Shown here: piece after piece, positions 1 through 64,000 of the stretch | Numbering within the stretch: position 1 is the stretch's first letter | How the letters are laid out: every line of letters begins with the position of its first letter | NCBI GenBank assembly: GCA_900545015.1 | Contig: UQXJ01000005.1 | Location: 2,668-66,667 of the forward strand | Length of the DNA stretch: 64,000 bases | Direction of reading: 5' to 3' | Source: an uncultured Mollicutes bacterium | GTDB lineage: Bacteria; Bacillota_I; Bacilli_A; RFN20; CAG-826 | Position numbers and translations under genes: made by a program | Notes under the pieces: model-generated | What the model was told of the DNA's origin: nothing | What the model saw: only the letters and a program-made list of their open reading frames with translations | Databases searched by the model: none

Positions 1-31
1 GCAATTAATATTGAAGCTTTCGAGGAAAAAG

Positions 32-1069
32 ATGAGAAATAGAGACGTCGTTATACCTATTTTATCAACTATTATTAGTATCCTTCTTATTTGTTCTGTT
101 GGTTCAACGCTTGCATGGTATCAATATACTAGTAATGTGTTTTCTAAATATGATGGAACAAGTATTGGTAGTTCTAAAATTTTTGATATAGGTTTAGTCA
201 GTGAAACGCGTCTTGAAGAGCCTTTAAAGCACGGATTTAAGGAAGATTCGATTAATTCTAATATCTATTGGGCAAGTAGTGGAATAAGCTCAGATATGAG
301 CGCCTATTATTCTAAAAGTAATGGTTATGCAGTTAACGAAGTTAATGGAGTAACAAGTGGAAAATACGAGACAGATGGTGAATCCTTTGTTAAAAGAGCA
401 CCATATCATAATGAAAATTATTTAGACTATTTTGGTAGACCAATAAAGGCTAATAAAAAAGATTATGTCCACTTCGACTTTGTATTTAGAATTAAAGAAG
501 TAACAAGTGATGATATTATTCAATTAAAATCAGGTAACATCTATCTTTCTAAAATTGAATTAGAAAGTACAGGTAACCTAAAACAAGCAATGAGAATCCA
601 CATGGATAATAAGCATAATAATTATATCTTTGCTCCGTTTAAAATTAATGATGGTATCGACACAGTAGGGGGGCTACTGGATTTAAACCGTGATGGGCTT
701 TATGATCATTCTCCTTATACAAGAAAAGAAATATTTTATGGTGAAAGTAATGGTGGCGTAGTATATAAAGACACCTTAACAACTGATGGATATGATTCAA
801 TTGAAGAAATAAGTGATGATTCATTTACTGGTGTACATAGAAATGGTGTATATGCAGTTGATGAAACAAAAACAGAAGCTGCTACATCTTCATATTTAGG
901 TTATGATTCAGTTTTAACTAATAAAAAAATCTTAACTACAATTGAAGAAGAAACAGGACTTGCTTATTTAAGTGTTGATATATATTTAGAAGGATGGGAT
1001 AGATCTTTTATTGATAGAGAGATGGGTTCTTATTTTTCACTTAATTTGGAGTTTGCTTTTAATGCTTAA
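32..1069 (+). CDS. Exported protein with SipW-cognate (TasA/CalY/BsaA-style) signal peptide, paralog 1
   Basis: ORF 11..1069, frame open to the window edge. GAGGA at 22-26 precedes ATG 32. N-terminus is MRNRD plus a hydrophobic helix ending GSTLAWYQY. C-terminal YLEGWD motif is shared with the next gene. sipW lies downstream in the same operon. Confidence 0.55.
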   Translation: MRNRDVVIPILSTIISILLICSVGSTLAWYQYTSNVFSKYDGTSIGSSKIFDIGLVSETRLEEPLKHGFKEDSINSNIYWASSGISSDMSAYYSKSNGYAVNEVNGVTSGKYETDGESFVKRAPYHNENYLDYFGRPIKANKKDYVHFDFVFRIKEVTSDDIIQLKSGNIYLSKIELESTGNLKQAMRIHMDNKHNNYIFAPFKINDGIDTVGGLLDLNRDGLYDHSPYTRKEIFYGESNGGVVYKDTLTTDGYDSIEEISDDSFTGVHRNGVYAVDETKTEAATSSYLGYDSVLTNKKILTTIEEETGLAYLSVDIYLEGWDRSFIDREMGSYFSLNLEFAFNA

Positions 1070-2132
1070 CATTAAGAAAACTTTTGTAATATCTTTAACT
1101 TCATTAATCGCACTTTTAGTGTCATCAATTGGCGTAACATTTGCGTGGTACGTGAGTGCAACCACTTTAAATATTGAAAATTTTAATATTTCTTTAGTAA
1201 GCGATCCAACTTTAAGTATTGGAATTAAAGATGAGAATGATGAAATTAAATATTATAAAAATGAAATTCCTAGTTCAGCTATAAAAAAGTATTACGTTGA
1301 AAAATTTAGACCTGTTAGTTCGATGTTTTGTGACTCATGGATAAATGAACATAAATCTTTTCCTACATTTAAGGATAGATACATTAATCCAAGTATTTTA
1401 AATGAAGAGACTTATAAAGAAAATAAGAACGCAACAGATGGATTCTTTCAAATTGAATTATATTTAAAAAGCGAAAGCGATATATATGTTGGTTTAAGTA
1501 AAGATACACACATTAAAGGAAATGAAAAAGCTAACCGTAAGAAAGCAAAAGAACTTATCGAACGATATAGAATATTAGATGAAGAAACAATTTATAATTC
1601 TTTAAATAATATTGATCATTCTTTAAGAATATCTCTTCTTGATAGTGATTTAGATTCATATTCTTATACAATTATTGATCCATATAAAGATAAAGATACG
1701 TATTATTCTGGTGCGCTCGATATTGATGGCAAAGGATATTATGATTCATACGCGTCTAGCGATGGAAAAAGAAAAGAATATTATTTTGGTGAATACGAAA
1801 ACGAAGATAAAATGGTATATAAATTAAATGAAGAAGATACTTCATTAAATGGATATCTATCATCATTCAATTCTCGTCACGCTAAAAATACATATATTCT
1901 TGATGAAGAAGAATCAACTAAAAATGGATTTATAAGAAAAAAAGAAAATAGTATTAGCTTAAATGAAGCTACAAAAAATGATGAATTCATTGCGTTAGTT
2001 CACGATACACCAAAACGCATTGTATTATCGCTATATATCGAAGGATGGGATTTAGATAACACAAATTACTCAGAATATGGCAGTTTTACAAGCTTATTCA
2101 AGTTTGATGTGAGAAAGGAAAATATTTTATGA
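1062..2132 (+). CDS. Exported protein with SipW-cognate signal peptide, paralog 2
   Basis: ATG 1062 overlaps the end of gene 1 (ATGCTTAA). N-terminus is MLNIKK plus a helix ending GVTFAWYVS. C-terminal YIEGWD motif. The 1011 start in the ORF track is only an overlap extension. Confidence 0.55.
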   Translation: MLNIKKTFVISLTSLIALLVSSIGVTFAWYVSATTLNIENFNISLVSDPTLSIGIKDENDEIKYYKNEIPSSAIKKYYVEKFRPVSSMFCDSWINEHKSFPTFKDRYINPSILNEETYKENKNATDGFFQIELYLKSESDIYVGLSKDTHIKGNEKANRKKAKELIERYRILDEETIYNSLNNIDHSLRISLLDSDLDSYSYTIIDPYKDKDTYYSGALDIDGKGYYDSYASSDGKRKEYYFGEYENEDKMVYKLNEEDTSLNGYLSSFNSRHAKNTYILDEEESTKNGFIRKKENSISLNEATKNDEFIALVHDTPKRIVLSLYIEGWDLDNTNYSEYGSFTSLFKFDVRKENIL

Positions 2133-3652
2133 GTGAATATTTTGAATATTTAGGTGAATTTCTTAAAAGATTTTTTCAAGATTTAGGAATCTTCTTTAAA
2201 GATGTTTTTGTTTCTCCATGGTATAAAGTCCCAGGAAATGGCGAATATTATGCTGAATTATTTAATAGATATTCTCCTTCATTTGGTGTAGGTGGTTGGA
2301 TATTTTTTGTTGTCTTTATTTTACTTTTTGGTGCTTTCATTGCTGGTTTACTTTTCTTAATTTATTTAGGATTAAGAAAATATATTCGTTTTGTTAAAAA
2401 AGAAATTGATAAAGAAAAACTTCAAGAAACAATTGAACGCTTAAATTACGAATTATTTAATACTATAAAAGAAAAAGATAAAATCTTAGCTTTAAAAGTT
2501 GGTGAACTTGGTTTTACTCCAACTGAAAAAGAAAAAGAAGAAGCTAAAGAAGTTATTGAAGAAGTTAGTTCGCGTTTTCCTAAACTTACTTATGTCGATC
2601 ATGAATACAAAGACTATAATCCTGAAATTAAAGACGTTCCAGGATTAACACTTGAAGAACTTTGTACAGCCTTTAGAAATTTTGCTGCAAGTCAACTTCA
2701 CTTATATTACACAATTGATACTATTAGACAAATGTTTGCAGGTATAGCAACAAGTAAACTTATTATTCTTGAAGGTATTTCTGGTACAGGTAAAACATCT
2801 ATGCCTTATGCATTAGGTAAATTTTTTAATTTAGATGCTAACATCTGCTCAGTCCAACCATCTTGGAAAGATAGAAGTGAATTAATTGGTTACTATAACG
2901 AATTCACAAAGAAATTTAATGAAACTGAATTCTTAAAAGCTCTATACACATCAATGTATAGAAAAGATACAAATATCATCGTCCTTGATGAAATGAACCT
3001 TGCTCGTATTGAGTATTATTTCGCTGAATTCTTATCCGTCATGGAAATGCCAAATGTAAATGAATGGAAAATCGAATTAATTAATTCTTATAGTAAAGAT
3101 GATCCAAAGAAAGTTGTTGAAGGAAAGATTTTAATTCCTCAAAATGTTGTTTTCTTTGGCACAGCTAATAACGATGACTCAACATTTACAATTAGTGATA
3201 AGGTTTATGACCGTGCTATCTCATTATTCTTTGATAATAAAGGCGTTCCATTTGATGCTGATTACCAAGAATCAATGACAATAAGTTATGAACAAATTCA
3301 TACTTTATTTGTTGAAGCTACTGAATCTTATCCAGTAAGTGATGCTTTACTTGAAAAATTTGCAAAACTTGATGACTTTGTTATTTCAAAATTCAAACTT
3401 GCTTTTGGTAACCGTATCTTAAAGCAACTTAGAACATTTATTCCAGTTTATGTTGGATGTGGTGGAACTGATTTAGATGGTTTAGATTTTATTTTCACAA
3501 ATAAGATTTTAAAGAAATTTGAATCATTAAATATCGCATTCCTTCGTGATGAACTTAAACAACTTAATACAGAACTTGATAAGCTATTTGGAAAAGGAAG
3601 CTTTAAAATGGCTCATAAATACATCGATGGCTTAATTAAGATGTCGCAATAG
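2129..3652 (+). CDS. Membrane-anchored McrB-family AAA+ NTPase (one TM helix, coiled coil, AAA_5-like core)
   Basis: ATGA start/stop overlap with the upstream gene. TM segment WIFFVVFILLFGAFIAGLLFLIYLGL. Walker A GISGTGKT. VLDEMNLARIEYYFAEFLSVME (McrB INRAN-type region). FFGTANNDDS (McrB NTAD-like). Confidence 0.65.
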   Translation: MSEYFEYLGEFLKRFFQDLGIFFKDVFVSPWYKVPGNGEYYAELFNRYSPSFGVGGWIFFVVFILLFGAFIAGLLFLIYLGLRKYIRFVKKEIDKEKLQETIERLNYELFNTIKEKDKILALKVGELGFTPTEKEKEEAKEVIEEVSSRFPKLTYVDHEYKDYNPEIKDVPGLTLEELCTAFRNFAASQLHLYYTIDTIRQMFAGIATSKLIILEGISGTGKTSMPYALGKFFNLDANICSVQPSWKDRSELIGYYNEFTKKFNETEFLKALYTSMYRKDTNIIVLDEMNLARIEYYFAEFLSVMEMPNVNEWKIELINSYSKDDPKKVVEGKILIPQNVVFFGTANNDDSTFTISDKVYDRAISLFFDNKGVPFDADYQESMTISYEQIHTLFVEATESYPVSDALLEKFAKLDDFVISKFKLAFGNRILKQLRTFIPVYVGCGGTDLDGLDFIFTNKILKKFESLNIAFLRDELKQLNTELDKLFGKGSFKMAHKYIDGLIKMSQ

Positions 3653-3654
3653 TT

Positions 3655-4197
3655 ATGAAGAAAAAATCGACTTCAAATCCACAAAAAGATTATAAAATCA
3701 TTAACGGACTAGAGAACCAACATATTATATCTAGTTTTGAAAAAGTTAATGAAAAGGTACAAAGTAGCCTTAATTCATTTGCTGAATCGGATAAAGATAC
3801 ATCTAGTGTTTTAAAATGCTTAAAAAGAGGATCAAATTCCTTTTTACGTGTTGATAGAACTGAAAATACAAACTTAGATACAAAGTGGATTAAGATGATT
3901 GAAGACGCAATTCCTTCAATTGATGAAATTATTAAAAACCCTAGAATTAATACAAAAACGGTAACTAATCTTGTTCCTGTTGAACTTGCTAAAAAAACAG
4001 GTAGTGAATCAATTCAACATCTTTCAACACACTCTCAATTTGTTAAAGAAATTGATAAAAATGGAAATGTCATTCCTAGTAAAATTTTAAATATTGAAAA
4101 CGAAGACAATTACATTACTTACGAAAATAAATTTATTGCTACTTTGATTCGTAGATTATTACTTTTCGTTGAAAAACGTTATGAATATATTACATAA
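3655..4197 (+). CDS. Hypothetical protein in the McrC-partner position (N-terminal part; same frame as the next ORF)
   Basis: Starts 2 nt after the AAA+ gene stop. ITYENKFIATLIRRL is reminiscent of the xENRF motif I recall from McrC/DUF2357-type partners (weak). Ends at a single TAA at 4195-4197 that is in frame with ORF 4225..5640. Confidence 0.35.
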   Translation: MKKKSTSNPQKDYKIINGLENQHIISSFEKVNEKVQSSLNSFAESDKDTSSVLKCLKRGSNSFLRVDRTENTNLDTKWIKMIEDAIPSIDEIIKNPRINTKTVTNLVPVELAKKTGSESIQHLSTHSQFVKEIDKNGNVIPSKILNIENEDNYITYENKFIATLIRRLLLFVEKRYEYIT

Positions 4198-4224
4198 TAT
4201 TCACCTTTAAAGGACTATCAAATA

Positions 4225-5640
4225 ATGCTTATTAAAAATAGATGCGTTATTAATGGTGTTGAATATCAAATTGAATCAAAAGTTGTCGCTAGTAAAGTTA
4301 GTGAAAACACAACAGGTGGCAAAATGAGTAGTGCAGAATTTTTAAAGAAAGTTAATCTTATTCGTAAATACTGCAAATATTTCTATTCATCTCCTTTTAT
4401 GAGAATGTTTAAAAATGAAAAGAATGTAAGAAGTCCAATTATTCAAACTAACATTATTAGAAAAAATCCTAAATACAGAAAATGTTACGAACTTTATCGT
4501 TTTATTGAACGCTACAATAAATTAGGTGTCAATTTCGTTATTAAAGAAGACTTTAAAAAAGTCGATGAGAGCGATTATAACGATATTTATAACTTAGAGC
4601 TAATGAACGTCTTAGCTTTAAAAGGAACGGATGCAAAATATCCAATTAAGTCAAAATCTAAAATTAAAAAACCAAAAATCGAAAATACAATTGACGATGA
4701 TGTTTTCACTTTCTTCCCACTTGGTGAAGATCCTGAATTTATTAGAATTGATGATGCATATTTGAATTATAGAAAGAACAACACTGAAGGTTTAAAACGT
4801 AAGCCTCAAAAACCAGAAAGACAATTTGCAATTGGAAATTATCTTAAAAAAGGTCGTGTTGATCGTGATGAAGAACGTAGAAAAGAGCTTTTAAAACGTA
4901 AAAAAGAAGAAGAAAAGAATTTCTTAAAAGAACAAAAAGAACTCGCAATTCTCAAAGAAAAAGAAAGAATTAAAGCTGAAACTGAAGCTCAAATGGCAGA
5001 AGAAAAAGCAAAACTTGCTGAACTTAATAAAGCTAGAGCAATTCTTAAAGAAAAAGCTTCAGAACATCTTGAAGAGAATGAAAAAATCTTTGTTCAATAT
5101 GAGCAAGATAAACTTAGCGAATCTACATTTGAAGCAATTAAAGAAACTGCAAATATTTCTACTCCTTTAGAAAATGAAAACATTATTTTAGATGCTTTAA
5201 AGGATGAAAACGAAAATCAAAATGTTGATGAAGAAATTGTAGATTCTTCAGAAATTAAAGAAGAAGAAAATGCTTTGGATGATGTTAATTTATCTAAAGA
5301 AGAAAGCAGCGGTGATGCACTTTTACTTGATGATGAATTTTTAAACGAAATTCAAAAAGACATCAATGAAGAAGAAAAACTTTATCAAATTGAAATTGAA
5401 GATGTTGATAAAAATTCATTATTTAAAAGTGGTGAATATTTTGAAAATAAACTATTAGGAAATGACGAGGCACCACTTAATGAAAATAATAATGAAGAAA
5501 GCAAAGAAGAATCTTCTAATTCTATAAATGAAGAAGAAAATACAACAGAAAATACAACAAATACCGAAGAAGAAATCGTTCAAGATAACGAAGTAGAAAT
5601 TAAAGATGAAAACGATGAAAAGAAGACTAAATATCTTTAA
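4225..5640 (+). CDS. Coiled-coil protein with a long acidic E/N/D-rich tail (possible C-terminal part of the McrC-like partner)
   Basis: Same frame as 3655..4197. AAAGGA sits about 10 nt upstream of ATG 4225. E/K heptad-like stretch RKELLKRKKEEEKNFLKEQKELAILKEKERIKAETEAQMAEEKAKLAELNKARAILKEK. No PD-(D/E)xK motif seen. Confidence 0.4.
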   Translation: MLIKNRCVINGVEYQIESKVVASKVSENTTGGKMSSAEFLKKVNLIRKYCKYFYSSPFMRMFKNEKNVRSPIIQTNIIRKNPKYRKCYELYRFIERYNKLGVNFVIKEDFKKVDESDYNDIYNLELMNVLALKGTDAKYPIKSKSKIKKPKIENTIDDDVFTFFPLGEDPEFIRIDDAYLNYRKNNTEGLKRKPQKPERQFAIGNYLKKGRVDRDEERRKELLKRKKEEEKNFLKEQKELAILKEKERIKAETEAQMAEEKAKLAELNKARAILKEKASEHLEENEKIFVQYEQDKLSESTFEAIKETANISTPLENENIILDALKDENENQNVDEEIVDSSEIKEEENALDDVNLSKEESSGDALLLDDEFLNEIQKDINEEEKLYQIEIEDVDKNSLFKSGEYFENKLLGNDEAPLNENNNEESKEESSNSINEEENTTENTTNTEEEIVQDNEVEIKDENDEKKTKYL

Positions 5641-5652
5641 TAAAAGGTGAAA

Positions 5653-6417
5653 ATGGGTAAAGTTAAAAAACAAAATATAGAAGAAATTAAAGTTAAAAAA
5701 CCATTGTGGAAAAGAATTACAAATGGAATTTTAACAGGACTTGTTGTTCTTATAATTGGAGCTATTGCTACTTTTGGAATAGCTTCTTTAACTAGCGATA
5801 AAAAAGCAAATTATGGTGTAAATGTTATATTTAATCATGCAATGCTAGTTGTTTTAACTGATTCAATGGATCCTGATTATCCAGTAGGTTCAGCAATATT
5901 TATTGAAAAAACTGATCCAAAAGATATAAAAATTGGTGATGATTTATCTTTTTATTATGATTCAATTGGAATGGTTATAACACATAGAGTAAGCGAAATA
6001 AAAACACCTTCTGAATCAAATTCACATTATACTTTTACGTTACATGGAATTAACACACATTCAACTCAATGTGGAAGTGAAGATAATCCAGAGGATTGCA
6101 CTTATCAAACACAAACTGTAACTGAAGATAAAGTAATTGGAAAAGTTATTGGAAGTAGTATTACACTTGGTAAAATTTATAACTTTATGGTAACACCAGC
6201 TGGACTTTTAATATTACTTTTGATTCCTGGTTCATATTTAATTTTTGTATCGCTTAAAACTATTGTTAAAACATTAAAAGAAGATGAAAATAAAGATGTG
6301 AAAGTCGTTTCAAGTTCTTCGACGACACTTGATTCATTAAGTGAAGAAGATAAAGAAAGATTAAAACAAGATTTATTAAATGAATTATTAGAAGAGAAAG
6401 GCAAAAAAGATGAGTAG
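5653..6417 (+). CDS. sipW: Signal peptidase I, ER/archaeal S26B type (SipW)
   Basis: N-terminal TM helix. Ser box LTDSMDPDYP. His box GMVITHRVSEI. C-terminal TM helix plus acidic tail. An alternative GTG start lies at 5647. Confidence 0.75.
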   Translation: MGKVKKQNIEEIKVKKPLWKRITNGILTGLVVLIIGAIATFGIASLTSDKKANYGVNVIFNHAMLVVLTDSMDPDYPVGSAIFIEKTDPKDIKIGDDLSFYYDSIGMVITHRVSEIKTPSESNSHYTFTLHGINTHSTQCGSEDNPEDCTYQTQTVTEDKVIGKVIGSSITLGKIYNFMVTPAGLLILLLIPGSYLIFVSLKTIVKTLKEDENKDVKVVSSSSTTLDSLSEEDKERLKQDLLNELLEEKGKKDE

Positions 6418-7933
6418 AAGGTTATATAACGTTATTCTTACTTCAATAAATGCACTTTTTTATGTGTTATTTAATCTTTTATATATCTTTTTAGTCTTTG
6501 TACCAAGTGGATTTATAACATATTCAGTTGTGATGTTCTATCTTTTTAGTGATTTATTTTTAATTGCTTTATCAATTAATGTTGCTTTTTTACTTAAAGC
6601 TTTTAGAGAACATAAACGATATTTAGAAGCTAATGAATATACATTTGGTGAACGTATTTCATTTTTAAATTACAACATGTTCGTTAGAAAAACTGATGAA
6701 TTAATTGGAACAAAAAAAGATCAATATATTATCTCTTTTTCACCTATTAAAATTTCAATAAATTATGAAATTTATCAAGGAAAAGAAATTCGACTACTTA
6801 ATAAATCAATTGCTTTATATTTAAATGAAACTTTTGGCACAAAAGAATATGAAAAGAAGAAAGTAAGAATGTGTTACGATAATTATTGTTTCATTATTTA
6901 TATTAGAGCTAACAAAGAAGAAGTTTTAAATATTGTTGAAATGATTGAACAAAGTGTCTATGAAATTGCTAAAACTGAAGACATTAGACTTTTTGTTCAA
7001 ACATTTTTTGGTATGGTTAAAGTTCAAGGAAATATTCAATTATTTGAACTTATAAATAGAGCAAACATTGCTCGTCGAATTGCTGAATATAACTATGAAA
7101 AAGTTGTTGAATATGAAGATAAAATGTCTAACGCTGAAGGCGAAAATAGTGGCTTAACTAAAGAAATTGTTGATGGCTTAAAAAACAATGAATTCGTTGT
7201 TTATTATCAACCTAAATATAATTTAGGAAGTAAACAATTTATTGGTGCTGAAGCTCTTGTTAGATGGAATCATCCAACTTTAGGAATTGTTTCACCTGTT
7301 AAATTTATCAATTTTGCAGAAAATAGAGGTTTAATCCATGAAATTGACCTTTATGTTTTAGAACAAGTTTGTAAAAATTTAGCTGACGAAAAGAAAAGAG
7401 GAAGAAAATTACTTTCAGTTTCAGTTAATTTCTCAGTTTATGAATTTTATTGCCCAACATTTATTAGTGATATTAAATCAACAATTGAACGTTATGGAGT
7501 TAATCCTCTTTTAATTGAAGTTGAAATTACAGAAGAAACAACACATGCGAATTCATTCTTAGTTATTTCAATTTTAAAGAATTTAAAGGATTATGGATTA
7601 AAAATCCTTCTTGATGATTTTGGTGTTGGTTTTTCAAACATTAAATCAATTAAAAATCTTCCAATCGATGTTATTAAAATTGATAAATCATTTATTGATG
7701 AAATTGTTTATGATTATAAATCAAGAGAAATTGTTAAAACTATTATTAATTTAGCAAAAGCTATGTCATATCACGTTATTGCTGAAGGTGTTGATAATGA
7801 AGAGCAAGTTGATGTTTTAAAGAAACTTAGGTGCGATACGATTCAAGGTTTCTATTATTCAAAACCAATGCCTTTAAAAGAATATGAAAAATTCTTAAAG
7901 AGCAATCCATTTGAAAAGAAAGGAAGTAATTAA
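6410..7933 (+). CDS. Membrane c-di-GMP phosphodiesterase (TM - degenerate GGDEF-like linker - intact EAL)
   Basis: ATG 6410 overlaps the sipW stop. EAL motifs present: GAEALVRW, SVNFS, EITEE, LDDFGVGFSN, KIDKSF, AEGVD, QGFYYSKP. Confidence 0.8.
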   Translation: MSRRLYNVILTSINALFYVLFNLLYIFLVFVPSGFITYSVVMFYLFSDLFLIALSINVAFLLKAFREHKRYLEANEYTFGERISFLNYNMFVRKTDELIGTKKDQYIISFSPIKISINYEIYQGKEIRLLNKSIALYLNETFGTKEYEKKKVRMCYDNYCFIIYIRANKEEVLNIVEMIEQSVYEIAKTEDIRLFVQTFFGMVKVQGNIQLFELINRANIARRIAEYNYEKVVEYEDKMSNAEGENSGLTKEIVDGLKNNEFVVYYQPKYNLGSKQFIGAEALVRWNHPTLGIVSPVKFINFAENRGLIHEIDLYVLEQVCKNLADEKKRGRKLLSVSVNFSVYEFYCPTFISDIKSTIERYGVNPLLIEVEITEETTHANSFLVISILKNLKDYGLKILLDDFGVGFSNIKSIKNLPIDVIKIDKSFIDEIVYDYKSREIVKTIINLAKAMSYHVIAEGVDNEEQVDVLKKLRCDTIQGFYYSKPMPLKEYEKFLKSNPFEKKGSN

Positions 7934-7935
7934 TT

Positions 7936-8688
7936 ATGATTTTAATTTTAGGTTCAACTCATGATGATGTTTTATATTATGAAACTCAATTAAAAAATAA
8001 AGAAGATAGAAATCTAGGTAAAAATGTTAAACTCATTTTTGGTGAAATTTATAATCAAAAAGTCCTTTTAGCTTATAATGTTAAAGGAAATTATATGAGT
8101 AGTGCAGTAACTTCATATTTAATTGCTAAGCACGATATTATTATGGTTTTTGTTGTTGGAACTTGCTTTGCTTATAGCGATGGAATTAGAAAAGGTGACA
8201 TTGCAATGTGCGATACGCTTTTACTAAGTGACGTTGATTTATCTTTAACTAATAAAGTTAGAATTGGTGAAATTCCTGGCTTTAATAAAGTTTATGCTTC
8301 AAATAGACATTTCTTTGAAAAATCAAATGAATTTGCTAAAAACTTTGTTATTAGCAATATAATTCCAGCAACTTTTGTGTCTTCAAATAGCGAATATCGC
8401 TCTATCGATGAAATTGCTGAAAAAAACGATAGAAGAACCGTTTTAGGTGCTAGTAAAAATTTAGTTTATGATTCTTCAACTGGTGGAAGTGCATTTAGTT
8501 GTGCATTATTTGATATTCCATTTTTATCTTTTAAAGTTGTTTTAGGAAAAATAAAAAATAAAGTAACGACAGAAGAAAAGATTGTTGCTTTAAAAGAATA
8601 CGCTGATATAGGAAAAGTTATTACAGCTGTAATTGGTGAAATTGGTCGTAACGATACAATCAGTGTTAATACATTAATTGATGACTAA
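7936..8688 (+). CDS. PNP_UDP_1 / MTA-SAH nucleosidase-like protein, apparently degenerate
   Basis: Starts 2 nt after the EAL gene stop. Overall MtnN-like layout (MILILGSTHDDV..., VFVVGTCFAY, GGSAFSCALFDIPFLSFKVV), but the canonical GIGK and GSAGG boxes are not conserved. Confidence 0.45.
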   Translation: MILILGSTHDDVLYYETQLKNKEDRNLGKNVKLIFGEIYNQKVLLAYNVKGNYMSSAVTSYLIAKHDIIMVFVVGTCFAYSDGIRKGDIAMCDTLLLSDVDLSLTNKVRIGEIPGFNKVYASNRHFFEKSNEFAKNFVISNIIPATFVSSNSEYRSIDEIAEKNDRRTVLGASKNLVYDSSTGGSAFSCALFDIPFLSFKVVLGKIKNKVTTEEKIVALKEYADIGKVITAVIGEIGRNDTISVNTLIDD

Positions 8689-8749
8689 TTTCCAATAAAA
8701 ATAATCGATTCTATTTTATTTCCAATTATTTTTAGAGTAGTATTAAACC

Positions 8750-10540
8750 ATGGGTGCTAAGAAACCAGAATTAATTTTTTTATCGATGACCTTTTTGATT
8801 TCAAATGGTCTTTTTTCTTGTAGTAAACCAATACAAGAAATAGATGAAAGTGTCAATGAAATTAAGATTGTATGTAATGAATCAAAAATGAAATATATTG
8901 GTGATTTCATTGATGAATTTAAAACTCAAAATCCACAATATAAATTAATTATTGATTTTGAACCTGATGAAAAAATTGAATATTATATAAATCATGATCA
9001 AATTGATGCTGATATTGTTTTAGCAAATGAATTATTAACAATTAATGGAACGGATGATAAATTTGTTGATATATCGCGTAATGAATATACAAACGAATTT
9101 GGTAAAAATGCTCTCGTTCATTTAAAGACTTTAGCTGGAAAGATTTATGCTCTCCCTTCACCTGGAATTTTACTTACTTATTGTGTTAACGAGACACTTT
9201 TTGATTATTATAATTTTACAGTTCCAACAACAATTAATGAACTTATTGATTTTGTTCGTTATTCAAAACAATTTGCGATTCCTTATGTTTCATCATTTAC
9301 TGAAAACGATGCTTTTCTTGATGTTTTAATGCAAGCAACAATACCTTCATTTTATTCAACACCAATTGGCTATAAATATTTTAATGATGTATATTATGGG
9401 GAACATAGTGTCACAACTTTATCGTCATTAAATCAATTTTATGAATCTTTATATAACTTTTACGAGCTTTTTAGAGAAAAATACTTTGATCCAACTAAAA
9501 TCAGTGATAAAGGAATTGATGATTTTTTTAGTGGAAAAGCATTCATGACATCTTTAGCATCAACGATGGAATTTCAAAACAAATATAAAGAAAAGAAATC
9601 TGATTTTAAATATAGATTCATCCCTTATCTAGGAACAAGTGCTGATTCAAATTGGGCTTTAACACGACCAAATTTTTATATTGGAACGTTAAAGAAAAAT
9701 TATGAAAAGAAAAAAGAAGCGCTTGATGCTTTCAATGCTTATTTTTCAAGCTACAAAGGACAAAAAACATTAGTAAATTATTCAAGCGATAGCATAATCA
9801 CCCCACTCATCAGCTATAGAACTGATTTAAATAAAAAACTTAGTTCAAATTTTGAGGATGTAACTAATGCAATTAGTGAAGGACGATTATATTTTTTTGA
9901 TAAATTTTATTCATTAGCTTCTATAAATGTTGAAGATTATAAAAGCTATGCAAAAGATTTAATTTCAACAAATACGCTTATAGAACGTATTAATAAATCA
10001 GTTGATGATCTTATAGCTCGCATTGATTATAACTATATAATTCCTGAATTAATTTTACCTAGTGATGAAAGTTCAAACGAAAGAAAAAAGAACTTAATTA
10101 AGTCAATAAATGGTATTTTTATAAAATACCTTGGTGTTAATGCTTCTGTTTTGCCCTTCGATTTCTTAAAATATGAAATTTTTGATGGTACTTTTTCTAA
10201 AAAAGAAATGGAAATCATTTTTGATAAAGACGTTACAGTTATAGTGGCTAAATTAAAAGGTGAGAAATTAAAATCTATATGTGAAACTATCTTTTTCTCA
10301 AAAGATTTTAGTTATGATTTTTCAGGAGTATCATGTTTTAATGATGATAATGGATATAAATTTTTATTCAATAACAAGAAAGAAATTGATGATGATAAAG
10401 AATATCTATTACTTGTTCCAGATGGATTTTTAGATGATGATATTGAAGTTATATCGAAAAGCGAAAAATTTTCATGTTATGACCTTTTAAAAAGAATCTT
10501 AAAGGAAAATTTTCCTTCAAAAGCGGAGGAAGAAATATGA
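8750..10540 (+). CDS. Lipoprotein with an N-terminal extracellular solute-binding-protein-like domain
   Basis: Signal peptide with lipobox LFSC. The N-terminal region resembles family-1 SBPs (IKIVCNESKMKYIGDFIDEFKTQNPQYKLIIDFEPDEK...DADIVLAN). No adjacent ABC permease or ATPase. No clear RBS at 8750, so the start is uncertain. Confidence 0.5.
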   Translation: MGAKKPELIFLSMTFLISNGLFSCSKPIQEIDESVNEIKIVCNESKMKYIGDFIDEFKTQNPQYKLIIDFEPDEKIEYYINHDQIDADIVLANELLTINGTDDKFVDISRNEYTNEFGKNALVHLKTLAGKIYALPSPGILLTYCVNETLFDYYNFTVPTTINELIDFVRYSKQFAIPYVSSFTENDAFLDVLMQATIPSFYSTPIGYKYFNDVYYGEHSVTTLSSLNQFYESLYNFYELFREKYFDPTKISDKGIDDFFSGKAFMTSLASTMEFQNKYKEKKSDFKYRFIPYLGTSADSNWALTRPNFYIGTLKKNYEKKKEALDAFNAYFSSYKGQKTLVNYSSDSIITPLISYRTDLNKKLSSNFEDVTNAISEGRLYFFDKFYSLASINVEDYKSYAKDLISTNTLIERINKSVDDLIARIDYNYIIPELILPSDESSNERKKNLIKSINGIFIKYLGVNASVLPFDFLKYEIFDGTFSKKEMEIIFDKDVTVIVAKLKGEKLKSICETIFFSKDFSYDFSGVSCFNDDNGYKFLFNNKKEIDDDKEYLLLVPDGFLDDDIEVISKSEKFSCYDLLKRILKENFPSKAEEEI

Positions 10541-13500
10541 AAAAAATAAATTTATTTATTTTAAGCTCTGCTTTAATTATAGCTCCTTTAACAAGTTGCA
10601 AAACTGATGATAACAAAGGTAAAGAAACACATTTTCCAGTGAAAGATTTTGAATTAATTGGTTTTGATTCAAATAAACCTTATACAGTTGGTGAAATCAT
10701 CGATTTCACTAAAATGTCTTTACTTATAACTCGTAATGATGAATCAACTGAAACTATTAAAGCATTTAGCAATGACGTAACGATTAAAGGTGCATCAACT
10801 GAAGCTCCTGGATCCTTTACTTTTGAGATTACTTTTGAAAATAAAACAAATAATTATCGATATAGCGTTATTCAAAATTATGTAACTCTTGATTTTAATG
10901 GAGGAACTTTCGAAGACAAAAAAAGAAATAAAACTTCCTTTATATAATAATCAAGTCGATCTTTCTAAATATAGTCCAGAATTAACATGTGATGATGAAA
11001 AATCTTATAAATTTTCAGGTTGGTATTACGATAAAGAAAACACAAAAAGAGCAACTTATTTAATTGATAAAAATTTTATATCTTATGACAATACAACTCT
11101 TTATGCAGGATACGATTTAGATTATTCTGATGAATTTATCTATTCAATTAATGAAAGAGAAGGAACATGTGAACTTATATCGCCAAATTTTGATAATCCT
11201 TTTAATTTGGTTTCGACTGATACCCTTTATATTCCTAAAACTATTGAAGGTTATAAAGTAACATCGATTGCTGATGATTTTCTTGCTAAAAAAACGATTG
11301 ATGAAACTACTGGAGATGTTAGTTTTTCGGATTATGCCTGGCTAGCCAATTATAGAAAAATTGTTTTTCCTAGCGATTCATATGTTCAAACGATTGGAGC
11401 AAGATGTTTTAAAGGAGTTGTGACGCTTGTTAGCATTGAATTACCTAATTCTTTATTAACAATAGGAAAGGAAGCGTTTAGTGAAACTAAGCTTAATGGA
11501 ACTTTAACATTACCAAGTTCACTTAGAAAAATAGGTGAAAGTGCGTTTAGCTATGGAACTGGTAATTTATTAAAAGTTGAATTTAATGAAAATAGTGCAA
11601 TTAAAGTTATTGGAGAAAATGCTTTTCAAAATAATTTAAGTTTACATGAAGTTGAGCTTCCTAAAGGACTTGAAGAAATTAGAGAAGGAGCTTTTTCTAA
11701 TTGTAGAGATATTATTAATTTAAATTTGCCTTCGAGTTTATCAATTGTTGGAGTAAATGCTTTTAAATTAATGGATGGATTAAAAAATATAAATGTAGAT
11801 AAAGACAATCCTTTCTTTACAAGTTTAGATGGAAATTTATTTGATAAAAACATGACAAAATTAATTAAATATTGTTATGGAGAAAACGAAAAAGAATATA
11901 CTTTACCTAAATCAACTTTATACATAGATGATTCAGCTTTTAATGTTTTTGACTCTTTTATTTCACTTCAAAAATTAAATTTAAATGAAGGTTTAATTTA
12001 TATAGGAAGTGATGCGTTTAATGGTTGTACTTTTGAGTTTACTATTCCAAGTTCACTTAGAAATTTTGCTATTAATGCATTTAATGGATATAAGGGAACT
12101 TCATATAAAGTTGATGCGAAAAATAAATACTATTCTTGTGTTGATGGCTTACTTTGTTCAAAAAGTGGAAGAACTTTATATTCAGTTCCTGGAAATTACG
12201 ATACAAGGTTTTTTATTCTTAATGAAAATGTCGAAACGATTGGCGAATATGCGTTTTTTAATAACCAAAAAATTACTTTTATCAGAGTTCCTGAAGATAG
12301 TAAGTTAAGCGTGATTAAAAAGAACGCAATGATTTTAACATCTTTTAAAAATCTTAGATTAATTGAATTTAAAATTGAAAAGATGTTTACGATTTCTCGC
12401 GATTCATTTATCGCTCCTAATACAACATTTCACAAAAGTGTAATACCAATTATTTTTTATGATGAATACGTTAAAAAAGCATTTGAACAAAGATTTTATC
12501 GTAATGTAGAAGACGCTCAAAGCAAAGAAAATCAAACACTTTTATTAATGAATGATGAAATAAAAGAAAATGCATTGAAATATTTATATAAATCGACAGG
12601 TTTATCAAAACTTGAAGATTATAAAAAAGGAATAATGCCTCGATTAAATAAAGCAATTAATTTTGGTGAAGATGATTTTAAACTTGCTTCAACTTTATTA
12701 ATGTATATGTATCGAAATGGGTTCTATGAAAGTGACGAAATTCAATATTATAAATTGATTGAAAAGAATATTTTGAGCTCATTATATTATGCTGAAAAAG
12801 AAAATAGTAATACTATTAATCCGTTTGCAAATTATAATTTTTATCATGCTAGAACTGAAGTATATCCAAATGAATTTAAAGAAGATTTATTACCTTTAAT
12901 TAATAAAATAGATGCTTATTACAAAGGATTTGAAGTAGATTTAGATATAAATGCGATAAGTGCTTTGATAATGGATTTTGATATCTCTCAAAACAATTTT
13001 AATAATGAAGAAGCAAAAAAATTACTTAAAAGACTAGAAGAATTACGCATTGAAAGTAGGTCATTAGGCGAACAAGTTTATATTAGATATAATGCAATAA
13101 AGGCGTCTTCTTTAATTTACGAATGTTTAGAACATAATAAATTTAATGATGAAGATATGCTTTTTTTAGAAAGCAAGATTGAAGATAATTCAACTAATAA
13201 TTATTATGGCATAAGAAGTTATTTAAATGGTTGGTTTAATAATGAATTTAGGCAATCAATTCTTTATAAATTTGATGAATTTAAAACGCTTTTAGATGAG
13301 TATGATGCTAAAAAAGAAACGTTTAAAAATAACTTAATAAATAATGTTAATAACTTCGATTATTCTATCTTTGATGAAGCAAAATTTAATACTTTTTATG
13401 ATAAAAATGTTAGTCATTTATTAAATGAGCATTATTATGATTTATCAAGCGAAGAAAGAGCGATTTGCTATACGATAATTTCAATGATTAATATTAATGA

Positions 13501-14092
13501 TTTTCTTAATGATAATGAAAAAATTAGTGATGATAATTTTATTTTGAAATATGAAAAAATTAATGAAATTGATAATTTATTAAGTGAGGTGAGTGTTAAT
13601 TCAAGTATTGATTATGAAGCAATTATCGAATCAAATTTCCCTACGTATATTACAAAAAAAGATGAAGTAATTAATTACAAAAACACTTTTGTCGATGAAC
13701 TAAAAAATGAAATTATTAACTTTGAAATTAATAAAGAAAATTTAAAGAATAAATATAATCTTTTAATAGAAAAAATCAAAAAACTTGGAAGTTTTTCATC
13801 AGATTGTTTACGCGATGATAATGATATATTTATCAATAAATATTATATTATCCAAGCATCTTTTATTATCTATAATTTAATTGAAAATTATCCTAATAAA
13901 ACAAAAGAAAATTATAACGAAATTAGAGATTATCTTTATGATCATATTGATTTTGATTCGTGTACATTTATAAATGGAAAAGTAGGAATAATTAACGATT
14001 TTTTAACTCATTTGAATAATGACACTTCATCAATTTATGAGTATGATAAATATGTTGAATATATAGACTTTATAGAACAGGGGTTAAACTAG
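10537..14092 (+). pseudogene. Surface lipoprotein with Listeria-Bacteroides repeat and BspA-type leucine-rich repeats, split by a frameshift in an A7 tract
   Basis: ORF 10537..10947 has a signal peptide with lipobox LTSC. ORF 10889..14092 (TTG, no signal peptide) continues the same domain. Reading ...VTLDFNGGTFEDKK then, skipping one A, EIKLPLYNNQVDLSKYSPELTCDDEKSYKFSGWYYD reconstitutes a Listeria-Bacteroides repeat. Downstream are LRR_5-type repeats (IGARCFKG, IGKEAFSE, IGESAFSY, IGENAFQN, IREGAFSN). Confidence 0.65.
10918..10924 (+). repeat. A7 homopolymer at the frameshift junction of the LRR lipoprotein gene
   Basis: Counted directly: gac-aaaaaaa-gaa. Removing one A (A6), or adding two, fuses frames 10537 and 10889. 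Confidence 0.9.
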
Positions 14093-14093
14093 T

Positions 14094-17000
14094 TTGGAAG
14101 AGGGCAGATTAATTTTTACTATTCAAAATGATACTCATAAAGTTATAAGTATCAATCTTGATGAACTTCGTGTTCCGATATCTTTTGAAGAATATTTTAA
14201 TCAATATATTAGTAAAGATATTCTTTTTATTTTAGATGAAAATTATAATGAAAATACTATTTTAAATTTTATCCTTAATGAACGTGAATTCGGAACTATT
14301 ACATTTAATGGAAATAATAATGAATATGTTTATAAATTCACTTTATATAGTAGAAATGAATCTAAAACAACAATTACAATTGATCGATATTATTCAGCAA
14401 AAAATGTTGAAGTAACTTATGACTTTTTAACAGGAGTTTATTCAAGAAATTATTTAGTTTCTGAAATTCAAAAGCAACTTGATAAAGGATATAATTTTAA
14501 TTCTTATATTATAATTATTGACCTTGATAATTATAAACAAATTAATGATACATTTGGTCACCTCGTTGGTGATTTATGCTTAAAGAAAATTGTATCTGAC
14601 GTTAAACTTGTTTTTAAAAATCATTTAGTTGGAAGATATGGTGGAGATGAATTTTTAATTTATGTTAAAGATGTAACGCTTGATGAACTTCACGCTTTAA
14701 TTGAAGAAGCATTAAAAATTGAATTTAAATATACAAAAGGAATTAAATCAAGTGATGCTGTTACAATTTCTATAGGTATTAGTAAAGAAATAGGAAATAG
14801 AGAAAATTTAGATGAACTTGTAGAAGAAGCTGATGAAGCTTTATATAAATGTAAAAGACTAGGAAAAAACCTTGGATCTTTTTATAAAGGCAAAATTTAT
14901 GTCGGTCCAAAGAACAATAAAGCACTTAGAAAAAAGACAAGAATTTCATCTTCTTACACCTTTAAAGAAGAAATTAGAAGAAAAAAAGTCTTGTTTTACA
15001 CGCTTTTTATAAGTTTATCTGCATTTTTTGTTGTTTTATCTTTAACTATTAACATTGTTTATAATCTTAACATTAGTAGTCAAGCAGACTCAATTGCAAG
15101 CTCCTTAATGTATCAGCAAAGTAGTGATGTTGCTGATAAAACAAAAAAAGAAATTGAATATGTTTATGCTCGACTTTATAGTGCAACAAGGATTATGGAA
15201 AACATAGAAGCTTCAACACTTGATGAGTTTTATAGTTCAGCAATTACAAAAACTGAAGAATTTGTGGACATAAATCACGCTGGATTAATTTTAAATAATG
15301 GCAATGCGTATTATAAATACAAAGATGAACTTAGACTTTATAATTTAACAAATAAAGCGATTAATACGATTGAAAACCTTAATAATAAAATAGCTTGTGC
15401 AGAAAGAGTTCAATTTGCTGATCAAGATGTTATTATGATTTCTACTCCTTATGACAAAGAAGTTTCTTTTGGTAGTAACAAAGCAAGTATCTCAGGAATT
15501 TTTTGTTATTATAGTATTGAAGAAGCAAGACATAATATTTTTGATTCTTTACGAGTCGATACGACAAAGTATTTATCGATTATTACAAGTGATGGGAGTA
15601 AAATCCTTGATACACAAGTGACTAATGATTTATCTATTTTTCAAGATTTAACAAATGTTTTAAATGTTTATAAAAATGATAAAAATCAATACGAAAAATT
15701 TGTTAACTACATTGATAATGATTCTTCAAAAGTTGAATTATTTGATATTAATAGAAGAAAATATTATTTCTTTATAAAAGATATTGAAAAAGTTGAAAAT
15801 TGGAAGATTTTATATGTTGTTTCTTATAGTGACATTCTTTTTTATATTGGGAATTTGGTTAGGCTTTCTGAAGTTTCTATGCTCACTGTTAGCGTTACAA
15901 CAATTGTGTTAGTTTTATTCGTTTTATCTTTATTTTATAGGATAAAAATGAAAAGTTTTATTGCTAAATTTGTTGACCCACTTACAGGTATAATAAACGA
16001 ACATAGATTTGTAATTGATGCAAAAGAAGCAATTAAAAAACGTCCAGGTGATTGGTATATTATTTATATAAATATCGCTCATTTTAAATTTATTAATAAT
16101 CAAATTGGTTCAAATAAAACTGATGCTCTTATTAAAGATATTGCACTTTATTTATCAAAAAATATTAAAGAAAACGAGATGGTATCACGTGAATTTAATG
16201 ATAGATTTATGCTTTTACTTAAATGTGAAACACTTGGAATATGTAAAGAAAGAATATCGAAACTTCTTGATGTTTTAACTGATGAAATACCTTCTAAATA
16301 TGATGTAAAACTTATAATGAGTGCTGGTATTTATAATTTTGAAAATCAAGATGAAACGACGTATCTTGCAATTGATAAAGCTCGTATAGCTGCTGAATCT
16401 GTTTATATAGGAAGAAAACCATATTATTTATGTGTTTTTGATACTGAAATGGAACAAAAAAGTGAAATGGATAATTATATTGAGCAAGCTAAAGAATTTG
16501 CTTTGCAAAACAACAAATTTAAAGTCTATTATCAAGGAATTTATGATCCTAAAATTAAAGAATTTATTGGATGTGAAGCTTTAGTACGTTGGAAAGATGA
16601 TAAATATGGATTTATTAATACTCAATATTTTATTGATCTTTTTGAAAACAATGGATTTATCTTAAAACTTGATTTATTTGTTTTTGAAACTGTTTTAAAA
16701 GATTTAAGTGAAAGAATTAATAGAAATGAAAAAGTCATTCCTATTTCAGTTAATTTATCAAGAAGACATTTCCATATTGATAATTTCCTTGATGAGTATG
16801 AAGAACTCATGAATAAATATAATGTTGATGGTAAATATCTTGATTTTGAAATTACTGAATCTGTTATTTTAAATGAACGTATTAATTTAGAAAACATCAT
16901 TGCAAAAATTCATAGCTTTGGATCGACTGTGTCAATTGATGATTTTGGATGTGGTTTTTCAAATCTTAGTATGATTAATAAAGTTGACTTTGATTATTTA

Positions 17001-17243
17001 AAACTCGATAAAAAACTATTTGTTGGTAAAAGCTATTTTGATGACAATAGTAAACGAATCCTTGAGATGGTTTGTAAACTTATTAAATCACTTGGAAAGA
17101 AAACAATTTGTGAAGGTGTTGAAAGTAAAAAACAAGTAACTTTCTTAAAATCAATTGGTTGCGATTACATCCAAGGCTATTATTATTCTAAGCCTTGCGA
17201 AAAAGAAGAATTTGCTAAACAATTTGAAGAAAATAAAAAATAA
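14094..17243 (+). CDS. Bifunctional c-di-GMP enzyme: N-domain - GGDEF (intact) - TM - extracytoplasmic sensor - TM - GGDEF-like (degenerate) - EAL (intact)
   Basis: TTG start 1 nt after the upstream stop, with AGGGG about 11 nt upstream. First GGDEF domain: DFLTGVYSRNY, DLDNYKQINDTFGHLVGD, RYGGDEFLIY. Second domain has FNDRF in place of GGDEF. EAL motifs: GCEALVRW, SVNLS, EITES, DDFGCGFSN, KLDKKLF, CEGVES, QGYYYSKP. Confidence 0.8.
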   Translation: MEEGRLIFTIQNDTHKVISINLDELRVPISFEEYFNQYISKDILFILDENYNENTILNFILNEREFGTITFNGNNNEYVYKFTLYSRNESKTTITIDRYYSAKNVEVTYDFLTGVYSRNYLVSEIQKQLDKGYNFNSYIIIIDLDNYKQINDTFGHLVGDLCLKKIVSDVKLVFKNHLVGRYGGDEFLIYVKDVTLDELHALIEEALKIEFKYTKGIKSSDAVTISIGISKEIGNRENLDELVEEADEALYKCKRLGKNLGSFYKGKIYVGPKNNKALRKKTRISSSYTFKEEIRRKKVLFYTLFISLSAFFVVLSLTINIVYNLNISSQADSIASSLMYQQSSDVADKTKKEIEYVYARLYSATRIMENIEASTLDEFYSSAITKTEEFVDINHAGLILNNGNAYYKYKDELRLYNLTNKAINTIENLNNKIACAERVQFADQDVIMISTPYDKEVSFGSNKASISGIFCYYSIEEARHNIFDSLRVDTTKYLSIITSDGSKILDTQVTNDLSIFQDLTNVLNVYKNDKNQYEKFVNYIDNDSSKVELFDINRRKYYFFIKDIEKVENWKILYVVSYSDILFYIGNLVRLSEVSMLTVSVTTIVLVLFVLSLFYRIKMKSFIAKFVDPLTGIINEHRFVIDAKEAIKKRPGDWYIIYINIAHFKFINNQIGSNKTDALIKDIALYLSKNIKENEMVSREFNDRFMLLLKCETLGICKERISKLLDVLTDEIPSKYDVKLIMSAGIYNFENQDETTYLAIDKARIAAESVYIGRKPYYLCVFDTEMEQKSEMDNYIEQAKEFALQNNKFKVYYQGIYDPKIKEFIGCEALVRWKDDKYGFINTQYFIDLFENNGFILKLDLFVFETVLKDLSERINRNEKVIPISVNLSRRHFHIDNFLDEYEELMNKYNVDGKYLDFEITESVILNERINLENIIAKIHSFGSTVSIDDFGCGFSNLSMINKVDFDYLKLDKKLFVGKSYFDDNSKRILEMVCKLIKSLGKKTICEGVESKKQVTFLKSIGCDYIQGYYYSKPCEKEEFAKQFEENKK

Positions 17244-17511
17244 GTGAGTTTTGCAAAGATTTTTCGAAAAAAATTTAAAAAATACACTCATAGTAGGTTG
17301 ACCAAGTAAATAATTTTATGATAAGATTTCATCAGTTAAATATTTTTTATTTGTAGACTTATTAAAAATTTAAAAAAAGTAAAAGGTAAAAACTATATTT
17401 TTTGTACAAAATATTTAATTACGTTTTGATATTTAATTAACTCGAAGTTCTAAAGACTTATATATTTTTTGGATATAATCTTTGTAAATTTTACATGAGA
17501 TATATATAATA

Positions 17512-17590
17512 TCTCCTGAAAAAGGCAAAACTAAAGTGATTTAGTGACGCAAAACTATAGGGTCTTCAATAGACAGCCAGTTACCATAAT
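17512..17590 (+). promoter_or_regulatory. Candidate c-di-GMP-I (GEMM-I) riboswitch
   Basis: GGCAAAA (17524-17530). Hairpin CUAAA-GUGA-UUUAG (17531-17544) with a GNRA loop. GACGCAAA (17546-17553). Hairpin CUAU...AUAG (17555-17572). ACAGCCAGUUACC (17573-17585). TATAAT at 17505-17510 just upstream. Lies in a 423-nt intergenic region before ATG 17667. Confidence 0.65.
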
Positions 17591-17666
17591 TTTGAATAAT
17601 TATTTATTAAATTTATCGTTTTATTTTGCTATAAAACTGATCTTGGACGATTCAAAGGGGAAAATT

Positions 17667-20600
17667 ATGAAAAGAAAAAGAGAGAAATCATTAGTTAATT
17701 ACCTTAAACTCAGAATTGTAATACTTTCTTTGTTAACTATTGTCTTGTTTGGATTAGAAATCTTTTTCGGTGTTTCATATTTTACTAATGGTCAAGATAA
17801 AATTACTTTAATATGTTTTATCCTTGCAACAATTGTAACGATTCTTTTAGCTGCTTATTTAATTTATTGTAGTGTCACAATTACTCGTATTATTTATAAA
17901 GATATTTATCTTAAATCATTATCAAATTATGATGAGATTGCTCATTTTAAATACGACTTTAAAAAATATAATCTTACTAAAATTAGAGAATTTAAAGTTT
18001 TAAATGAAAAACTTGATCACATTGAAGAAAGTTATAAAGGTGTACTTATCTGCGAACCTTCAAAAACATATGATGATTTTGAATTTAGCTACATTAAAGA
18101 TTTTGAAAATCATAAAGTTATTCAATTTGTAGATTTTAAGAAAAATATTCAAAAATTAATTAATCTAAGTAGAACATATCGAAACGTTTTCGTGTCTTTT
18201 AAATTTATTAAAGAGAGCGATGTGGAAGTAAAAAATGATAATTTAATTCGCTTTATTGAATTATTAGAAGAAACATTTAAAAATAATTCACCACTTATTT
18301 CTTTCGACTCTTCAAATCAATCATTTTATATGTATCTTCCTAACATTGATTTGATCTCAATTTTAAAAGATAAATTAAATTATGCTGTAACTAACTTTTT
18401 CATTGCTGATTATAAAATGAAAACGGAAGTTACACATTTAAAAGCTAGTGCAGTAATTTATCCATATACTGCAGGAGAAGATATTTTATCTCATTTAAAA
18501 TATGCTGAACGTAAAGGCAATGATGTTAATATCTATATTCCAGAATTTAACAGTGTTAATTCAGACAACAACAATTTATATAGTGAAAAAGTTGCTAAAT
18601 TGAATAAAGTCTTTGATCTTATTTCTAGTAAAAAGATGATTAAATCAAATAGCCAAAACTATATAGAAAAAATTACTAATGGTATTAAAAACGTTACTGA
18701 TTTATTAGGATTTGATATTGGCGGTATTGCAACTAAAAATTTCGATGATGAAACAATTACTTTAAGAAAGACTTATGCTAATGATCCTTCTAAGAATGAT
18801 TATTTTAAGACTGACATCTTTAATTCAGATTTTGTCAACACTTTAAGAAATAAATGTGATGATGATTCAACTTATGTATTCTATGATGCAGTTGATACTC
18901 CTCACGAATTAAAAGAAACATTTGATTTGTATGGAATTAAATCTGGTTATCTTTATCTCTTTTATAACGAAGGTGCTTTAGTTGGTATAATTTTCTTCTT
19001 TAATTTTGATAAGCCATGCGTTATTGATAACTATAGTAGAGGCGCAATTTTATATTGTTGCTCGATGATTGGCAATATATTAAATGGTTATGGAAACATG
19101 GTTAGTGTGAATCATTACATGAAGAACCTTGAAAATGTTTTAAGCTTATCAAACATAAAAGAGTATACAGTAAACAAAACCAACTATAGATTGTATGCAG
19201 TTTCTAATGAACTTAAAACCTATAAAAAGAATGTTAAACAAGGTGACATTTGCTATGAAGCAATTTACGGACTTAAAAAGCCATGCGAAAATTGTCCTTT
19301 GAATAAACTAAAAAGAAAAATCGTTACTATAGATGATATTAATTATGCTTATCACACAAGCAATATCAAAGAAAGTAAAAACTTCATTAGTATTTATCTT
19401 TTACCAGTGGCTGAAACATCGACAATTATGTGTAAGCAAAGAATTGATCCAATTTTATTACTTAATACTACATATTCTTTGGTTGAGGAACTGAATAATA
19501 AATTTGCCATGAAGAGCAAAGGCTATTTGTTATTAGTTAGAATAGAAAATAAAGATGAAATTCTTGAAAAAGTTGGTGAGGATGGATTCCGAGACATTCT
19601 TATTAATATAAGTGACAATATTAAAGAAAATAATTTTGGCGAATCACGTGTCTATTTATATTCAGACGACACTTTGGGACTTATTTTAAATGAAGTAGGT
19701 CGTAATGAAATATTTAAAATTGGAGAAAAAATCTCTAGTTTTATTGATGCAGCAACTTTAAATATCGATAACTTAAAAATTAACTCTACACAATTTTTCT
19801 ATCAATATCCTTTAACCTATCCAACAGCTTATGACTTCTTTAGAAATGTTGAACTTTCAATCAATAACGAACCAAGAAGAATTGATAATCTTCTTATCTT
19901 AAAAGATGAAAATATTACTAGACCTATGAATAAAGAAGCTTATATCCTTGATTTGCTTAATACTTCATTCAATAAACATTCTTTTGATATTAGAATCCTT
20001 CCTATTATTAAAAAGGAAACTAAATCATTATATGGTGGTGAAGTATTATTAAGGCTGAAAGATACTTTAACAGGAGATTTCTTCAGTGCTTATGAATTTA
20101 TTGATGTTGCTATTAAAAATGATATGATGCATCTATTTACTAATCTCATCATTGAACAAATTGGAAAATTATATAAACAATATGGTCAAACAGTATTTAG
20201 ATCTAATTGTCTTGATAGAATCTCAATCAATTTAGATTCTTCATACTTCAATTCTTATACATTTGTTGATGATATTGCTGAGCTTTTAAAAGTTTATAAC
20301 TTTAATAAGGATTTCCTTTCATTCGAACTTAATGAAGAAGATATTTATAACCATTATGAATTAATTAAAGGAGTTACTAAAAAACTTAAAGGTTATTACA
20401 TCAAATTTGTTTGCGATCAATACACCGGAAAATTCTTAAGCTTTGAAAAATTATCAAAAATTGGATTTGAAGAAATTAAATTAAGCCGTGATATTGTAAA
20501 CGATATTGATAGTAATGCTTTAAAGTTAAACGAAGCTAATATTTTAATAAATGAAGCACATAACTTTAATATGAAGGTAACAATTGTTGGCGTTGAAAGA

Positions 20601-20735
20601 AAAGAACAACTTGAAGTTATTAAAGATAACCATGATGTAGATTATTTACAAGGCTATTATTTCTATAAACCACTCGAGGAGAATGACTTCTTATCTTTAG
20701 TAAAAACGATGCTTTTAAAAATACCTTTAAATTAA
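17667..20735 (+). CDS. Membrane protein with degenerate GGDEF-like and degenerate EAL domains (candidate c-di-GMP receptor)
   Basis: AAGGGG RBS before ATG 17667; the GTG 17544 extension overlaps the riboswitch. Two N-terminal TM helices. YSDDT replaces GGDEF. EAL region: GGEVLLRL, SINLD, ELNEED, VCDQYTG (for DDFGTG), KLSRD, IVGVE (for EGVE), QGYYFYKP. Cys cluster CYEAIYGLKKPCENCP. Confidence 0.7.
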   Translation: MKRKREKSLVNYLKLRIVILSLLTIVLFGLEIFFGVSYFTNGQDKITLICFILATIVTILLAAYLIYCSVTITRIIYKDIYLKSLSNYDEIAHFKYDFKKYNLTKIREFKVLNEKLDHIEESYKGVLICEPSKTYDDFEFSYIKDFENHKVIQFVDFKKNIQKLINLSRTYRNVFVSFKFIKESDVEVKNDNLIRFIELLEETFKNNSPLISFDSSNQSFYMYLPNIDLISILKDKLNYAVTNFFIADYKMKTEVTHLKASAVIYPYTAGEDILSHLKYAERKGNDVNIYIPEFNSVNSDNNNLYSEKVAKLNKVFDLISSKKMIKSNSQNYIEKITNGIKNVTDLLGFDIGGIATKNFDDETITLRKTYANDPSKNDYFKTDIFNSDFVNTLRNKCDDDSTYVFYDAVDTPHELKETFDLYGIKSGYLYLFYNEGALVGIIFFFNFDKPCVIDNYSRGAILYCCSMIGNILNGYGNMVSVNHYMKNLENVLSLSNIKEYTVNKTNYRLYAVSNELKTYKKNVKQGDICYEAIYGLKKPCENCPLNKLKRKIVTIDDINYAYHTSNIKESKNFISIYLLPVAETSTIMCKQRIDPILLLNTTYSLVEELNNKFAMKSKGYLLLVRIENKDEILEKVGEDGFRDILINISDNIKENNFGESRVYLYSDDTLGLILNEVGRNEIFKIGEKISSFIDAATLNIDNLKINSTQFFYQYPLTYPTAYDFFRNVELSINNEPRRIDNLLILKDENITRPMNKEAYILDLLNTSFNKHSFDIRILPIIKKETKSLYGGEVLLRLKDTLTGDFFSAYEFIDVAIKNDMMHLFTNLIIEQIGKLYKQYGQTVFRSNCLDRISINLDSSYFNSYTFVDDIAELLKVYNFNKDFLSFELNEEDIYNHYELIKGVTKKLKGYYIKFVCDQYTGKFLSFEKLSKIGFEEIKLSRDIVNDIDSNALKLNEANILINEAHNFNMKVTIVGVERKEQLEVIKDNHDVDYLQGYYFYKPLEENDFLSLVKTMLLKIPLN

Positions 20736-20868
20736 GCAATTATTGATTGAAATAGGTTAAAAAAGTTGCAAATCTATCATATTTTCACTATTTTCATGAG
20801 ATAAAAGATGCCGAATTTGTATCACGATTTTATTTTATTCTTTTAAAAAATAAATTATAATAAAGTAT

Positions 20869-21762
20869 ATGAGAATTTTCAGCGAGGCAACTAAAGTAAG
20901 TTGGAATCAAATATGGGCATCTGTAGTTGAATCCTTAAAACAAATTTGGAATTTCTGGTTTAATTCAAATGGACAAGAACTTCCTTATTTTGCATCTTTT
21001 TGTTTCGCTTTAATTGTTCTTATTGTTGGTATATTAATTATTAAATTGATCTTAAGGCTCGTTGCTAAAGCCTTCAAAATCGATAAAAAAGTTATCAAAG
21101 ATAAAACAGTAAAATCGTTCTTATTATCAACTTTAAAGATATTTTTATATTTCGGATTAGTATTAATCTTCTTATCTATCCTTAGAGTTGAATTAAGTGG
21201 AATAGCTACAATATTCTCCAGTGCAATCTTAGCAGTAGGTTTATCTTTACAAGATGTTATTTCAAACTTTGCAAGTGGCATCATTATTCTTAGCAACAAG
21301 CCATTTGTTGTTGGTGATTATATATCTTTAAATGATACAACAATTGAAGGTACTGTTCTGGACGTAAGATTTTTAGTTACTGTATTAAAAACTTATGATT
21401 GCCAAGTCATCACGATTTCTAATAAAACTATTACAAATTCAGCAATTACAAATTATACAAAAGATCCTTTAAGAAGAGTTTCTATAAATATTAATTTTGA
21501 TTATTCTGCTGATATTGAAAAAATTAAAAAAGAATTCATTGCTATTGCATCAAGTGACAATAGAGTGATGGCAAATCCGAAACCATTTTGTGTTTTGACA
21601 AATTTTACAAATAGTGGCTTGTCTCTTTCTTTAAAATTCTATGTACCAACAGACATGTATTGGGATGTTTGGTTTGACATTAATGATAGAATTATTAAGA
21701 AGATGAATGAAATGAAACTTGTTATTCCATATAACAGAATTACACTTGTGGAGAATAAATAA
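20869..21762 (+). CDS. Small-conductance mechanosensitive channel (MscS family)
   Basis: Three TM helices, then FASGIIILSNKPFVVGDYISL...GTVLDVRFLVTVLKTYDCQVITISNKTITNSAITNY, the typical MscS beta-domain signature. Confidence 0.7.
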   Translation: MRIFSEATKVSWNQIWASVVESLKQIWNFWFNSNGQELPYFASFCFALIVLIVGILIIKLILRLVAKAFKIDKKVIKDKTVKSFLLSTLKIFLYFGLVLIFLSILRVELSGIATIFSSAILAVGLSLQDVISNFASGIIILSNKPFVVGDYISLNDTTIEGTVLDVRFLVTVLKTYDCQVITISNKTITNSAITNYTKDPLRRVSININFDYSADIEKIKKEFIAIASSDNRVMANPKPFCVLTNFTNSGLSLSLKFYVPTDMYWDVWFDINDRIIKKMNEMKLVIPYNRITLVENK

Positions 21763-21764
21763 AG

Positions 21765-22187
21765 ATGAAATTATTTAAAAGTAATAAAGGAACTATATTA
21801 TTTTATTTAATATTAAGCTTAGTAATTATAGCCTTAACTTTTTTATGCTTGTTAAGTGATTCACCTTTTAATTATTATCCTATAGTTATTACAGCTTTTG
21901 CTTTTGCGTTTGGCGCAGGATATTTACTTTTAATGTTAAAAAGTGCAAATAAAAAAACAGTAATTAATGATAAAAATAAGAATTTAAATGTTGCTATTGA
22001 AATGGGTAGTAATTTTCTTAGATTCTTACTCATTGCTTTAGGAATTGTTGTTTCATTTTTATTTATACGTTTTATGCCTCATGAAGGTGATATTCCAAAA
22101 TGGGTTTACGCTTTAGTTTTAATTAATGGCGTACCTATGTTTATTGATATTTGTTTATTTTATTTAAGGAGTAAATATGTTGAATAA
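21765..22187 (+). CDS. AtpI-like small membrane protein
   Basis: 140 aa with four hydrophobic segments, immediately upstream of and overlapping atpB. Called by position only. Confidence 0.4.
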   Translation: MKLFKSNKGTILFYLILSLVIIALTFLCLLSDSPFNYYPIVITAFAFAFGAGYLLLMLKSANKKTVINDKNKNLNVAIEMGSNFLRFLLIALGIVVSFLFIRFMPHEGDIPKWVYALVLINGVPMFIDICLFYLRSKYVE

Positions 22188-23013
22188 TATTAAAACATTT
22201 ATTGATTATTCAACAATGTGGAGTACAAAATTTGAAGATGTTTTTGTACCTGAAATTTTTTCAAGTTTATTAATTATGCTTGGAATTTTAATTTTAGCAA
22301 TTATTATTAATTTTAAATTTAAAAAAGCAATAAAAGATCCACTTGCAACACCAAAAGGATTTGTATTTATAATTTCTCAAGCTGTTACAACAATAGATAA
22401 GTTTGTTATAGAAACAATGGGAATTAGAAATCGTAATTTTGGTGGATATGTAATGTTTTTAGCTTTTTATGTATTTTTAGCATTTACTATAGGCTTAACT
22501 GGATTACCATCAGCAATTACTTATTTTGGAGTTCCTCTTTCAATTGCGCTTGTTACATTTATATTAATTCACGCAACTGCAATAAAAGAAAATCATCGGG
22601 GATATTTTAAAAGATTTATTGATCCATTACCTGTATTTTTACCAATAAATCTTATTACTATGTGGGCGCCATTGCTTTCAATGTCTCTCCGTATGTTTGG
22701 TAATGCTATGAGTGGTTTCTGCATTATGTCAATTGTATATTTCGCTTTAGAAAATATTTCTAATGCTATATTTGGCTCATGCTTTATGGGAAATTATTGG
22801 GCAAATGCTTTAGGAGAAACTGTGGCAGGAGCCGCTGGTCCAGCCGGAATATTCCTTCCACCTTTGATAACTCCAGTCTTGCATTTATATTTTGATTTAT
22901 TCAGTGGTTTTGTACAAACCTTTGTATTTATATTGTTAACAATGATTTTCGTTCTTCAAGAGCAAAATGAAGAACCAGATCAAGTTATAGAACGAGTTTC
23001 ACAATCGGCATAA
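22177..23013 (+). CDS. atpB: F0F1 ATP synthase subunit a
   Basis: Polytopic. Conserved SLRMFGNAMSG arginine motif. Operon context. Confidence 0.9.
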   Translation: MLNNIKTFIDYSTMWSTKFEDVFVPEIFSSLLIMLGILILAIIINFKFKKAIKDPLATPKGFVFIISQAVTTIDKFVIETMGIRNRNFGGYVMFLAFYVFLAFTIGLTGLPSAITYFGVPLSIALVTFILIHATAIKENHRGYFKRFIDPLPVFLPINLITMWAPLLSMSLRMFGNAMSGFCIMSIVYFALENISNAIFGSCFMGNYWANALGETVAGAAGPAGIFLPPLITPVLHLYFDLFSGFVQTFVFILLTMIFVLQEQNEEPDQVIERVSQSA

Positions 23014-23026
23014 AGGAGGAATAAAT

Positions 23027-23290
23027 ATGGAAATACTTTTAAACCTTGTGAATGTATTAGCTAGCGATCCAACAGGATTTGTCTACATTGGTATTGGCTT
23101 AATGTCATTAGCTTTAGGCGCAAGTGGTATCGGTGAAGGTCTTGTCTGTGCTAAAACTGTAGAATCAATGGGAAGAAATCCTGAAATGTATTCTAAATTA
23201 AGAACTGCAATGATTCTCGGCTGTGCTTTAACTGAAACAACAGCTATTTACGGCTTACTTATTGCATTATTAATGTTATTCGTAGGCTAA
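23027..23290 (+). CDS. atpE: F0F1 ATP synthase subunit c
   Basis: 87-aa hairpin. GRNPE loop. Carboxylate in ALTETTAIYGLL. Confidence 0.9.
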   Translation: MEILLNLVNVLASDPTGFVYIGIGLMSLALGASGIGEGLVCAKTVESMGRNPEMYSKLRTAMILGCALTETTAIYGLLIALLMLFVG

Positions 23291-23303
23291 TATTAGGAAG
23301 GAT

Positions 23304-23906
23304 ATGAAGAGATTTTATAAATCGCTTATATTATTTTTACCATTAGCTTTAGTTTTAACGAGCTGCAATACAGATGATTTAGGAAACGATCTTTCAAATC
23401 AGATTGAAGCAAAATTGTTTCCTAACATTTGGGCTTTTTTGGTACAATTTATTGCGTTTATTATTGTTGCTCTTCTTGTAATCAAACTTGGATATAAACC
23501 AGTTAGAAAATATCTTGATAAAAGAAGAGAACTTTTAGATAACGAAGTAAATGAAGCAAAAAAACTTAACGCAGATGCAAAAGAAAACTTCTTAAAAAGT
23601 GAAAAGGCTTTAGCGGATACTAAAAAAGGAGCAACTTCAATTATTGAAGATGCCAAGAAAGAGGCTAGTGCTAAAAAAGAAGAAATATTAAACGAGGCTT
23701 TCTTTGAAGCTAGTAAAACAAAAGAGAAAGCTTTACTAGATATTGAAAAAACAAAAGAAAGTGTCAAAAAACAACTTCAGGGTGAAATTATTAACGTTGC
23801 TCTTGATGCATCTAGTAAAATTTTAAAACGTGAAGTTAACGAAAAAGATAATAAGAGGATTATCGATCAATTCGTTGATGACTTAGAAAACAATAAGAAG
23901 GAATAA
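23304..23906 (+). CDS. atpF: F0F1 ATP synthase subunit b with a lipoprotein-type signal (lipobox LTSC)
   Basis: N-terminal MKRFYKSLILFLPLALVLTSC, then a TM helix and a long charged helix. Operon position between atpE and atpH. Confidence 0.8.
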   Translation: MKRFYKSLILFLPLALVLTSCNTDDLGNDLSNQIEAKLFPNIWAFLVQFIAFIIVALLVIKLGYKPVRKYLDKRRELLDNEVNEAKKLNADAKENFLKSEKALADTKKGATSIIEDAKKEASAKKEEILNEAFFEASKTKEKALLDIEKTKESVKKQLQGEIINVALDASSKILKREVNEKDNKRIIDQFVDDLENNKKE

Positions 23907-23910
23907 CTAA

Positions 23911-24453
23911 ATGGGTGAAGAAGCTCTTTTTAATAGATATGCTGTAGCTTTAGTTGAACTTTCTGTAGAAAGGCATAAAGAGGTCGAATATCGAAATACG
24001 GTTAAAGTTCTTAAGAACATTTTGAAGGAAAATAAAGAGTTTTCTGCTATTTTAAGTGACCCAAATTACTCATTAAAAGATAAATATAAATTAATTGATA
24101 AAGTTTTTGTTAACGTTCAAAAAGACATAATTTCTTTTATTAAAATTATTATTAATAACGGAAGAGCCTTTTATTTATATGATATCTTTAAAGAAACACT
24201 TTTTAGATTTGATGATTTTTTGCAAATTGAGGAAGGCGAAATCTATCTTGCAGAAGATATGAGTGATGAAGATATTGATAAGATAAGATTAGCAATTGAA
24301 AAGGATATTGGCAAAAAAGTTGAACTTGATAAAGTAATAGACCCATCATTGATTGGTGGATTTAAAGTTAAATTAAAAGATGGCGTTTACGATTCAAGTA
24401 TTAGTACGAAGATTACGAAGTTGAGAAACACTCTAATAAATGGAGGAAAATAA
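23911..24453 (+). CDS. atpH: F0F1 ATP synthase subunit delta
   Basis: 180 aa, OSCP-like ([18 protein letters not shown] near the C-terminus). Operon position. Confidence 0.8.
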
Positions 24454-24454
24454 C

Positions 24455-25966
24455 ATGGAAATTAAAGCAAATGAAATTAGCTCTTTAATTAAAGAACAAA
24501 TTAAGGACTTTAAAGATAGCACAGAATATGTAACTGATATTGGAACAGTTGTAACAATCGGTGATGGTATTGCTGTAATTTATGGACTAAGAAATGCTCT
24601 TCTTGGCGAACTTTTAGAATTTCCTAATTCCGTTTTTGGCATGGTTATGAACCTCGATGAGGATAGTGTAAGTGCATGTTTATTAGGTGATGCTGATTTA
24701 GTTAAAGAAGGCGATAAAGTAAAGGGAACAAAACAAGTTGTTGAAATTCCTGTTGGGGATGCATTACTTGGAAGAGTAGTAGATGCATTAGGAAGACCAA
24801 TAGATGGTGAAGGAAAAATTGATTTTAAAGAAACTTTACCTATTGAAAGAAATGCACCAACAATTATGCAAAGAGAATCTGTTAATTCACCTTTAGAAAC
24901 AGGCATTAAATGTATTGATGCTGTTATTCCAATTGGAAAAGGACAAAGAGAATTAATTATTGGTGATCGCCAAACCGGTAAAACTGCAATTGCAATTGAT
25001 ACAATTATTAACCAAAAGGGCAAAAATGTATATTGCGTTTATGTTGCCATCGGTCAAAAGAATAGTAGCGTTGCATCAATTGTTGATAAATTAAAGAATT
25101 ATGGAGCTATGGATTACACACTTGTAGTTAATGCTTCTGCAAGTGAAATATCTCCACTTCAATATATTGCACCATATTCTGCTTTATCAATGAGTGAATA
25201 TTGGATGCAAAATGGCAAAGATGTTTTAATCGTTTTTGATGATTTAAGTAAACATGCTGTCGCCTATAGAACGTTATCTTTACTTTTAAAGAGATCTCCA
25301 GGTAGAGAAGCTTATCCAGGTGATATCTTCTATTTACATTCAAGATTATTAGAAAGATGTGCAAAATTAAATAAGAAAAATGGTGGAGGATCAATTACAG
25401 CACTTCCTATTGTTGAAACTTTAGCTGGCGACATCAGTGCTTATATTCCTACAAATGTTATTTCCATTACTGATGGACAAATTTTCTTATCAACAGACTT
25501 ATTTAATGCTGGTCAAAGGCCTGCAATCGATACTGGATTATCTGTATCTAGAGTCGGTAGTGCTGCGCAATATAAATGCATGAAAAAAGTTTCAAACTCA
25601 ATTAAGATGGAACTTGCTAACTATCATGAATTGCTATCATTTGCTCAATTTGGCAGTGATCTTGATGCTTCAACTCAGAAAATTATTAAACATGGTAAAG
25701 TCTTAATGGAAGTTTTAAAGCAAGAACAATATGCACCTTTATCTTGCGATAAAGAAGTTGTCGAAGTATTTGCTTCAAAATATGGATTTTTAGATGATAT
25801 TGAATCAAATGAAGTTCATGATTTCTTAGAATCATTATATGAATACATTCAAAACTTCTATAAAGACATAATTTTAGAAATTGATCAAAAACATGATTTT
25901 GATGATACATTAATTGAAAAACTACAAAAAATTATTTCTACATTTAAAAACGAAAGAACACTTTAA
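24455..25966 (+). CDS. atpA: F0F1 ATP synthase subunit alpha
   Basis: GGAGGA RBS at 24442-24447 before ATG 24455. Walker A GDRQTGKT. Strongly conserved alpha-subunit sequence throughout. Confidence 0.95.
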
Positions 25967-25969
25967 TAA

Positions 25970-28680
<2,711 letters not shown>

Positions 28681-28817
28681 TTTTTATAAGTTTTATATTG
28701 TTTTTTTGATCATTTTCTTAAAAAAATAACAAAAAAGTTCATTTTTTGTTGTATTCTTTATATGTATATATTAAATAATTTTATTTTTTAAAGTAAAATT
28801 ATAAACGAGGTACAAAG

Positions 28818-30017
28818 ATGAAAAACTTTATTTTTATATCACCACATTTCCCTTCAAATTATTGGCGCTTCTGCTTGGCGCTTAAAAATAGGGGATTTAA
28901 TGTCTTAGGAATAGGTGATGCTCCATATAATGAATTATCAGATGAATGTAAGTTTGCATTAACTGAATATTATTGTTGCTATAATATGGACAATTATGAA
29001 AACGAGAAAAAAGCAGTAGCATACTTTAAAAATAAATATGGTGAAATTGATTTCTTAGAATCAAATAATGAATATTGGCTTGAAAAAGATGCTCAATTAA
29101 GAACTGATTTTGATATTAAAAATGGTCCAAGAGTCGATGAAATTGAAAGATACAAACTTAAATCACTACAAAAGAAATATTATGAAAAAGCTAGACTAAA
29201 ATGTGCTCGATACATTTTAGTTAAAGACAAAAATGAAGTACTTGATTTTATTAAAAATGTTGGTTATCCAGTATTCTGTAAACCTGATAATGGAGTCGGA
29301 GCTCAAGATACCCATAAAATTAGAAACGAAAAAGATTTAGATGCTTTCTTCTTTAATAAAGATGAATCAAAAACATATATCATGGAAGAATTTGTTAATG
29401 GTCAAATTATTTCATTTGATGGAATCACTGATTCAAATAGCAATGTTTTATTCTATACATCAAATGTTTTTATTAATGATAATTCTGAGATTGTTCAAAA
29501 CAATTTAGATGATATGTATTATTGCGTTCCTTCTAAATATCTTGATCCAAAATTTGTTGAAGATGGCAAAAACGCAATTAAAGCTTTTGAAGTTAAGAAT
29601 AGATTCTTCCATCTTGAATGGTTTAAATTAAAAGAAGACCATCCATATTTAGGTAAAAAGGGAACAATTATACCGTTAGAAGCTAATATGAGACCTGCAG
29701 GTGCATTTACTCCTGACTTAATTAACTTTGCTAATTCTGTTAATTGCTATGAAATATTTGCTGATTCAATTGCATTTAATGAAAATAGAGAATTTATGGA
29801 TTTTGATAAATTCTATGCATGTGCAACTAGTAGAAGAAATGCACTTCATTATAAAAATAGTTTAGAAAATATTTTAGCTAAATATCCTAATAATATTTGT
29901 TGCTATGGTGACTATCCAAAAGCCTTAAGAGACGATATGGGTGACACATACGTATTTGCAAAATTTAAAACATTAGAAGAAATGTTTGATTTTGATAAAT
30001 TTGTTAGAGAAAAATAA
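28818..30017 (+). CDS. ATP-grasp domain protein (carboxylate-amine ligase-like)
   Basis: 399 aa. Central region YPVFCKPDNGVGAQDTHKIRNEKDL...IMEEFVNGQIISFDG has the typical ATP-grasp B/C-domain pattern. Confidence 0.55.
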   Translation: MKNFIFISPHFPSNYWRFCLALKNRGFNVLGIGDAPYNELSDECKFALTEYYCCYNMDNYENEKKAVAYFKNKYGEIDFLESNNEYWLEKDAQLRTDFDIKNGPRVDEIERYKLKSLQKKYYEKARLKCARYILVKDKNEVLDFIKNVGYPVFCKPDNGVGAQDTHKIRNEKDLDAFFFNKDESKTYIMEEFVNGQIISFDGITDSNSNVLFYTSNVFINDNSEIVQNNLDDMYYCVPSKYLDPKFVEDGKNAIKAFEVKNRFFHLEWFKLKEDHPYLGKKGTIIPLEANMRPAGAFTPDLINFANSVNCYEIFADSIAFNENREFMDFDKFYACATSRRNALHYKNSLENILAKYPNNICCYGDYPKALRDDMGDTYVFAKFKTLEEMFDFDKFVREK

Positions 30018-30068
30018 TTATTTTGTATTTTTAAAAATCATATATACTTATTTTAAGGAGAAAAAAAT

Positions 30069-30344
30069 ATGAAAAAAAATGAAATCATTAGAAAAATAGC
30101 TGATGATGCAGAAATTTCTCAAATTGAAGCTGGTAAAGTCTTTGATGCAATTTTTGCATTGTTTGCTGAAGAACTTGAAAATGGCAATGAAGTTGCTGTC
30201 CCTGGATTTGGTACATTTAAATTAGTAGCTTCAAAAGAAAGAAAAGGAAGAAATCCAAAAACTGGTGAAGAAGTTACTATTAAAGCTAGTAAAAAAGTTT
30301 CATTTAAAGTTGCAAAAGGTTTAAAAGAAGTAGTTAATAAATAG
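30069..30344 (+). CDS. hup: DNA-binding protein HU
   Basis: 91 aa. GFGTFKLVASKERKGRNPKTGEEVTIKASKKVSFK is the HU arm signature. Confidence 0.9.
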   Translation: MKKNEIIRKIADDAEISQIEAGKVFDAIFALFAEELENGNEVAVPGFGTFKLVASKERKGRNPKTGEEVTIKASKKVSFKVAKGLKEVVNK

Positions 30345-30387
30345 TTTTATTATCTATTAAATAAATATATTAAACATATATAAAAAT

Positions 30388-30416
30388 ATGGTTGTTTTTT
30401 GTAACGACCATTTTTA
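30388..30416 (+). terminator. Putative rho-independent terminator after hup
   Basis: ATGGTTG (30388-30394) pairs with CGACCAT (30405-30411), including one G-U pair, followed by a T-run. Confidence 0.45.
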
Positions 30417-30445
30417 TAATTAACGGATAAAAAGGAGGAAAAAGT

Positions 30446-30991
30446 ATGGATAAAGCAGGACAAAAAAGATTATTTGCATCTTTTGAGAGAAGCGATGTTA
30501 CATTTGACAGATTCAAAGCTGTTATCGAAATTCCAAAAGGAAGCAAAGCGAAATATGAATTTGATAAAGAAAGCGGATTAATAAAATTAGATAGAATTTT
30601 ATATACTTCAACTCACTATCCACATAACTATGGTTTTATACCGTTAACATATTGTGAAGATGGCGACCCACTTGATGTTTTAGTTTTATGTTCAGAACCA
30701 TTAGTACCATTAACAGTTGTTGATTGTAGACCTATTGGTGTTCTTGAAATGCTTGATAGTGGAAAAAAGGACTCAAAAATTATTGCTGTTGCTATAGATG
30801 ATCCATTTTATAACGAATATACAGATTCAACAGATCTTCCTAGACATATAGGCGAAGAAATTAAACACTTTTTTGATGTTTATAAAAATCTTGAAGGCAA
30901 AACAGTTGTAACAGGTGATGTTGAAAATAGTGTTGCTGCAAAAAAAGTAGTTCAACATTGTATAGATTTATATAAAATGGGCAAATTCTAG
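30446..30991 (+). CDS. ppa: Inorganic pyrophosphatase, family I
   Basis: [17 protein letters not shown]...[24 protein letters not shown] is the canonical family I PPase motif. Confidence 0.9.
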
Positions 30992-31609
30992 ATGAAAGCA
31001 TTAATCATCAATGGTTCTCCTAGACTAGGAGGAAATACTTCAATTGCAGTAAATGAAGTTGAAAAAACTTTAAATAAAAACGGAATTGAAACTGAAGTTA
31101 TTCAAATCGGGAATAAGGATATTACTGGTTGTAAAGCATGCGAATATTGTCACTTACATGGCGAATGTATTAAAAAAGACATCATTAATGAAATAGCAAA
31201 GAAATTTGAAGTAGCTGATGCACTTGTGATTGCAACTCCAGTATATTATGCGTCTGCAAATGGTACACTTATTTCTTTACTTGACAGACTATTTTATTCA
31301 ACTTCATTTGATAAGACAATGAAGGTTGGTGCAAGTATTGCTGTCGCAAGACGTGGTGGATGCTCTTCAACCTTTGATGAATTAAATAAATATTTCACAA
31401 TATCTGGAATGCCTATTGCTTCTAGTCAATATTGGAATATCGTACATGGTAGAAAAGTAGGAGAAGCTGAGAAATATCTTGAAGGACTTCAAACCATGAG
31501 AACACTCGGTGAGAACATTTCTTTTCTTATAAAAGCTATACAATTAGGTAAAGAAAAATATGGCTTACCTAATAAAGAAAAACATGTTTATACAAATTTT
31601 ATAGATTAA
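30992..31609 (+). CDS. Flavodoxin-like / NADPH-dependent FMN reductase family protein with a Cys cluster (iron-sulfur flavoprotein-like)
   Basis: MKALIINGSPRLGGNTS N-terminus. CKACEYCHLHGEC cluster. Abuts the ppa stop. Confidence 0.65.
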   Translation: MKALIINGSPRLGGNTSIAVNEVEKTLNKNGIETEVIQIGNKDITGCKACEYCHLHGECIKKDIINEIAKKFEVADALVIATPVYYASANGTLISLLDRLFYSTSFDKTMKVGASIAVARRGGCSSTFDELNKYFTISGMPIASSQYWNIVHGRKVGEAEKYLEGLQTMRTLGENISFLIKAIQLGKEKYGLPNKEKHVYTNFID

Positions 31610-31640
31610 AAAAAGTCGTCACATTAATGACGATTTTTTT
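31608..31640. terminator. Putative bidirectional terminator between convergent genes
   Basis: A-run, then TCGTCA (31616-31621) pairing with TGACGA (31628-31633), then T7 (31634-31640). Confidence 0.5.
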
Positions 31641-31677
31641 AATCTAAGAGCAGATTTGCAAGGTTTTTATATAAAAA

Positions 31678-32508
31678 TTAAATTTTATCATGTTCGATTC
31701 TTGATAATTTATCATCTTTAATAAGAGTATAAATTTTATCCCCTCTTACTTTTTCAAAATAAGCAGCCCGATAATAAAAAAGGATATCTAGAATTTTTAT
31801 GAATAATTGTACTTTCTTCTTTTTTGCAATTGTTAATCTACAACCATAATATTTTTGAATAACAAAATTTGCGCTTTCTTCATCCAAATTGTTTTCACTA
31901 ATCAAACTTGCTAAATCGAAATAAGGATAATTCATTGAAGCGTATTCCCAGTCAATTAGGACAACACCATTATGTTTAAAAAGCATATTTCCCTTAACGA
32001 GATCGTTATGACAAAGGACAAGATCTTCCTTTAAACTTACTTTTTTGTATTCTTCTAAAATATTATTTTCATATTCTTTGTCTATAAATTGAGATTCATT
32101 AAGAACTGATTTATAAACATTTAATTTATCTAGTAATTGGTAATCCTTATTAACATTTAAAGATGAATTATGTAATTTCTTTAAAGTTTTAACAACATAA
32201 TTTAATTGTGCAAGAGTAGGCTTATTAATATAAGGATGGGCATTATGAACAAATTTAGATATTTTAACGCCAGTTTCTTCATCAAAATTAATAACTTTTT
32301 CAGAGATTAAAAGTGGTTCGATTGAATTATAAATTTTATTTTCTAGTTTTCTATCTATTGTTGGATCAGCATTTTCTTTAGGAAGCCTTAAAACATAGGC
32401 ACAGTTAATAAGATAATTTTCATTACTGAAGCCTTCTGTAAGTTCAGAAATCGTCCTACATTCTTTTCCTGTCGTAGAAACGAATATGTTTTTCGCTTTT
32501 TGTTTCAC
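31678..32508 (-). CDS. Choline/ethanolamine kinase family protein (LicA-like)
   Basis: Brenner motif LCHNDLVKGNMLF and choline-kinase motif LIDWEYASMNYPYFDLA. Confidence 0.7.
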   Translation of the reverse strand: MKQKAKNIFVSTTGKECRTISELTEGFSNENYLINCAYVLRLPKENADPTIDRKLENKIYNSIEPLLISEKVINFDEETGVKISKFVHNAHPYINKPTLAQLNYVVKTLKKLHNSSLNVNKDYQLLDKLNVYKSVLNESQFIDKEYENNILEEYKKVSLKEDLVLCHNDLVKGNMLFKHNGVVLIDWEYASMNYPYFDLASLISENNLDEESANFVIQKYYGCRLTIAKKKKVQLFIKILDILFYYRAAYFEKVRGDKIYTLIKDDKLSRIEHDKI

Positions 32509-32554
32509 GTAATTATTATAAAAGTTAAAAAAGTTTTATGCTATTATAATTCAT

Positions 32555-33082
32555 ATGATTGGAATTATTTTATATAGACCTGAAAAACCAGCTAACGTTG
32601 GAAATATTATGAGAACATGTATGGCTACTGATGTAAAACTATACATAATTGGACCTTTAACTTTTGAACTTAATGATAAAAGTTTAAAAAGAGCAGGAAT
32701 GGATTACATCAAAGAATCTGATTTTAAAATTTTTAAAGACTTAGATGAAGCGATGAATTATTTTAAGGATGAAACTATTTATTACGTGACAAGATATTCA
32801 AAAAATGTTTATTCATCTTTTGATTATTCGGATATCGTTCATGATATTTATTTTATGTTTGGAAGAGAATCAACAGGAATACCTCATGATTTATTAAGAG
32901 CAAACATCGATAAAACGATACGAATACCAATGGTACCTAGTGCAAGAAGTTTGAATCTTTCTAATAGTGTTGCAATCGTTCTTTTTGAAGCACTTAGGCA
33001 ACAAAAATTCTTTAACTTATCAACTCAAGAATTAATCAAAGGAGAAGATTTCTTAATTAACGAAGAAACTAAAAGCGAATAG
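32555..33082 (+). CDS. trmL: tRNA (cytidine/uridine-2'-O-)-methyltransferase TrmL (SpoU family)
   Basis: IILYRPEKPANVGNIMRTCMATDVKLYIIGPL...LKRAGMDY and C-terminal SLNLSNSVAIVLFEALRQ. Confidence 0.8.
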   Translation: MIGIILYRPEKPANVGNIMRTCMATDVKLYIIGPLTFELNDKSLKRAGMDYIKESDFKIFKDLDEAMNYFKDETIYYVTRYSKNVYSSFDYSDIVHDIYFMFGRESTGIPHDLLRANIDKTIRIPMVPSARSLNLSNSVAIVLFEALRQQKFFNLSTQELIKGEDFLINEETKSE

Positions 33083-34478
33083 CTTTATCTAGATAAGACT
33101 TAAAGTCGTATTTATATTCTTTAATATAGTAAGATTCGTATTTATTGAGTTTAACGAGTCCAGACTCGTTCCCTTTTCTAATGTCTTTTACGCTAGCAAA
33201 AACAACTTCGCCGTCTTTTTTCTTAGCTAAATAGATACAAAATTCTAGAGCAAATTCGAGTAATTTATCATCAATATTGTTATTAAAAATAATAACGTGA
33301 TTACCGTGTGCGTTTTTAATATGCAAAAAATAATCTTCCTTTTTAGCGAGCTTAAAACTTAAATAATCGTTTTGAATTGAGTTCTTTCCAAAGCCGATTT
33401 TTGTGCCGTTAAACAAAATATAATAGGGTTTTGCAGCGTTTTTAAGATTTTTAGGCTTAATTTTTGGATTATTTTTTAGATATTTTTTGTTAATAAATTC
33501 TTCGATTAATTCTTTATAATCATCTTCCTTATAATATTCTAAAGAAGCAATTATAGAATTTAAGTAATCAATTTCATCTTCGGTTTTCAAAATGTAATCT
33601 TTTGTGGATTCAATAGTTGCCTTAGCTTTTTTATATAATTTGTAAAATCTTTCTAAATTCTCACTAGGAGAGAAACTTTCGTTTAGATTTATCTTTTCAC
33701 CTTCATAAATAAAGAAACTATCTCCACGTTTTACTTCACTTAAATTAATTAAAAGTGCATCTGCGTAGTCTTTATATTTAAGTTTTTCTTCTGCTTCGCG
33801 TTGGTCTTCTTTGATTTTTTCTATTTTTTTTAACAAAGATTTTAATTTTCTTTTCGCGATTAGAGCTACTGGTTTATATTTATTTACTAAAAATTGATTT
33901 TCAAGATTATTATAATAATTTTCTTCATTAATTATGTCTTTTTCTTTAACGTCCTTTTCAATAGAAATAGATTTAGGAGGAATATAAATCATATTTTTAA
34001 TAATTGGATGATGTGTATCAAGACCTTTATATCTAAAAGCTTCATCGATTTTATCATCAACTAATAAAATTAAATTTGCATTACTCTTAAAAATTTCAAA
34101 TATTAAGGAATAATGAATTTTATCATATGTGTCAGTTGTTTTTAAAAAGTCTAATTTAAGAATATTATCATCATTTATTGAACTTGCCCCTAAAAATAAA
34201 GAATTAAGAAGTTTAATCTTTAATCTATTAAAAAAAGATGATGAGTCATTAAAAAAATATTTATTTTTAGTTAATCTAACAAAAGGATTTTTAACATTTA
34301 GTGATATTAAGATTTCTTTTGTTTGAGAACGTGAAAAACAAAACAAATAATCATACTCTGAAAGACATTGAATCTTATTTAGATACGTTCCTTTGTTTGA
34401 TTTATTTATTTCAATAATAGTTTGTTCAAGTTTTTCTTTTAAATTCATAAGAAATATTATATTAGATTTGAATATCAA
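33069..34478 (-). CDS. NFACT-family (RqcH / fibronectin-binding protein A-like) protein, short form
   Basis: C-terminal NFACT-R/DUF814-like block FLHIKNAHGNHVIIFNN. Central coiled coil. Start uncertain (TTG 34478 or ATG 34448). The 3' end overlaps trmL by 14 nt. Confidence 0.55.
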   Translation of the reverse strand: MIFKSNIIFLMNLKEKLEQTIIEINKSNKGTYLNKIQCLSEYDYLFCFSRSQTKEILISLNVKNPFVRLTKNKYFFNDSSSFFNRLKIKLLNSLFLGASSINDDNILKLDFLKTTDTYDKIHYSLIFEIFKSNANLILLVDDKIDEAFRYKGLDTHHPIIKNMIYIPPKSISIEKDVKEKDIINEENYYNNLENQFLVNKYKPVALIAKRKLKSLLKKIEKIKEDQREAEEKLKYKDYADALLINLSEVKRGDSFFIYEGEKINLNESFSPSENLERFYKLYKKAKATIESTKDYILKTEDEIDYLNSIIASLEYYKEDDYKELIEEFINKKYLKNNPKIKPKNLKNAAKPYYILFNGTKIGFGKNSIQNDYLSFKLAKKEDYFLHIKNAHGNHVIIFNNNIDDKLLEFALEFCIYLAKKKDGEVVFASVKDIRKGNESGLVKLNKYESYYIKEYKYDFKSYLDKAIRF

Positions 34479-34502
34479 AATGAATTTAATTATAATCTTT
34501 CT

Positions 34503-35066
34503 ATGGCAGGGGCATTGATTATTTTAAGTGGTCCTAGCGGTGTTGGAAAAGGCACAGTTAGACAAGTTTTAATGCAAGATCCAAGTTTGAATCTTGTATA
34601 TTCTATTTCCATGACTACAAGAAAACCTAGAAGTCATGAAATAGATGGTGAGGATTATTTTTTCGTAAGCAAAGAAGAATTCTTAAAACATATAGAAAAT
34701 GGTGATTTATTAGAATATGCACAATTTGTTGGTAATTATTATGGAACACCACTTGATTATGTTAATAAATTAAGAAGTGAAAATAAAAATGTATTATTAG
34801 AAATTGAAACTAATGGTGCATTAAAAGTTATGGAAAAATTAAAAGATGACCCTAAACTTATAACGATATTCTTATTACCACCATCATTTGAGGAACTTGA
34901 AAATAGAATTCGTGGTAGAAAAACTGAATCTGAATTAGTCATTGAAGAAAGACTTACAAAAGCAAGAAAAGAAGTTTTGCTTCAAGACAAGTATAAATAT
35001 AGAGTAATTAACGTTACACCTGAGCAAGCTGCTCATGATATAGGTGAAATAATAAAAAAATATTAA
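34503..35066 (+). CDS. gmk: Guanylate kinase
   Basis: LSGPSGVGKGT P-loop. SISMTTRKPRSHEIDGEDYFFVS. GNYYGTP. Confidence 0.9.
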   Translation: MAGALIILSGPSGVGKGTVRQVLMQDPSLNLVYSISMTTRKPRSHEIDGEDYFFVSKEEFLKHIENGDLLEYAQFVGNYYGTPLDYVNKLRSENKNVLLEIETNGALKVMEKLKDDPKLITIFLLPPSFEELENRIRGRKTESELVIEERLTKARKEVLLQDKYKYRVINVTPEQAAHDIGEIIKKY

Positions 35067-35068
35067 TA

Positions 35069-35098
35069 AAAGCATACCTATCAAGGTTGCTTTTTTTT
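35069..35098 (+). terminator. Putative rho-independent terminator after gmk
   Basis: AAGCA(T)ACCT - ATCA - AGGTTGCTT followed by T8. Confidence 0.6.
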
Positions 35099-35111
35099 AT
35101 AATTATAGAAG

Positions 35112-37304
35112 ATGTTTATTTTAGAAGTGTTAACACAACAAAAAGTTTATTTACTTGATAAAACTTTTTATTATTTATCTAACGAAGATGTAAAAAAAGG
35201 AATTAGAGTCGAAATCAATTTTCATGGTTCACATCTTATTGGTTTTGTTACGAATACCATAAAAGAAGATTTATCTGAAAAAGAAATAGAGGATAAATAT
35301 GGCTTTGCTATGAAATTTATTGAAGGAGCTATTGATGATGAACCGATTATTGATGATGAACTTTTTGAACTCGCAAAAACACTTAAAGAACATTATTTTT
35401 ATACAATGATTGGTACGCTTCAAGCAATGTTACCACCATCATTAAAGCCAAAAAACACATTATATAAAGCACCTAAGATTAAATATTTAAATTATTATAA
35501 AATTACAGAACTTTTACCAAGAAGAGCATTTACTAAAAATGAAAGAAAAATTTTAGACCGTTTTAATAACTCGAAATTAATACTTCAAAGCGAATTTTCA
35601 AAAAGCAAAACTCTTGAAAGTTTAATTGAAGATGGAATTATCTTAAAAGTTCAAGAAGAAGTGAATCGTTATAAAATTAATAAAGTTTTTAATGATTATG
35701 AAACTAAAATAACTTTATCTAATGAACAAGAAAACGCTTATAAACAAATAATTGATTCTAAAAACAAAGTCTTCCTTTTAAAAGGCGTAACTGGAAGCGG
35801 AAAAACTGAAGTTTATATTAAATTAATTGAAAAGGCTTTAAAAGATAATAAAGGAGCATTAATTTTAGTTCCTGAAATTGCGCTAACGCCACTTATGATT
35901 TCTCGACTTTTGAGCTATTTTAATGAAACTATTGCCGTCCTTCATTCTTCATTAAGTGATGGTCAAAAATACGATGAATATCGTAAAATTTCTCGTGGTG
36001 AAGCAAAAATTGTTGTTGGTACTCGTAGTGCAATATTTGCTCCTATTAAAAACTTAGGAATTGTAATTATTGATGAAGAAAATGACGAATGTTATAAAGA
36101 AGATGAACAAGGACTTTTATACAATGCAAAAGATGTTGCATTAATTAGAATAAAAAATAAAGATGCAAAATTGATTTTAGGAAGTGCTACTCCTCAAATT
36201 GAAACAATGGCAAGAGCAGAAAAAGGACTTTATGAGTTAGTCGAACTTAAAAATAGATATAATGAAGTTCCACTTCCTCGTGTTCATCTTATTCCATCAA
36301 ATGATTATCATTTATATTCGATAAATTCGAGTGTATTTTCTTTGCCATTAATAAAAGCAATAAAAGAAAAATTATTTTTAGGAGAACAAATTATTCTTTT
36401 AATTAATAGTAGAGGATATGGAAAATATTATAAGTGTAGAGAATGTGGATATACATATAAATGTCCTAATTGTGATTTGCCTCTTTTCTATCATAAAGGC
36501 AAAAACATTCTTTATTGTCACCACTGTGAATACAAAATTAAGGTACCTAAAACATGTTCAAAGTGCGGTTCGAAATATTTTGATTATGGTTCATTTGGAA
36601 TTGAAAAAGTTGAAGAAGATTTTAAGAAAATATTTAATGTTCCTTATCTAGTGCTAGATAGCGATAGAACACCTAAAACACTGCAAATCGAAACTATTTT
36701 AAAAGATTTTAATGAAAAAAAGGCCAATGTTTTAATTGGAACACAAATTGTTAGTAAAGGACATGATTTCAAAAATGTCTCACTAGTTGCTGTTTTAAAT
36801 GCTGATAGTTTATTAAATTTTCCATCTTATAGAAGCAAAGAAATGACCTTTTCTTTAATCACTCAAACGATAGGAAGATGTGGAAGAGATAAAGAACAAG
36901 GAGATGCTTATATTCAAACAAGTAGTGCTAATAATTATGCAATCATAGATGCAATAAATCAGGATTATGATTCTTTTTTTGAACATGAAAATAATGAAAG
37001 AAAATTATACAAGAACCCACCATTTATGAACTTACTTTCAATCGATGTTAATGGTAATGATGCTGGTGAAGTAAATAGCAAAGCTAACGAAATTAAAGAA
37101 TTTATAAAAAGCTATGGTATAAATGATGCAATAGTTTTAGGTCCAAGTGAACTTATTAAAAAAGGTATTAAATTTAAAAAACAGGTATTCATTAAATACA
37201 AAAAACTTGCCTCTATTAAAGAAGCAATTGAAGACACGATTGACACTTATAAATCCAGTAACAAAATATCGATTAGAATCAATTTAAATCCGTATAATTT
37301 TTAA
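35112..37304 (+). CDS. priA: Primosomal replication protein N' (PriA helicase)
   Basis: Walker A GVTGSGKTEVY. DEEN box IIDEEND. Zinc-binding insert CRECGYTYKCPNCDLPLFYHKGKNILYCHHCEY...CSKCGS. Confidence 0.9.
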   Translation: MFILEVLTQQKVYLLDKTFYYLSNEDVKKGIRVEINFHGSHLIGFVTNTIKEDLSEKEIEDKYGFAMKFIEGAIDDEPIIDDELFELAKTLKEHYFYTMIGTLQAMLPPSLKPKNTLYKAPKIKYLNYYKITELLPRRAFTKNERKILDRFNNSKLILQSEFSKSKTLESLIEDGIILKVQEEVNRYKINKVFNDYETKITLSNEQENAYKQIIDSKNKVFLLKGVTGSGKTEVYIKLIEKALKDNKGALILVPEIALTPLMISRLLSYFNETIAVLHSSLSDGQKYDEYRKISRGEAKIVVGTRSAIFAPIKNLGIVIIDEENDECYKEDEQGLLYNAKDVALIRIKNKDAKLILGSATPQIETMARAEKGLYELVELKNRYNEVPLPRVHLIPSNDYHLYSINSSVFSLPLIKAIKEKLFLGEQIILLINSRGYGKYYKCRECGYTYKCPNCDLPLFYHKGKNILYCHHCEYKIKVPKTCSKCGSKYFDYGSFGIEKVEEDFKKIFNVPYLVLDSDRTPKTLQIETILKDFNEKKANVLIGTQIVSKGHDFKNVSLVAVLNADSLLNFPSYRSKEMTFSLITQTIGRCGRDKEQGDAYIQTSSANNYAIIDAINQDYDSFFEHENNERKLYKNPPFMNLLSIDVNGNDAGEVNSKANEIKEFIKSYGINDAIVLGPSELIKKGIKFKKQVFIKYKKLASIKEAIEDTIDTYKSSNKISIRINLNPYNF

Positions 37305-37419
37305 TTCACTTATTTGAACAAAGTCTTAGATTTTTGCATAATTTTTAGTTGTTTTAATAGCATTTTAAATTGAAAAAAACGCTATAATAATCTAAGATTA
37401 TTAACATAGGAAGAATTTT

Positions 37420-37908
37420 ATGATTACTGTTTCAATTTTAGGATTAGATCCATATTTAGTTAGACAAATTTCAAAAGCTACAACGGCAAAATTAGCAGAC
37501 ATTTATGAAGTATCAAAAGATGATATTGATTTTTATGCTCCAGAATGTCTTTTTATTCATGATGGGGTTGAACAAAACACATGGAATGTTTTAGTTCGTG
37601 TTCATGCGCCATTAAAAGTAAAAGTCATGGAAAGAGAAGTTGCACTTATCCTTCATGAATTTTTAAAAGATGCATGTGTTCATTGCGCAATTGAATTTTA
37701 TTATTATTCGAGTGACAACCGTTATGAGTTTATCGATCATGAACATCCAAGATTTATGGACGAAAAAAATAGCGTAGAAATTTTTGGTGAAGATGAGGAC
37801 GATTGCTGCGATGATGAGGAATGTGAATGCGATCATGAGCATGAAGAAGAACCATATCTTGGCAATATGTTTGAAGATTTTGAAAAGAAATTAAATGGAG
37901 AGAAATAA
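37420..37908 (+). CDS. DUF1904-like small protein with a Cys/His/acidic C-terminal tail
   Basis: N-terminal region resembles DUF1904 (tautomerase-like fold) by my recollection. Tail is EDEDDCCDDEECECDHEHEEE. Confidence 0.35.
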   Translation: MITVSILGLDPYLVRQISKATTAKLADIYEVSKDDIDFYAPECLFIHDGVEQNTWNVLVRVHAPLKVKVMEREVALILHEFLKDACVHCAIEFYYYSSDNRYEFIDHEHPRFMDEKNSVEIFGEDEDDCCDDEECECDHEHEEEPYLGNMFEDFEKKLNGEK

Positions 37909-37910
37909 TT

Positions 37911-39161
37911 ATGAAAATTTACGAATCATGTTTTAATGTTTTAAAACTTATTATCAAAGAAAAAGTAACTTTTTCTAGTGCGATAGTGAAAAACGCAAAA
38001 GGACTTAATAAAGAAGAATATTCTAAAGTTTCAAGTTTATGTGGATATTTCTTAAGAAACTATTTCTCAATTATTTCTATTTCAAGTTTAATTTTTAAAA
38101 CCAAAGAAATTGAACCAATGATTTATATTGGATTAATATACGCAAATAACTCAAATAAGAAAATTGTCGATGAAAAGGAATCATTAAAATTTTTAGAAAA
38201 TAAATTAGCTCTTTATCAAGTTAAATTTAATGATGACATTAAAACTGAATTTGATAAAGCAATTAGAGACAAAAGAGAATATCTTAAAGAAGGTTTAAAA
38301 GACAAAAAGTTAACATATCTTTCATGCAGAACAAATCTTCCTGAATGGATTATTAATATGCTTTTTAGGCAATACGGAAGAGACATTGCTATTAAAATCA
38401 TAAATTCTTTAGTAAGAATGCCAAGTCAATACGTTGTAATTAATAATCTTGTTGAAGAAATTGATGCAAGTAAATTACTTGAAGACTTTAAAGAAGTTGA
38501 TACTAATTTCTTTGAATATAAACAAAAAACAAGTATTAGAAAGAATGATTTTGTAAAAACTGGTAAAGCATATCCTATTCAAAAAGCAGAATTTGATATG
38601 GTAAAGAATTTACCTGAACTAGAAAATAAAGAAATTGCTTTCTATTTCGAAGAAAAGAATTCACTTTATATTGCTTTAATGAATAAATATTTAGAAAACA
38701 ATCACATTTCATTAGCAACTAAAGAACCAAAAAATAACCAAGAATTATTTGCTGTTATTAAACCAGCTAATTACGACAAATTAGATATTTATGAAAGTGA
38801 TGAAAATTGCTTGATTTCATACTTATCAACAAAACAAGATTTATTAGTTTTTATGCCTGAAAGTTCAAATTTTGAATTATTAAGAAGATCTCCTGAATAT
38901 GGAATAAATTTTGATACTTCAAAATTAGATGGAATTATTAAAAACGAAGAACAAGAGCTCAATGATATTACTCAATATGTAAATGTTGATGGCTATTTAG
39001 TATATTGCTTACCTACATTTGATATTAAAGAAACTTTAGTGACTACTAAAAAATTCTTAGAATCAAATAAGAATTTTAAACTTGTTAAAGAAGTAACTTG
39101 CTTCCCAAATGAAAAAGAAAATAGCATTTTCTATTACGCTATTTTCAAAAAGGAAAAATAA
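37911..39161 (+). CDS. RsmB/Sun-like protein lacking recognisable SAM-binding and catalytic Cys motifs
   Basis: Sits in the rsmB position of the priA...rlmN cluster. Has a NusB-like N-terminus. FYFEEKNSL replaces D-CAAPGGK, FMPESSNFELLRRSPE replaces DAPCSGTG..R.P, and CLPTFDIKET replaces TCS..EEN. Confidence 0.5.
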   Translation: MKIYESCFNVLKLIIKEKVTFSSAIVKNAKGLNKEEYSKVSSLCGYFLRNYFSIISISSLIFKTKEIEPMIYIGLIYANNSNKKIVDEKESLKFLENKLALYQVKFNDDIKTEFDKAIRDKREYLKEGLKDKKLTYLSCRTNLPEWIINMLFRQYGRDIAIKIINSLVRMPSQYVVINNLVEEIDASKLLEDFKEVDTNFFEYKQKTSIRKNDFVKTGKAYPIQKAEFDMVKNLPELENKEIAFYFEEKNSLYIALMNKYLENNHISLATKEPKNNQELFAVIKPANYDKLDIYESDENCLISYLSTKQDLLVFMPESSNFELLRRSPEYGINFDTSKLDGIIKNEEQELNDITQYVNVDGYLVYCLPTFDIKETLVTTKKFLESNKNFKLVKEVTCFPNEKENSIFYYAIFKKEK

Positions 39162-39164
39162 TCA

Positions 39165-40205
39165 ATGATTAACCTTTATGATTTTACACTTCCTAAATTA
39201 GAAGAGCTGATGCTCTCACTTGATGAGAAAAAATATAGAGCAACTCAACTTTTTAAATGGATTTATGAGAAAAGAGTAACTACTTTTGATGAAATGACAG
39301 ACGTCTCTAAAAAATTTAGAGAAGTTTTAAATAGAGATTTTTGCATTGTTAAACCAAAAATTTTCTTAAAACAACATAGTCAAGATGGAACCATTAAACT
39401 CTTATTAGAACTTGAAGACGGAAACAAGATTGAAACTGTTTTAATGAGATATAACTATGGTAATGTCGCATGTGTAACAAGTGAAGTTGGCTGCAACATG
39501 GGATGTGCATTTTGTGCAAGCGGTTTATTAAAGAAAAAAAGAGAATTAAAAGTTAGTGAACTAGTGGGACAAATTTTAGTTCTTGATGATCTTTTAAAAG
39601 AAGAAGGCAACAATGAAAGAATTACACACGTTGTAGTTATGGGAACTGGCGAACCATTTGATAATTATGATAATGTCATGGGATTTATCAGAATATTAAA
39701 CCATCCACATGGTTTTGCAATTGGCGCTAGACATATTACGGTTTCAACATGTGGACTTGTTCCAATGATTGAAAAATATGCTAATGAAGGAATTCAAATT
39801 AATTTAGCTATTTCTTTACACGCTCCAAATGATGAAATTAGAAATAAAATTATGCCTATTTCACGTAAATATCCTATAGATGAATTGATGAAAGCAGTTA
39901 AATATTATGAACAAACTGCTGGTAGGAGAGTAACTTTTGAATATATTTTATTAAAAGGAATAAATGATTCTACAGATAATGCAAGAGAACTAGCTAAACT
40001 TATCAAAGGAACTTTAGCTTATGTTAATTTAATTCCTTATAATCCAGTTAATGAAATGAAATACCAAAGAAGTGATGAAAAATCTGTTCATAATTTCATG
40101 GATGCATTAATGAAATTAGGTGTAAATGTTACTGTTAGAAAGGAATTTGGCACTGACATTGATGCTGCATGTGGTCAATTAAGAGCAAAAAATGAAAACA
40201 AGTAA
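39165..40205 (+). CDS. rlmN: 23S rRNA/tRNA adenine-C2 methyltransferase RlmN (radical SAM)
   Basis: CNMGCAFCASG radical-SAM cluster. C-terminal DIDAACGQL. Confidence 0.9.
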   Translation: MINLYDFTLPKLEELMLSLDEKKYRATQLFKWIYEKRVTTFDEMTDVSKKFREVLNRDFCIVKPKIFLKQHSQDGTIKLLLELEDGNKIETVLMRYNYGNVACVTSEVGCNMGCAFCASGLLKKKRELKVSELVGQILVLDDLLKEEGNNERITHVVVMGTGEPFDNYDNVMGFIRILNHPHGFAIGARHITVSTCGLVPMIEKYANEGIQINLAISLHAPNDEIRNKIMPISRKYPIDELMKAVKYYEQTAGRRVTFEYILLKGINDSTDNARELAKLIKGTLAYVNLIPYNPVNEMKYQRSDEKSVHNFMDALMKLGVNVTVRKEFGTDIDAACGQLRAKNENK

Positions 40206-40953
40206 TGTATTTAAAGGTCATTATTGTTATAAAAGCGACATCGGCAAAGTAAGAATCGCCAATGAAGATGAAGCTAAAGTTGTTGTTAATAGTAACGGCA
40301 ACGTTCTTTTGGTTGTGGCTGATGGAATGGGTGGTCATAATAAAGGAGATTATGCTTCTTTTGAAACCGTAAGAATTATTACCGAAGCTTTTAAAAATCA
40401 AAAATACTTTTTAAATACTTTCTTCGCTGCTAGTTGGATTAAAAGAGTTGTAAAAGTTGCAAATTCAACTATTTATAAAACTCAAGATAAAGATGTTACC
40501 TATAAAGGTATGGGAACAACTCTATCTTTAGTTTTAATTATTAAAAAGAAAATAATAGTTGTAAATTGCGGGGATTCTCGTGTTTATATTAAAAAAAGTG
40601 AAGGAAATTTAGTTCAATTAACTGAAGATCAAACTTATGTTAATTTCTTAGTTAAGAGTGGACAAATAAGTAAGGAAGAAGCACTTGTACATCCAGAAAG
40701 ACACGTACTTACAAATGCAATTGGATTATTCCCATCAATCTCAATGGATGTAAATATTTATGAGTATCATGGAGAAAGTTTAGTTCTTTGTACTGATGGA
40801 CTATATAATAACGTAAGTGAAAGAGATATTTTAAATACACTCAATCTAAATACAAGTGTTGAAGATAAATGCGGAAGTTTAATATCATTAGCTAATTTTA
40901 ATGGTGGAAGTGACAACATAACTTTATGTTTGTGGGAGACTCTTAATGATTAG
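40192..40953 (+). CDS. PP2C-family Ser/Thr protein phosphatase
   Basis: VADGMGGHNKGDYAS. LCTDGLYN. GGSDNITL. Confidence 0.85.
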   Translation: MKTSNVFKGHYCYKSDIGKVRIANEDEAKVVVNSNGNVLLVVADGMGGHNKGDYASFETVRIITEAFKNQKYFLNTFFAASWIKRVVKVANSTIYKTQDKDVTYKGMGTTLSLVLIIKKKIIVVNCGDSRVYIKKSEGNLVQLTEDQTYVNFLVKSGQISKEEALVHPERHVLTNAIGLFPSISMDVNIYEYHGESLVLCTDGLYNNVSERDILNTLNLNTSVEDKCGSLISLANFNGGSDNITLCLWETLND

Positions 40954-41833
40954 AATTAATGATGTAATTGGAGAAAGATATAAAGTTATTAGTGAATTAG
41001 GGCATGGTGGAATGAGCGATGTTTATGAAGCTCGTGATATAATTTTTCGTAGAAATGTCGCTATTAAGATGATAAAGCCTGAAAATGCTAGAAAGATGGA
41101 AAACTTAATCCGCTTTCAAAACGAAGCAAGATTCAGTGCTGCATTCAATCACCCTAATATAGTAAAAATATATGATTATGGAATTCACGGTAATCTTTTA
41201 TATATTGTTAACGAAGTAGTTAAAGGCCAAACTTTAAGAGAAGTTTTAGATTATAAAAGAAATTTTTCAATTAATGAAGCCTGTTCAATAATGTTACAAC
41301 TTTGTGATGCAATGATTTGCGTACATTCAAAAAACATTGTTCATAGAGATATAAAACCATTAAATATTTTTTATTCAAATGATGGAGTTGTTAGACTTGG
41401 TGATTTTGGAATTTCTGTTTTATTAAATTCGAATATAAATATTAATGAATCAAAAAAGGTAATGGGGACTGTTCAATATTTGGCACCAGAACTCGTATTA
41501 GGAAAAGGTGCAAGTTTCCAAAGTGATATTTATGCTATGGGAATAACTTTTTTCGAACTTTTAACTGGGCGAGTTCCTTTTGATGAAAAGGATTTAAGCA
41601 AAGTTGCTCTTATGCAAATAAATGAACCAATGCCATCTCCATTAAAAGTCATCCCAACGCTTCCTAAAGAAGCAGAGTATATTATTTTTAAAGCAACAAA
41701 AAAAGATCTAAATGAAAGGTATAAAACAGTTCAAGAAATGCGAAATGACATATTATCTTTATATAAGGATAAGAAAATAATGAAAAAGAGAGATAGTTTC
41801 TTTGCTCGTATTTTTGGATTTAGTAAAAATTAG
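40946..41833 (+). CDS. Hanks-type Ser/Thr protein kinase, kinase domain only (no TM or PASTA region)
   Basis: GHGGMSDVY...VAIKM. HRDIKPLNIF. DFGIS. GTVQYLAPE. The ORF ends after 295 aa. Confidence 0.85.
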   Translation: MIRINDVIGERYKVISELGHGGMSDVYEARDIIFRRNVAIKMIKPENARKMENLIRFQNEARFSAAFNHPNIVKIYDYGIHGNLLYIVNEVVKGQTLREVLDYKRNFSINEACSIMLQLCDAMICVHSKNIVHRDIKPLNIFYSNDGVVRLGDFGISVLLNSNININESKKVMGTVQYLAPELVLGKGASFQSDIYAMGITFFELLTGRVPFDEKDLSKVALMQINEPMPSPLKVIPTLPKEAEYIIFKATKKDLNERYKTVQEMRNDILSLYKDKKIMKKRDSFFARIFGFSKN

Positions 41834-41842
41834 GAATTATTT

Positions 41843-42502
41843 ATGAATCAAATTATTATTTCACCATCAATTTTAAGTGCTGATTTCCTTAATTTAGGAA
41901 ACGACATATTAAAAGCAAAAGAAGCTGGAGCTGAATTTATCCATATTGATGTTATGGATGGCGTTTTTGTTAATAATATTTCTATCGGATTGCCTGTTTT
42001 AAAATGTATTGATCATAAATTTAATCTCGTTAACGATGTTCACCTTATGATTGTTAATCCTTTAAAATATGTTCAAGACTTTATTGATGCTGGTGCTGAC
42101 TATATTACTTTTCATTATGAAGCTGTAAATGAAAAAGGGGATATAGATAAAATTATTGATATTATTCATAAACAAAATAAAAAAGTTGGAATATCTATTA
42201 AACCAAATACAAAAGTTGAAGTTCTTTTACCTTATTTAAATAAAATAGACCTTGTTCTTGTTATGAGCGTTGAACCAGGATTTGGTGGACAAAAATTTAT
42301 TGAGACAAGTTTAGACAAAATTGACTATCTTTCTTCATTTAAAAAGGATAATCATTTAAAATATCTTATAGAAGTAGATGGGGGAATAAACGAAGACACA
42401 GCAAAACTTTGTGTTAAGGCTGGTGCTGATGTCTTAGTTGCTGGAAGTTATCTTTATAAAAGTAAAGATATGAAAGAGAGCTTAGAAAAACTCAGAGGTT
42501 AA
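41843..42502 (+). CDS. rpe: Ribulose-phosphate 3-epimerase
   Basis: SPSILSADF. HIDVMDG.FV.N. MSVEPGFGGQKF. VDGGIN. Confidence 0.9.
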   Translation: MNQIIISPSILSADFLNLGNDILKAKEAGAEFIHIDVMDGVFVNNISIGLPVLKCIDHKFNLVNDVHLMIVNPLKYVQDFIDAGADYITFHYEAVNEKGDIDKIIDIIHKQNKKVGISIKPNTKVEVLLPYLNKIDLVLVMSVEPGFGGQKFIETSLDKIDYLSSFKKDNHLKYLIEVDGGINEDTAKLCVKAGADVLVAGSYLYKSKDMKESLEKLRG

Positions 42503-42505
42503 ATT

Positions 42506-43189
42506 ATGCATGGTATTATTTTTCTTAGTTTGATTGCTTGCGCTTGTATAGCGCTAGTTATAAATTCTTATATCGATATTAATGCATTTAATAGAACGGG
42601 GAGTAAGAAATTTAATTTCTTAACTTATTTTCCTTTTGAATTAACACAAAGCAAGAAAACAATTGCTAATAAATTACCATATATTTTCTTTGAATCATTA
42701 GGTTTAATTTTATTATCAAGTGCTAGCCTTATTTTTTCTCTTGCCACAAAAGAAGCGAACGGAGCTTTTGTTACATCAATTTTCTTTTTTGCTTTTAATT
42801 TATTGTTCTGTCTTACATTTATTGCACTTAAATTTATAAAACTTTCAAACTTTAAATTACATTGTGCTTTTGCAACTGCAGAAGTTTGCTTCGCTTTACT
42901 TATAAACTTCTTATATGCATTTTATTTTAGTTCACAATCATTTGCTTTTATTAATAAAATGCCAAGTGATGCAATAAGATACAGTTGCTTCGCTGTTTCC
43001 TTTTTATTAATAATTGCTGAGTTTGCTTTAATTCTTAATCCATCAGCTAAAGGATGGCTAAGAATGGTAAAAATTGATGCTGAAACATTTAATAGACCAA
43101 AACATTGCTATTTAGCAATTGTTGAATGGGGTACATTATTAGTATATTTCTTAAGCTTTATTCCTTTAATTATTGTATTTTTCTTCTAA
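42506..43189 (+). CDS. Polytopic membrane protein of unknown function
   Basis: 227 aa with about 6 hydrophobic segments. No recognisable motif. Confidence 0.45.
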   Translation: MHGIIFLSLIACACIALVINSYIDINAFNRTGSKKFNFLTYFPFELTQSKKTIANKLPYIFFESLGLILLSSASLIFSLATKEANGAFVTSIFFFAFNLLFCLTFIALKFIKLSNFKLHCAFATAEVCFALLINFLYAFYFSSQSFAFINKMPSDAIRYSCFAVSFLLIIAEFALILNPSAKGWLRMVKIDAETFNRPKHCYLAIVEWGTLLVYFLSFIPLIIVFFF

Positions 43190-43210
43190 TAAATAAAAAA
43201 AGATAAACAA

Positions 43211-43240
43211 AAAGAGCTATCTATTCGGATAGCTCTTTTA
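43211..43240. terminator. Bidirectional rho-independent terminator
   Basis: Perfect 11-bp stem AAAGAGCTATC (43211-43221) / GATAGCTCTTT (43228-43238) with a 6-nt loop, flanked by an A-run and a T-run, between convergent genes. Confidence 0.75.
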
Positions 43241-43241
43241 A

Positions 43242-43436
43242 TTAGTTTGATTTTAATGATTTGTTGAGGGTACGATAAGCACGAGCGCTCATTCTTACTT
43301 TACAAATTTGACCATCAATTTCAACTCTGTATGTATGTAAATTAACATCCCATCTTCTTCTTGTAGCCCTTAATGAGTGGGAACGTCTATTTCCGCTAAT
43401 AGGTCTTTTTCCTGTTACTGGACATATTCTTGACAT
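43242..43436 (-). CDS. rpmB: 50S ribosomal protein L28
   Basis: MSRICPVTGKRPISGNRRSHSLRATRRRWDVNL is the canonical L28 N-terminus. AGGAGG-type RBS on the minus strand. Confidence 0.9.
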   Translation of the reverse strand: MSRICPVTGKRPISGNRRSHSLRATRRRWDVNLHTYRVEIDGQICKVRMSARAYRTLNKSLKSN

Positions 43437-43693
43437 ATTCGTTTCCTCCTTTCAAATCACGTGCTATTAATATTATCATAAAACAATATTTGATGTAAAG
43501 CGATTTTTATATAAGAAAATTTCTTATTTTGACAAACAAAATATTCCAAAAAATAACGACAATAATATTTTTAAAAAAATAATTACTTTTTTTCAAAAAT
43601 TTTTAAATTCTATACGTCGTACTTAATGAAGGAGGTTATTTATGACATAAAACTTTGCTATCTAAAATATATTTATTTTATTAAATGTAAAAA

Positions 43694-44179
43694 TTAAAGT
43701 TTAACTCCAGGAAATCTTCCATGAAATTCTTCCCTAGTAATTAAATTATTCGAATATTTATGAACATATTCTAAGACTTTTCCTTCTTTATCAAGAATTA
43801 AAAATCTTGCTATGCCCTTATCTGTATAAAATAAAAGAGTGTTATGCTTTTTGGTATATTCTTCATCAATATAAAGAATCTCATCATATTTATAAACCAT
43901 GTCTTTGTTAAAGCGATGATGACGCAACTCTTGATTGCTTAATATGTAGTAACTTTCTTTCGATAAAATAAAATATGAGATAATCGAAATGACAAGCCAA
44001 GCGGCAACCGAGACTACATCTTGCGTTATATAAACATTGAGGTCTTTAGGATCTTTGTAAGCCCAAGCAAAACGACTTGAAAACACAGCATAAATTATTA
44101 CGAGAAGTATTAACGAATATGCAATAAAAGTTTTCATTAATGATTTCTTACTAGGATAGACTTTAGTTTCTTTACTCAT
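43694..44179 (-). CDS. Two-TM membrane protein with a small cytoplasmic domain, unknown function
   Basis: 161 aa with two hydrophobic helices followed by about 90 soluble residues. Confidence 0.45.
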   Translation of the reverse strand: MSKETKVYPSKKSLMKTFIAYSLILLVIIYAVFSSRFAWAYKDPKDLNVYITQDVVSVAAWLVISIISYFILSKESYYILSNQELRHHRFNKDMVYKYDEILYIDEEYTKKHNTLLFYTDKGIARFLILDKEGKVLEYVHKYSNNLITREEFHGRFPGVKL

Positions 44180-44408
44180 GTGTTAATTATACTGAAAATT
44201 GGAATTTTAGTTTAGAAAAATTTCTTCTTTTAAGCAACGCAATTGCAGTCTTATTTTTTGAGCTTAAATTTGGTTTAAAAAATAATGCCAATTATAGTGT
44301 TCGATATCAAAAAGCGTTTAAAAGTTTTACTTTTTTGATTTTTTATCATTAAAATATATTAAATTTTATCATGAAAATATGTTAAAAAATTAATGCGATT
44401 TATTATTA

Positions 44409-45857
44409 ATGAATGATATAATTAAAGAGTTAAAAATTATGAACTTATTTGATATTATTCCAGAGAATTATTTTGGTCTATTTGCAGGGAAAAATAGATC
44501 AATTTATATCGAAAGCTTACTAGTACTTTATGACTTACTAGAATCAGATGAAACTCTAATTTCAAAAAATGATTTTATAAAAGCATTAAAAGAGAAAAGT
44601 GACGACATCGATAAGTTTTCATATGCGGATGAAGACTTTGAAACTACAGGAGATGAGGCATTACTTTTAAACACAATAAATGCGAAAGCAACTTTTATTG
44701 TTAACAGACTTGAAGAAACTGGTTGGATCGATATAGCAATGAATCCCGACACTTTTGAAGAAACGATTGTATTACCACAATACTCAATTTTAATTTTAAA
44801 AGCTTTTAGAGATATCATCAGTGATGAAGAATCACCTTATATTAGTTTAGTCCACTCTACATATAGTGAACTTAAACTCGAAGATGAAGAACAAGATGAA
44901 TTAATGTTTGTTACATTACTTAGAAGCTTTGAAAATACAAAGAAATTGAAAGTCGAGTTAATTACTGTAACTCACTCAATTAGAATTTTCCAAACAAAAC
45001 TTTCTAAACTTTTTGATACTAACAAAGTATTACATGATTATTTTGATGTTTATAAAAAGAAAATTAGCGACAGATATTATCATCCTTTAAAAACTTTTGA
45101 TAGTGTTGCTCGTTTTAAACGACCAATTATTAAAATTTTAGACAAATGGTTAAATACAAAAGAAATTAGAGAGAAACTTGTTGTCCAAGCAAGTTTATCA
45201 ATGGGCATTAACGATAAAAAAGAAATAGAAAAAGAAATTATTAGTAAAATTAACTTTATCACTGATACTTATGAGAGATTGAACGCTATTATTGCTGATA
45301 TTGATAAAGAAAATAATGCTTATACAAGAAGCAGTACTAATAAAATTCTTTATCTTAATAATAACGATAAAACTATTAAAGGTTACCTTGAAGATATTCT
45401 TAAAACTTATGCTAAGAATACTAACAATACAAGAATGCTTTCTAAGATTTTAAGCAAAATGCAAGATTCCATTTATTTTTATGAACAAGGATACATTGAT
45501 CCAACGAGCGTAACTCTACCAATACTTAGAAGACTTCGTGAAGATAGTGACCCATTAGCGTTAGTTTCATTTGATGATGCAGCTGACTTAATGATGTCTG
45601 GATTCCTTGAAGAAACAAAAGGTATATTTACTGATGATAAAGTTTATGGATTTATGCATGAAGCATTCCAAGGAAGAGAGAAGATTGGAATAGAAGATGT
45701 ACCGCTTTCTAATTTTGATGCATTTATTTGCTTAATTCTTGCGGTCATCAAAAAAGATGATGAACATTGCTTCTATAAAGTTGAAGAAATTGACAAAACA
45801 AAAGTTCATACGCAAGGGTATATCGTTCCAAACTTTGTTTTTACGATAAAGGAGTAA
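44409..45857 (+). CDS. JetA/MksF-like (kleisin-type) subunit candidate of a Wadjet/MksBEF-like complex
   Basis: Called mainly from size (482 aa) and its position as first gene of a three-gene unit with a DUF4194-like protein and an SMC-like ATPase. The start may be ATG 44439. Confidence 0.5.
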   Translation: MNDIIKELKIMNLFDIIPENYFGLFAGKNRSIYIESLLVLYDLLESDETLISKNDFIKALKEKSDDIDKFSYADEDFETTGDEALLLNTINAKATFIVNRLEETGWIDIAMNPDTFEETIVLPQYSILILKAFRDIISDEESPYISLVHSTYSELKLEDEEQDELMFVTLLRSFENTKKLKVELITVTHSIRIFQTKLSKLFDTNKVLHDYFDVYKKKISDRYYHPLKTFDSVARFKRPIIKILDKWLNTKEIREKLVVQASLSMGINDKKEIEKEIISKINFITDTYERLNAIIADIDKENNAYTRSSTNKILYLNNNDKTIKGYLEDILKTYAKNTNNTRMLSKILSKMQDSIYFYEQGYIDPTSVTLPILRRLREDSDPLALVSFDDAADLMMSGFLEETKGIFTDDKVYGFMHEAFQGREKIGIEDVPLSNFDAFICLILAVIKKDDEHCFYKVEEIDKTKVHTQGYIVPNFVFTIKE

Positions 45858-45863
45858 TATATT

Positions 45864-46505
45864 ATGTTTAGTGAAGATTATTTAAAGATTCCTCAAGCAG
45901 ATAAGAATGAATTCGGTTCTGTTGTTAATACTTTATTACTCAAAGGATTTATAGTAAGAGATATCTATGATAGTAAAGAAAAAGTAATGAAGACAAATCC
46001 TGATTATAGATTTCTTGAAAGATATTTTGACTTAGTAAATGATTATTTAAAATTTAGTGGTTGGAATATCGAAAAAGATGTAATTCTTGGAGTTATTGCT
46101 TTAAGCAATTTTTATACAGAAAATCGTATTAAAATTGATAGAGAAACAAGCTTAGTTTTATTTGCTTTAAGATTAATTTATGAAAATGAAAAAGGTGCAA
46201 GTAATTCTAGCAATCAAGCTATTTACATTACTACACCCGGGCTTCTTAACATCATGATTGAGGATGGTGTTACTATGCCAGGCAGAAAAATGAATGGCCG
46301 TTCACTTGCTCGCGCACTTCGCTTTTTAGCAAATCACAATATTATTACAAAAGTTAGTGGAAACTATGATGATGGAAATGTTTCTTTCTACATCTTACCT
46401 TCAATTGTATATGCTCTTGATAATGATAGAATCGTTGCAATGAGTGAAGCATTAAAGGAATTAAATGAAAAATATAACAACTCTCAACAAGGAGGGCTCT
46501 TTTAA
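45864..46505 (+). CDS. jetB: JetB/MksE-like (DUF4194-type) subunit
   Basis: 213 aa. AAGGAG RBS. N-terminal pattern VVNTLLLKGFIVRDI...YRFLERYFDLVNDYLKFSGWNIEKD is consistent with DUF4194 as I recall it. Its stop overlaps the next start. Confidence 0.6.
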   Translation: MFSEDYLKIPQADKNEFGSVVNTLLLKGFIVRDIYDSKEKVMKTNPDYRFLERYFDLVNDYLKFSGWNIEKDVILGVIALSNFYTENRIKIDRETSLVLFALRLIYENEKGASNSSNQAIYITTPGLLNIMIEDGVTMPGRKMNGRSLARALRFLANHNIITKVSGNYDDGNVSFYILPSIVYALDNDRIVAMSEALKELNEKYNNSQQGGLF

Positions 46506-49500
46506 TGAAACAATTAACAAAAATTAGAATTATAAATTGGCATTATTTTTGGGATGAAACTATCGACGTTAGGCCAATTGTATTTTTAACAGGTGTTAAC
46601 GGTAGTGGTAAGTCAACATTAATCGATGCTTTACAAATCGTTTTATTAGGTGACACAAGTGGCAGATCATTCAATAAAGCTGCTATGGAAAAGTCAAACA
46701 GAACATTAAAAGGCTATTTACGTGGTGAACTTGGTGATACTGAAGATGGTGGATTTAAATATTTAAGAAATGGAAGATTTACTTCATATATTGTTCTTGA
46801 ATTTTATGATGATTTAAATAAAAACTCATTCTTAATGGGTATAGTATTTGATAGTTATGACGATGGAAGTGAAGATCATCATTTCTTTACAGTCGAAGGA
46901 GCTATGCCTGTTAATAATTTTGTTGAAAACAATGTGCCTCTTGATTATAAGAGACTTGCTGCATTCTTTAACGAAAATTATCCAAAATCATTTACGTTCT
47001 TTGATTCAAATAAACAATATCAAGAATTTTTAAAGAAGAAATTTGGTGGATTAAAAGATAGATACTTCTCATTGTTTAAGAAAGCTACATCATTTGCTCC
47101 AATTGCAGATGTTCCTTCCTTTATTACAGATTATGTTTGTGAACCTCAACCAAATATTGTTTTAGATAAATTACAAGACAATATTCTTCAATATAAGAGA
47201 CTTGAAAATGAAGCCTTAAATATCGAGAAGAGAGTTAGAAGACTTGAAGACATTCAAAAAGAATACAATGTCTATGCTGCTAATCTTGAAAATTTAAAAA
47301 TTTCTCAATATATTCTTGAAAAGTGTCAACTTGAACAAGCATATGCAAAATTACGTTCCTACAATAATGCTATTGAAAGAAACAATGCAAGAATTGAAGA
47401 AATTGATGTTGAACTTGAAGACTTCAAGAGTAGTCTTGAAGAACTTGAAGTTAAAAAAACAAGATTAATTGGCGATAGAGCAAGCAACGACTCTGAACGT
47501 ATCGCTTTAACTTTAAAAGAAGAAAAGAGAAACGTTGAAACAAAAATTAATGAAATTAATAGAAATATTGAAATTGTAAAAGACAATTTAAGTTCTTATA
47601 CAAATAACTTTTATCAAGCAGCTTCAAAATTATTAGATGATGCAAAGGATATTGATTACTCTTTATTAGGTGCTGATCTTGAAGAAGACTTTAACATCGC
47701 AGAAGAATATGCAAGAAAAGTTAAAAATAGTTGTGAAAGATTTAAAGAAACATTCTTAGAAGATCTTTCAAAAATGACAAAGGAAGATTTATCAACTTTT
47801 AGAGATGATTTACTTTTATTCAAACAAACTATTTCTAAACTTGTTTATTCAGTAGGTATTTCTTCACAAAAAATTGAAAAAACTATTCGTGATTTAAGAA
47901 GTCAAGAAACTGAAATGAAAGGTGGTACTAAAACATATAGTACTGAATTAACAATTATCAAGCAAAGACTCGAATCAAAACTTGAAGAAACATTTAATAA
48001 AAAGATTCCTGTTTCAATTTTTGCTGATTTAATAGATATCGATGACTTAAGTTGGTCAAATGCAATTGAAGGACTTCTAAGTGCACAAAAATTTAATTTG
48101 TTTGTAGCGCCTAAATATTATGAAGATGCTTATAAAATCTTAAGAAATTTACTTAATGATTTTAATTTCTATGGTACTGCATTAGTTGATGAAGAAAAGA
48201 TTATTGATCGTAATCCAATATGCGAAAATGGTTCACTTGCTGAAGAAATTTCAACTAATCACGAAGGTGCTAGAGCTTATACTAATTTCTTATTAGGAAG
48301 AGTTCATAAATCAAAAGACATTGCGGAAGCTAGAGAGTCTGGAAATGGTATTACTAAAGAATGTGATCTTTATAGAAATTTCACACTTAGTAGACTTAAT
48401 CCTAAACTTTATAGAACAAGCTTTATTGGAAGAAATGTTGGTGATAGATTTTTACGTGAAAAGAGTGAACAACTTCAAAGCAATATCGAATTACTCAACA
48501 TTTATCATGGAATTTCATCTATATTAAATAATGCAAACTCTCTTGAAGTTATTACAACTACTGAAATTGATAACTCATTCAATTTATTAAAGAGAATTTC
48601 TGAATTATCAGGACTTATCAAAAACAAAGAATATATTGAAGGGGAATTGAAAGATAGTGGTTCTCCATTAACAAGTTCAATCGATAATAGAATTAAAGAT
48701 ATCGAAGCAGATATTAAATCTATTAGCGATTCTAGAGAAAGAATTATTCTTGAAAAAGGAAATCTTGTAAAAGATATTGAAAATATAAAAACTGATAAGA
48801 TTATTTCTGAACAAGCAAGCATTAAACAAATGGAAGATAATATTAACTCCCATTATGATCCTTTCTTGGTTAGTGATAAGGCTTTGCCTATTTATAATCA
48901 ACAAAGAGAAGAAGGAAAATCTAATCTCGAAATTTTATCCATGTTTAATGTTGAACAATCTCGATTAAATTACCAAGTAAATAGTCTTAAGAATTCAATT
49001 ATTAAATTAAGAAGAGACTATTGTAATGATTATCATCTTTCTTATGATGTAGAGAATCAGTCGAATGAAGTGTTTGAGGCAGAATTAACTGATTTTAGAG
49101 ATGTTAAATTACCTCAATATAGAGAAAAAATTCAAGATTCTTACGAAAAAGCAACAAAGCAATTTAAAGATGACTTTATCTTTAAATTAAGAGCAGCAAT
49201 CGAAGATGTTGAAGACCAAATTGAAAACTTAAATGGCGCATTAAAACAATCTTCTTTCGGAAAAGATCAATACGAATTTACTGTTAGACCTTCACAAGTT
49301 TATAAGAGATATTACGATATGCTCAAGGACGACTTAATCATTAATGGTGGTAAAGACGATACTGAGTTTATTACTAAATATAAAGATGTCATGGAAGACT
49401 TATTTAAACAAATTGTTGATGTCGGAAATGGCGATAAAAATGGTTTATTATTAGAAAACATCACTAAATTTACTGATTATAGAAGCTATTTAGATTTTGA

Positions 49501-49870
49501 TGTTATCGTGTATAATAAAGATACAGGTGATGTGAAACGACTTTCAAAAATGATGAGAAAAAATAGTGGTGGTGAAAACCAAACACCATTCTACATTTCA
49601 GTCTTAGCATCTTTTGCACAGTTATATCATGTCAATGATGAAGGAGAAATCGGCAACACAACTAGATTGATAATTTTCGATGAAGCATTCTCTAAGATGG
49701 ATAGAAACAGAATGACTGAAGCTGTTAAACTTTTAAGGAAATTTTCTTTACAGGTTATTCTCAGTGCACCATACGATAAAATTCCAGATATTTCACCTTT
49801 AGTAGATGAAACATTAATTGTGCTCCACGATAAAAATAAGAGTTGTGTGCGATTATTCGAAAAAGAGTAA
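46505..49870 (+). CDS. jetC: JetC/MksB-like SMC-family ATPase
   Basis: N-terminus IRIINWHYFWDETIDV...FLTGVNGSGKSTLIDALQIVLLGDTSGRSFNKAA...LKGYLRGE. About 700 aa of coiled coil. C-terminal signature SGGENQ and Walker B LIIFDEAFSKMD. Confidence 0.8.
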   Translation: MKQLTKIRIINWHYFWDETIDVRPIVFLTGVNGSGKSTLIDALQIVLLGDTSGRSFNKAAMEKSNRTLKGYLRGELGDTEDGGFKYLRNGRFTSYIVLEFYDDLNKNSFLMGIVFDSYDDGSEDHHFFTVEGAMPVNNFVENNVPLDYKRLAAFFNENYPKSFTFFDSNKQYQEFLKKKFGGLKDRYFSLFKKATSFAPIADVPSFITDYVCEPQPNIVLDKLQDNILQYKRLENEALNIEKRVRRLEDIQKEYNVYAANLENLKISQYILEKCQLEQAYAKLRSYNNAIERNNARIEEIDVELEDFKSSLEELEVKKTRLIGDRASNDSERIALTLKEEKRNVETKINEINRNIEIVKDNLSSYTNNFYQAASKLLDDAKDIDYSLLGADLEEDFNIAEEYARKVKNSCERFKETFLEDLSKMTKEDLSTFRDDLLLFKQTISKLVYSVGISSQKIEKTIRDLRSQETEMKGGTKTYSTELTIIKQRLESKLEETFNKKIPVSIFADLIDIDDLSWSNAIEGLLSAQKFNLFVAPKYYEDAYKILRNLLNDFNFYGTALVDEEKIIDRNPICENGSLAEEISTNHEGARAYTNFLLGRVHKSKDIAEARESGNGITKECDLYRNFTLSRLNPKLYRTSFIGRNVGDRFLREKSEQLQSNIELLNIYHGISSILNNANSLEVITTTEIDNSFNLLKRISELSGLIKNKEYIEGELKDSGSPLTSSIDNRIKDIEADIKSISDSRERIILEKGNLVKDIENIKTDKIISEQASIKQMEDNINSHYDPFLVSDKALPIYNQQREEGKSNLEILSMFNVEQSRLNYQVNSLKNSIIKLRRDYCNDYHLSYDVENQSNEVFEAELTDFRDVKLPQYREKIQDSYEKATKQFKDDFIFKLRAAIEDVEDQIENLNGALKQSSFGKDQYEFTVRPSQVYKRYYDMLKDDLIINGGKDDTEFITKYKDVMEDLFKQIVDVGNGDKNGLLLENITKFTDYRSYLDFDVIVYNKDTGDVKRLSKMMRKNSGGENQTPFYISVLASFAQLYHVNDEGEIGNTTRLIIFDEAFSKMDRNRMTEAVKLLRKFSLQVILSAPYDKIPDISPLVDETLIVLHDKNKSCVRLFEKE

Positions 49871-49897
49871 ATTGCATAACTAAAGAAGGGAGTAATT

Positions 49898-51034
49898 ATG
49901 ACAGGAAAAGTTGTTGCGATGATACTTGCAGGAGGTAAGGGAACCCGATTAAAAGCACTTACAAAAAAGATTGCTAAGCCTGCAGTGTATTTCGGAGGAA
50001 AATATAGAATCATTGATTTTTCTCTCTCAAACGTAGCAAATTCCGATATTAATGTATGTGGTGTCTTAACTCAATATGAGTCAGTTGCACTTAATAATTA
50101 TATTGGAAACGGTTCAGTATGGGGATTTGATGGAGTTAATGGAAAATGTTTACCATTACCACCACGTCAAACTGAAGAAGGTGCAAACTGGTATAAAGGA
50201 ACAGCTGATGCCATTTATCAAAACCTTGATTTTTTAGATGAAGAAGATCCTGATTACGTAGTTGTTTTAAGTGGTGATCATATCTATAAAACAACTTACA
50301 ATGACATGATTGATTTGCATATTAAAAATAATGCAACATGCACAATTAGTGTTATTGAAGTTCCATGGGAAGAAGCTTCTAGATTTGGAATTCTAGAAGT
50401 TGATGAAAAAGATAGAATTACTAAATTCGTTGAAAAACCTAAAAAACCATTATCAAATTTAGCAAGTATGGGCGTTTATGTATTTACATATAAAGATCTA
50501 AGAAAAGCTTTAATTGCTGATGCTAAAGATGAAAATAGCGCTCATGATTTTGGTGGAAATATTATTCCTAAATTCTTAAGTGATAATAAAAAACTTATGG
50601 CTTATAGATTCTCTGGATATTGGAGAGATGTTGGTACTTTAGATAGTTTACATAAAGCAAATCTTGAATTATTACCATCTCAAAGAAAAGAAGATACAAT
50701 TCGTTTTAATGAATATCCAAGAGTATTTAGCGAAGATACTCACTCAATGCCTCAATTTATCGGACCACACGCTGTTGTTAAAGATTCATTAATTAACCAA
50801 GGTTCAATTATTCTAGGCAAAGTTGTTGAATCTGTAATTTCTAATGAAGTTTATGTTGCAAAAGGTGCAGTTATTGAAAAATCAGTTTTAATGCCTGGCG
50901 TTAGAATTGGCGAAAACGCACATATACATAATGCAATTTTAGGACCAAATACACAAATTAAAGACAACGAAGTTATTAATGAAAATAGTGATGAAGTTGT
51001 CCTTATCGATTATGAAAGGAACCTTCAAAAATGA
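49898..51034 (+). CDS. glgC: Glucose-1-phosphate adenylyltransferase
   Basis: LAGGKGTRLKALTKKIAKPAVYFGGKYRIIDFSLSN. Left-handed beta-helix C-terminus. Confidence 0.9.
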   Translation: MTGKVVAMILAGGKGTRLKALTKKIAKPAVYFGGKYRIIDFSLSNVANSDINVCGVLTQYESVALNNYIGNGSVWGFDGVNGKCLPLPPRQTEEGANWYKGTADAIYQNLDFLDEEDPDYVVVLSGDHIYKTTYNDMIDLHIKNNATCTISVIEVPWEEASRFGILEVDEKDRITKFVEKPKKPLSNLASMGVYVFTYKDLRKALIADAKDENSAHDFGGNIIPKFLSDNKKLMAYRFSGYWRDVGTLDSLHKANLELLPSQRKEDTIRFNEYPRVFSEDTHSMPQFIGPHAVVKDSLINQGSIILGKVVESVISNEVYVAKGAVIEKSVLMPGVRIGENAHIHNAILGPNTQIKDNEVINENSDEVVLIDYERNLQK

Positions 51035-52146
51035 ACAATGTTTTAGCTCTTGTTGATTTATATGATCAAAATGATTTAGGTTTACTTACTAAAGAAAGAC
51101 CACTTGCAAGTACAACTTTTCTTGGCAGATATGCTTTTATTGACTTCGTATTATCAAATTTAACTAATAGTGGCATTGACAACATTGGAATTCTTGTTAA
51201 AGAACATGTTAATAATATTCATAAGCATATATTATTTCCTAATACATATTTAACTAATCCAAAGACAGGCTTCTTAAGTTTCCTTATTAATGAAAAAGGC
51301 ATTATTAATCCTGTTTATAATACTGATGTAAATAATATTAAAGAAAACGATTTCGTTTTATTTGATGAAAATACAAAATATATTATTGTTACTAACTCAA
51401 GTATTGTTACTAAAACTGATTATAGAGAAATAATGAACGAACACATTAAAAGTGGAAAACTTTGCTCATTAGTCTATAAAAAAGTCGAACATTCAAATGA
51501 ATTTAGAAATTCATACAAAGTAGTTTCTGATAGTCTTAACTGCGTTCAAAAATTATATAAAGATATGAATGATGAACCTGCTAATGTTCTTTTAAATACT
51601 CTTATTATTGATAAAGAATTATTTATCAATATGCTTAAAAAATCTAACGAATTAAGTGTTGTTTATACTTTTGAAGACATGGTGAATTATATTGCTAACT
51701 ATGTTACAAAAGTTAACTTAATTGAATTTAAAGATATTGCTTTATGCTTTGATTCATTAGAAAAATATTTCAAATACTCACTTGATTTCTTAAATAATCC
51801 AATACTTTTAAAAGACTTCTTCGGGGATGAAAAATGGTCATTCTATACAACAACACACAATTCAAGACCTGTTTTACATGGTGAACATGCTGTTGTTGAA
51901 AATTCTTTAATTGCTAACGGAAGTGCAATTGAAGGAACTGTAAAAAATTCAATTATTTGTCGTGATGTTACTGTTGAAGAAGGGGCAACTGTTGAAAATT
52001 CTATTATTTTCACACACTGTGTAATCAAAGCTGGAACACATATTAAAAATGTTATCGCTGATAAACGTGTACATTTTGTGGAAAAGAAAGAAATTGTTGG
52101 TGATGAAAATAAACCACTTTATTTCCCAAGAGGAGTTAATGTTTAA
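51031..52146 (+). CDS. glgD: Glucose-1-phosphate adenylyltransferase regulatory subunit GlgD
   Basis: ATGA overlap with glgC. GlgC-like fold without the GGxGxRL motif (LTKERPLASTTFLGRYAFIDFVLSN). Confidence 0.75.
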   Translation: MNNVLALVDLYDQNDLGLLTKERPLASTTFLGRYAFIDFVLSNLTNSGIDNIGILVKEHVNNIHKHILFPNTYLTNPKTGFLSFLINEKGIINPVYNTDVNNIKENDFVLFDENTKYIIVTNSSIVTKTDYREIMNEHIKSGKLCSLVYKKVEHSNEFRNSYKVVSDSLNCVQKLYKDMNDEPANVLLNTLIIDKELFINMLKKSNELSVVYTFEDMVNYIANYVTKVNLIEFKDIALCFDSLEKYFKYSLDFLNNPILLKDFFGDEKWSFYTTTHNSRPVLHGEHAVVENSLIANGSAIEGTVKNSIICRDVTVEEGATVENSIIFTHCVIKAGTHIKNVIADKRVHFVEKKEIVGDENKPLYFPRGVNV

Positions 52147-52149
52147 TTT

Positions 52150-53595
52150 ATGAATATACTTTTTGTATCAAGTGAAGCTTTACCATTTGCAAAAACTGGT
52201 GGCTTAGCTGATGTTGCATATGCATTGCCAAAAGAACTCGTAAAAAAAGGTGAAGATGTTGGCGTTGTAATGCCATTCTATTCTTCAATTGACCAAAGCA
52301 AATTTAATATTAAATTTTTAGTTTCATTTGCAGTTAAAATGGGATGGAGATGCATAAAAACTGATGTTTACCATTCTATTATTGATGGAATAGACTACTA
52401 TTTAATTAGAAATGATTTCTATTTTAATAGAAATAATGGATTATATGGTTACTATGATGATGGTGAAAGATATGCTTTCTTCTCAAATGCTGTTCTTGAA
52501 TTAGTAAAACATTTGCCATTTAAAGTAGATGTTATTCATGTAAATGATTGGCAAACTGGAATGATTCCTTGCCTCATTAAAGAAAAGTACAAAAATGATG
52601 AATTCTTTAAAACAATTAAAACTGTTTTAACGATTCATAATCCATTATTTAAAGGGTACTTTGGTGTTGGAAGCTTAAATGATTTCTATGGACTAGATCA
52701 AAACTTGTTCTTTTCTGGAAGAATTAGACTTGAAGGACAAGTTTCAACACTTAAAGCAGGCATTGCTTTTGCTGATAAAATTACAACAGTTTCTCCAACA
52801 CATGCTTATGAACTTAAAACTCCTGAAGGAAGTAAAGGTTTATGGTACGACCTTGTTTTAAGACAAAATGACTTTGTTGGAATATTAAATGGAATGGATT
52901 ATAAAGAATTTGATCCTACTAGAGACCCATTAATTTATGCTAACTTCACTAAAAAAGAAATTGATGAAGGCAAAAAGAAAAATAAAGATGCGTTTGTAAA
53001 AGAATATAACCTTAAAAAAGATGCTCCTTTATTTAGCGTCGTATCTCGTTTAACAGATCAAAAAGGTCTCACATTAATTAATGCAATGGCTGATTTTGCT
53101 GTTAGTAGTGGTGCTAATTTTGCTCTTGTTGGTAGTGGAGAAAAATGGGCTGAAGACTATTACAACAATTTACAAAGAAAATATCCTGAAAATATTATGG
53201 TTTTCATTGGATATAACAATGAAATTGCTCACAAAGTTTATGCTGCCAGTGATTTCTTCTTAATGCCTAGTGCTTTTGAACCATGTGGATTAGGCCAAAT
53301 GATCGCTCAAAGATACGGAACTTTACCAATTGTAAGAAGAACTGGTGGGTTAAAAGATAGTGTCATCCCTTATTCTTATGCAATTAACAATTATAAAGAA
53401 GCTGATGGATTTGGATTTGATGATTTCTCAATTACTGAATCACTTAAATGTGTTGCTCAAGCGTTAATGACATATAACTCAAGATATACAACTTTTAAAA
53501 AGTTAAGATTAAATGCTGCAAAGGTTGATCACACATGGTCAAAATCTGCTGATGAATATATTGATTTATATAAATTAATGCTAAATATTAAATAA
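52150..53595 (+). CDS. glgA: Glycogen synthase (ADP-glucose type)
   Basis: SSEALPFAKTGGLADV N-terminal motif. PSAFEPCGLGQM. Confidence 0.9.
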   Translation: MNILFVSSEALPFAKTGGLADVAYALPKELVKKGEDVGVVMPFYSSIDQSKFNIKFLVSFAVKMGWRCIKTDVYHSIIDGIDYYLIRNDFYFNRNNGLYGYYDDGERYAFFSNAVLELVKHLPFKVDVIHVNDWQTGMIPCLIKEKYKNDEFFKTIKTVLTIHNPLFKGYFGVGSLNDFYGLDQNLFFSGRIRLEGQVSTLKAGIAFADKITTVSPTHAYELKTPEGSKGLWYDLVLRQNDFVGILNGMDYKEFDPTRDPLIYANFTKKEIDEGKKKNKDAFVKEYNLKKDAPLFSVVSRLTDQKGLTLINAMADFAVSSGANFALVGSGEKWAEDYYNNLQRKYPENIMVFIGYNNEIAHKVYAASDFFLMPSAFEPCGLGQMIAQRYGTLPIVRRTGGLKDSVIPYSYAINNYKEADGFGFDDFSITESLKCVAQALMTYNSRYTTFKKLRLNAAKVDHTWSKSADEYIDLYKLMLNIK

Positions 53596-53611
53596 AAATC
53601 ATAACTAAATT

Positions 53612-53637
53612 GGATCGAGGAAACTTGGTCCTTTTTC
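53612..53637 (+). terminator. Weak putative terminator after glgA
   Basis: GGATC (53612-53616) pairs with GGTCC (53627-53631), including one G-U pair, with a 10-nt loop and T5 following. Confidence 0.35.
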
Positions 53638-53657
53638 TTTATGCATATTATTTGATG

Positions 53658-53676
53658 TATACCCTGTGGGGGTATA
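53658..53676. promoter_or_regulatory. CsoR-type operator
   Basis: Perfect inverted repeat TATACCC-TGTGG-GGGTATA, a G/C tract flanked by AT arms as in the B. subtilis copZA operator. It overlaps a TAGAAT -10-like hexamer at 53675-53680, about 30 nt upstream of csoR. Confidence 0.6.
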
Positions 53677-53704
53677 GAATTTAAGTATTCTAAAGGAGAT
53701 AGTA

Positions 53705-53995
53705 ATGAGCTGCTGTTGTGAAAAACATACTTATAGAAAAGAAGCTGATAAGGATGCATTAAAAATTAGAATTAATAAAATAGCTGGACAAATGAACGGA
53801 ATCAAAAAAATGATTGATGATGATAGATACTGTTCAGATATTTTAATTCAACTTTTAGCAATTGAAAAAGCTATTAAAAGTTTAGAAATGGTAATTTTAG
53901 ATAATCATTTAAAAACATGTGTAGTAAATGACATTAAAAACAATGATTTATCTTCATTAGATGAAATTACAGATTTAATTAAAAAAATGGATTAA
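53705..53995 (+). CDS. csoR: Copper-sensing transcriptional repressor CsoR
   Basis: 96 aa. RINKIAGQMNGIKKMIDDDRYCSDILIQLLAIEKA plus downstream H...C (NHLKTC) ligands. Confidence 0.85.
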   Translation: MSCCCEKHTYRKEADKDALKIRINKIAGQMNGIKKMIDDDRYCSDILIQLLAIEKAIKSLEMVILDNHLKTCVVNDIKNNDLSSLDEITDLIKKMD

Positions 53996-53999
53996 TTTT

Positions 54000-56486
54000 A
54001 TGAAGAAAAAATTTGATATAGAAGGCATGAGCTGCGCAGCTTGTGCGGCGCATATTGATAATGCAGTAAGAAAAGTTGATGGAGTTAAAGATGTTAATGT
54101 GAATTTACTCTCAAATTCTATGGAAGTAGAATTCGATGATAAAAAATGCAATGATGAAAAAATAATTAACGCCGTTTTTGATGCAGGGTATGGTGCGTGC
54201 GAAATTGGTAAAAAACCCGAAAAGAAAGAAAAATCAAAAAACAGTAAGAGAGATTTGATCGAACTAATTGTATCTTTTATATTTCTTATTGTTTTAATGT
54301 ACATTTCTATGGGACATATGGATACTTTTAATTGGCCTTTACCTAGTTTTTTACTTGGAATGGAAAATGCTTTAACTTTTAGTTTTACCCAATTACTTTT
54401 AACAATTCCATCAATAATTTTCTTTAGAAAATTCTTTATTAATGGTTTTAAAAATTTATTCCATCTAAGACCTAATATGGATTCTTTAATTGCATTAGGA
54501 GCAACCGCAAGTTTAATTTATGGAATTGTTGCTATTTATGCAATCGGATATGGACTTGGTCATGATGATAATGAAATAGTTATGCAATATATGCATAATT
54601 TATATTTTGAAAGCGTTGCAATGATTTTAACTTTAGTTAGTTTAGGAAAATATTTAGAAGGACTATCAAAGAAAAAAACTACTAAAACTATCGAAGAACT
54701 CGTTAAACTTACACCTCAAAATGCTGTCGTTTTAAGAGATGATCAAGAATTAAATGTAAATATAAATGATGTAAAAGTTAACGATATTATTATTTGCAAA
54801 AAAGGAGATAAGATACCAGTTGATGGTGAGATTATAGATGGCAATGCTTCGATTGATGAAAGCAACATTACTGGAGAATCACTCCCTATATATAAAGGAA
54901 AAGGAAAAAATGTATTTGCTAGTACAATTATTACTGCGGGTTTTATAAAAATTAAAGCTCAAAAAGTTGGCGAAGATACATCGATTAATACTATAATTAA
55001 ATTAGTTGAAGAAGCTAGTAATTCGAAAGCTCCTATATCTAAATTAGTTGATAAAGTTTCACTTGTATTTGTTCCAACTATAATTAGCATAAGTTTAATA
55101 ACTTTTATAGGTTTTATTATTTCGATATATTGTTTTAATGCTCCTTATACATTTAGCGATGCTTTTAATTTTGCAATTTCTACATTAGTTATCGCATGTC
55201 CTTGTGCATTAGGACTTGCAACACCTGTCGCGATTATGGTTGGCTGTGGAAAAGGTGCTTCAAATGGTTTGCTTATCAAAAATGCGGAAGTTTTAGAAAA
55301 TACACATTATATAAAAACAATAGTTTTAGATAAAACAGGAACAATTACAGAAGGAAAACCTAAAGTAACTGATTTTATTGTATTTAAAGAAGATAAAAAC
55401 ATTAGAAATGAGATTTATTCGTTAGAGAAAAGAAGCGAACATCCATTATCTAATGCAATTGTTGAATTTTTAAGTTGCTCAAATGAATTTAAAATTGATG
55501 AATTTAAATCGATTGATGGAGTCGGAATAGAAGGAAAAATTGATAATAATGATATTATCATTGGAAACAAGAAAGTTTTAGAAATGATAAATGAAAATAA
55601 TTTTAGTTTATCAACCTTCAATAAGCTTAGCGAAGAAGGAAAAACTGTATTATTTGTTTCTAAAAATTCTAAAATCGCATGTTTAATTGCTTTAAAAGAT
55701 ACAATTAAAGAAAATAGTGCTGAAGCAATCAAAGAACTTAAGAAATTAGGAATTAAAATTATTATGTTAACTGGTGATAATGAGGTAACAGCAAAACATA
55801 TTGCAAATGAAGTAGGAATTAATGAAGTTATTAGTGAAGTTTTACCTCAAGATAAACAAAAAGTAATAAATTCATTAAAAACTGATAGTCATCATCTTGT
55901 TGCTATGGTTGGTGATGGAGTTAATGATGCGCTTGCTTTAACTAGTGCTGATATAGGAATAGGAATTGGAGCGGGTAGCGAAGTTGCACTTAATAGTAGC
56001 GATATTGTACTTAAAAGAAGTGATTTAATGGATGTTAAAAATGCACTGATTTTATCAAAAAGAACAATGGTAACTATTAAAATTGGATTATTTTGGGCAT
56101 TTTTCTATAATTCGATAGGTGTAATTCTTGCAACTGGCATTTTTTATCCATCATTTGGAATCAAATTGAATCCAATGATAAGTAGCCTTGCAATGGCTTT
56201 TTCAAGTGTATTTGTTGTGCTTAATGCATTAACAATAAATTTATTAAATTTTAATAAAAAAGGAGAAACAAAAATTATGAAGAAAGTTGTTAATTTTAAA
56301 ATTGATGGAATGATGTGTGAACATTGTAAAAAACATGCTTACGATGCAATCATGAAAGTAAATGGTGTCGAAGAAGCTAATGTTGATTTAAAAAATGGAA
56401 CAGCAAAAGTAACTGGTGAAAACTTTAATGAAAACGACATCATTAATGCTATAGAAGATGTTGGTTATAAAGCAAGAATTAATTAG
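54000..56486 (+). CDS. copA: Copper-translocating P1B-type ATPase with N-terminal and C-terminal HMA domains
   Basis: GMSCAACAAHI (N-terminal HMA). CPC motif IACPCALGLATP. DKTGT. GDGVNDA. C-terminal HMA IDGMMCEHCKKHA. Confidence 0.9.
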   Translation: MKKKFDIEGMSCAACAAHIDNAVRKVDGVKDVNVNLLSNSMEVEFDDKKCNDEKIINAVFDAGYGACEIGKKPEKKEKSKNSKRDLIELIVSFIFLIVLMYISMGHMDTFNWPLPSFLLGMENALTFSFTQLLLTIPSIIFFRKFFINGFKNLFHLRPNMDSLIALGATASLIYGIVAIYAIGYGLGHDDNEIVMQYMHNLYFESVAMILTLVSLGKYLEGLSKKKTTKTIEELVKLTPQNAVVLRDDQELNVNINDVKVNDIIICKKGDKIPVDGEIIDGNASIDESNITGESLPIYKGKGKNVFASTIITAGFIKIKAQKVGEDTSINTIIKLVEEASNSKAPISKLVDKVSLVFVPTIISISLITFIGFIISIYCFNAPYTFSDAFNFAISTLVIACPCALGLATPVAIMVGCGKGASNGLLIKNAEVLENTHYIKTIVLDKTGTITEGKPKVTDFIVFKEDKNIRNEIYSLEKRSEHPLSNAIVEFLSCSNEFKIDEFKSIDGVGIEGKIDNNDIIIGNKKVLEMINENNFSLSTFNKLSEEGKTVLFVSKNSKIACLIALKDTIKENSAEAIKELKKLGIKIIMLTGDNEVTAKHIANEVGINEVISEVLPQDKQKVINSLKTDSHHLVAMVGDGVNDALALTSADIGIGIGAGSEVALNSSDIVLKRSDLMDVKNALILSKRTMVTIKIGLFWAFFYNSIGVILATGIFYPSFGIKLNPMISSLAMAFSSVFVVLNALTINLLNFNKKGETKIMKKVVNFKIDGMMCEHCKKHAYDAIMKVNGVEEANVDLKNGTAKVTGENFNENDIINAIEDVGYKARIN

Positions 56487-56547
56487 CATTTATATAGTAA
56501 AGTAATAAATAAGAGTTCAATTTTAATTTTAAAAAAAGTATAATCTA

Positions 56548-56727
56548 GTCGATGAATAATTAAAGATTTTTATTTCTTAGAGAATTAACGGGTGGTGAAA
56601 GTTAATAAATAAAACTTTAAGTCTCACATCGACGATTTAACTTTAATGAGAGCGCTAAAAGTTTTTAGCGAACTAAGGTGGTACCGCGTATATTACGTCC
56701 TTAGAATGTTTTCTAAGGATTTTTTTA
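56548..56727 (+). promoter_or_regulatory. T-box leader (Leu specifier) controlling leuS
   Basis: TATAAT at 56539-56544. Stem I base GTCGATG (56548-56554) / CATCGAC (56627-56633). AGAGA at 56579-56583. CUC-A specifier at 56623-56626. T-box sequence AACTAAGGTGGTACCGCG at 56671-56688. Terminator hairpin at the 3' end. Confidence 0.8.
56699..56727 (+). terminator. T-box attenuator terminator
   Basis: CCTTAGAA-TGTT-TTCTAAGG followed by ATTTTTTTA. Confidence 0.75.
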
Positions 56728-56741
56728 TAGGAGGAATTTGT

Positions 56742-59147
56742 ATGTACAATCATAAAGAAGTAGAACAAAAATGGAGAAAAGTTTGGGACGATAACAAAGA
56801 ATATAGATGTGATACATCTGATTTTAGTAAACCTAAATATTATGCACTCGATATGTTCCCTTATCCAAGTGGACAAGGATTACACGTTGGACATCCAGAA
56901 GGATACACAGCAACTGATATTGTATCAAGAATGAAGAGAATGCAAGGCTTTAATGTTCTTCACCCAATTGGATGGGACGCTTTTGGTCTTCCTGCAGAAC
57001 AATATGCAATGAAAATGAATGAACATCCTGAAGCTTTTACAATTAAAAACATTAATAATTTCAGAAGACAAATTAAAATGCTCGGTTTTTCTTATGATTA
57101 TGATAGAGAAATCATGACATGCGATCCTTCATATTACAAATGGACTCAATGGATTTTTGCAAAAATGTTTGATAATAATTTAGCTTATGTTGATTATAAA
57201 CCTGTTAACTGGTGTCCAGAACTTGGAACAGTTTTAGCAAACGAAGAAGTTATTGATGGAAAGAGTGAAAGAGGTGGATTCCCTGTCATTCGTAAACCAA
57301 TGAGACAATGGATGCTTCGTATTACTGAATATGCAGATAAATTGGATGAAGGATTAAAGGGACTTGATTGGCCTAATTCAACTATTGAACTTCAACATAA
57401 CTGGATCGGAAAGTCTAAAGGCACAGAAGTTATATTTAAAATCGATGGAAGCGATAAAACATTTAAAGTTTTTACAACAAGAGCTGATACATTATTTGGT
57501 TGTTCATATTGCTGTTTAGCACCTGAACATCCACTTGTAAAAGAGCTTGTTACAGATGATAAGAAAGAAGAAGTTGAAAAATATATTGAAGTTTGTTCAC
57601 ATAAATCAGACTTAGATAGAACAGAATTAAATAAGGACAAAACAGGTGTATTTATTGGAAGATATGCAATTAATCCTATAAATAATAAAAAAGTGCCTAT
57701 CTTTATTGCTGATTATGTTTTAGCAAGCTATGGCAGTGGAGCAGTTATGGCAGTCCCAGCTCATGATGAAAGAGATTATGCTTTTGCTAAAAAATATAAT
57801 TTACCTATCAATGTAGTTATTGAAAGTGATTGTTCAAAAGAAGCATTTACTCAAGATGGACCACATATTAATAGCAACTTCATTAATGGTATGAAAATTA
57901 ATGAAGCAAAAGAAGCAATTACTAATAAATTAATTGAGATTGGTGCAGGAAATTTCAAAATTAACTACAAATTAAGAGATTGGTTATTCTCAAGACAAAG
58001 ATATTGGGGAGAGCCAATTCCAATTGTAACTTATGATGACACAAAAGAAATGGCTAGAATTAAAGATGAAGACTTACCTTTAGTTTTACCTAAATTAAAA
58101 GAATATAAACCTAGTGGAACAGGTGAATCACCACTTGTTCATGCAACTGATTGGTTACATATTACATATAATGGTCACAAAGCAACTAGAGAAACAAATA
58201 CAATGCCTCAATGGGCTGGAAGCTGTTGGTATTATATTCGATATATCGATCCACATAATAACAATGCAATTGCAGATAAAAAATTATTAGACCATTGGCT
58301 ACCAGTTGATTTATACATTGGTGGACAAGAGCATGCTGTCTTACATCTTTTATATGCTAGATTCTGGCATAAATTCTTATTTGATCAAGGTGTAGTTTCC
58401 TGCAAAGAACCATTCAAGAAATTATTCCATCAAGGAATGATTTTAGGCGAAAATGGTGAAAAAATGTCAAAATCTAGAGGAAATGTAATAAATCCTGATG
58501 ATATAGTTGAAAAATATGGTGCTGATACTTTAAGACTCTATGAAATGTTTATGGGACCACTTGAAGCAAGTTTACCATGGTCAAGCAACGGACTTGAAGG
58601 AAGTAGAAGATTTATTGATAGAGTCTATAGAATGTTCGAAGATAAAGAATTCTTTAGCAAAGTCGTAGATACAAACGATGGAAGTTTAGATTACATTTAT
58701 AACGTTACAGTTAAAAAAGTCACACTAGATTTTGAAGCATTACAATTTAATACTGCAATTTCACAAATGATGATTTTTGTTAATGAACTTTATAAAGCAA
58801 AAACAATTTATAGAGAATATTTAGAAAACTTTATTAAAATGTTTGATTGCATTTGTCCATTTGTTGGCGAAGAGATTTATCATACTTTCTTAGGACATAA
58901 TGAAACAATTACATATGCAAAATGGCCAACATATGATGAAAAGAAAACTCAACTTTTATCAATCAAAATGGCGGTTCAAATTAACGGAAAAATGAGAGAT
59001 TTAATCGAAGTTAATAAAGATGAAGATGATGAAGTTGTAAAAGAAAAAGCTTTAAGTTCAGATAAAATCAAGGCTAACTTAGAAGGACATGAAATTAAGA
59101 AAATAATTGTTGTTAAAAATAAAATCGTTTCTATTGTTGTTAAATAA
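56742..59147 (+). CDS. leuS: Leucine--tRNA ligase
   Basis: AGGAGG at 56729-56734 before ATG 56742. HVGHPEGYT (HIGH). KMSKSRGN (KMSKS). Conserved throughout. Confidence 0.95.
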
Positions 59148-59242
59148 TTGAAACATTATTCTTAATTTTGTACTCTAATTTATTAAAATCGTTTCAAGCG
59201 TGTCTATTAAATGTTATTATTTAGACAATCAAGGAGACATAC

Positions 59243-60634
59243 ATGTTTTTATTCGACTTTTCAAGCGTAAGTAGCTCGATCTATTCGGTACTTACTATTA
59301 TTAACATAGTTATTTTAGGTATTTGTTCACTCGGATTTGTATTTCAAGTTTTGTATTTTATGTTGTCTTGGCTTAAAAAGAAAACATTACCTAAAACTGA
59401 CAAAAGATTTCGCTATGCTATCTTAATTCCTGCTCACAATGAAGAAAGTGTTATTGGTGAAACAGTAAAACGTATTCTTAATAATCAAAATTATCCAAAG
59501 GATATGTATAAAATATTTGTTTGTTGTCATAACTGTAATGACCATACAATGGAAAGAGTAAAAGAAGCTGGTGGAACACCTATTGAATTCATCGATCCAG
59601 ATCCAAATCATAGACTTGCTTATGTAATTGATTATGGCATTAAGTACATTCTTAAAAATCACAGAAATGATTTTGATTATATTATTAAAATTGATGCAGA
59701 TAATATTCTTGAATCAAATTTTATAAATAGAATTAATGAAGGAGCAGCAAAAGGCTATCGTTTAATGAGAGGTTATATCGCTACAGGAAACTTAACTCAA
59801 AATAATTGGTCAGCTGTTAGTGGCCTTTATTATATGAGAGATAGTAGAGTTTCTTCTCGTGTTAGAGAAAGACTTCATCTTTCTTCTATGATGGATGGTG
59901 GAGCTGGCATGACAATGTGCCTAGATTATCTTGAAAAATTAGGTGGTTATGGAACATATCATGTTAGCGAAGATGCTGATTTTACAATCGAAGCTCTTTT
60001 TAATGGTGAAAAAGTGCATTTTGTTGAAGATGCTATAGTATTTGATGATCAACCTGCAACTTTTATTGATACATTCCGTAGAAATAAAAGAATGGGAAAT
60101 GGTCTAAATAGATTGTTTCTTAAAAAAGGATGGAAGATGCTTTTGTTAGGAATATTCACAGGAAAAATTTCTTTGTTAGATTTATTCTTCCAATTATTAT
60201 TTATTCCAACTTCATTCTTTTCACTTGTTTGGATTCTTCCTTATTTTGTTGGTTTAATAATTTTCCATCTAGTTAATTTATCGACAAACGGAACATTGAT
60301 GACATTTATGAATACATGGAATGTTGTTGTTAATCAATATGGTGGTTCTTCTCTGGAATATAGCTTTATGATTGTTAAAGATATTGTTGAAAATGGAATT
60401 TTATTTCTCCTTGTAGCAGCTGGACTTTATATATTTGAAACATTAATTTGTGCTATGTCTGCTAAAAAAAGACTTAATGTAAATGTCAAGAAAATCGTTC
60501 CTGGAATTATCTTATCTCCTCTCTTTATGCTTTTATATAATATTTCAATTTTCTCAGGAATATTATCAAAACCTGAATGGAAAGCAATTGCTAGAAGCAA
60601 TAATTATGATTCAGTAACGGAAGCAAAAGACTGA
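59243..60634 (+). CDS. Membrane-integrated family 2 glycosyltransferase (processive synthase-like architecture)
   Basis: N-terminal TM. AILIPAHNEESVIGETV. DxD IKIDADN. SEDADFT. FRRNKRMGNG at the Q(R)xxRW position. Four C-terminal TM helices. Confidence 0.7.
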   Translation: MFLFDFSSVSSSIYSVLTIINIVILGICSLGFVFQVLYFMLSWLKKKTLPKTDKRFRYAILIPAHNEESVIGETVKRILNNQNYPKDMYKIFVCCHNCNDHTMERVKEAGGTPIEFIDPDPNHRLAYVIDYGIKYILKNHRNDFDYIIKIDADNILESNFINRINEGAAKGYRLMRGYIATGNLTQNNWSAVSGLYYMRDSRVSSRVRERLHLSSMMDGGAGMTMCLDYLEKLGGYGTYHVSEDADFTIEALFNGEKVHFVEDAIVFDDQPATFIDTFRRNKRMGNGLNRLFLKKGWKMLLLGIFTGKISLLDLFFQLLFIPTSFFSLVWILPYFVGLIIFHLVNLSTNGTLMTFMNTWNVVVNQYGGSSLEYSFMIVKDIVENGILFLLVAAGLYIFETLICAMSAKKRLNVNVKKIVPGIILSPLFMLLYNISIFSGILSKPEWKAIARSNNYDSVTEAKD

Positions 60635-60656
60635 TTAAAATTTAAATAAAACCACA

Positions 60657-60682
60657 AAATGCGGAGTAAAATCCGCTTTTTG
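60657..60682 (+). terminator. Rho-independent terminator after the GT2 gene
   Basis: GCGGA (60661-60665) / TCCGC (60672-60676) with a 6-nt loop, followed by T5. Confidence 0.6.
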
Positions 60683-60760
60683 TTTGCTTCTAAACTTCTA
60701 TTATGCTTTAATATGTAAGTCAAAATTCACGGTACCTTATGGACTGTAGAAAGGAACTTT

Positions 60761-61531
60761 ATGATTTTATGTATTGATTGTGGTAACACCTCAATTAAAC
60801 TTGGAGTCTATGACGAATCAGCACTTGTTAATAAATTCACTATTAAAACAAATAGAGAAAAAACAAGTGATGAATATGCCTATTCTTTTAAGACTTTAAT
60901 TAAGGAACGTTACGAAATTGATGGATGCATTATTTCAAGTGTTGTACCTTTATTGACTGTTGAACTTACTAGGTGCATTGAAAGAGTTTTTAAAATAAAA
61001 CCTCTTATTTTAAACAAGTCATTAAAAACAAAAATGAGTATTAAACTTGATAATCCATCAGAACTTGGTGCTGACTTACTTGCAGGAGCAATTGGAGCTA
61101 GAAAAAAATATGGCTATCCTCTAGTCGTTGCAGATTTAGGAACAGCAACAAAACTTTATGTCGTTGATGATAAAGGTGCTTTCGTTGGTGGCATTATTAG
61201 TTGTGGTATGGAAACTAGTTTAAAAGCCTTGGTTGATAATACATCACTTTTAATGGAAACACCAATTGCTGAACCAGCAAAAATTATTGGGAAGAACACG
61301 AAAGATTCTATTCAATCAGGTATTGTTTTCGGACAAGCTTACATGGTAAGCGAATTTGCTAGAAGAATTGAAAACGAACTTGGCTATAAAATAAATAGAA
61401 TTTTAACAGGTGGCTTTGCTAACGTCATTAGAGATCAAATTGTTTGTTTTAATTATGAAGAAAATTTGGTCCTAGATGGCTTATTTGAAATTTATTGTTT
61501 AAATGCAGGAGAAAAAAATGAAAAAGAATAA
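60761..61531 (+). CDS. coaX: Type III pantothenate kinase
   Basis: MILCIDCGNTSIKLGVY. VADLGTATK. ASKHA fold pattern. Confidence 0.85.
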   Translation: MILCIDCGNTSIKLGVYDESALVNKFTIKTNREKTSDEYAYSFKTLIKERYEIDGCIISSVVPLLTVELTRCIERVFKIKPLILNKSLKTKMSIKLDNPSELGADLLAGAIGARKKYGYPLVVADLGTATKLYVVDDKGAFVGGIISCGMETSLKALVDNTSLLMETPIAEPAKIIGKNTKDSIQSGIVFGQAYMVSEFARRIENELGYKINRILTGGFANVIRDQIVCFNYEENLVLDGLFEIYCLNAGEKNEKE

Positions 61532-62291
61532 ATTTATAATGTCAATGACAGTTGACGCAATGTTTTTAGCATTAATTGCTATCTTATCCTTTGTACCTTA
61601 CATTGGATATATTTCAATCGGACCTATTAGTTTTACTATTATTCACATCATTGTTTTAATTGGCGCTCTCTTATTTGGAACAGGTAAAGGTACATTATAT
61701 GGATTATTTTTTGGATTATTTTCATTATTTAAAGCATTAACTTACCCAGGAACATTAGATTATTTATTTGTTAACCCATTTGTTAGTGTTTTACCAAGAG
61801 TATTATTTGGTTTAGTTAGTGGCTTAGTTTTTGATTGTGTTAGAAAAAGAACAACATTCAAAAATTATTTACTTATTTGTGCTCCACTCGCTGGATTATT
61901 AACATTTGTACACACATTCTTAACTTTAACTTGTTTATATGTTTTTGGCTATTTAGATATCTTTCAAATTAGCAAATTCTTAGGAATAAGTGAATTAATT
62001 GAACAAGCAAATAATTCATTCGGTAACTTCTGGAACTTCCTTTTAGCCTGTATTGCTCCAGGCACAGTTTGTGAAATTGCAGCAGGCGCTATCATTTCAC
62101 CATTATTATTTGCAGCTTTATATAAAGGTTTTGGAAAAGGAATTCTTGCTCAAAATGGCGTCGTTCTTCCTTTTAGAGAAGAAGGCGAAGATACATTAAG
62201 CAAAAAAAGTCTTATCTTAATTGTTGTAGGTTTAGGCGTTTTAGCAGTTGCTCTTTGCGCAATATTATTAGTTTTATTTTATACAAAATAA
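61518..62291 (+). CDS. ECF-transporter S component (pantothenate-specific by context)
   Basis: AGGAG at 61507-61511 before ATG 61518. About six TM helices of S-component size. Overlaps the coaX end. Confidence 0.55.
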   Translation: MKKNKFIMSMTVDAMFLALIAILSFVPYIGYISIGPISFTIIHIIVLIGALLFGTGKGTLYGLFFGLFSLFKALTYPGTLDYLFVNPFVSVLPRVLFGLVSGLVFDCVRKRTTFKNYLLICAPLAGLLTFVHTFLTLTCLYVFGYLDIFQISKFLGISELIEQANNSFGNFWNFLLACIAPGTVCEIAAGAIISPLLFAALYKGFGKGILAQNGVVLPFREEGEDTLSKKSLILIVVGLGVLAVALCAILLVLFYTK

Positions 62292-62325
62292 ATAATTTAT
62301 TTATAAGTTATTATAAAATTTATAG

Positions 62326-62358
62326 AACTCTGATTAAAATTTTAGTCGGAGTTTTTTA
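62326..62358 (+). terminator. Putative terminator after the ECF S-component gene
   Basis: AACTCTGA (62326-62333) pairs with TCGGAGTT (62346-62353), including one G-U pair, followed by a T-run. Confidence 0.5.
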
Positions 62359-62484
62359 TTTGCATAGCTTTAGAAAAATATTGTTTTCTTACTTTTAAAT
62401 CGGTTTTTAAACTTTATGAGACAATATGAAAATAAAGGTTCCTTGTTTTTCTAAATAATCTACTTTAAAATATTGTTATTGATT

Positions 62485-63114
62485 ATGAAAAAGGCAATAT
62501 TTTTTGATCTTGATGGAACTTTATGGGATGCTCTAGTACCTTTAACTGATTCCTGGAATAAAGCAATGATAGATAATAAAACAAACTATCGTTTTAATGT
62601 ACCTTTAATGAAGAGTTTTATGGGACTTACTCCTGAAGAAACTCTACCTTTAGCATTCCCTGGAACATCAAAAGAAGAAGGGATGAAACTTTTTCAAATT
62701 TGTTTAAAAAGTGAACTTGAGTTTTTAGCTATTCATCCTGGAGTTCTATATCCAAATGAAATAGAAATCCTATCAATTTTAAAGAAAAAATATCCTTTAT
62801 ATATAGTTTCAAATTCTGATAAAGGTTATATTGAAAACTATTTAGAAGCTTGTAAAATGGAAAGTTTTTTTGAGGGACATTTATGCGCTGGTGATACAGG
62901 CTTAGCAAAATGGCAAAACATTAAAAAATTACAACACGATGAAAATATTGATGAAGTTATATATATTGGCGATACTAAAAAAGATATGGTAGAAAGTGAC
63001 AAAGCTGGAGCTATTTTTATTCATGCAAGTTATGGCTTTGGCAAAATTGAAAATACTAAATATAAGATTTTATCTTTAGATGAGTTACCACAACTTATCG
63101 ATAAAATTTTTTAA
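62485..63114 (+). CDS. HAD-superfamily hydrolase (phosphoglycolate phosphatase-like)
   Basis: FFDLDGTLWD motif I. VSNS motif II. GDTKKDM motif IV. Confidence 0.7.
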   Translation: MKKAIFFDLDGTLWDALVPLTDSWNKAMIDNKTNYRFNVPLMKSFMGLTPEETLPLAFPGTSKEEGMKLFQICLKSELEFLAIHPGVLYPNEIEILSILKKKYPLYIVSNSDKGYIENYLEACKMESFFEGHLCAGDTGLAKWQNIKKLQHDENIDEVIYIGDTKKDMVESDKAGAIFIHASYGFGKIENTKYKILSLDELPQLIDKIF

Positions 63115-63170
63115 AATATTGGCGTTTTGTAGGGAATTTTCGATAAAAATCTCTAAGAATGGAGTGGTTT

Positions 63171-64000
63171 ATGGGAAATAATGTAAACACAAACGATGGT
63201 GCACCAAAACTTAAGCTCAACTACAAAAGAACAATTATTATTGGATTTGCCTTTTTTGGTATCTTACTTTTGTGGCAAGTTTACGACTCATGGTGTCCAT
63301 CAATTTTAACTGAACTTTTTAAAGAAGTATTAAATGCTGATAACGAAAAAGAAGTTCAATACCTTGTTGGTATGATGATGGCTCTTGATAATTTAGCTGC
63401 CTTAATTATGCTACCTATATTTGGTCATCTATCAGACAAAACACATACTAAAATTGGAAAGAGAATGCCTTATATTTTAGTAGGCACATTCTTGTGTGCA
63501 ATCGCATTTCCATTTATTCCAGTTTTGTTTCATTATCACAATTTAGCAGGAACAATAGGAGTAATGGCTGTTACAGTATTTTTTGCAATGATGTATAGAA
63601 ATCCTGCAGTTGCTTTAATGCCTGATATCACACCTAAACCTTTAAGAAGTAAAGCTAATGGTATTATCAATATTATGGGTTACATTGGTGGCGCATGCGC
63701 AACAATTGTCGGTATTGCTTTTGCACTTACAACATATTTAGGGCCTAGTAGTGAAAATTGGATTAATCATACAGGGAATATTTGGGTCATTGAAGCACCT
63801 TTCTTAATTGCTTCAGTTTTAATGGTTATCAGCGCTTTAGTTTTATTCTTCTCTATCAACGAAAACAAGATTGAAAAAGAAGTTGCTGGCGATTTAGCTC
63901 TTGGAGAAAAAATGGCAGCTGTTCAAAGCGAAGTTACACATGATGATTCTAAGCCAATGTCTAAAGCAAATAAGATTATGCTTTTCTTAATTTTAGGAGC
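63171..64000 (+). CDS. MFS transporter of the glycoside-pentoside-hexuronide/SLC45-like type (3' end outside the window)
   Basis: My translation from ATG 63171 (GGAG RBS): MGNNVNTNDGAPKLKLNYKRTIIIGFAFFGILLLWQV...PIFGHLSDKTHTKIGKRMPYILVG. Open to the window end. Not in the ORF track because no stop is reached. Confidence 0.65.
   Translation, partial: MGNNVNTNDGAPKLKLNYKRTIIIGFAFFGILLLWQVYDSWCPSILTELFKEVLNADNEKEVQYLVGMMMALDNLAALIMLPIFGHLSDKTHTKIGKRMPYILVGTFLCAIAFPFIPVLFHYHNLAGTIGVMAVTVFFAMMYRNPAVALMPDITPKPLRSKANGIINIMGYIGGACATIVGIAFALTTYLGPSSENWINHTGNIWVIEAPFLIASVLMVISALVLFFSINENKIEKEVAGDLALGEKMAAVQSEVTHDDSKPMSKANKIMLFLILG

Follow-up and report, generated by a model that had tools for sequence, protein, structure and literature searches.

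The window, that is, the whole stretch of 64,000 nucleotides analysed, opens with a run of tightly coupled genes, all on one strand (1-8688). The features assigned in it are the following.

1-42, +: last part (3') of another operon gene, which begins upstream of the window; the window reads ...AINIEAFEEKDEK followed by the stop
32-1069, +: gene 1, exported protein; N-terminal TM/signal segment ending GSTLAWY, C-terminal YLEGWD
1062-2132, +: gene 2, exported paralogue, 356 aa; signal ending GVTFAWY, motif YIEGWD
2129-3652, +: McrB-like AAA+ GTPase, 507 aa
3655-5640, +: McrC-like partner gene, interrupted in the sequenced strain; DUF2357, without nuclease domain
4195-4197, +: TAA stop in frame in the partner gene, replacing K181 (nonsense mutation)
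5653-6417, +: SipW-type (ER/archaeal, S26B) signal peptidase, 254 aa
6410-7933, +: membrane c-di-GMP phosphodiesterase with an EAL domain (Pfam EAL, E 5e-70); translation coupled to that of sipW
7936-8688, +: PNP_UDP_1 (MTA/SAH-nucleosidase-like) gene, following the EAL gene and conserved in the Bacilli branch
14094-17243, +: GGDEF-EAL protein, 1049 aa; both motifs visible in the translation, with an HMM match

The junctions of the operon genes show translational coupling: the ATG of gene 2 (1062) sits within the final codons of gene 1, whose stop is at 1067-1069; gene 2 and the GTPase gene share an ATGA overlap (2129-2132); a gap of 2 nt precedes the start of the partner gene at 3655; and the ATG of the EAL gene (6410) overlaps the sipW stop (6415-6417). 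These ORFs and boundaries had been claimed in an earlier, sequence-only reading of this DNA, and re-reading of the sequence agrees with them. For gene 1, a start at ATG 32 (345 aa) is more likely than one at TTG 11 (352 aa), and ATG 5653, preceded by the ribosome-binding site AAAGGTGA, is the more likely start of sipW. A start of the operon inside the window was rejected: positions 1-42 are identical to the last part of L084:3558-4388, a gene in the same genome context whose product is a 276-aa signal-anchored paralogue of the gene 1 and gene 2 products, with the C-terminal YTVVFWLEGSDPEC. A homologue of this protein, a candidate fibre base or anchor, is kept in Clostridia (L083:8348-9178).

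By synteny, the 1049-aa GGDEF-EAL protein corresponds to the EAL protein of ~1000 aa with which the conserved block closes in related loci of Bacilli. A c-di-GMP-I riboswitch and c-di-GMP genes are found near the operon, as is an adhesin gene with a possible frameshift, and, a few kb upstream, the same genome carries a PycTM gene.

The McrB-like GTPase and its McrC-like partner

After a conserved N-terminal segment of ~55 aa, the GTPase has one TM helix (residues 60-78) and a heptad/coiled-coil region (~86-125); its AAA+ core carries the motifs GISGTGKTS, VLDEMNLAR and GTANNDDS. Its PDB matches were to E. coli McrB only, to which hhalign aligned it with a probability of 95.4 (E 1.7e-8), in agreement with the earlier proposal of a single TM helix joined to a McrB-type core and of a membrane-linked pair. 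The core also strongly matches the PADLOC defence-candidate model PDC-M26A (E 1.7e-38). The GTPase gene is the most conserved of the operon, with identities of 86% and 65% to two relatives as against 31-72% for the other genes, and the exported-protein family evolves fast; such a difference would be expected if an internal machine were paired with surface-exposed subunits.

In the partner, Pfam DUF2357 scored 27.4 bits (gathering cut-off 23.3), and the same domain was found in all five partner N-domains that were examined (from loci of Bacilli, Acholeplasmatales-like lineages and Clostridia), in four of them above the cut-off. The AF2 model of an intact allele (P0145) has DUF2357 folded at ~22-330, followed by a single helix of ~100 residues and a disordered acidic tail. 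A search for nuclease families in 49 partner homologs gave no match, nor was one seen in the AF2 model, which bears out the description of the partner as lacking a nuclease signature. A profile of the partner did not resemble E. coli McrC itself.

The pair shares with E. coli McrBC a homologous AAA+ GTPase core, the N-terminal DUF2357 domain of McrC and the B-then-C gene order, but the GTPase has a TM helix and a coiled coil instead of a nucleic-acid-binding N-domain, the partner is devoid of a PD-(D/E)xK nuclease, and the context is one of export and c-di-GMP, not of restriction-modification.

The partner had also been described as a two-piece protein of 180 + 471 aa, which we reject. Both ORFs share one frame and only a single TAA (4195-4197) stands between them, so that they represent one interrupted gene, a K181-to-TAA nonsense allele of a gene that is intact in a 96%-identical variant (P0145; 665 aa, 41 member sequences, reading ...EYITKYSPL...). 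The stop interrupts the fold of DUF2357 between a helix and a hairpin, and the 471-aa C-terminal fragment retains an ATG with AAGGA upstream. Given this mutation, the module of the sequenced strain may be impaired, or may be working as two fragments. The exact 180-aa product is called on five other contigs, and the persistence of the truncated-partner strain in several assemblies indicates that, in some settings at least, the pair can be dispensed with.

SipW and the exported proteins

The identification of gene 6 as SipW holds, since it scores 60.0 bits with TIGR02228 (cut-off 51.85), has an E of 7e-18 with the SipW equivalog and carries the Ser box TDSMDP and the His box ITHRV, along with TM helices at the N- and C-terminus. 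The Asp of its G-D-N box is replaced (HGIN), and the only locus SipW of the window clade is therefore one without an Asp matching the essential D106 of B. subtilis SipW. Since this substitution is clade-wide but Ser and His are invariant, SipW is still under selection. Its cytoplasmic tail, LSEEDKERLKQDLLNELLEEK, bears a motif (...EDKERLKxELLxE...) that is kept across lineages and is common to a small 2-TM protein of the locus; in B. subtilis, the cytoplasmic C-terminal 20 residues of SipW have a separate biofilm function (PMC8767453).

The location of the K181 stop within a folded domain, the replacement of G-D-N by HGIN and the possible frameshift in the nearby adhesin gene could be taken to mean that the operon is a decaying remnant in the sequenced strain, non-functional as a system for want of an intact partner and of the catalytic Asp. 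We regard this as improbable. The remaining operon genes are all intact and tightly coupled, selection on SipW persists as noted, the C-terminal partner fragment keeps its ATG and AAGGA, and the same nonsense allele is seen again on the five contigs.

Genes 1 and 2 are paralogous (BLASTP 27% over 177 aa, E 2e-6), as had been read from their GSTLAWY/GVTFAWY and YLEGWD/YIEGWD motifs, both pairs of which are present; the hydrophobic segment of gene 1 covers residues 6-24. The pattern [ST]x[AS]W[FY] occurs within the first 90 aa of 124 of the 172 family members and in 18 of 1071 other ORFs of related loci, most of these 18 being additional signal-bearing locus proteins, and judged from sequence it is specific to the proteins of the locus. 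In hhalign, the substrate motif T-x-A/x-F lies in register with GGTWA/AF of TasA, the slash marking the verified cleavage site of the latter.

The mature domains gave a different result. A Peptidase_M73 search of 130 family members rendered two matches, both with E of at least 0.01, a PDB profile search rendered none, membership of the BsaA family was likewise undetectable, and Foldseek with the gene 2 model (pLDDT 82) found nothing significant, TasA being absent from its results. The earlier designation of these substrates as TasA-type is thus upheld for the register of the signal peptide and not for the mature part, in which neither a TasA nor a camelysin fold could be detected. The AF2 model of gene 2 (pLDDT 82.4, pTM 0.80; residues 1-48 with pLDDT <50) is predicted to be beta-rich, with a post-motif segment that is unstructured in the monomer, residues 28-48 being unpacked and showing an alternating hydrophobic pattern. 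Its best Foldseek neighbours, which are non-significant, include the archaeal donor-strand filaments 7pnb and 7ueg. Small paralogous subunits number 1-4 per locus, with the unpacked N-terminal strand and the anchored paralogue both kept, and in some lineages large LRR adhesins bear the same signal as the small substrates.

Conservation of the locus and its possible function

A synteny comparison of ~80 species-level genomes from Bacilli, Mollicute-like lineages and Clostridia showed the GTPase followed by the partner in 58 of 62 loci. SipW is located downstream of the partner in 58/63 loci and directly after it in 52/63, the order GTPase-partner-SipW being kept in these 52 across the three groups. 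A second SipW directly upstream of the GTPase is present in 36 of 61 loci; the window clade has one SipW-type peptidase per locus and other lineages have two. Of 40 loci, 35 have motif-bearing substrate genes and 37 have EAL genes next to the system. This type of operon is real and widespread in gut Firmicutes. The co-occurrence of the AAA+ pair with SipW (58/63) and with substrates (35/40), with no nuclease family among the partner homologs, supports the view that the pair is conserved as an integral component of SipW-plus-substrate loci and is not there by chance.

We know of no NTPase in the sipW fibre operons (tasA, calY, bsaA). As in tapA-sipW-tasA of B. subtilis, sipW-calY of B. cereus and sipW-bsaA of C. 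perfringens, a dedicated ER-type SipW is encoded in the window together with its substrates, these being several paralogues plus an accessory or anchor-like protein, and there is a link to biofilm-type regulation. Unlike in those operons, the mature domains are undetectable as Peptidase_M73/TasA or BsaA, and SipW has a long conserved cytoplasmic tail and belongs to a clade without the D106 equivalent.

The association of such an AAA+ protein with SipW had been thought novel, a claim that has been overtaken. Bell et al. (eLife 2024, PMC11090510) gave the name CoCoPALM to McrBC homologs with TM/coiled-coil fusions that are found with signal peptidases, and the window operon is a member of this association: a McrB-like GTPase that bears an N-terminal fusion of TM helix and coiled coil, an adjoining McrC homolog with a coiled coil, signal-peptidase-family genes and Bacillota hosts are common to both. 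The passage of that paper on CoCoPALM, three sentences in which it stands as uncharacterised and its analysis is deferred, independently proposes a link to pilus assembly. It does not mention that the peptidases are SipW (S26B) proteins, often present in two copies that flank the pair, nor does it include the family of T-x-A-W-(F/Y) substrates with its anchored paralogue, the conserved cytoplasmic tail of SipW, the c-di-GMP linkage or the Asp-less SipW clade.

According to the same paper, CoCoNuT systems (CnuB/CnuC) belong to the same branch of McrB-like GTPases. They have coiled coils on both proteins and McrC homologs that often lack an active nuclease; they are cytosolic, have HEPN or other nucleases and RNA-binding domains, none of which occurs in the window operon, and are predicted defence systems. 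This sisterhood, the ancestry in type IV restriction seen in the McrB matches, the strong match to PDC-M26A and the PycTM gene a few kb upstream would fit an anti-phage or conflict system, in which a McrBC-derived membrane sensor would act through effectors, namely SipW and membrane or secreted proteins (in surface remodelling or abortive infection, for example). Such a role seems unlikely, as a nuclease or other effector domain is absent and the GTPase has a TM helix and coiled coil in place of a nucleic-acid-binding N-domain. Moreover, the synteny is stable and the conservation vertical-looking across orders, with fixed housekeeping-like neighbours (EAL, nucleosidase); defence islands are usually patchy.

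The reading that we favour, with a probability of roughly 0.55 including the steps of its mechanism, is that of a system of CoCoPALM type, associated with c-di-GMP, in which Sec-exported subunits are built into a surface fibre or a pilus-like structure. SipW would cut after the Ala of T-x-A, as TasA is cut after GGTWA, and the freed N-terminal amphipathic strand would, through donor-strand exchange, link subunits into a polymer on the membrane-anchored paralogue; both cleavage and polymerisation are assumed here. The GTPase would be a membrane-tethered hexamer on the cytoplasmic face, plugged by the DUF2357 partner, and this complex might dock the conserved amphipathic tails of SipW through its coiled coils, a purely conjectural step. 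Hydrolysis of GTP would either gate processing by SipW or drive subunits out of the membrane. Type IV pili and type II secretion offer an analogy but no homology. In those systems a hexameric NTPase of the cytoplasm is coupled across the membrane with membrane-embedded pilin precursors and a dedicated signal peptidase; their NTPase is PilB-like and not McrB-like, their peptidase is the aspartyl peptidase PilD and not of SipW type, and the signal motif differs.

The synteny and translational coupling, the kinship to McrB, the DUF2357 domain, the membership of SipW and the specific motif in the TasA register argue for this fibre reading, as do the unpacked post-motif strand of gene 2, the donor-strand filaments among its non-significant neighbours, the conserved SipW tail together with the function of that tail in B. 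subtilis, and the c-di-GMP genes and riboswitch nearby. On the other hand, it is weakened by substrates that match neither TasA nor any solved pilin significantly in sequence or fold, by the missing D106 equivalent, by the persistence of the truncated-partner strain and by the match of the GTPase core to PDC-M26A, and it is not obvious how a cytoplasmic AAA+ protein could power assembly outside the cell. The sequence-only reading had inferred an NTP-powered machine for a TasA-like fibre or a domesticated McrBC derivative; what stands of it is a conserved, membrane-linked, nuclease-less McrBC-like pair with SipW and substrates, the likeness to TasA being confined to the signal.

It can also be the case, though we find it doubtful, that the T-x-A-W-F proteins form a surface coat or act as adhesins or enzymes, and that SipW releases or anchors them, the GTPase pair being a nucleotide-dependent switch on processing or expression and not a motor. 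The lack of a significant fold match to known pilins, the large LRR adhesins among the substrates, the regulatory role of the SipW tail in B. subtilis, the tight linkage of c-di-GMP regulators and the tolerated nonsense allele of the partner are all consistent with it. Set against these are the 1-4 small paralogues per locus, which with their unpacked N-terminal strand and anchored paralogue resemble sets of major and minor pilins, and the extreme conservation of the GTPase, which suggests a mechanical or structural constraint. A coat, adhesin or enzyme function of this kind would matter most for wall-less Mollicute-like hosts.

Layout and conservation of the operon

The window is AT-rich, with a G+C content of about 27%, and the closest proteins to those encoded in it belong to Candidatus Onthovivens and to other gut Bacilli MAGs. 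Every long ORF between positions 1 and 8688 lies on the + strand, with abutting or overlapping ends, and bases 1-42 are the end of a further gene of the same operon. An identical locus was found on a 96-kb contig of a human-gut assembly (L084, the genome context of the window), where three extra genes are present upstream.

Genes of the operon (window coordinates except where L084 is indicated)
Upstream of the window, L084: 309-aa exported protein with signal ...TGTVAWFTAN
Upstream of the window, L084:2850-3236: small protein of about 128 aa with two TM helices
Upstream of the window, L084: 276-aa signal-anchored protein, overlapping the start of gene 1
32-1069, +: gene 1, exported protein
1062-2132, +: gene 2, exported protein
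2129-3652, +: GTPase gene, 507-aa McrB-like protein with a single TM helix
3655-5640, +: partner gene, McrC-like, with TAA at 4195-4197 in place of the codon for K181
5653-6417, +: sipW
6410-7933, +: EAL gene
7936-8688, +: nucleosidase-like gene

The operon described in the sequence-only reading was confirmed, with corrections of detail. The start codon of gene 2 (ATG 1062) falls within the end of gene 1, gene 2 and the GTPase gene share an ATGA overlap (2129-2132), a 2-nt gap (3653-3654) separates the GTPase and partner genes, the ATG of the EAL gene at 6410 overlaps the sipW stop codon, and another 2-nt gap precedes the nucleosidase-like gene at 7936. Just upstream of the operon, L084 carries a gene with a PycTM domain (Pycsar-type effector; L084:1-399) and a gene for a 219-aa protein on the opposite strand (L084:556-1215).

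Within the GTDB set, the species-level genomes with a relative of the GTPase number at least 599, and the family comprises 741 clusters at 50% identity (E <= 1e-30). Eighty loci were fetched, from Bacilli (MAGs labelled RFN20 or Erysipelotrichaceae, Acholeplasmatales, Anaeroplasmataceae and Izemoplasmatales) and from Clostridia (Oscillospiraceae, Ruminococcus and Lachnospiraceae). The partner is encoded directly 3' of the GTPase in 58 of 62 loci, and the expectation that this pair would be associated with sipW was borne out, since a SipW gene (TIGR02228) directly follows the partner in 52 of 63 loci and is found downstream in 58 of them. A second SipW gene directly precedes the GTPase gene in 36 of 61 loci, while motif-bearing substrate genes and EAL genes are present in 35 and 37 of 40 loci, respectively. 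Conservation within the operon is clearly highest in the GTPase, with 86% and 65% identity to its counterparts in two relatives versus 31-72% for all the other genes. Operons of the low-GC Firmicute type were also found in bins labelled Bacteroides uniformis, Paludibacteraceae, Hallerella or Bacteroidales (L010, L015, L018, L033 and L079), labels that probably reflect errors of binning or labelling in the public MAGs.

The McrB-like GTPase and its McrC-like partner

A PDB profile search with 15 homologs of the GTPase rendered E. coli McrB as the sole match (E 7e-5), and hhalign against E. coli McrB gave a probability of 95.4 with E 1.7e-8 over 239 columns. The N-terminal 190 residues consist of a conserved short segment, one hydrophobic helix (60-78) and a coiled coil, this last being a conserved heptad-like stretch with invariant L98, L105, L109, I119 and L122 that leads into the AAA+ core. 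The sequence GTANNDDS (N347 N348 D349 D350 S351) is invariant among the homologs; taken as N-x-D-D, with one residue less than GLMNTADRS, it fits the shortened N-x-D-(D/E) form reported for this branch, and ungapped HMM and hhalign alignments also permit N-x-x-D. Many members of the family at the 50% cluster level are longer (600-870 aa), with extended N-termini, and one related Bacilli MAG has, a few kb 5' of its main locus, a second and paralogous pair made of a McrB-like (910 aa) and a partner-like (522 aa) protein (L001:13-2984).

The sequence-only reading had taken the partner to be made of two pieces of 180 and 471 aa. This was not upheld: both ORFs are in one frame with a single TAA between them, the intact allele P0145 (665 aa, 41 member sequences), which is 96% identical to the 471-aa product, has Lys at the position of the stop codon, the relatives have in every case a single partner protein of 430-2247 aa, and five other contigs have a gene call for precisely the 180-aa product, so that the split is a real nonsense allele of one gene. 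A sequencing error was discarded on account of that recurrence on five contigs, as was an alternative genetic code or readthrough, given that TGA is a stop codon elsewhere and that the conspecific allele has Lys. Local decay of the module in this strain is one of the rival readings of the locus. In the AF2 model of the intact allele, a folded domain (about 22-330) is followed by a helix (393-493) and a disordered acidic tail, and the stop sits within the folded domain, between a helix and a hairpin.

The kinship of the partner to McrC rests on Pfam DUF2357, the N-terminal domain of McrC, which scores above the gathering threshold. Once the charged tails had been taken off, which was needed for a clear match, DUF2357 was recovered in all five partner N-domains that were searched, which came from loci of Bacilli, of Clostridia and of the Acholeplasmatales-like type, and in four of them it scored above the cut-off. 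No similarity was detected by hhalign against E. coli McrC (probability 0.35) or by comparing the partner profile with PDB sequences, and Foldseek of the full-length model against the PDB returned noise, without McrC, a search that was probably spoiled by the long helix and the disordered tail.

That the partner is devoid of a nuclease, as had been proposed, is supported by the absence of nuclease Pfam families from 49 homologs and of any globular domain past residue ~330 in the AF2 model, where only the helix and the disordered tail are found; a degenerate nuclease fold within residues 186-330 is a slight residual possibility. In comparison with McrBC, the partner lacks the PD-(D/E)xK endonuclease domain of McrC and the GTPase lacks the N-terminal DNA-binding domain of McrB, no DNA-binding family having been found in its first 190 residues. 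These differences are to be set beside the strong match of the GTPase core to the PADLOC candidate model PDC-M26A when the locus is considered as a defence system, which is one of the explanations that compete with a role in fibre assembly.

Bell et al. (eLife 2024, PMC11090510) have described a large clade in which McrB-like GTPases carry a fused, FtsB-like segment with a TM helix and a coiled coil. They named this type of system CoCoPALM and left its analysis to a later paper; the features listed include a shortened NxD form of the NxxD GTPase signature, as a rule with D or E after it. The window locus has four of the five stated features, namely a McrB-like GTPase domain (PDB profile and hhalign against E. 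coli McrB), an N-terminal TM helix (60-78) with a coiled coil on the GTPase (FtsB/DivIC homology itself was not detected with Pfam), an adjoining McrC homolog with a coiled coil (DUF2357; helix 393-493; 58/62 loci) and signal-peptidase-family genes alongside (SipW-type, TIGR02228); the fifth, the NxD signature, can be read both ways. The locus is therefore a member of this named, uncharacterised kind, and since our finding rediscovers CoCoPALM it is not categorically new. Our literature search found no follow-up papers on CoCoPALM, the supplementary text of Bell et al. has no CoCoPALM entries, and searches for SipW together with McrB, or for TasA-like proteins together with AAA+, found only an E. 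coli genotype string. The system is unstudied, widespread and mechanistically puzzling.

SipW and its candidate substrates

The sipW product matches TIGR02228 with 60.0 bits (cut-off 51.85) and the SipW equivalog NF046067 with E 7e-18, below the equivalog cut-off, and it has TM helices at its N- and C-terminal ends. The catalytic Ser and His are invariant in the 109 aligned SipW-type peptidases of the fetched loci, and Asp is found in 86 of them at the third position of the triad. This position, 19 residues after the His, or 22 in the window protein, is occupied in the latter by Ile (residue 133; HGIN), so that the Asp of the Ser-His-Asp triad is not present. Ile, Thr or Val are found there across the clade of loci with a single SipW, which also shows a Cys-containing insertion after the box. 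In B. subtilis SipW the triad is S47/H87/D106, and D106 is essential (PMC8767453). The window SipW may still be active, through a catalytic dyad or with the help of a different acidic residue.

Nearly all SipWs of the loci have, after the C-terminal TM helix, a cytoplasmic tail with a conserved amphipathic ...EDKERLKxELLxE... motif. The tail DLSAEDKAKLKAQLMKELL of small proteins with two TM helices (121-167 aa; L084:2850-3236, L001:6310-6675 and L004:1104-1487) matches this motif, and such a protein looks, from its sequence, like a SipW devoid of the peptidase domain. The "sipW" label assigned by HMM to these 121-167 aa ORFs was rejected, as only the TM and tail are common to both.

Genes 1 and 2 are diverged paralogs within a large, fast-evolving family that matched no Pfam or NCBIfam model. 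Two motifs define it, T-x-A-W-(F/Y), with which the hydrophobic helix of the N-terminus ends, and (Y/W)(L/I/V)EG(W/E)D near the C-terminus. In the fetched loci, the first is present in 124 of 172 family ORFs versus 18 of 1071 other ORFs, and most of those 18 are further locus proteins that bear a signal, among them adhesins of 1156-1441 aa. Proteins of this size with the T-x-A-W-(F/Y) signal are encoded directly after the second SipW gene in Clostridia loci (L049:17855-21490, L042:9152-12619, L053:7407-11729 and L058:14053-17763); the first of these, the only large motif protein scanned against Pfam, has BspA-type LRRs, and they are possible tip adhesins.

The proposed likeness of the substrates to TasA was seen in the register of the signal peptide but not in the mature domain. 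With a TasA query 100% identical to PDB 8aur, in which the mature chain begins at A28 after GGGTWA, hhalign placed T-x-A-W-(F/Y) in register with T-W-A|A-F (E 0.0018) and aligned the signal peptide alone. Peptidase_M73 (PF12389; 2/130 family members, E >= 0.0099), the curated SipW-cognate signal model TIGR04088 (1/130) and TIGR04090 each match only one or two of 130 family members, below threshold, and a profile search of the family against the PDB rendered no match. The AF2 model of gene 2 is beta-rich (pLDDT 82.4, pTM 0.80), with residues 1-48, that is, the signal and about 20 post-motif residues of alternating hydrophobic pattern, unstructured, and residues 28-48 unpacked in the monomer. 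Foldseek of this model (pLDDT 82) against the PDB gave nothing significant, and TasA was absent among the matches listed; ranks 2 and 3 were the archaeal donor-strand filaments 7pnb and 7ueg (AbpA), with a non-significant E of about 0.5. Since hhalign aligns only the signal peptide, the signal of the family is SipW-cognate-like, with a putative cleavage site, but its mature domain is not demonstrably TasA or camelysin. Alternatively, the system could be a regulatory switch acting on surface proteins that do not form fibres, to be weighed with the unpacked N-terminal segment of gene 2 on one side and the lack of a significant fold match on the other.

A possible filament machine and its c-di-GMP surroundings

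The first interpretation, an assembly or anchoring machine for a TasA-like fibre or else a domesticated membrane-linked McrBC derivative, was supported in part: the association of GTPase, partner and SipW and the absence of a nuclease held, but not the TasA-type mature fold. Composition, topology cues, synteny and the lack of a nuclease are what was observed. In its boldest form, to which we give a probability of roughly three in ten, the proposal is that a membrane-tethered, McrBC-derived GTPase and a nuclease-less McrC plug are the engine or gate of an unrecognised class of surface filament of Gram-positive bacteria and Mollicutes, acting from the cytoplasm and timing, through the conserved amphipathic SipW tails, the cleavage by SipW and the donor-strand polymerisation of T-x-A-W-F subunits. 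Such a filament would be set apart from sortase pili, type IV pili and chaperone-usher pili. In the mechanism put forward more generally for the locus, subunits would be exported by Sec and held at the membrane by the signal helix until SipW cleaved after T-x-A; the N-terminal strand so freed, which is unpacked in the model, would then drive donor-strand polymerisation onto a membrane-anchored paralogue, and in some lineages LRR adhesins with this signal may be incorporated as well. Inside the cell, a GTPase hexamer, with six TM helices as tether and the DUF2357 domain as plug, would engage the SipW tails via coiled coils and would gate or power processing and extraction. The specifics, drawn from sequence, that this analysis adds to the picture of CoCoPALM are SipW as the identity of the peptidases, together with their duplication, a family of substrates with motifs of its own, a tail that is conserved in SipW, a clade in which SipW has no Asp, the natural nonsense allele and a link to c-di-GMP.

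Were the proposed role right, a DNA-restriction motor would have been rebuilt as part of a machine for the assembly or control of surface fibres, and this in a system known from at least 599 species-level genomes, those of Firmicutes from the gut and rumen and of relatives that lack a wall. It would be the first time that the motor of a restriction enzyme was recruited to build extracellular fibres, and a new route to pili or matrix fibres, tied to c-di-GMP signalling, in abundant and little-studied bacteria of humans and livestock. Moreover, it would provide a concrete function for the cytoplasmic tail of SipW, which in B. subtilis has an established but unexplained part in biofilms. Ruminococcus sp. 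FC2018, which is in culture, carries the locus, and together with the natural nonsense allele of the partner it makes the question testable.

A riboswitch was identified 9 kb downstream of the operon:
17514-17588, +: c-di-GMP-I riboswitch (RF01051), 63.1 bits versus a gathering score of 35
It sits just upstream of a 1063-aa ORF (17544-20735) and runs into its start; the C-terminus of this ORF is degenerate EAL-like, and a GGDEF-EAL gene (14094-17243) precedes it. The c-di-GMP enzymes of the operon together with this riboswitch point to a biofilm-type control. Between the operon and the GGDEF-EAL gene, two ORFs in different frames overlap at 10889-10947, around a poly-A stretch (about 10917-10925), one of 136 aa (10537-10947) that has a lipoprotein signal and one of 1067 aa (10889-14092) that has BspA-type LRRs and no signal. 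The two could belong to a single gene for a surface adhesin that is frameshifted or subject to phase variation.

Follow-up and report, generated by a model that had tools for sequence, protein, structure and literature searches.

Genes and features at the locus

In the window, i.e. the whole 64-kb stretch of DNA that was analyzed, an intergenic gap of 423 nt (17244-17666) separates a GGDEF-EAL gene (14094-17243) from the ATG at 17667, with which the gene for a 1022-aa membrane protein begins (cf. Table 1). A further c-di-GMP gene of the neighborhood, encoding a strong EAL domain, lies at 6410-7933. On ENA/Logan contigs, the 1022-aa protein is annotated with this ATG as its start, and hydrophobic N-terminal segments can be read from its translation, while its N-terminal region of about 500 aa gave no Pfam match. 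The GGDEF region that follows was hit by Pfam only at E 0.13 (12.4 bits vs a cut-off of 23.8), and the position of the motif is occupied by SDDTL in the window and by SNNCL or NSETL in the orthologues, GG(D/E)EF being absent. The EAL domain scored 112 bits with Pfam. The residue set of such domains, according to studies of RocR and TBD1265, reportedly comprises E of EAL, R, N, ExxE, DD, KxD, E, and Q. Alignment with DosP indicated that E(VL), R, N, ExxE, the first D, K, E, and Q are kept, whereas the second D of DDFGTG is replaced by Q (N in orthologues) and the D of KxD by S (G in orthologues); both losses of metal-binding aspartates are present in all orthologues. The description of the downstream gene as a degenerate GGDEF/EAL gene, given in an earlier note made from the DNA letters, was thus appropriate, with a barely detectable GGDEF domain and an EAL domain devoid of two acidic residues. 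Judging from these residues, the product is a degenerate GGDEF-EAL protein that may serve as a c-di-GMP receptor or as a weak phosphodiesterase.

The promoter-like elements precede the leader directly (cf. Table 1). The orthologous loci L002 and L010 (described below) carry TTGAAA at the identical 17-nt spacing from the -10 box, and four orthologous leaders, otherwise 44-66% identical, share ATATATAATAT, which includes the -10 box, without any change. Given the conserved -10 box and the spacing, a start at about 17515-17519 is predicted, so the transcript probably begins a few bases before the aptamer core. The perfect palindrome at 17497-17515 pointed out previously is real, but such repeats occur at chance frequency, and its center is the conserved -10 box. 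The window contains 108 perfect inverted repeats whose arms measure 7 nt or more, intergenic dinucleotide shuffles yield 1.1 on average, and the GC content of this DNA is 25-30%. The dyad symmetry is kept in L002 and L010 as AAAAATA...TATTTTT. A role of the palindrome as an operator or an RNA hairpin was rejected on account of the chance frequency and of its position, which is probably upstream of the transcript start. Farther downstream, the AU-rich hairpin sits in a 22-nt insertion found only in the window and the L006 lineage, and the AAAGG core of the Shine-Dalgarno (SD) sequence is conserved in orthologues.

Table 1. Features of the leader and the regulated gene, in order of position in the window
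Feature	Coordinates	Strand	Basis and remarks
-35-like hexamer TTGTAA	17482-17487	+	17 nt upstream of the -10 box; consensus scan, 10/12 matches; consensus match only
Palindrome GAGATAT-ATATA-ATATCTC	17497-17515	.	Perfect 7-bp arms centered on the -10 box; read directly
-10 box TATAAT	17505-17510	+	Predicted transcript start about 17515-17519, from spacing
c-di-GMP-I (GEMM-I) aptamer	17514-17588	+	RF01051, model R1, subfamily covariation; structured core 17517-17586
G20 equivalent	17524	+	RF01051 alignment; G in 77/105 relatives, A in 24/105
First hairpin	17530-17545	+	6 bp (17530-35 with 17540-45); GNRA tetraloop GUGA, 17536-17539
C44 equivalent	17548	+	Predicted inter-helix Watson-Crick partner of G83 (17576)
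A47 equivalent	17551	+	RF01051/RF03167 alignment; A in 105/105 relatives
Second helix domain	17553-17582	+	AACU/AGUU, GG/CC, AG bulge (17575-76), GUCU/AGAC, 5-nt loop UCAAU
C92 equivalent	17584	+	RF03167/RF01051 alignment; C in 99/105 relatives
CAUAAUUUU	17585-17593	+	Its first 2 nt form the 3' side of P1; all 9 nt can pair with the start-codon region
AU-rich hairpin AUCGUUUUAU-UUUGCU-AUAAAAC(U)GAU	17616-17642	+	No U run after it; not a terminator by scan
Shine-Dalgarno AAGGGG	17655-17660	+	6 nt before the ATG; read directly
AAAAUUAUG	17661-17669	+	3' strand of the proposed sequestering helix; includes the start codon, 17667-17669
Regulated gene, 1022-aa membrane protein	17667-20735	+	Degenerate GGDEF-like region about 593-750 (SDDTL), EAL domain 766-1002; Pfam, alignments with DosP EAL and the neighboring paralogue

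Identification of a c-di-GMP-I aptamer

The whole 64-kb window was scanned with Rfam 15. RF01051 (c-di-GMP-I) matched the forward strand at 17514-17588 with 63.1 bits, i.e. 28 bits above the gathering score of 35, and with an E-value of 5.5e-10, which refers to 64 kb x 4227 families. The match was full-length (model positions 1-87 of 87) and was the sole gathering-level Rfam match within the 64 kb, while our own covariance model R1 scored the window aptamer at 96.5 bits. No c-di-GMP-II (RF01786) match was found in 17250-17700, even at E<=10, and the hit to RAGATH-19 in a permissive Rfam scan (21.1 bits vs 85.6, E 0.47) was noise. The earlier note had called a candidate c-di-GMP-I riboswitch here and had named both Infernal searches as checks. 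The RF01051 result bears out this call, the RF01786 search gave the class II element no match, and the sequence elements quoted there (17521-17585, TATAAT, the palindrome, AAGGGG, and the 423-nt gap) were all found at their places. We consider it almost certain that 17514-17588 is an aptamer of this class and very likely that it acts as a functional c-di-GMP-I (GEMM-I) riboswitch.

Orthologous loci and a metagenomic subfamily

The downstream protein is uncommon, with no more than three related clusters at 90% identity (97%, 55%, and 55% identical to it) among 5.8 billion sequences. In GTDB genomes, the single protein as query gave no hit, and a four-protein alignment led to four loci. The related MAGs bear NCBI labels that conflict with one another ('Lachnospiraceae bacterium', 'uncultured Staphylococcaceae bacterium'), and the host was instead placed among the uncultured low-GC Bacilli by its LeuS, of which the best named relatives, from a 'Bacilli bacterium' MAG and Candidatus Onthovivens, are 77-78% identical. 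The same aptamer precedes every orthologue found, the proteins being 49-97% identical. At the orthologous loci, RF01051 scored 61.5-66.8 bits and the aptamer lay 48-78 nt before the ATG, the distance in the window being 78 nt. Between lineages, identity amounts to 79-83% in the aptamer core, 64-67% in the coding sequence, and 44-56% in the linker. The higher conservation of the core than of the coding sequence and the linker indicates that selection acts on the RNA of the aptamer, as far as can be judged from sequence comparison.

The six orthologous aptamers alone were too similar for covariation to be informative (2 two-sided changes, a result matched by 117 of 500 shuffles). We collected the wider subfamily by scanning metagenomes with a pattern from the 5' half of the aptamer (GCAAAACUARAGNNAUYUAGUGRCGCAAARCUA), which was found on at least 119 contigs, and a covariance model built from the orthologues was used to align 105 distinct subfamily sequences. 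In this alignment 95.6% of cells were paired, compared with at most 39% for slid controls. Two-sided changes were seen at 11 of 20 pairs and the observed values were reached by none of 500 shuffles, figures to be read with the caveat that the sequences were fitted to the model when aligned and that the first hairpin is largely prescribed by the search pattern. The subfamily members L014 and L120 are tandem triplets; the window has a single aptamer.

Structure of the aptamer

Read from the 5' side, the aptamer contains AAAGGCAAAA at 17521-30, CUAAA-GUGA-UUUAG at 17531-44, GACGCAAAA at 17546-54, and ACAGCCAGUUACC at 17573-85. P1 has only 2 bp (G17518-C17585 and U17517-A17586). It is paired in 70% of cells across the relatives, among which the inner pair covaries (GC 60, UA 14, AU 6). 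The first hairpin with its GNRA tetraloop is present as previously described, but with 6 bp, not 5; two-sided changes were found at all 6 pairs in the 105-sequence alignment, and the loop is of GNRA type in 104 of the relatives. A second hairpin that had been drawn from CUAU (17555-58) and AUAG (17569-72) turned out not to be the family pairing, since it breaks in orthologues (CUAG/AUAG, CUAA/AUAG) in which the pairs of the model hold. The model instead pairs AACU (17553-56) with AGUU (17579-82), GG (17560-61) with CC (17577-78), and GUCU (17562-65) with AGAC (17571-74). The 5-nt loop that closes this helix is the commonest length in the subfamily (32/105). In the tetraloop-receptor region, the consensus CUAAG...UAUG is replaced by CUUCA-AUAG closing the 5-nt loop, and AUAGA is invariant in the six orthologous aptamer sequences.

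The defining contact nucleotides of the c-di-GMP-I class are G20, A47, and C92 (PMC4744006, PMC5888326). G20 is the Hoogsteen partner of one ligand guanine (PMC5888326, PMC6140456), and C92 is the Watson-Crick partner of the second (for the roles of the contacts, see PMC5888326, PMC4744006, and PMC6140456), while the inter-helix pair C44:G83 has been described as universally conserved (PMC4744006). A47 and A48 are invariant in the 105-sequence set, as are the C44 and G83 equivalents (105/105), whose pairing as a 3D contact is predicted, and 73 of the 105 relatives carry the same G/A/C triad as the window. Since its triad is the majority form, its loop has the commonest length, and the invariant contacts are kept, the window aptamer is, by its sequence, a typical member of a widespread subfamily.

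Expression platform

No terminator-like site was found in 17200-17750 of the window, nor does a terminator separate the aptamer from the start codon, be it in the window or in any of the orthologues; the remark in the earlier note that no clear terminator follows the aptamer was thus confirmed by two scans. Among 88 unique relatives, 41 have a hairpin with a U run that overlaps the 3' strand of the aptamer, 16 have a separate downstream terminator, and 31 have none. In the overlapping type, the terminator uses the 3' strand of the aptamer, as far as C92 and with this base included, as its 5' strand. The ligand-stabilized fold must therefore exclude the terminator, which makes the readable platforms of the subfamily ON switches, as predicted from their sequences.

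A candidate for translational control was found in the window itself. CAUAAUUUU, which starts directly after C92, is a perfect 9-nt complement of AAAAUUAUG, and the helix between them forms in the minimum-free-energy fold. Among random sites, 3% showed a complement of at least 9 nt near a start codon, as did 1 of the 40 other genes compared. When P1 was enforced, the modeled probability of the AUG being unpaired rose from 0.04 to 0.44. The helix is AU-rich, and the leader that contains it folds no better than shuffles (z = -0.11). It can, furthermore, coexist with the aptamer in the minimum-free-energy fold, the overlap being confined to the 2-nt P1, and coupling of the aptamer to the start codon through this overlap could be weak. 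The helix has no conserved counterpart in the orthologues of 55% identity, which makes it a candidate in the window lineage only. For L002 and L010, the predicted partner of the SD region is the aptamer strand AUAGGGUCUUUU (-9.1 and -14.6 kcal/mol), which would likewise result in ON polarity, while L004 and L008 offered only weak candidate pairings of -6 to -7 kcal/mol. An expression platform common to the orthologues was rejected after the six leaders had been folded and a different best SD/AUG partner had been obtained for each lineage.

The following mechanism is proposed. In the absence of ligand, CAUAAUUUU (17585-93) would pair with AAAAUUAUG (17661-69) and hide the start codon. Upon binding of c-di-GMP, C17585 and A17586 would be drawn into P1 with G17518 and U17517, and the formation of P1 would remove the only G-C pair of the sequestering helix, so that the AUG would be freed. 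A rise in c-di-GMP would then yield more of the protein, which would either bind c-di-GMP or degrade it slowly, and a feedback or relay loop would result. The ON platforms of the relatives, the 9-nt complement abutting C92, the modeling of P1, and the pairing in L002 and L010 together modestly favor a translational ON switch, a mechanism that we put forward tentatively. As to its parts, control at the level of translation rather than transcription is a question on which we are about evenly divided, and the ON polarity is likewise a finely balanced call.

We regard it as unlikely, though deserving consideration, that the element is instead a transcriptional ON switch acting via a missed terminator or Rho-dependent termination. 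Terminator-like hairpins lie within about 110 nt in 57 of the 88 unique relatives, the 41 that overlap the 3' strand of the aptamer among them, and the host belongs to the low-GC Bacilli, in which termination control predominates. AACUG at 17635-39 is, moreover, complementary to CAGUU at 17578-82 and might be the remnant of a terminator stem, but this complementarity extends over only 5 bp. Against such a switch, two different scans detected no hairpin with a U run in 17586-17666, nor was one found in four other orthologous lineages, and the one solid hairpin of the linker (17616-42) is followed by CUUGGACG. Of similarly low probability is a translational OFF switch, or an action via the stability or processing of the mRNA. 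The characterized class I riboswitches that lack a terminator have varied outputs (Vc1 and Vc2: PMC4744006), the modeled coupling through the 2-bp P1 is weak, and the SD sequence is about 60% unpaired in both modeled states, which would suit an OFF or stability effect. However, the relatives with readable platforms are of the ON type, and the candidate pairings, those of L002 and L010 as well as that of the window, all use strands that the ligand-bound aptamer would lock away.

Ligand specificity and coding potential

Since the G20/A47/C92 triad is canonical, c-di-GMP is with high probability the ligand, as predicted from these three positions. It is very improbable that the aptamer senses 3'3'-c-AMP-GMP, or both dinucleotides. 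A20 is the change in c-GAMP-sensing or bispecific GEMM-Ib RNAs (PMC6140456), and an A occupies position 20 in the orthologues L004/L005 and L008 and in 24 of the 105 subfamily members, but the position is G in the window, L006, L002, and L010, and Vc2 with its wild-type G20 binds c-GAMP with a Kd of about 10 uM, compared with a picomolar Kd for c-di-GMP (PMC6140456).

Membership in the variant class c-di-GMP-I-GGC (RF03167), for which no ligand has been established and which would not make the RNA a c-di-GMP sensor, is extremely unlikely. RF03167 reached 58.6 bits, only 0.4 below its gathering score of 59, and in E-value mode with clan competition its E-value was lower than that of RF01051; the bit score of RF01051 is, however, the higher one, and RF03167 stays under its own threshold. 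The consensus of RF03167 is GACGCGAA (GACGC-G-AA) and that of RF01051 GACGCAAA, and the "GGC" of the variant we take, from the two Rfam consensus lines, to denote a G in place of A47. The window has A at 17551 (GACGC-A-AA), an A follows GACGC in all 105 relatives, and the variant was rejected on this nucleotide. As the two consensi are otherwise nearly identical, cross-matching is expected, and the presence of A, not G, at position 47 leads us to attribute the near-threshold score to it.

Finally, the open frame from GTG 17544 does run into the gene, but a coding 5' end with an incidental RNA motif is scarcely conceivable, because independent gene calls on five contigs and in all orthologues begin at the ATG, length differences in this region (22 nt and others) are not divisible by three, and conservation in 17544-17666 tracks RNA pairs, not codons; the extension also lacks an SD sequence of its own, AAGGGG standing 6 nt before ATG 17667, and the previous opinion that 17544-17666 is probably non-coding is upheld by the orthologue gene calls and the 22-nt indel.

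Comparison with known systems

The aptamer shares with Vibrio cholerae Vc2 and the RF01051 family a GGCAAA strand that pairs with GACGC, a GNRA-capped first hairpin, an AG-bulged second helix, G20/A47/C92, and C44:G83 (PMC4744006, PMC5888326). It differs from them in its P1 of only 2 bp and in the lack of a terminator, and from the RF01051 consensus in the distal part of the second helix, where the consensus has a further stem and the window 4 bp and a 5-nt loop. Compared with the metagenomic subfamily, the core is nearly identical, the second helix is similarly short, and the loops are likewise of GNRA type; however, 41 of 88 relatives have overlapping and 16 of 88 separate terminators, whereas the window and all its orthologues have none. 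Almost the whole consensus of the RF03167 GGC variant is matched as well, with a G after GACGC where the window has A. The fold is also that of the GEMM-Ib RNAs (Geobacter Gs1761, Clostridium beijerinckii Cbe 1-2), and the sister-species orthologues L004 and L008 carry A20 as these do, whereas the window carries G20 and is hence not of the c-AMP-GMP type.

LapD and FimX are degenerate GGDEF-EAL receptors of c-di-GMP. The window protein resembles them in being membrane-anchored, in the loss of the GGDEF motif, and in the incomplete catalytic set of its EAL domain. Similarity of the EAL domains is, however, weak (E about 1e-4 in PDB matches), and in contrast to LapD and FimX, most c-di-GMP-binding and catalytic residues are kept in the window EAL, so that residual phosphodiesterase activity is possible, as far as these residues tell. 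Riboswitches of the c-di-GMP-I class are typically associated with GGDEF/EAL genes (PMC7266159), while a riboswitch review (PMC11477304) gives no class I example before a GGDEF/EAL gene in C. difficile.

Standard Rfam annotation would find this element, which had not been described before and is an ordinary representative of a well-known riboswitch class. Three minor points set it apart: the terminator usual in the subfamily has been lost, the target is a degenerate GGDEF-EAL protein, and sister species are split between G20 and A20. The understanding of the c-di-GMP-I class is left unchanged, as this is one more among many catalogued examples. The 88 close relatives form a natural series in which the same aptamer occurs with and without an overlapping terminator, and the orthologous G20/A20 pair is a natural comparison for ligand specificity. 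A bolder reading, which we hold to be rather improbable, combines a change from G20 to A20 at one orthologous site in sister species with the conversion of a terminator-type ON switch into a terminator-less translational form, gated via the strand abutting C92 and directed at a degenerate, receptor-like GGDEF-EAL target. If true, ligand specificity would have drifted naturally at a single conserved gene in this lineage of uncultured low-GC Bacilli of the gut, from c-di-GMP to c-AMP-GMP or to bispecific recognition. As it stands, the riboswitch links a rare membrane protein of 1022 aa, with no other role assigned to it, to the c-di-GMP regulon in a lineage of uncultured gut Bacilli.

Ligand-contact variants of the aptamer

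In two sister species, A replaces G at position 20 of the aptamer that precedes the orthologous gene (AAAAAGCAAAAC; Vc2 numbering), a change known from GEMM-Ib RNAs that sense c-AMP-GMP or are bispecific (PMC6140456). In one of them (L004), GACGC is furthermore replaced by GGCGC. Since two independent assemblies (L004 and L005) agree on A20, an assembly error was ruled out as its source in these loci. Analysis of the metagenomic subfamily (alignment A5, loci L011-L128) revealed A20 in 24 of the 105 distinct aptamers; in four others with G20, position 92 was U, and a single one carried U20. Ligand-contact variants are therefore common within an otherwise near-identical aptamer family. Some metagenomic contigs also harbor two or three class I aptamers in tandem, spaced about 80-160 nt from start to start (cf. 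the table).

Coordinates of the aptamers, arrays and protein-coding features
Feature	Sequence	Position	Strand	Match or length
A20 orthologous aptamer	L004	3860-3942
A20 orthologous aptamer	L005	3231-3311
A20 orthologous aptamer	L008	4004-4087
Tandem class I aptamer array	L120	174-486
Tandem class I aptamer array	L014	7286-7596
Tandem class I aptamer array	L092	5136-5302
Tandem class I aptamer array	L065	1582-1741
Stand-alone EAL protein	window	6410-7933		236 bits
BspA-type leucine-rich-repeat (LRR) protein	window	10889-14092		1067 aa
GGDEF-EAL protein	window	14094-17243	+
JetA	window	44409-45857	+	PF18982, 291 bits
SMC/SbcC-like ATPase	window	46505-49870	+	1121 aa

Gene neighborhood and riboswitch gene product

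The riboswitch gene belongs to a series of genes related to c-di-GMP and the cell surface, the others encoding the stand-alone EAL, the BspA-type LRR and the GGDEF-EAL proteins listed in the table; the order LRR, GGDEF-EAL, riboswitch gene is retained in L004. The RYGGDEF motif is intact in the GGDEF-EAL protein encoded upstream, but at residues ~110-125 this protein reads LTGVYSRNY, in contrast to the LTGxxNRR of diguanylate cyclases. The Asn of the latter motif, which is the guanine-contacting residue in PleD, is replaced by S in the window and by T in L004 and L008. In the product of the riboswitch gene itself (17667-20735), Cys529, Cys540 and Cys543 (CYEAIYGLKKPCENCPL) are invariant across all four orthologues; they fall in a segment (residues 529-544) within a region that has no Pfam match and may constitute a metal-binding site.

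Other loci of the window

A T-box leader match (RF00230; 56543-56705, forward strand) with a score of 91.4 bits (E 1.2e-18), just below the gathering score of 93, lies directly 5' of the leucyl-tRNA synthetase gene. The listed open reading frame of this gene begins at 56646 and extends across the leader; its true start is probably the ATG at 56742. The region 44409-49870 (forward strand) is a Wadjet-type defence locus, in which a small open reading frame separates the genes for JetA and the SMC/SbcC-like ATPase.

Lineage-specific features of the riboswitch leader

Two features of the leader are restricted to the window and its own lineage (L006). The first one is a 22-nt insertion in the linker that forms an AU-rich hairpin of 10 bp with one bulge (17616-17642), 3' of which there is no U tract. 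The second one is an additional TATAAT (17475-17480), located 30 nt 5' of the conserved TATAAT. If this upstream box is used, the RNA would include the palindrome hairpin together with UCUCCU (17511-16), which is complementary to the SD sequence AGGGGA.
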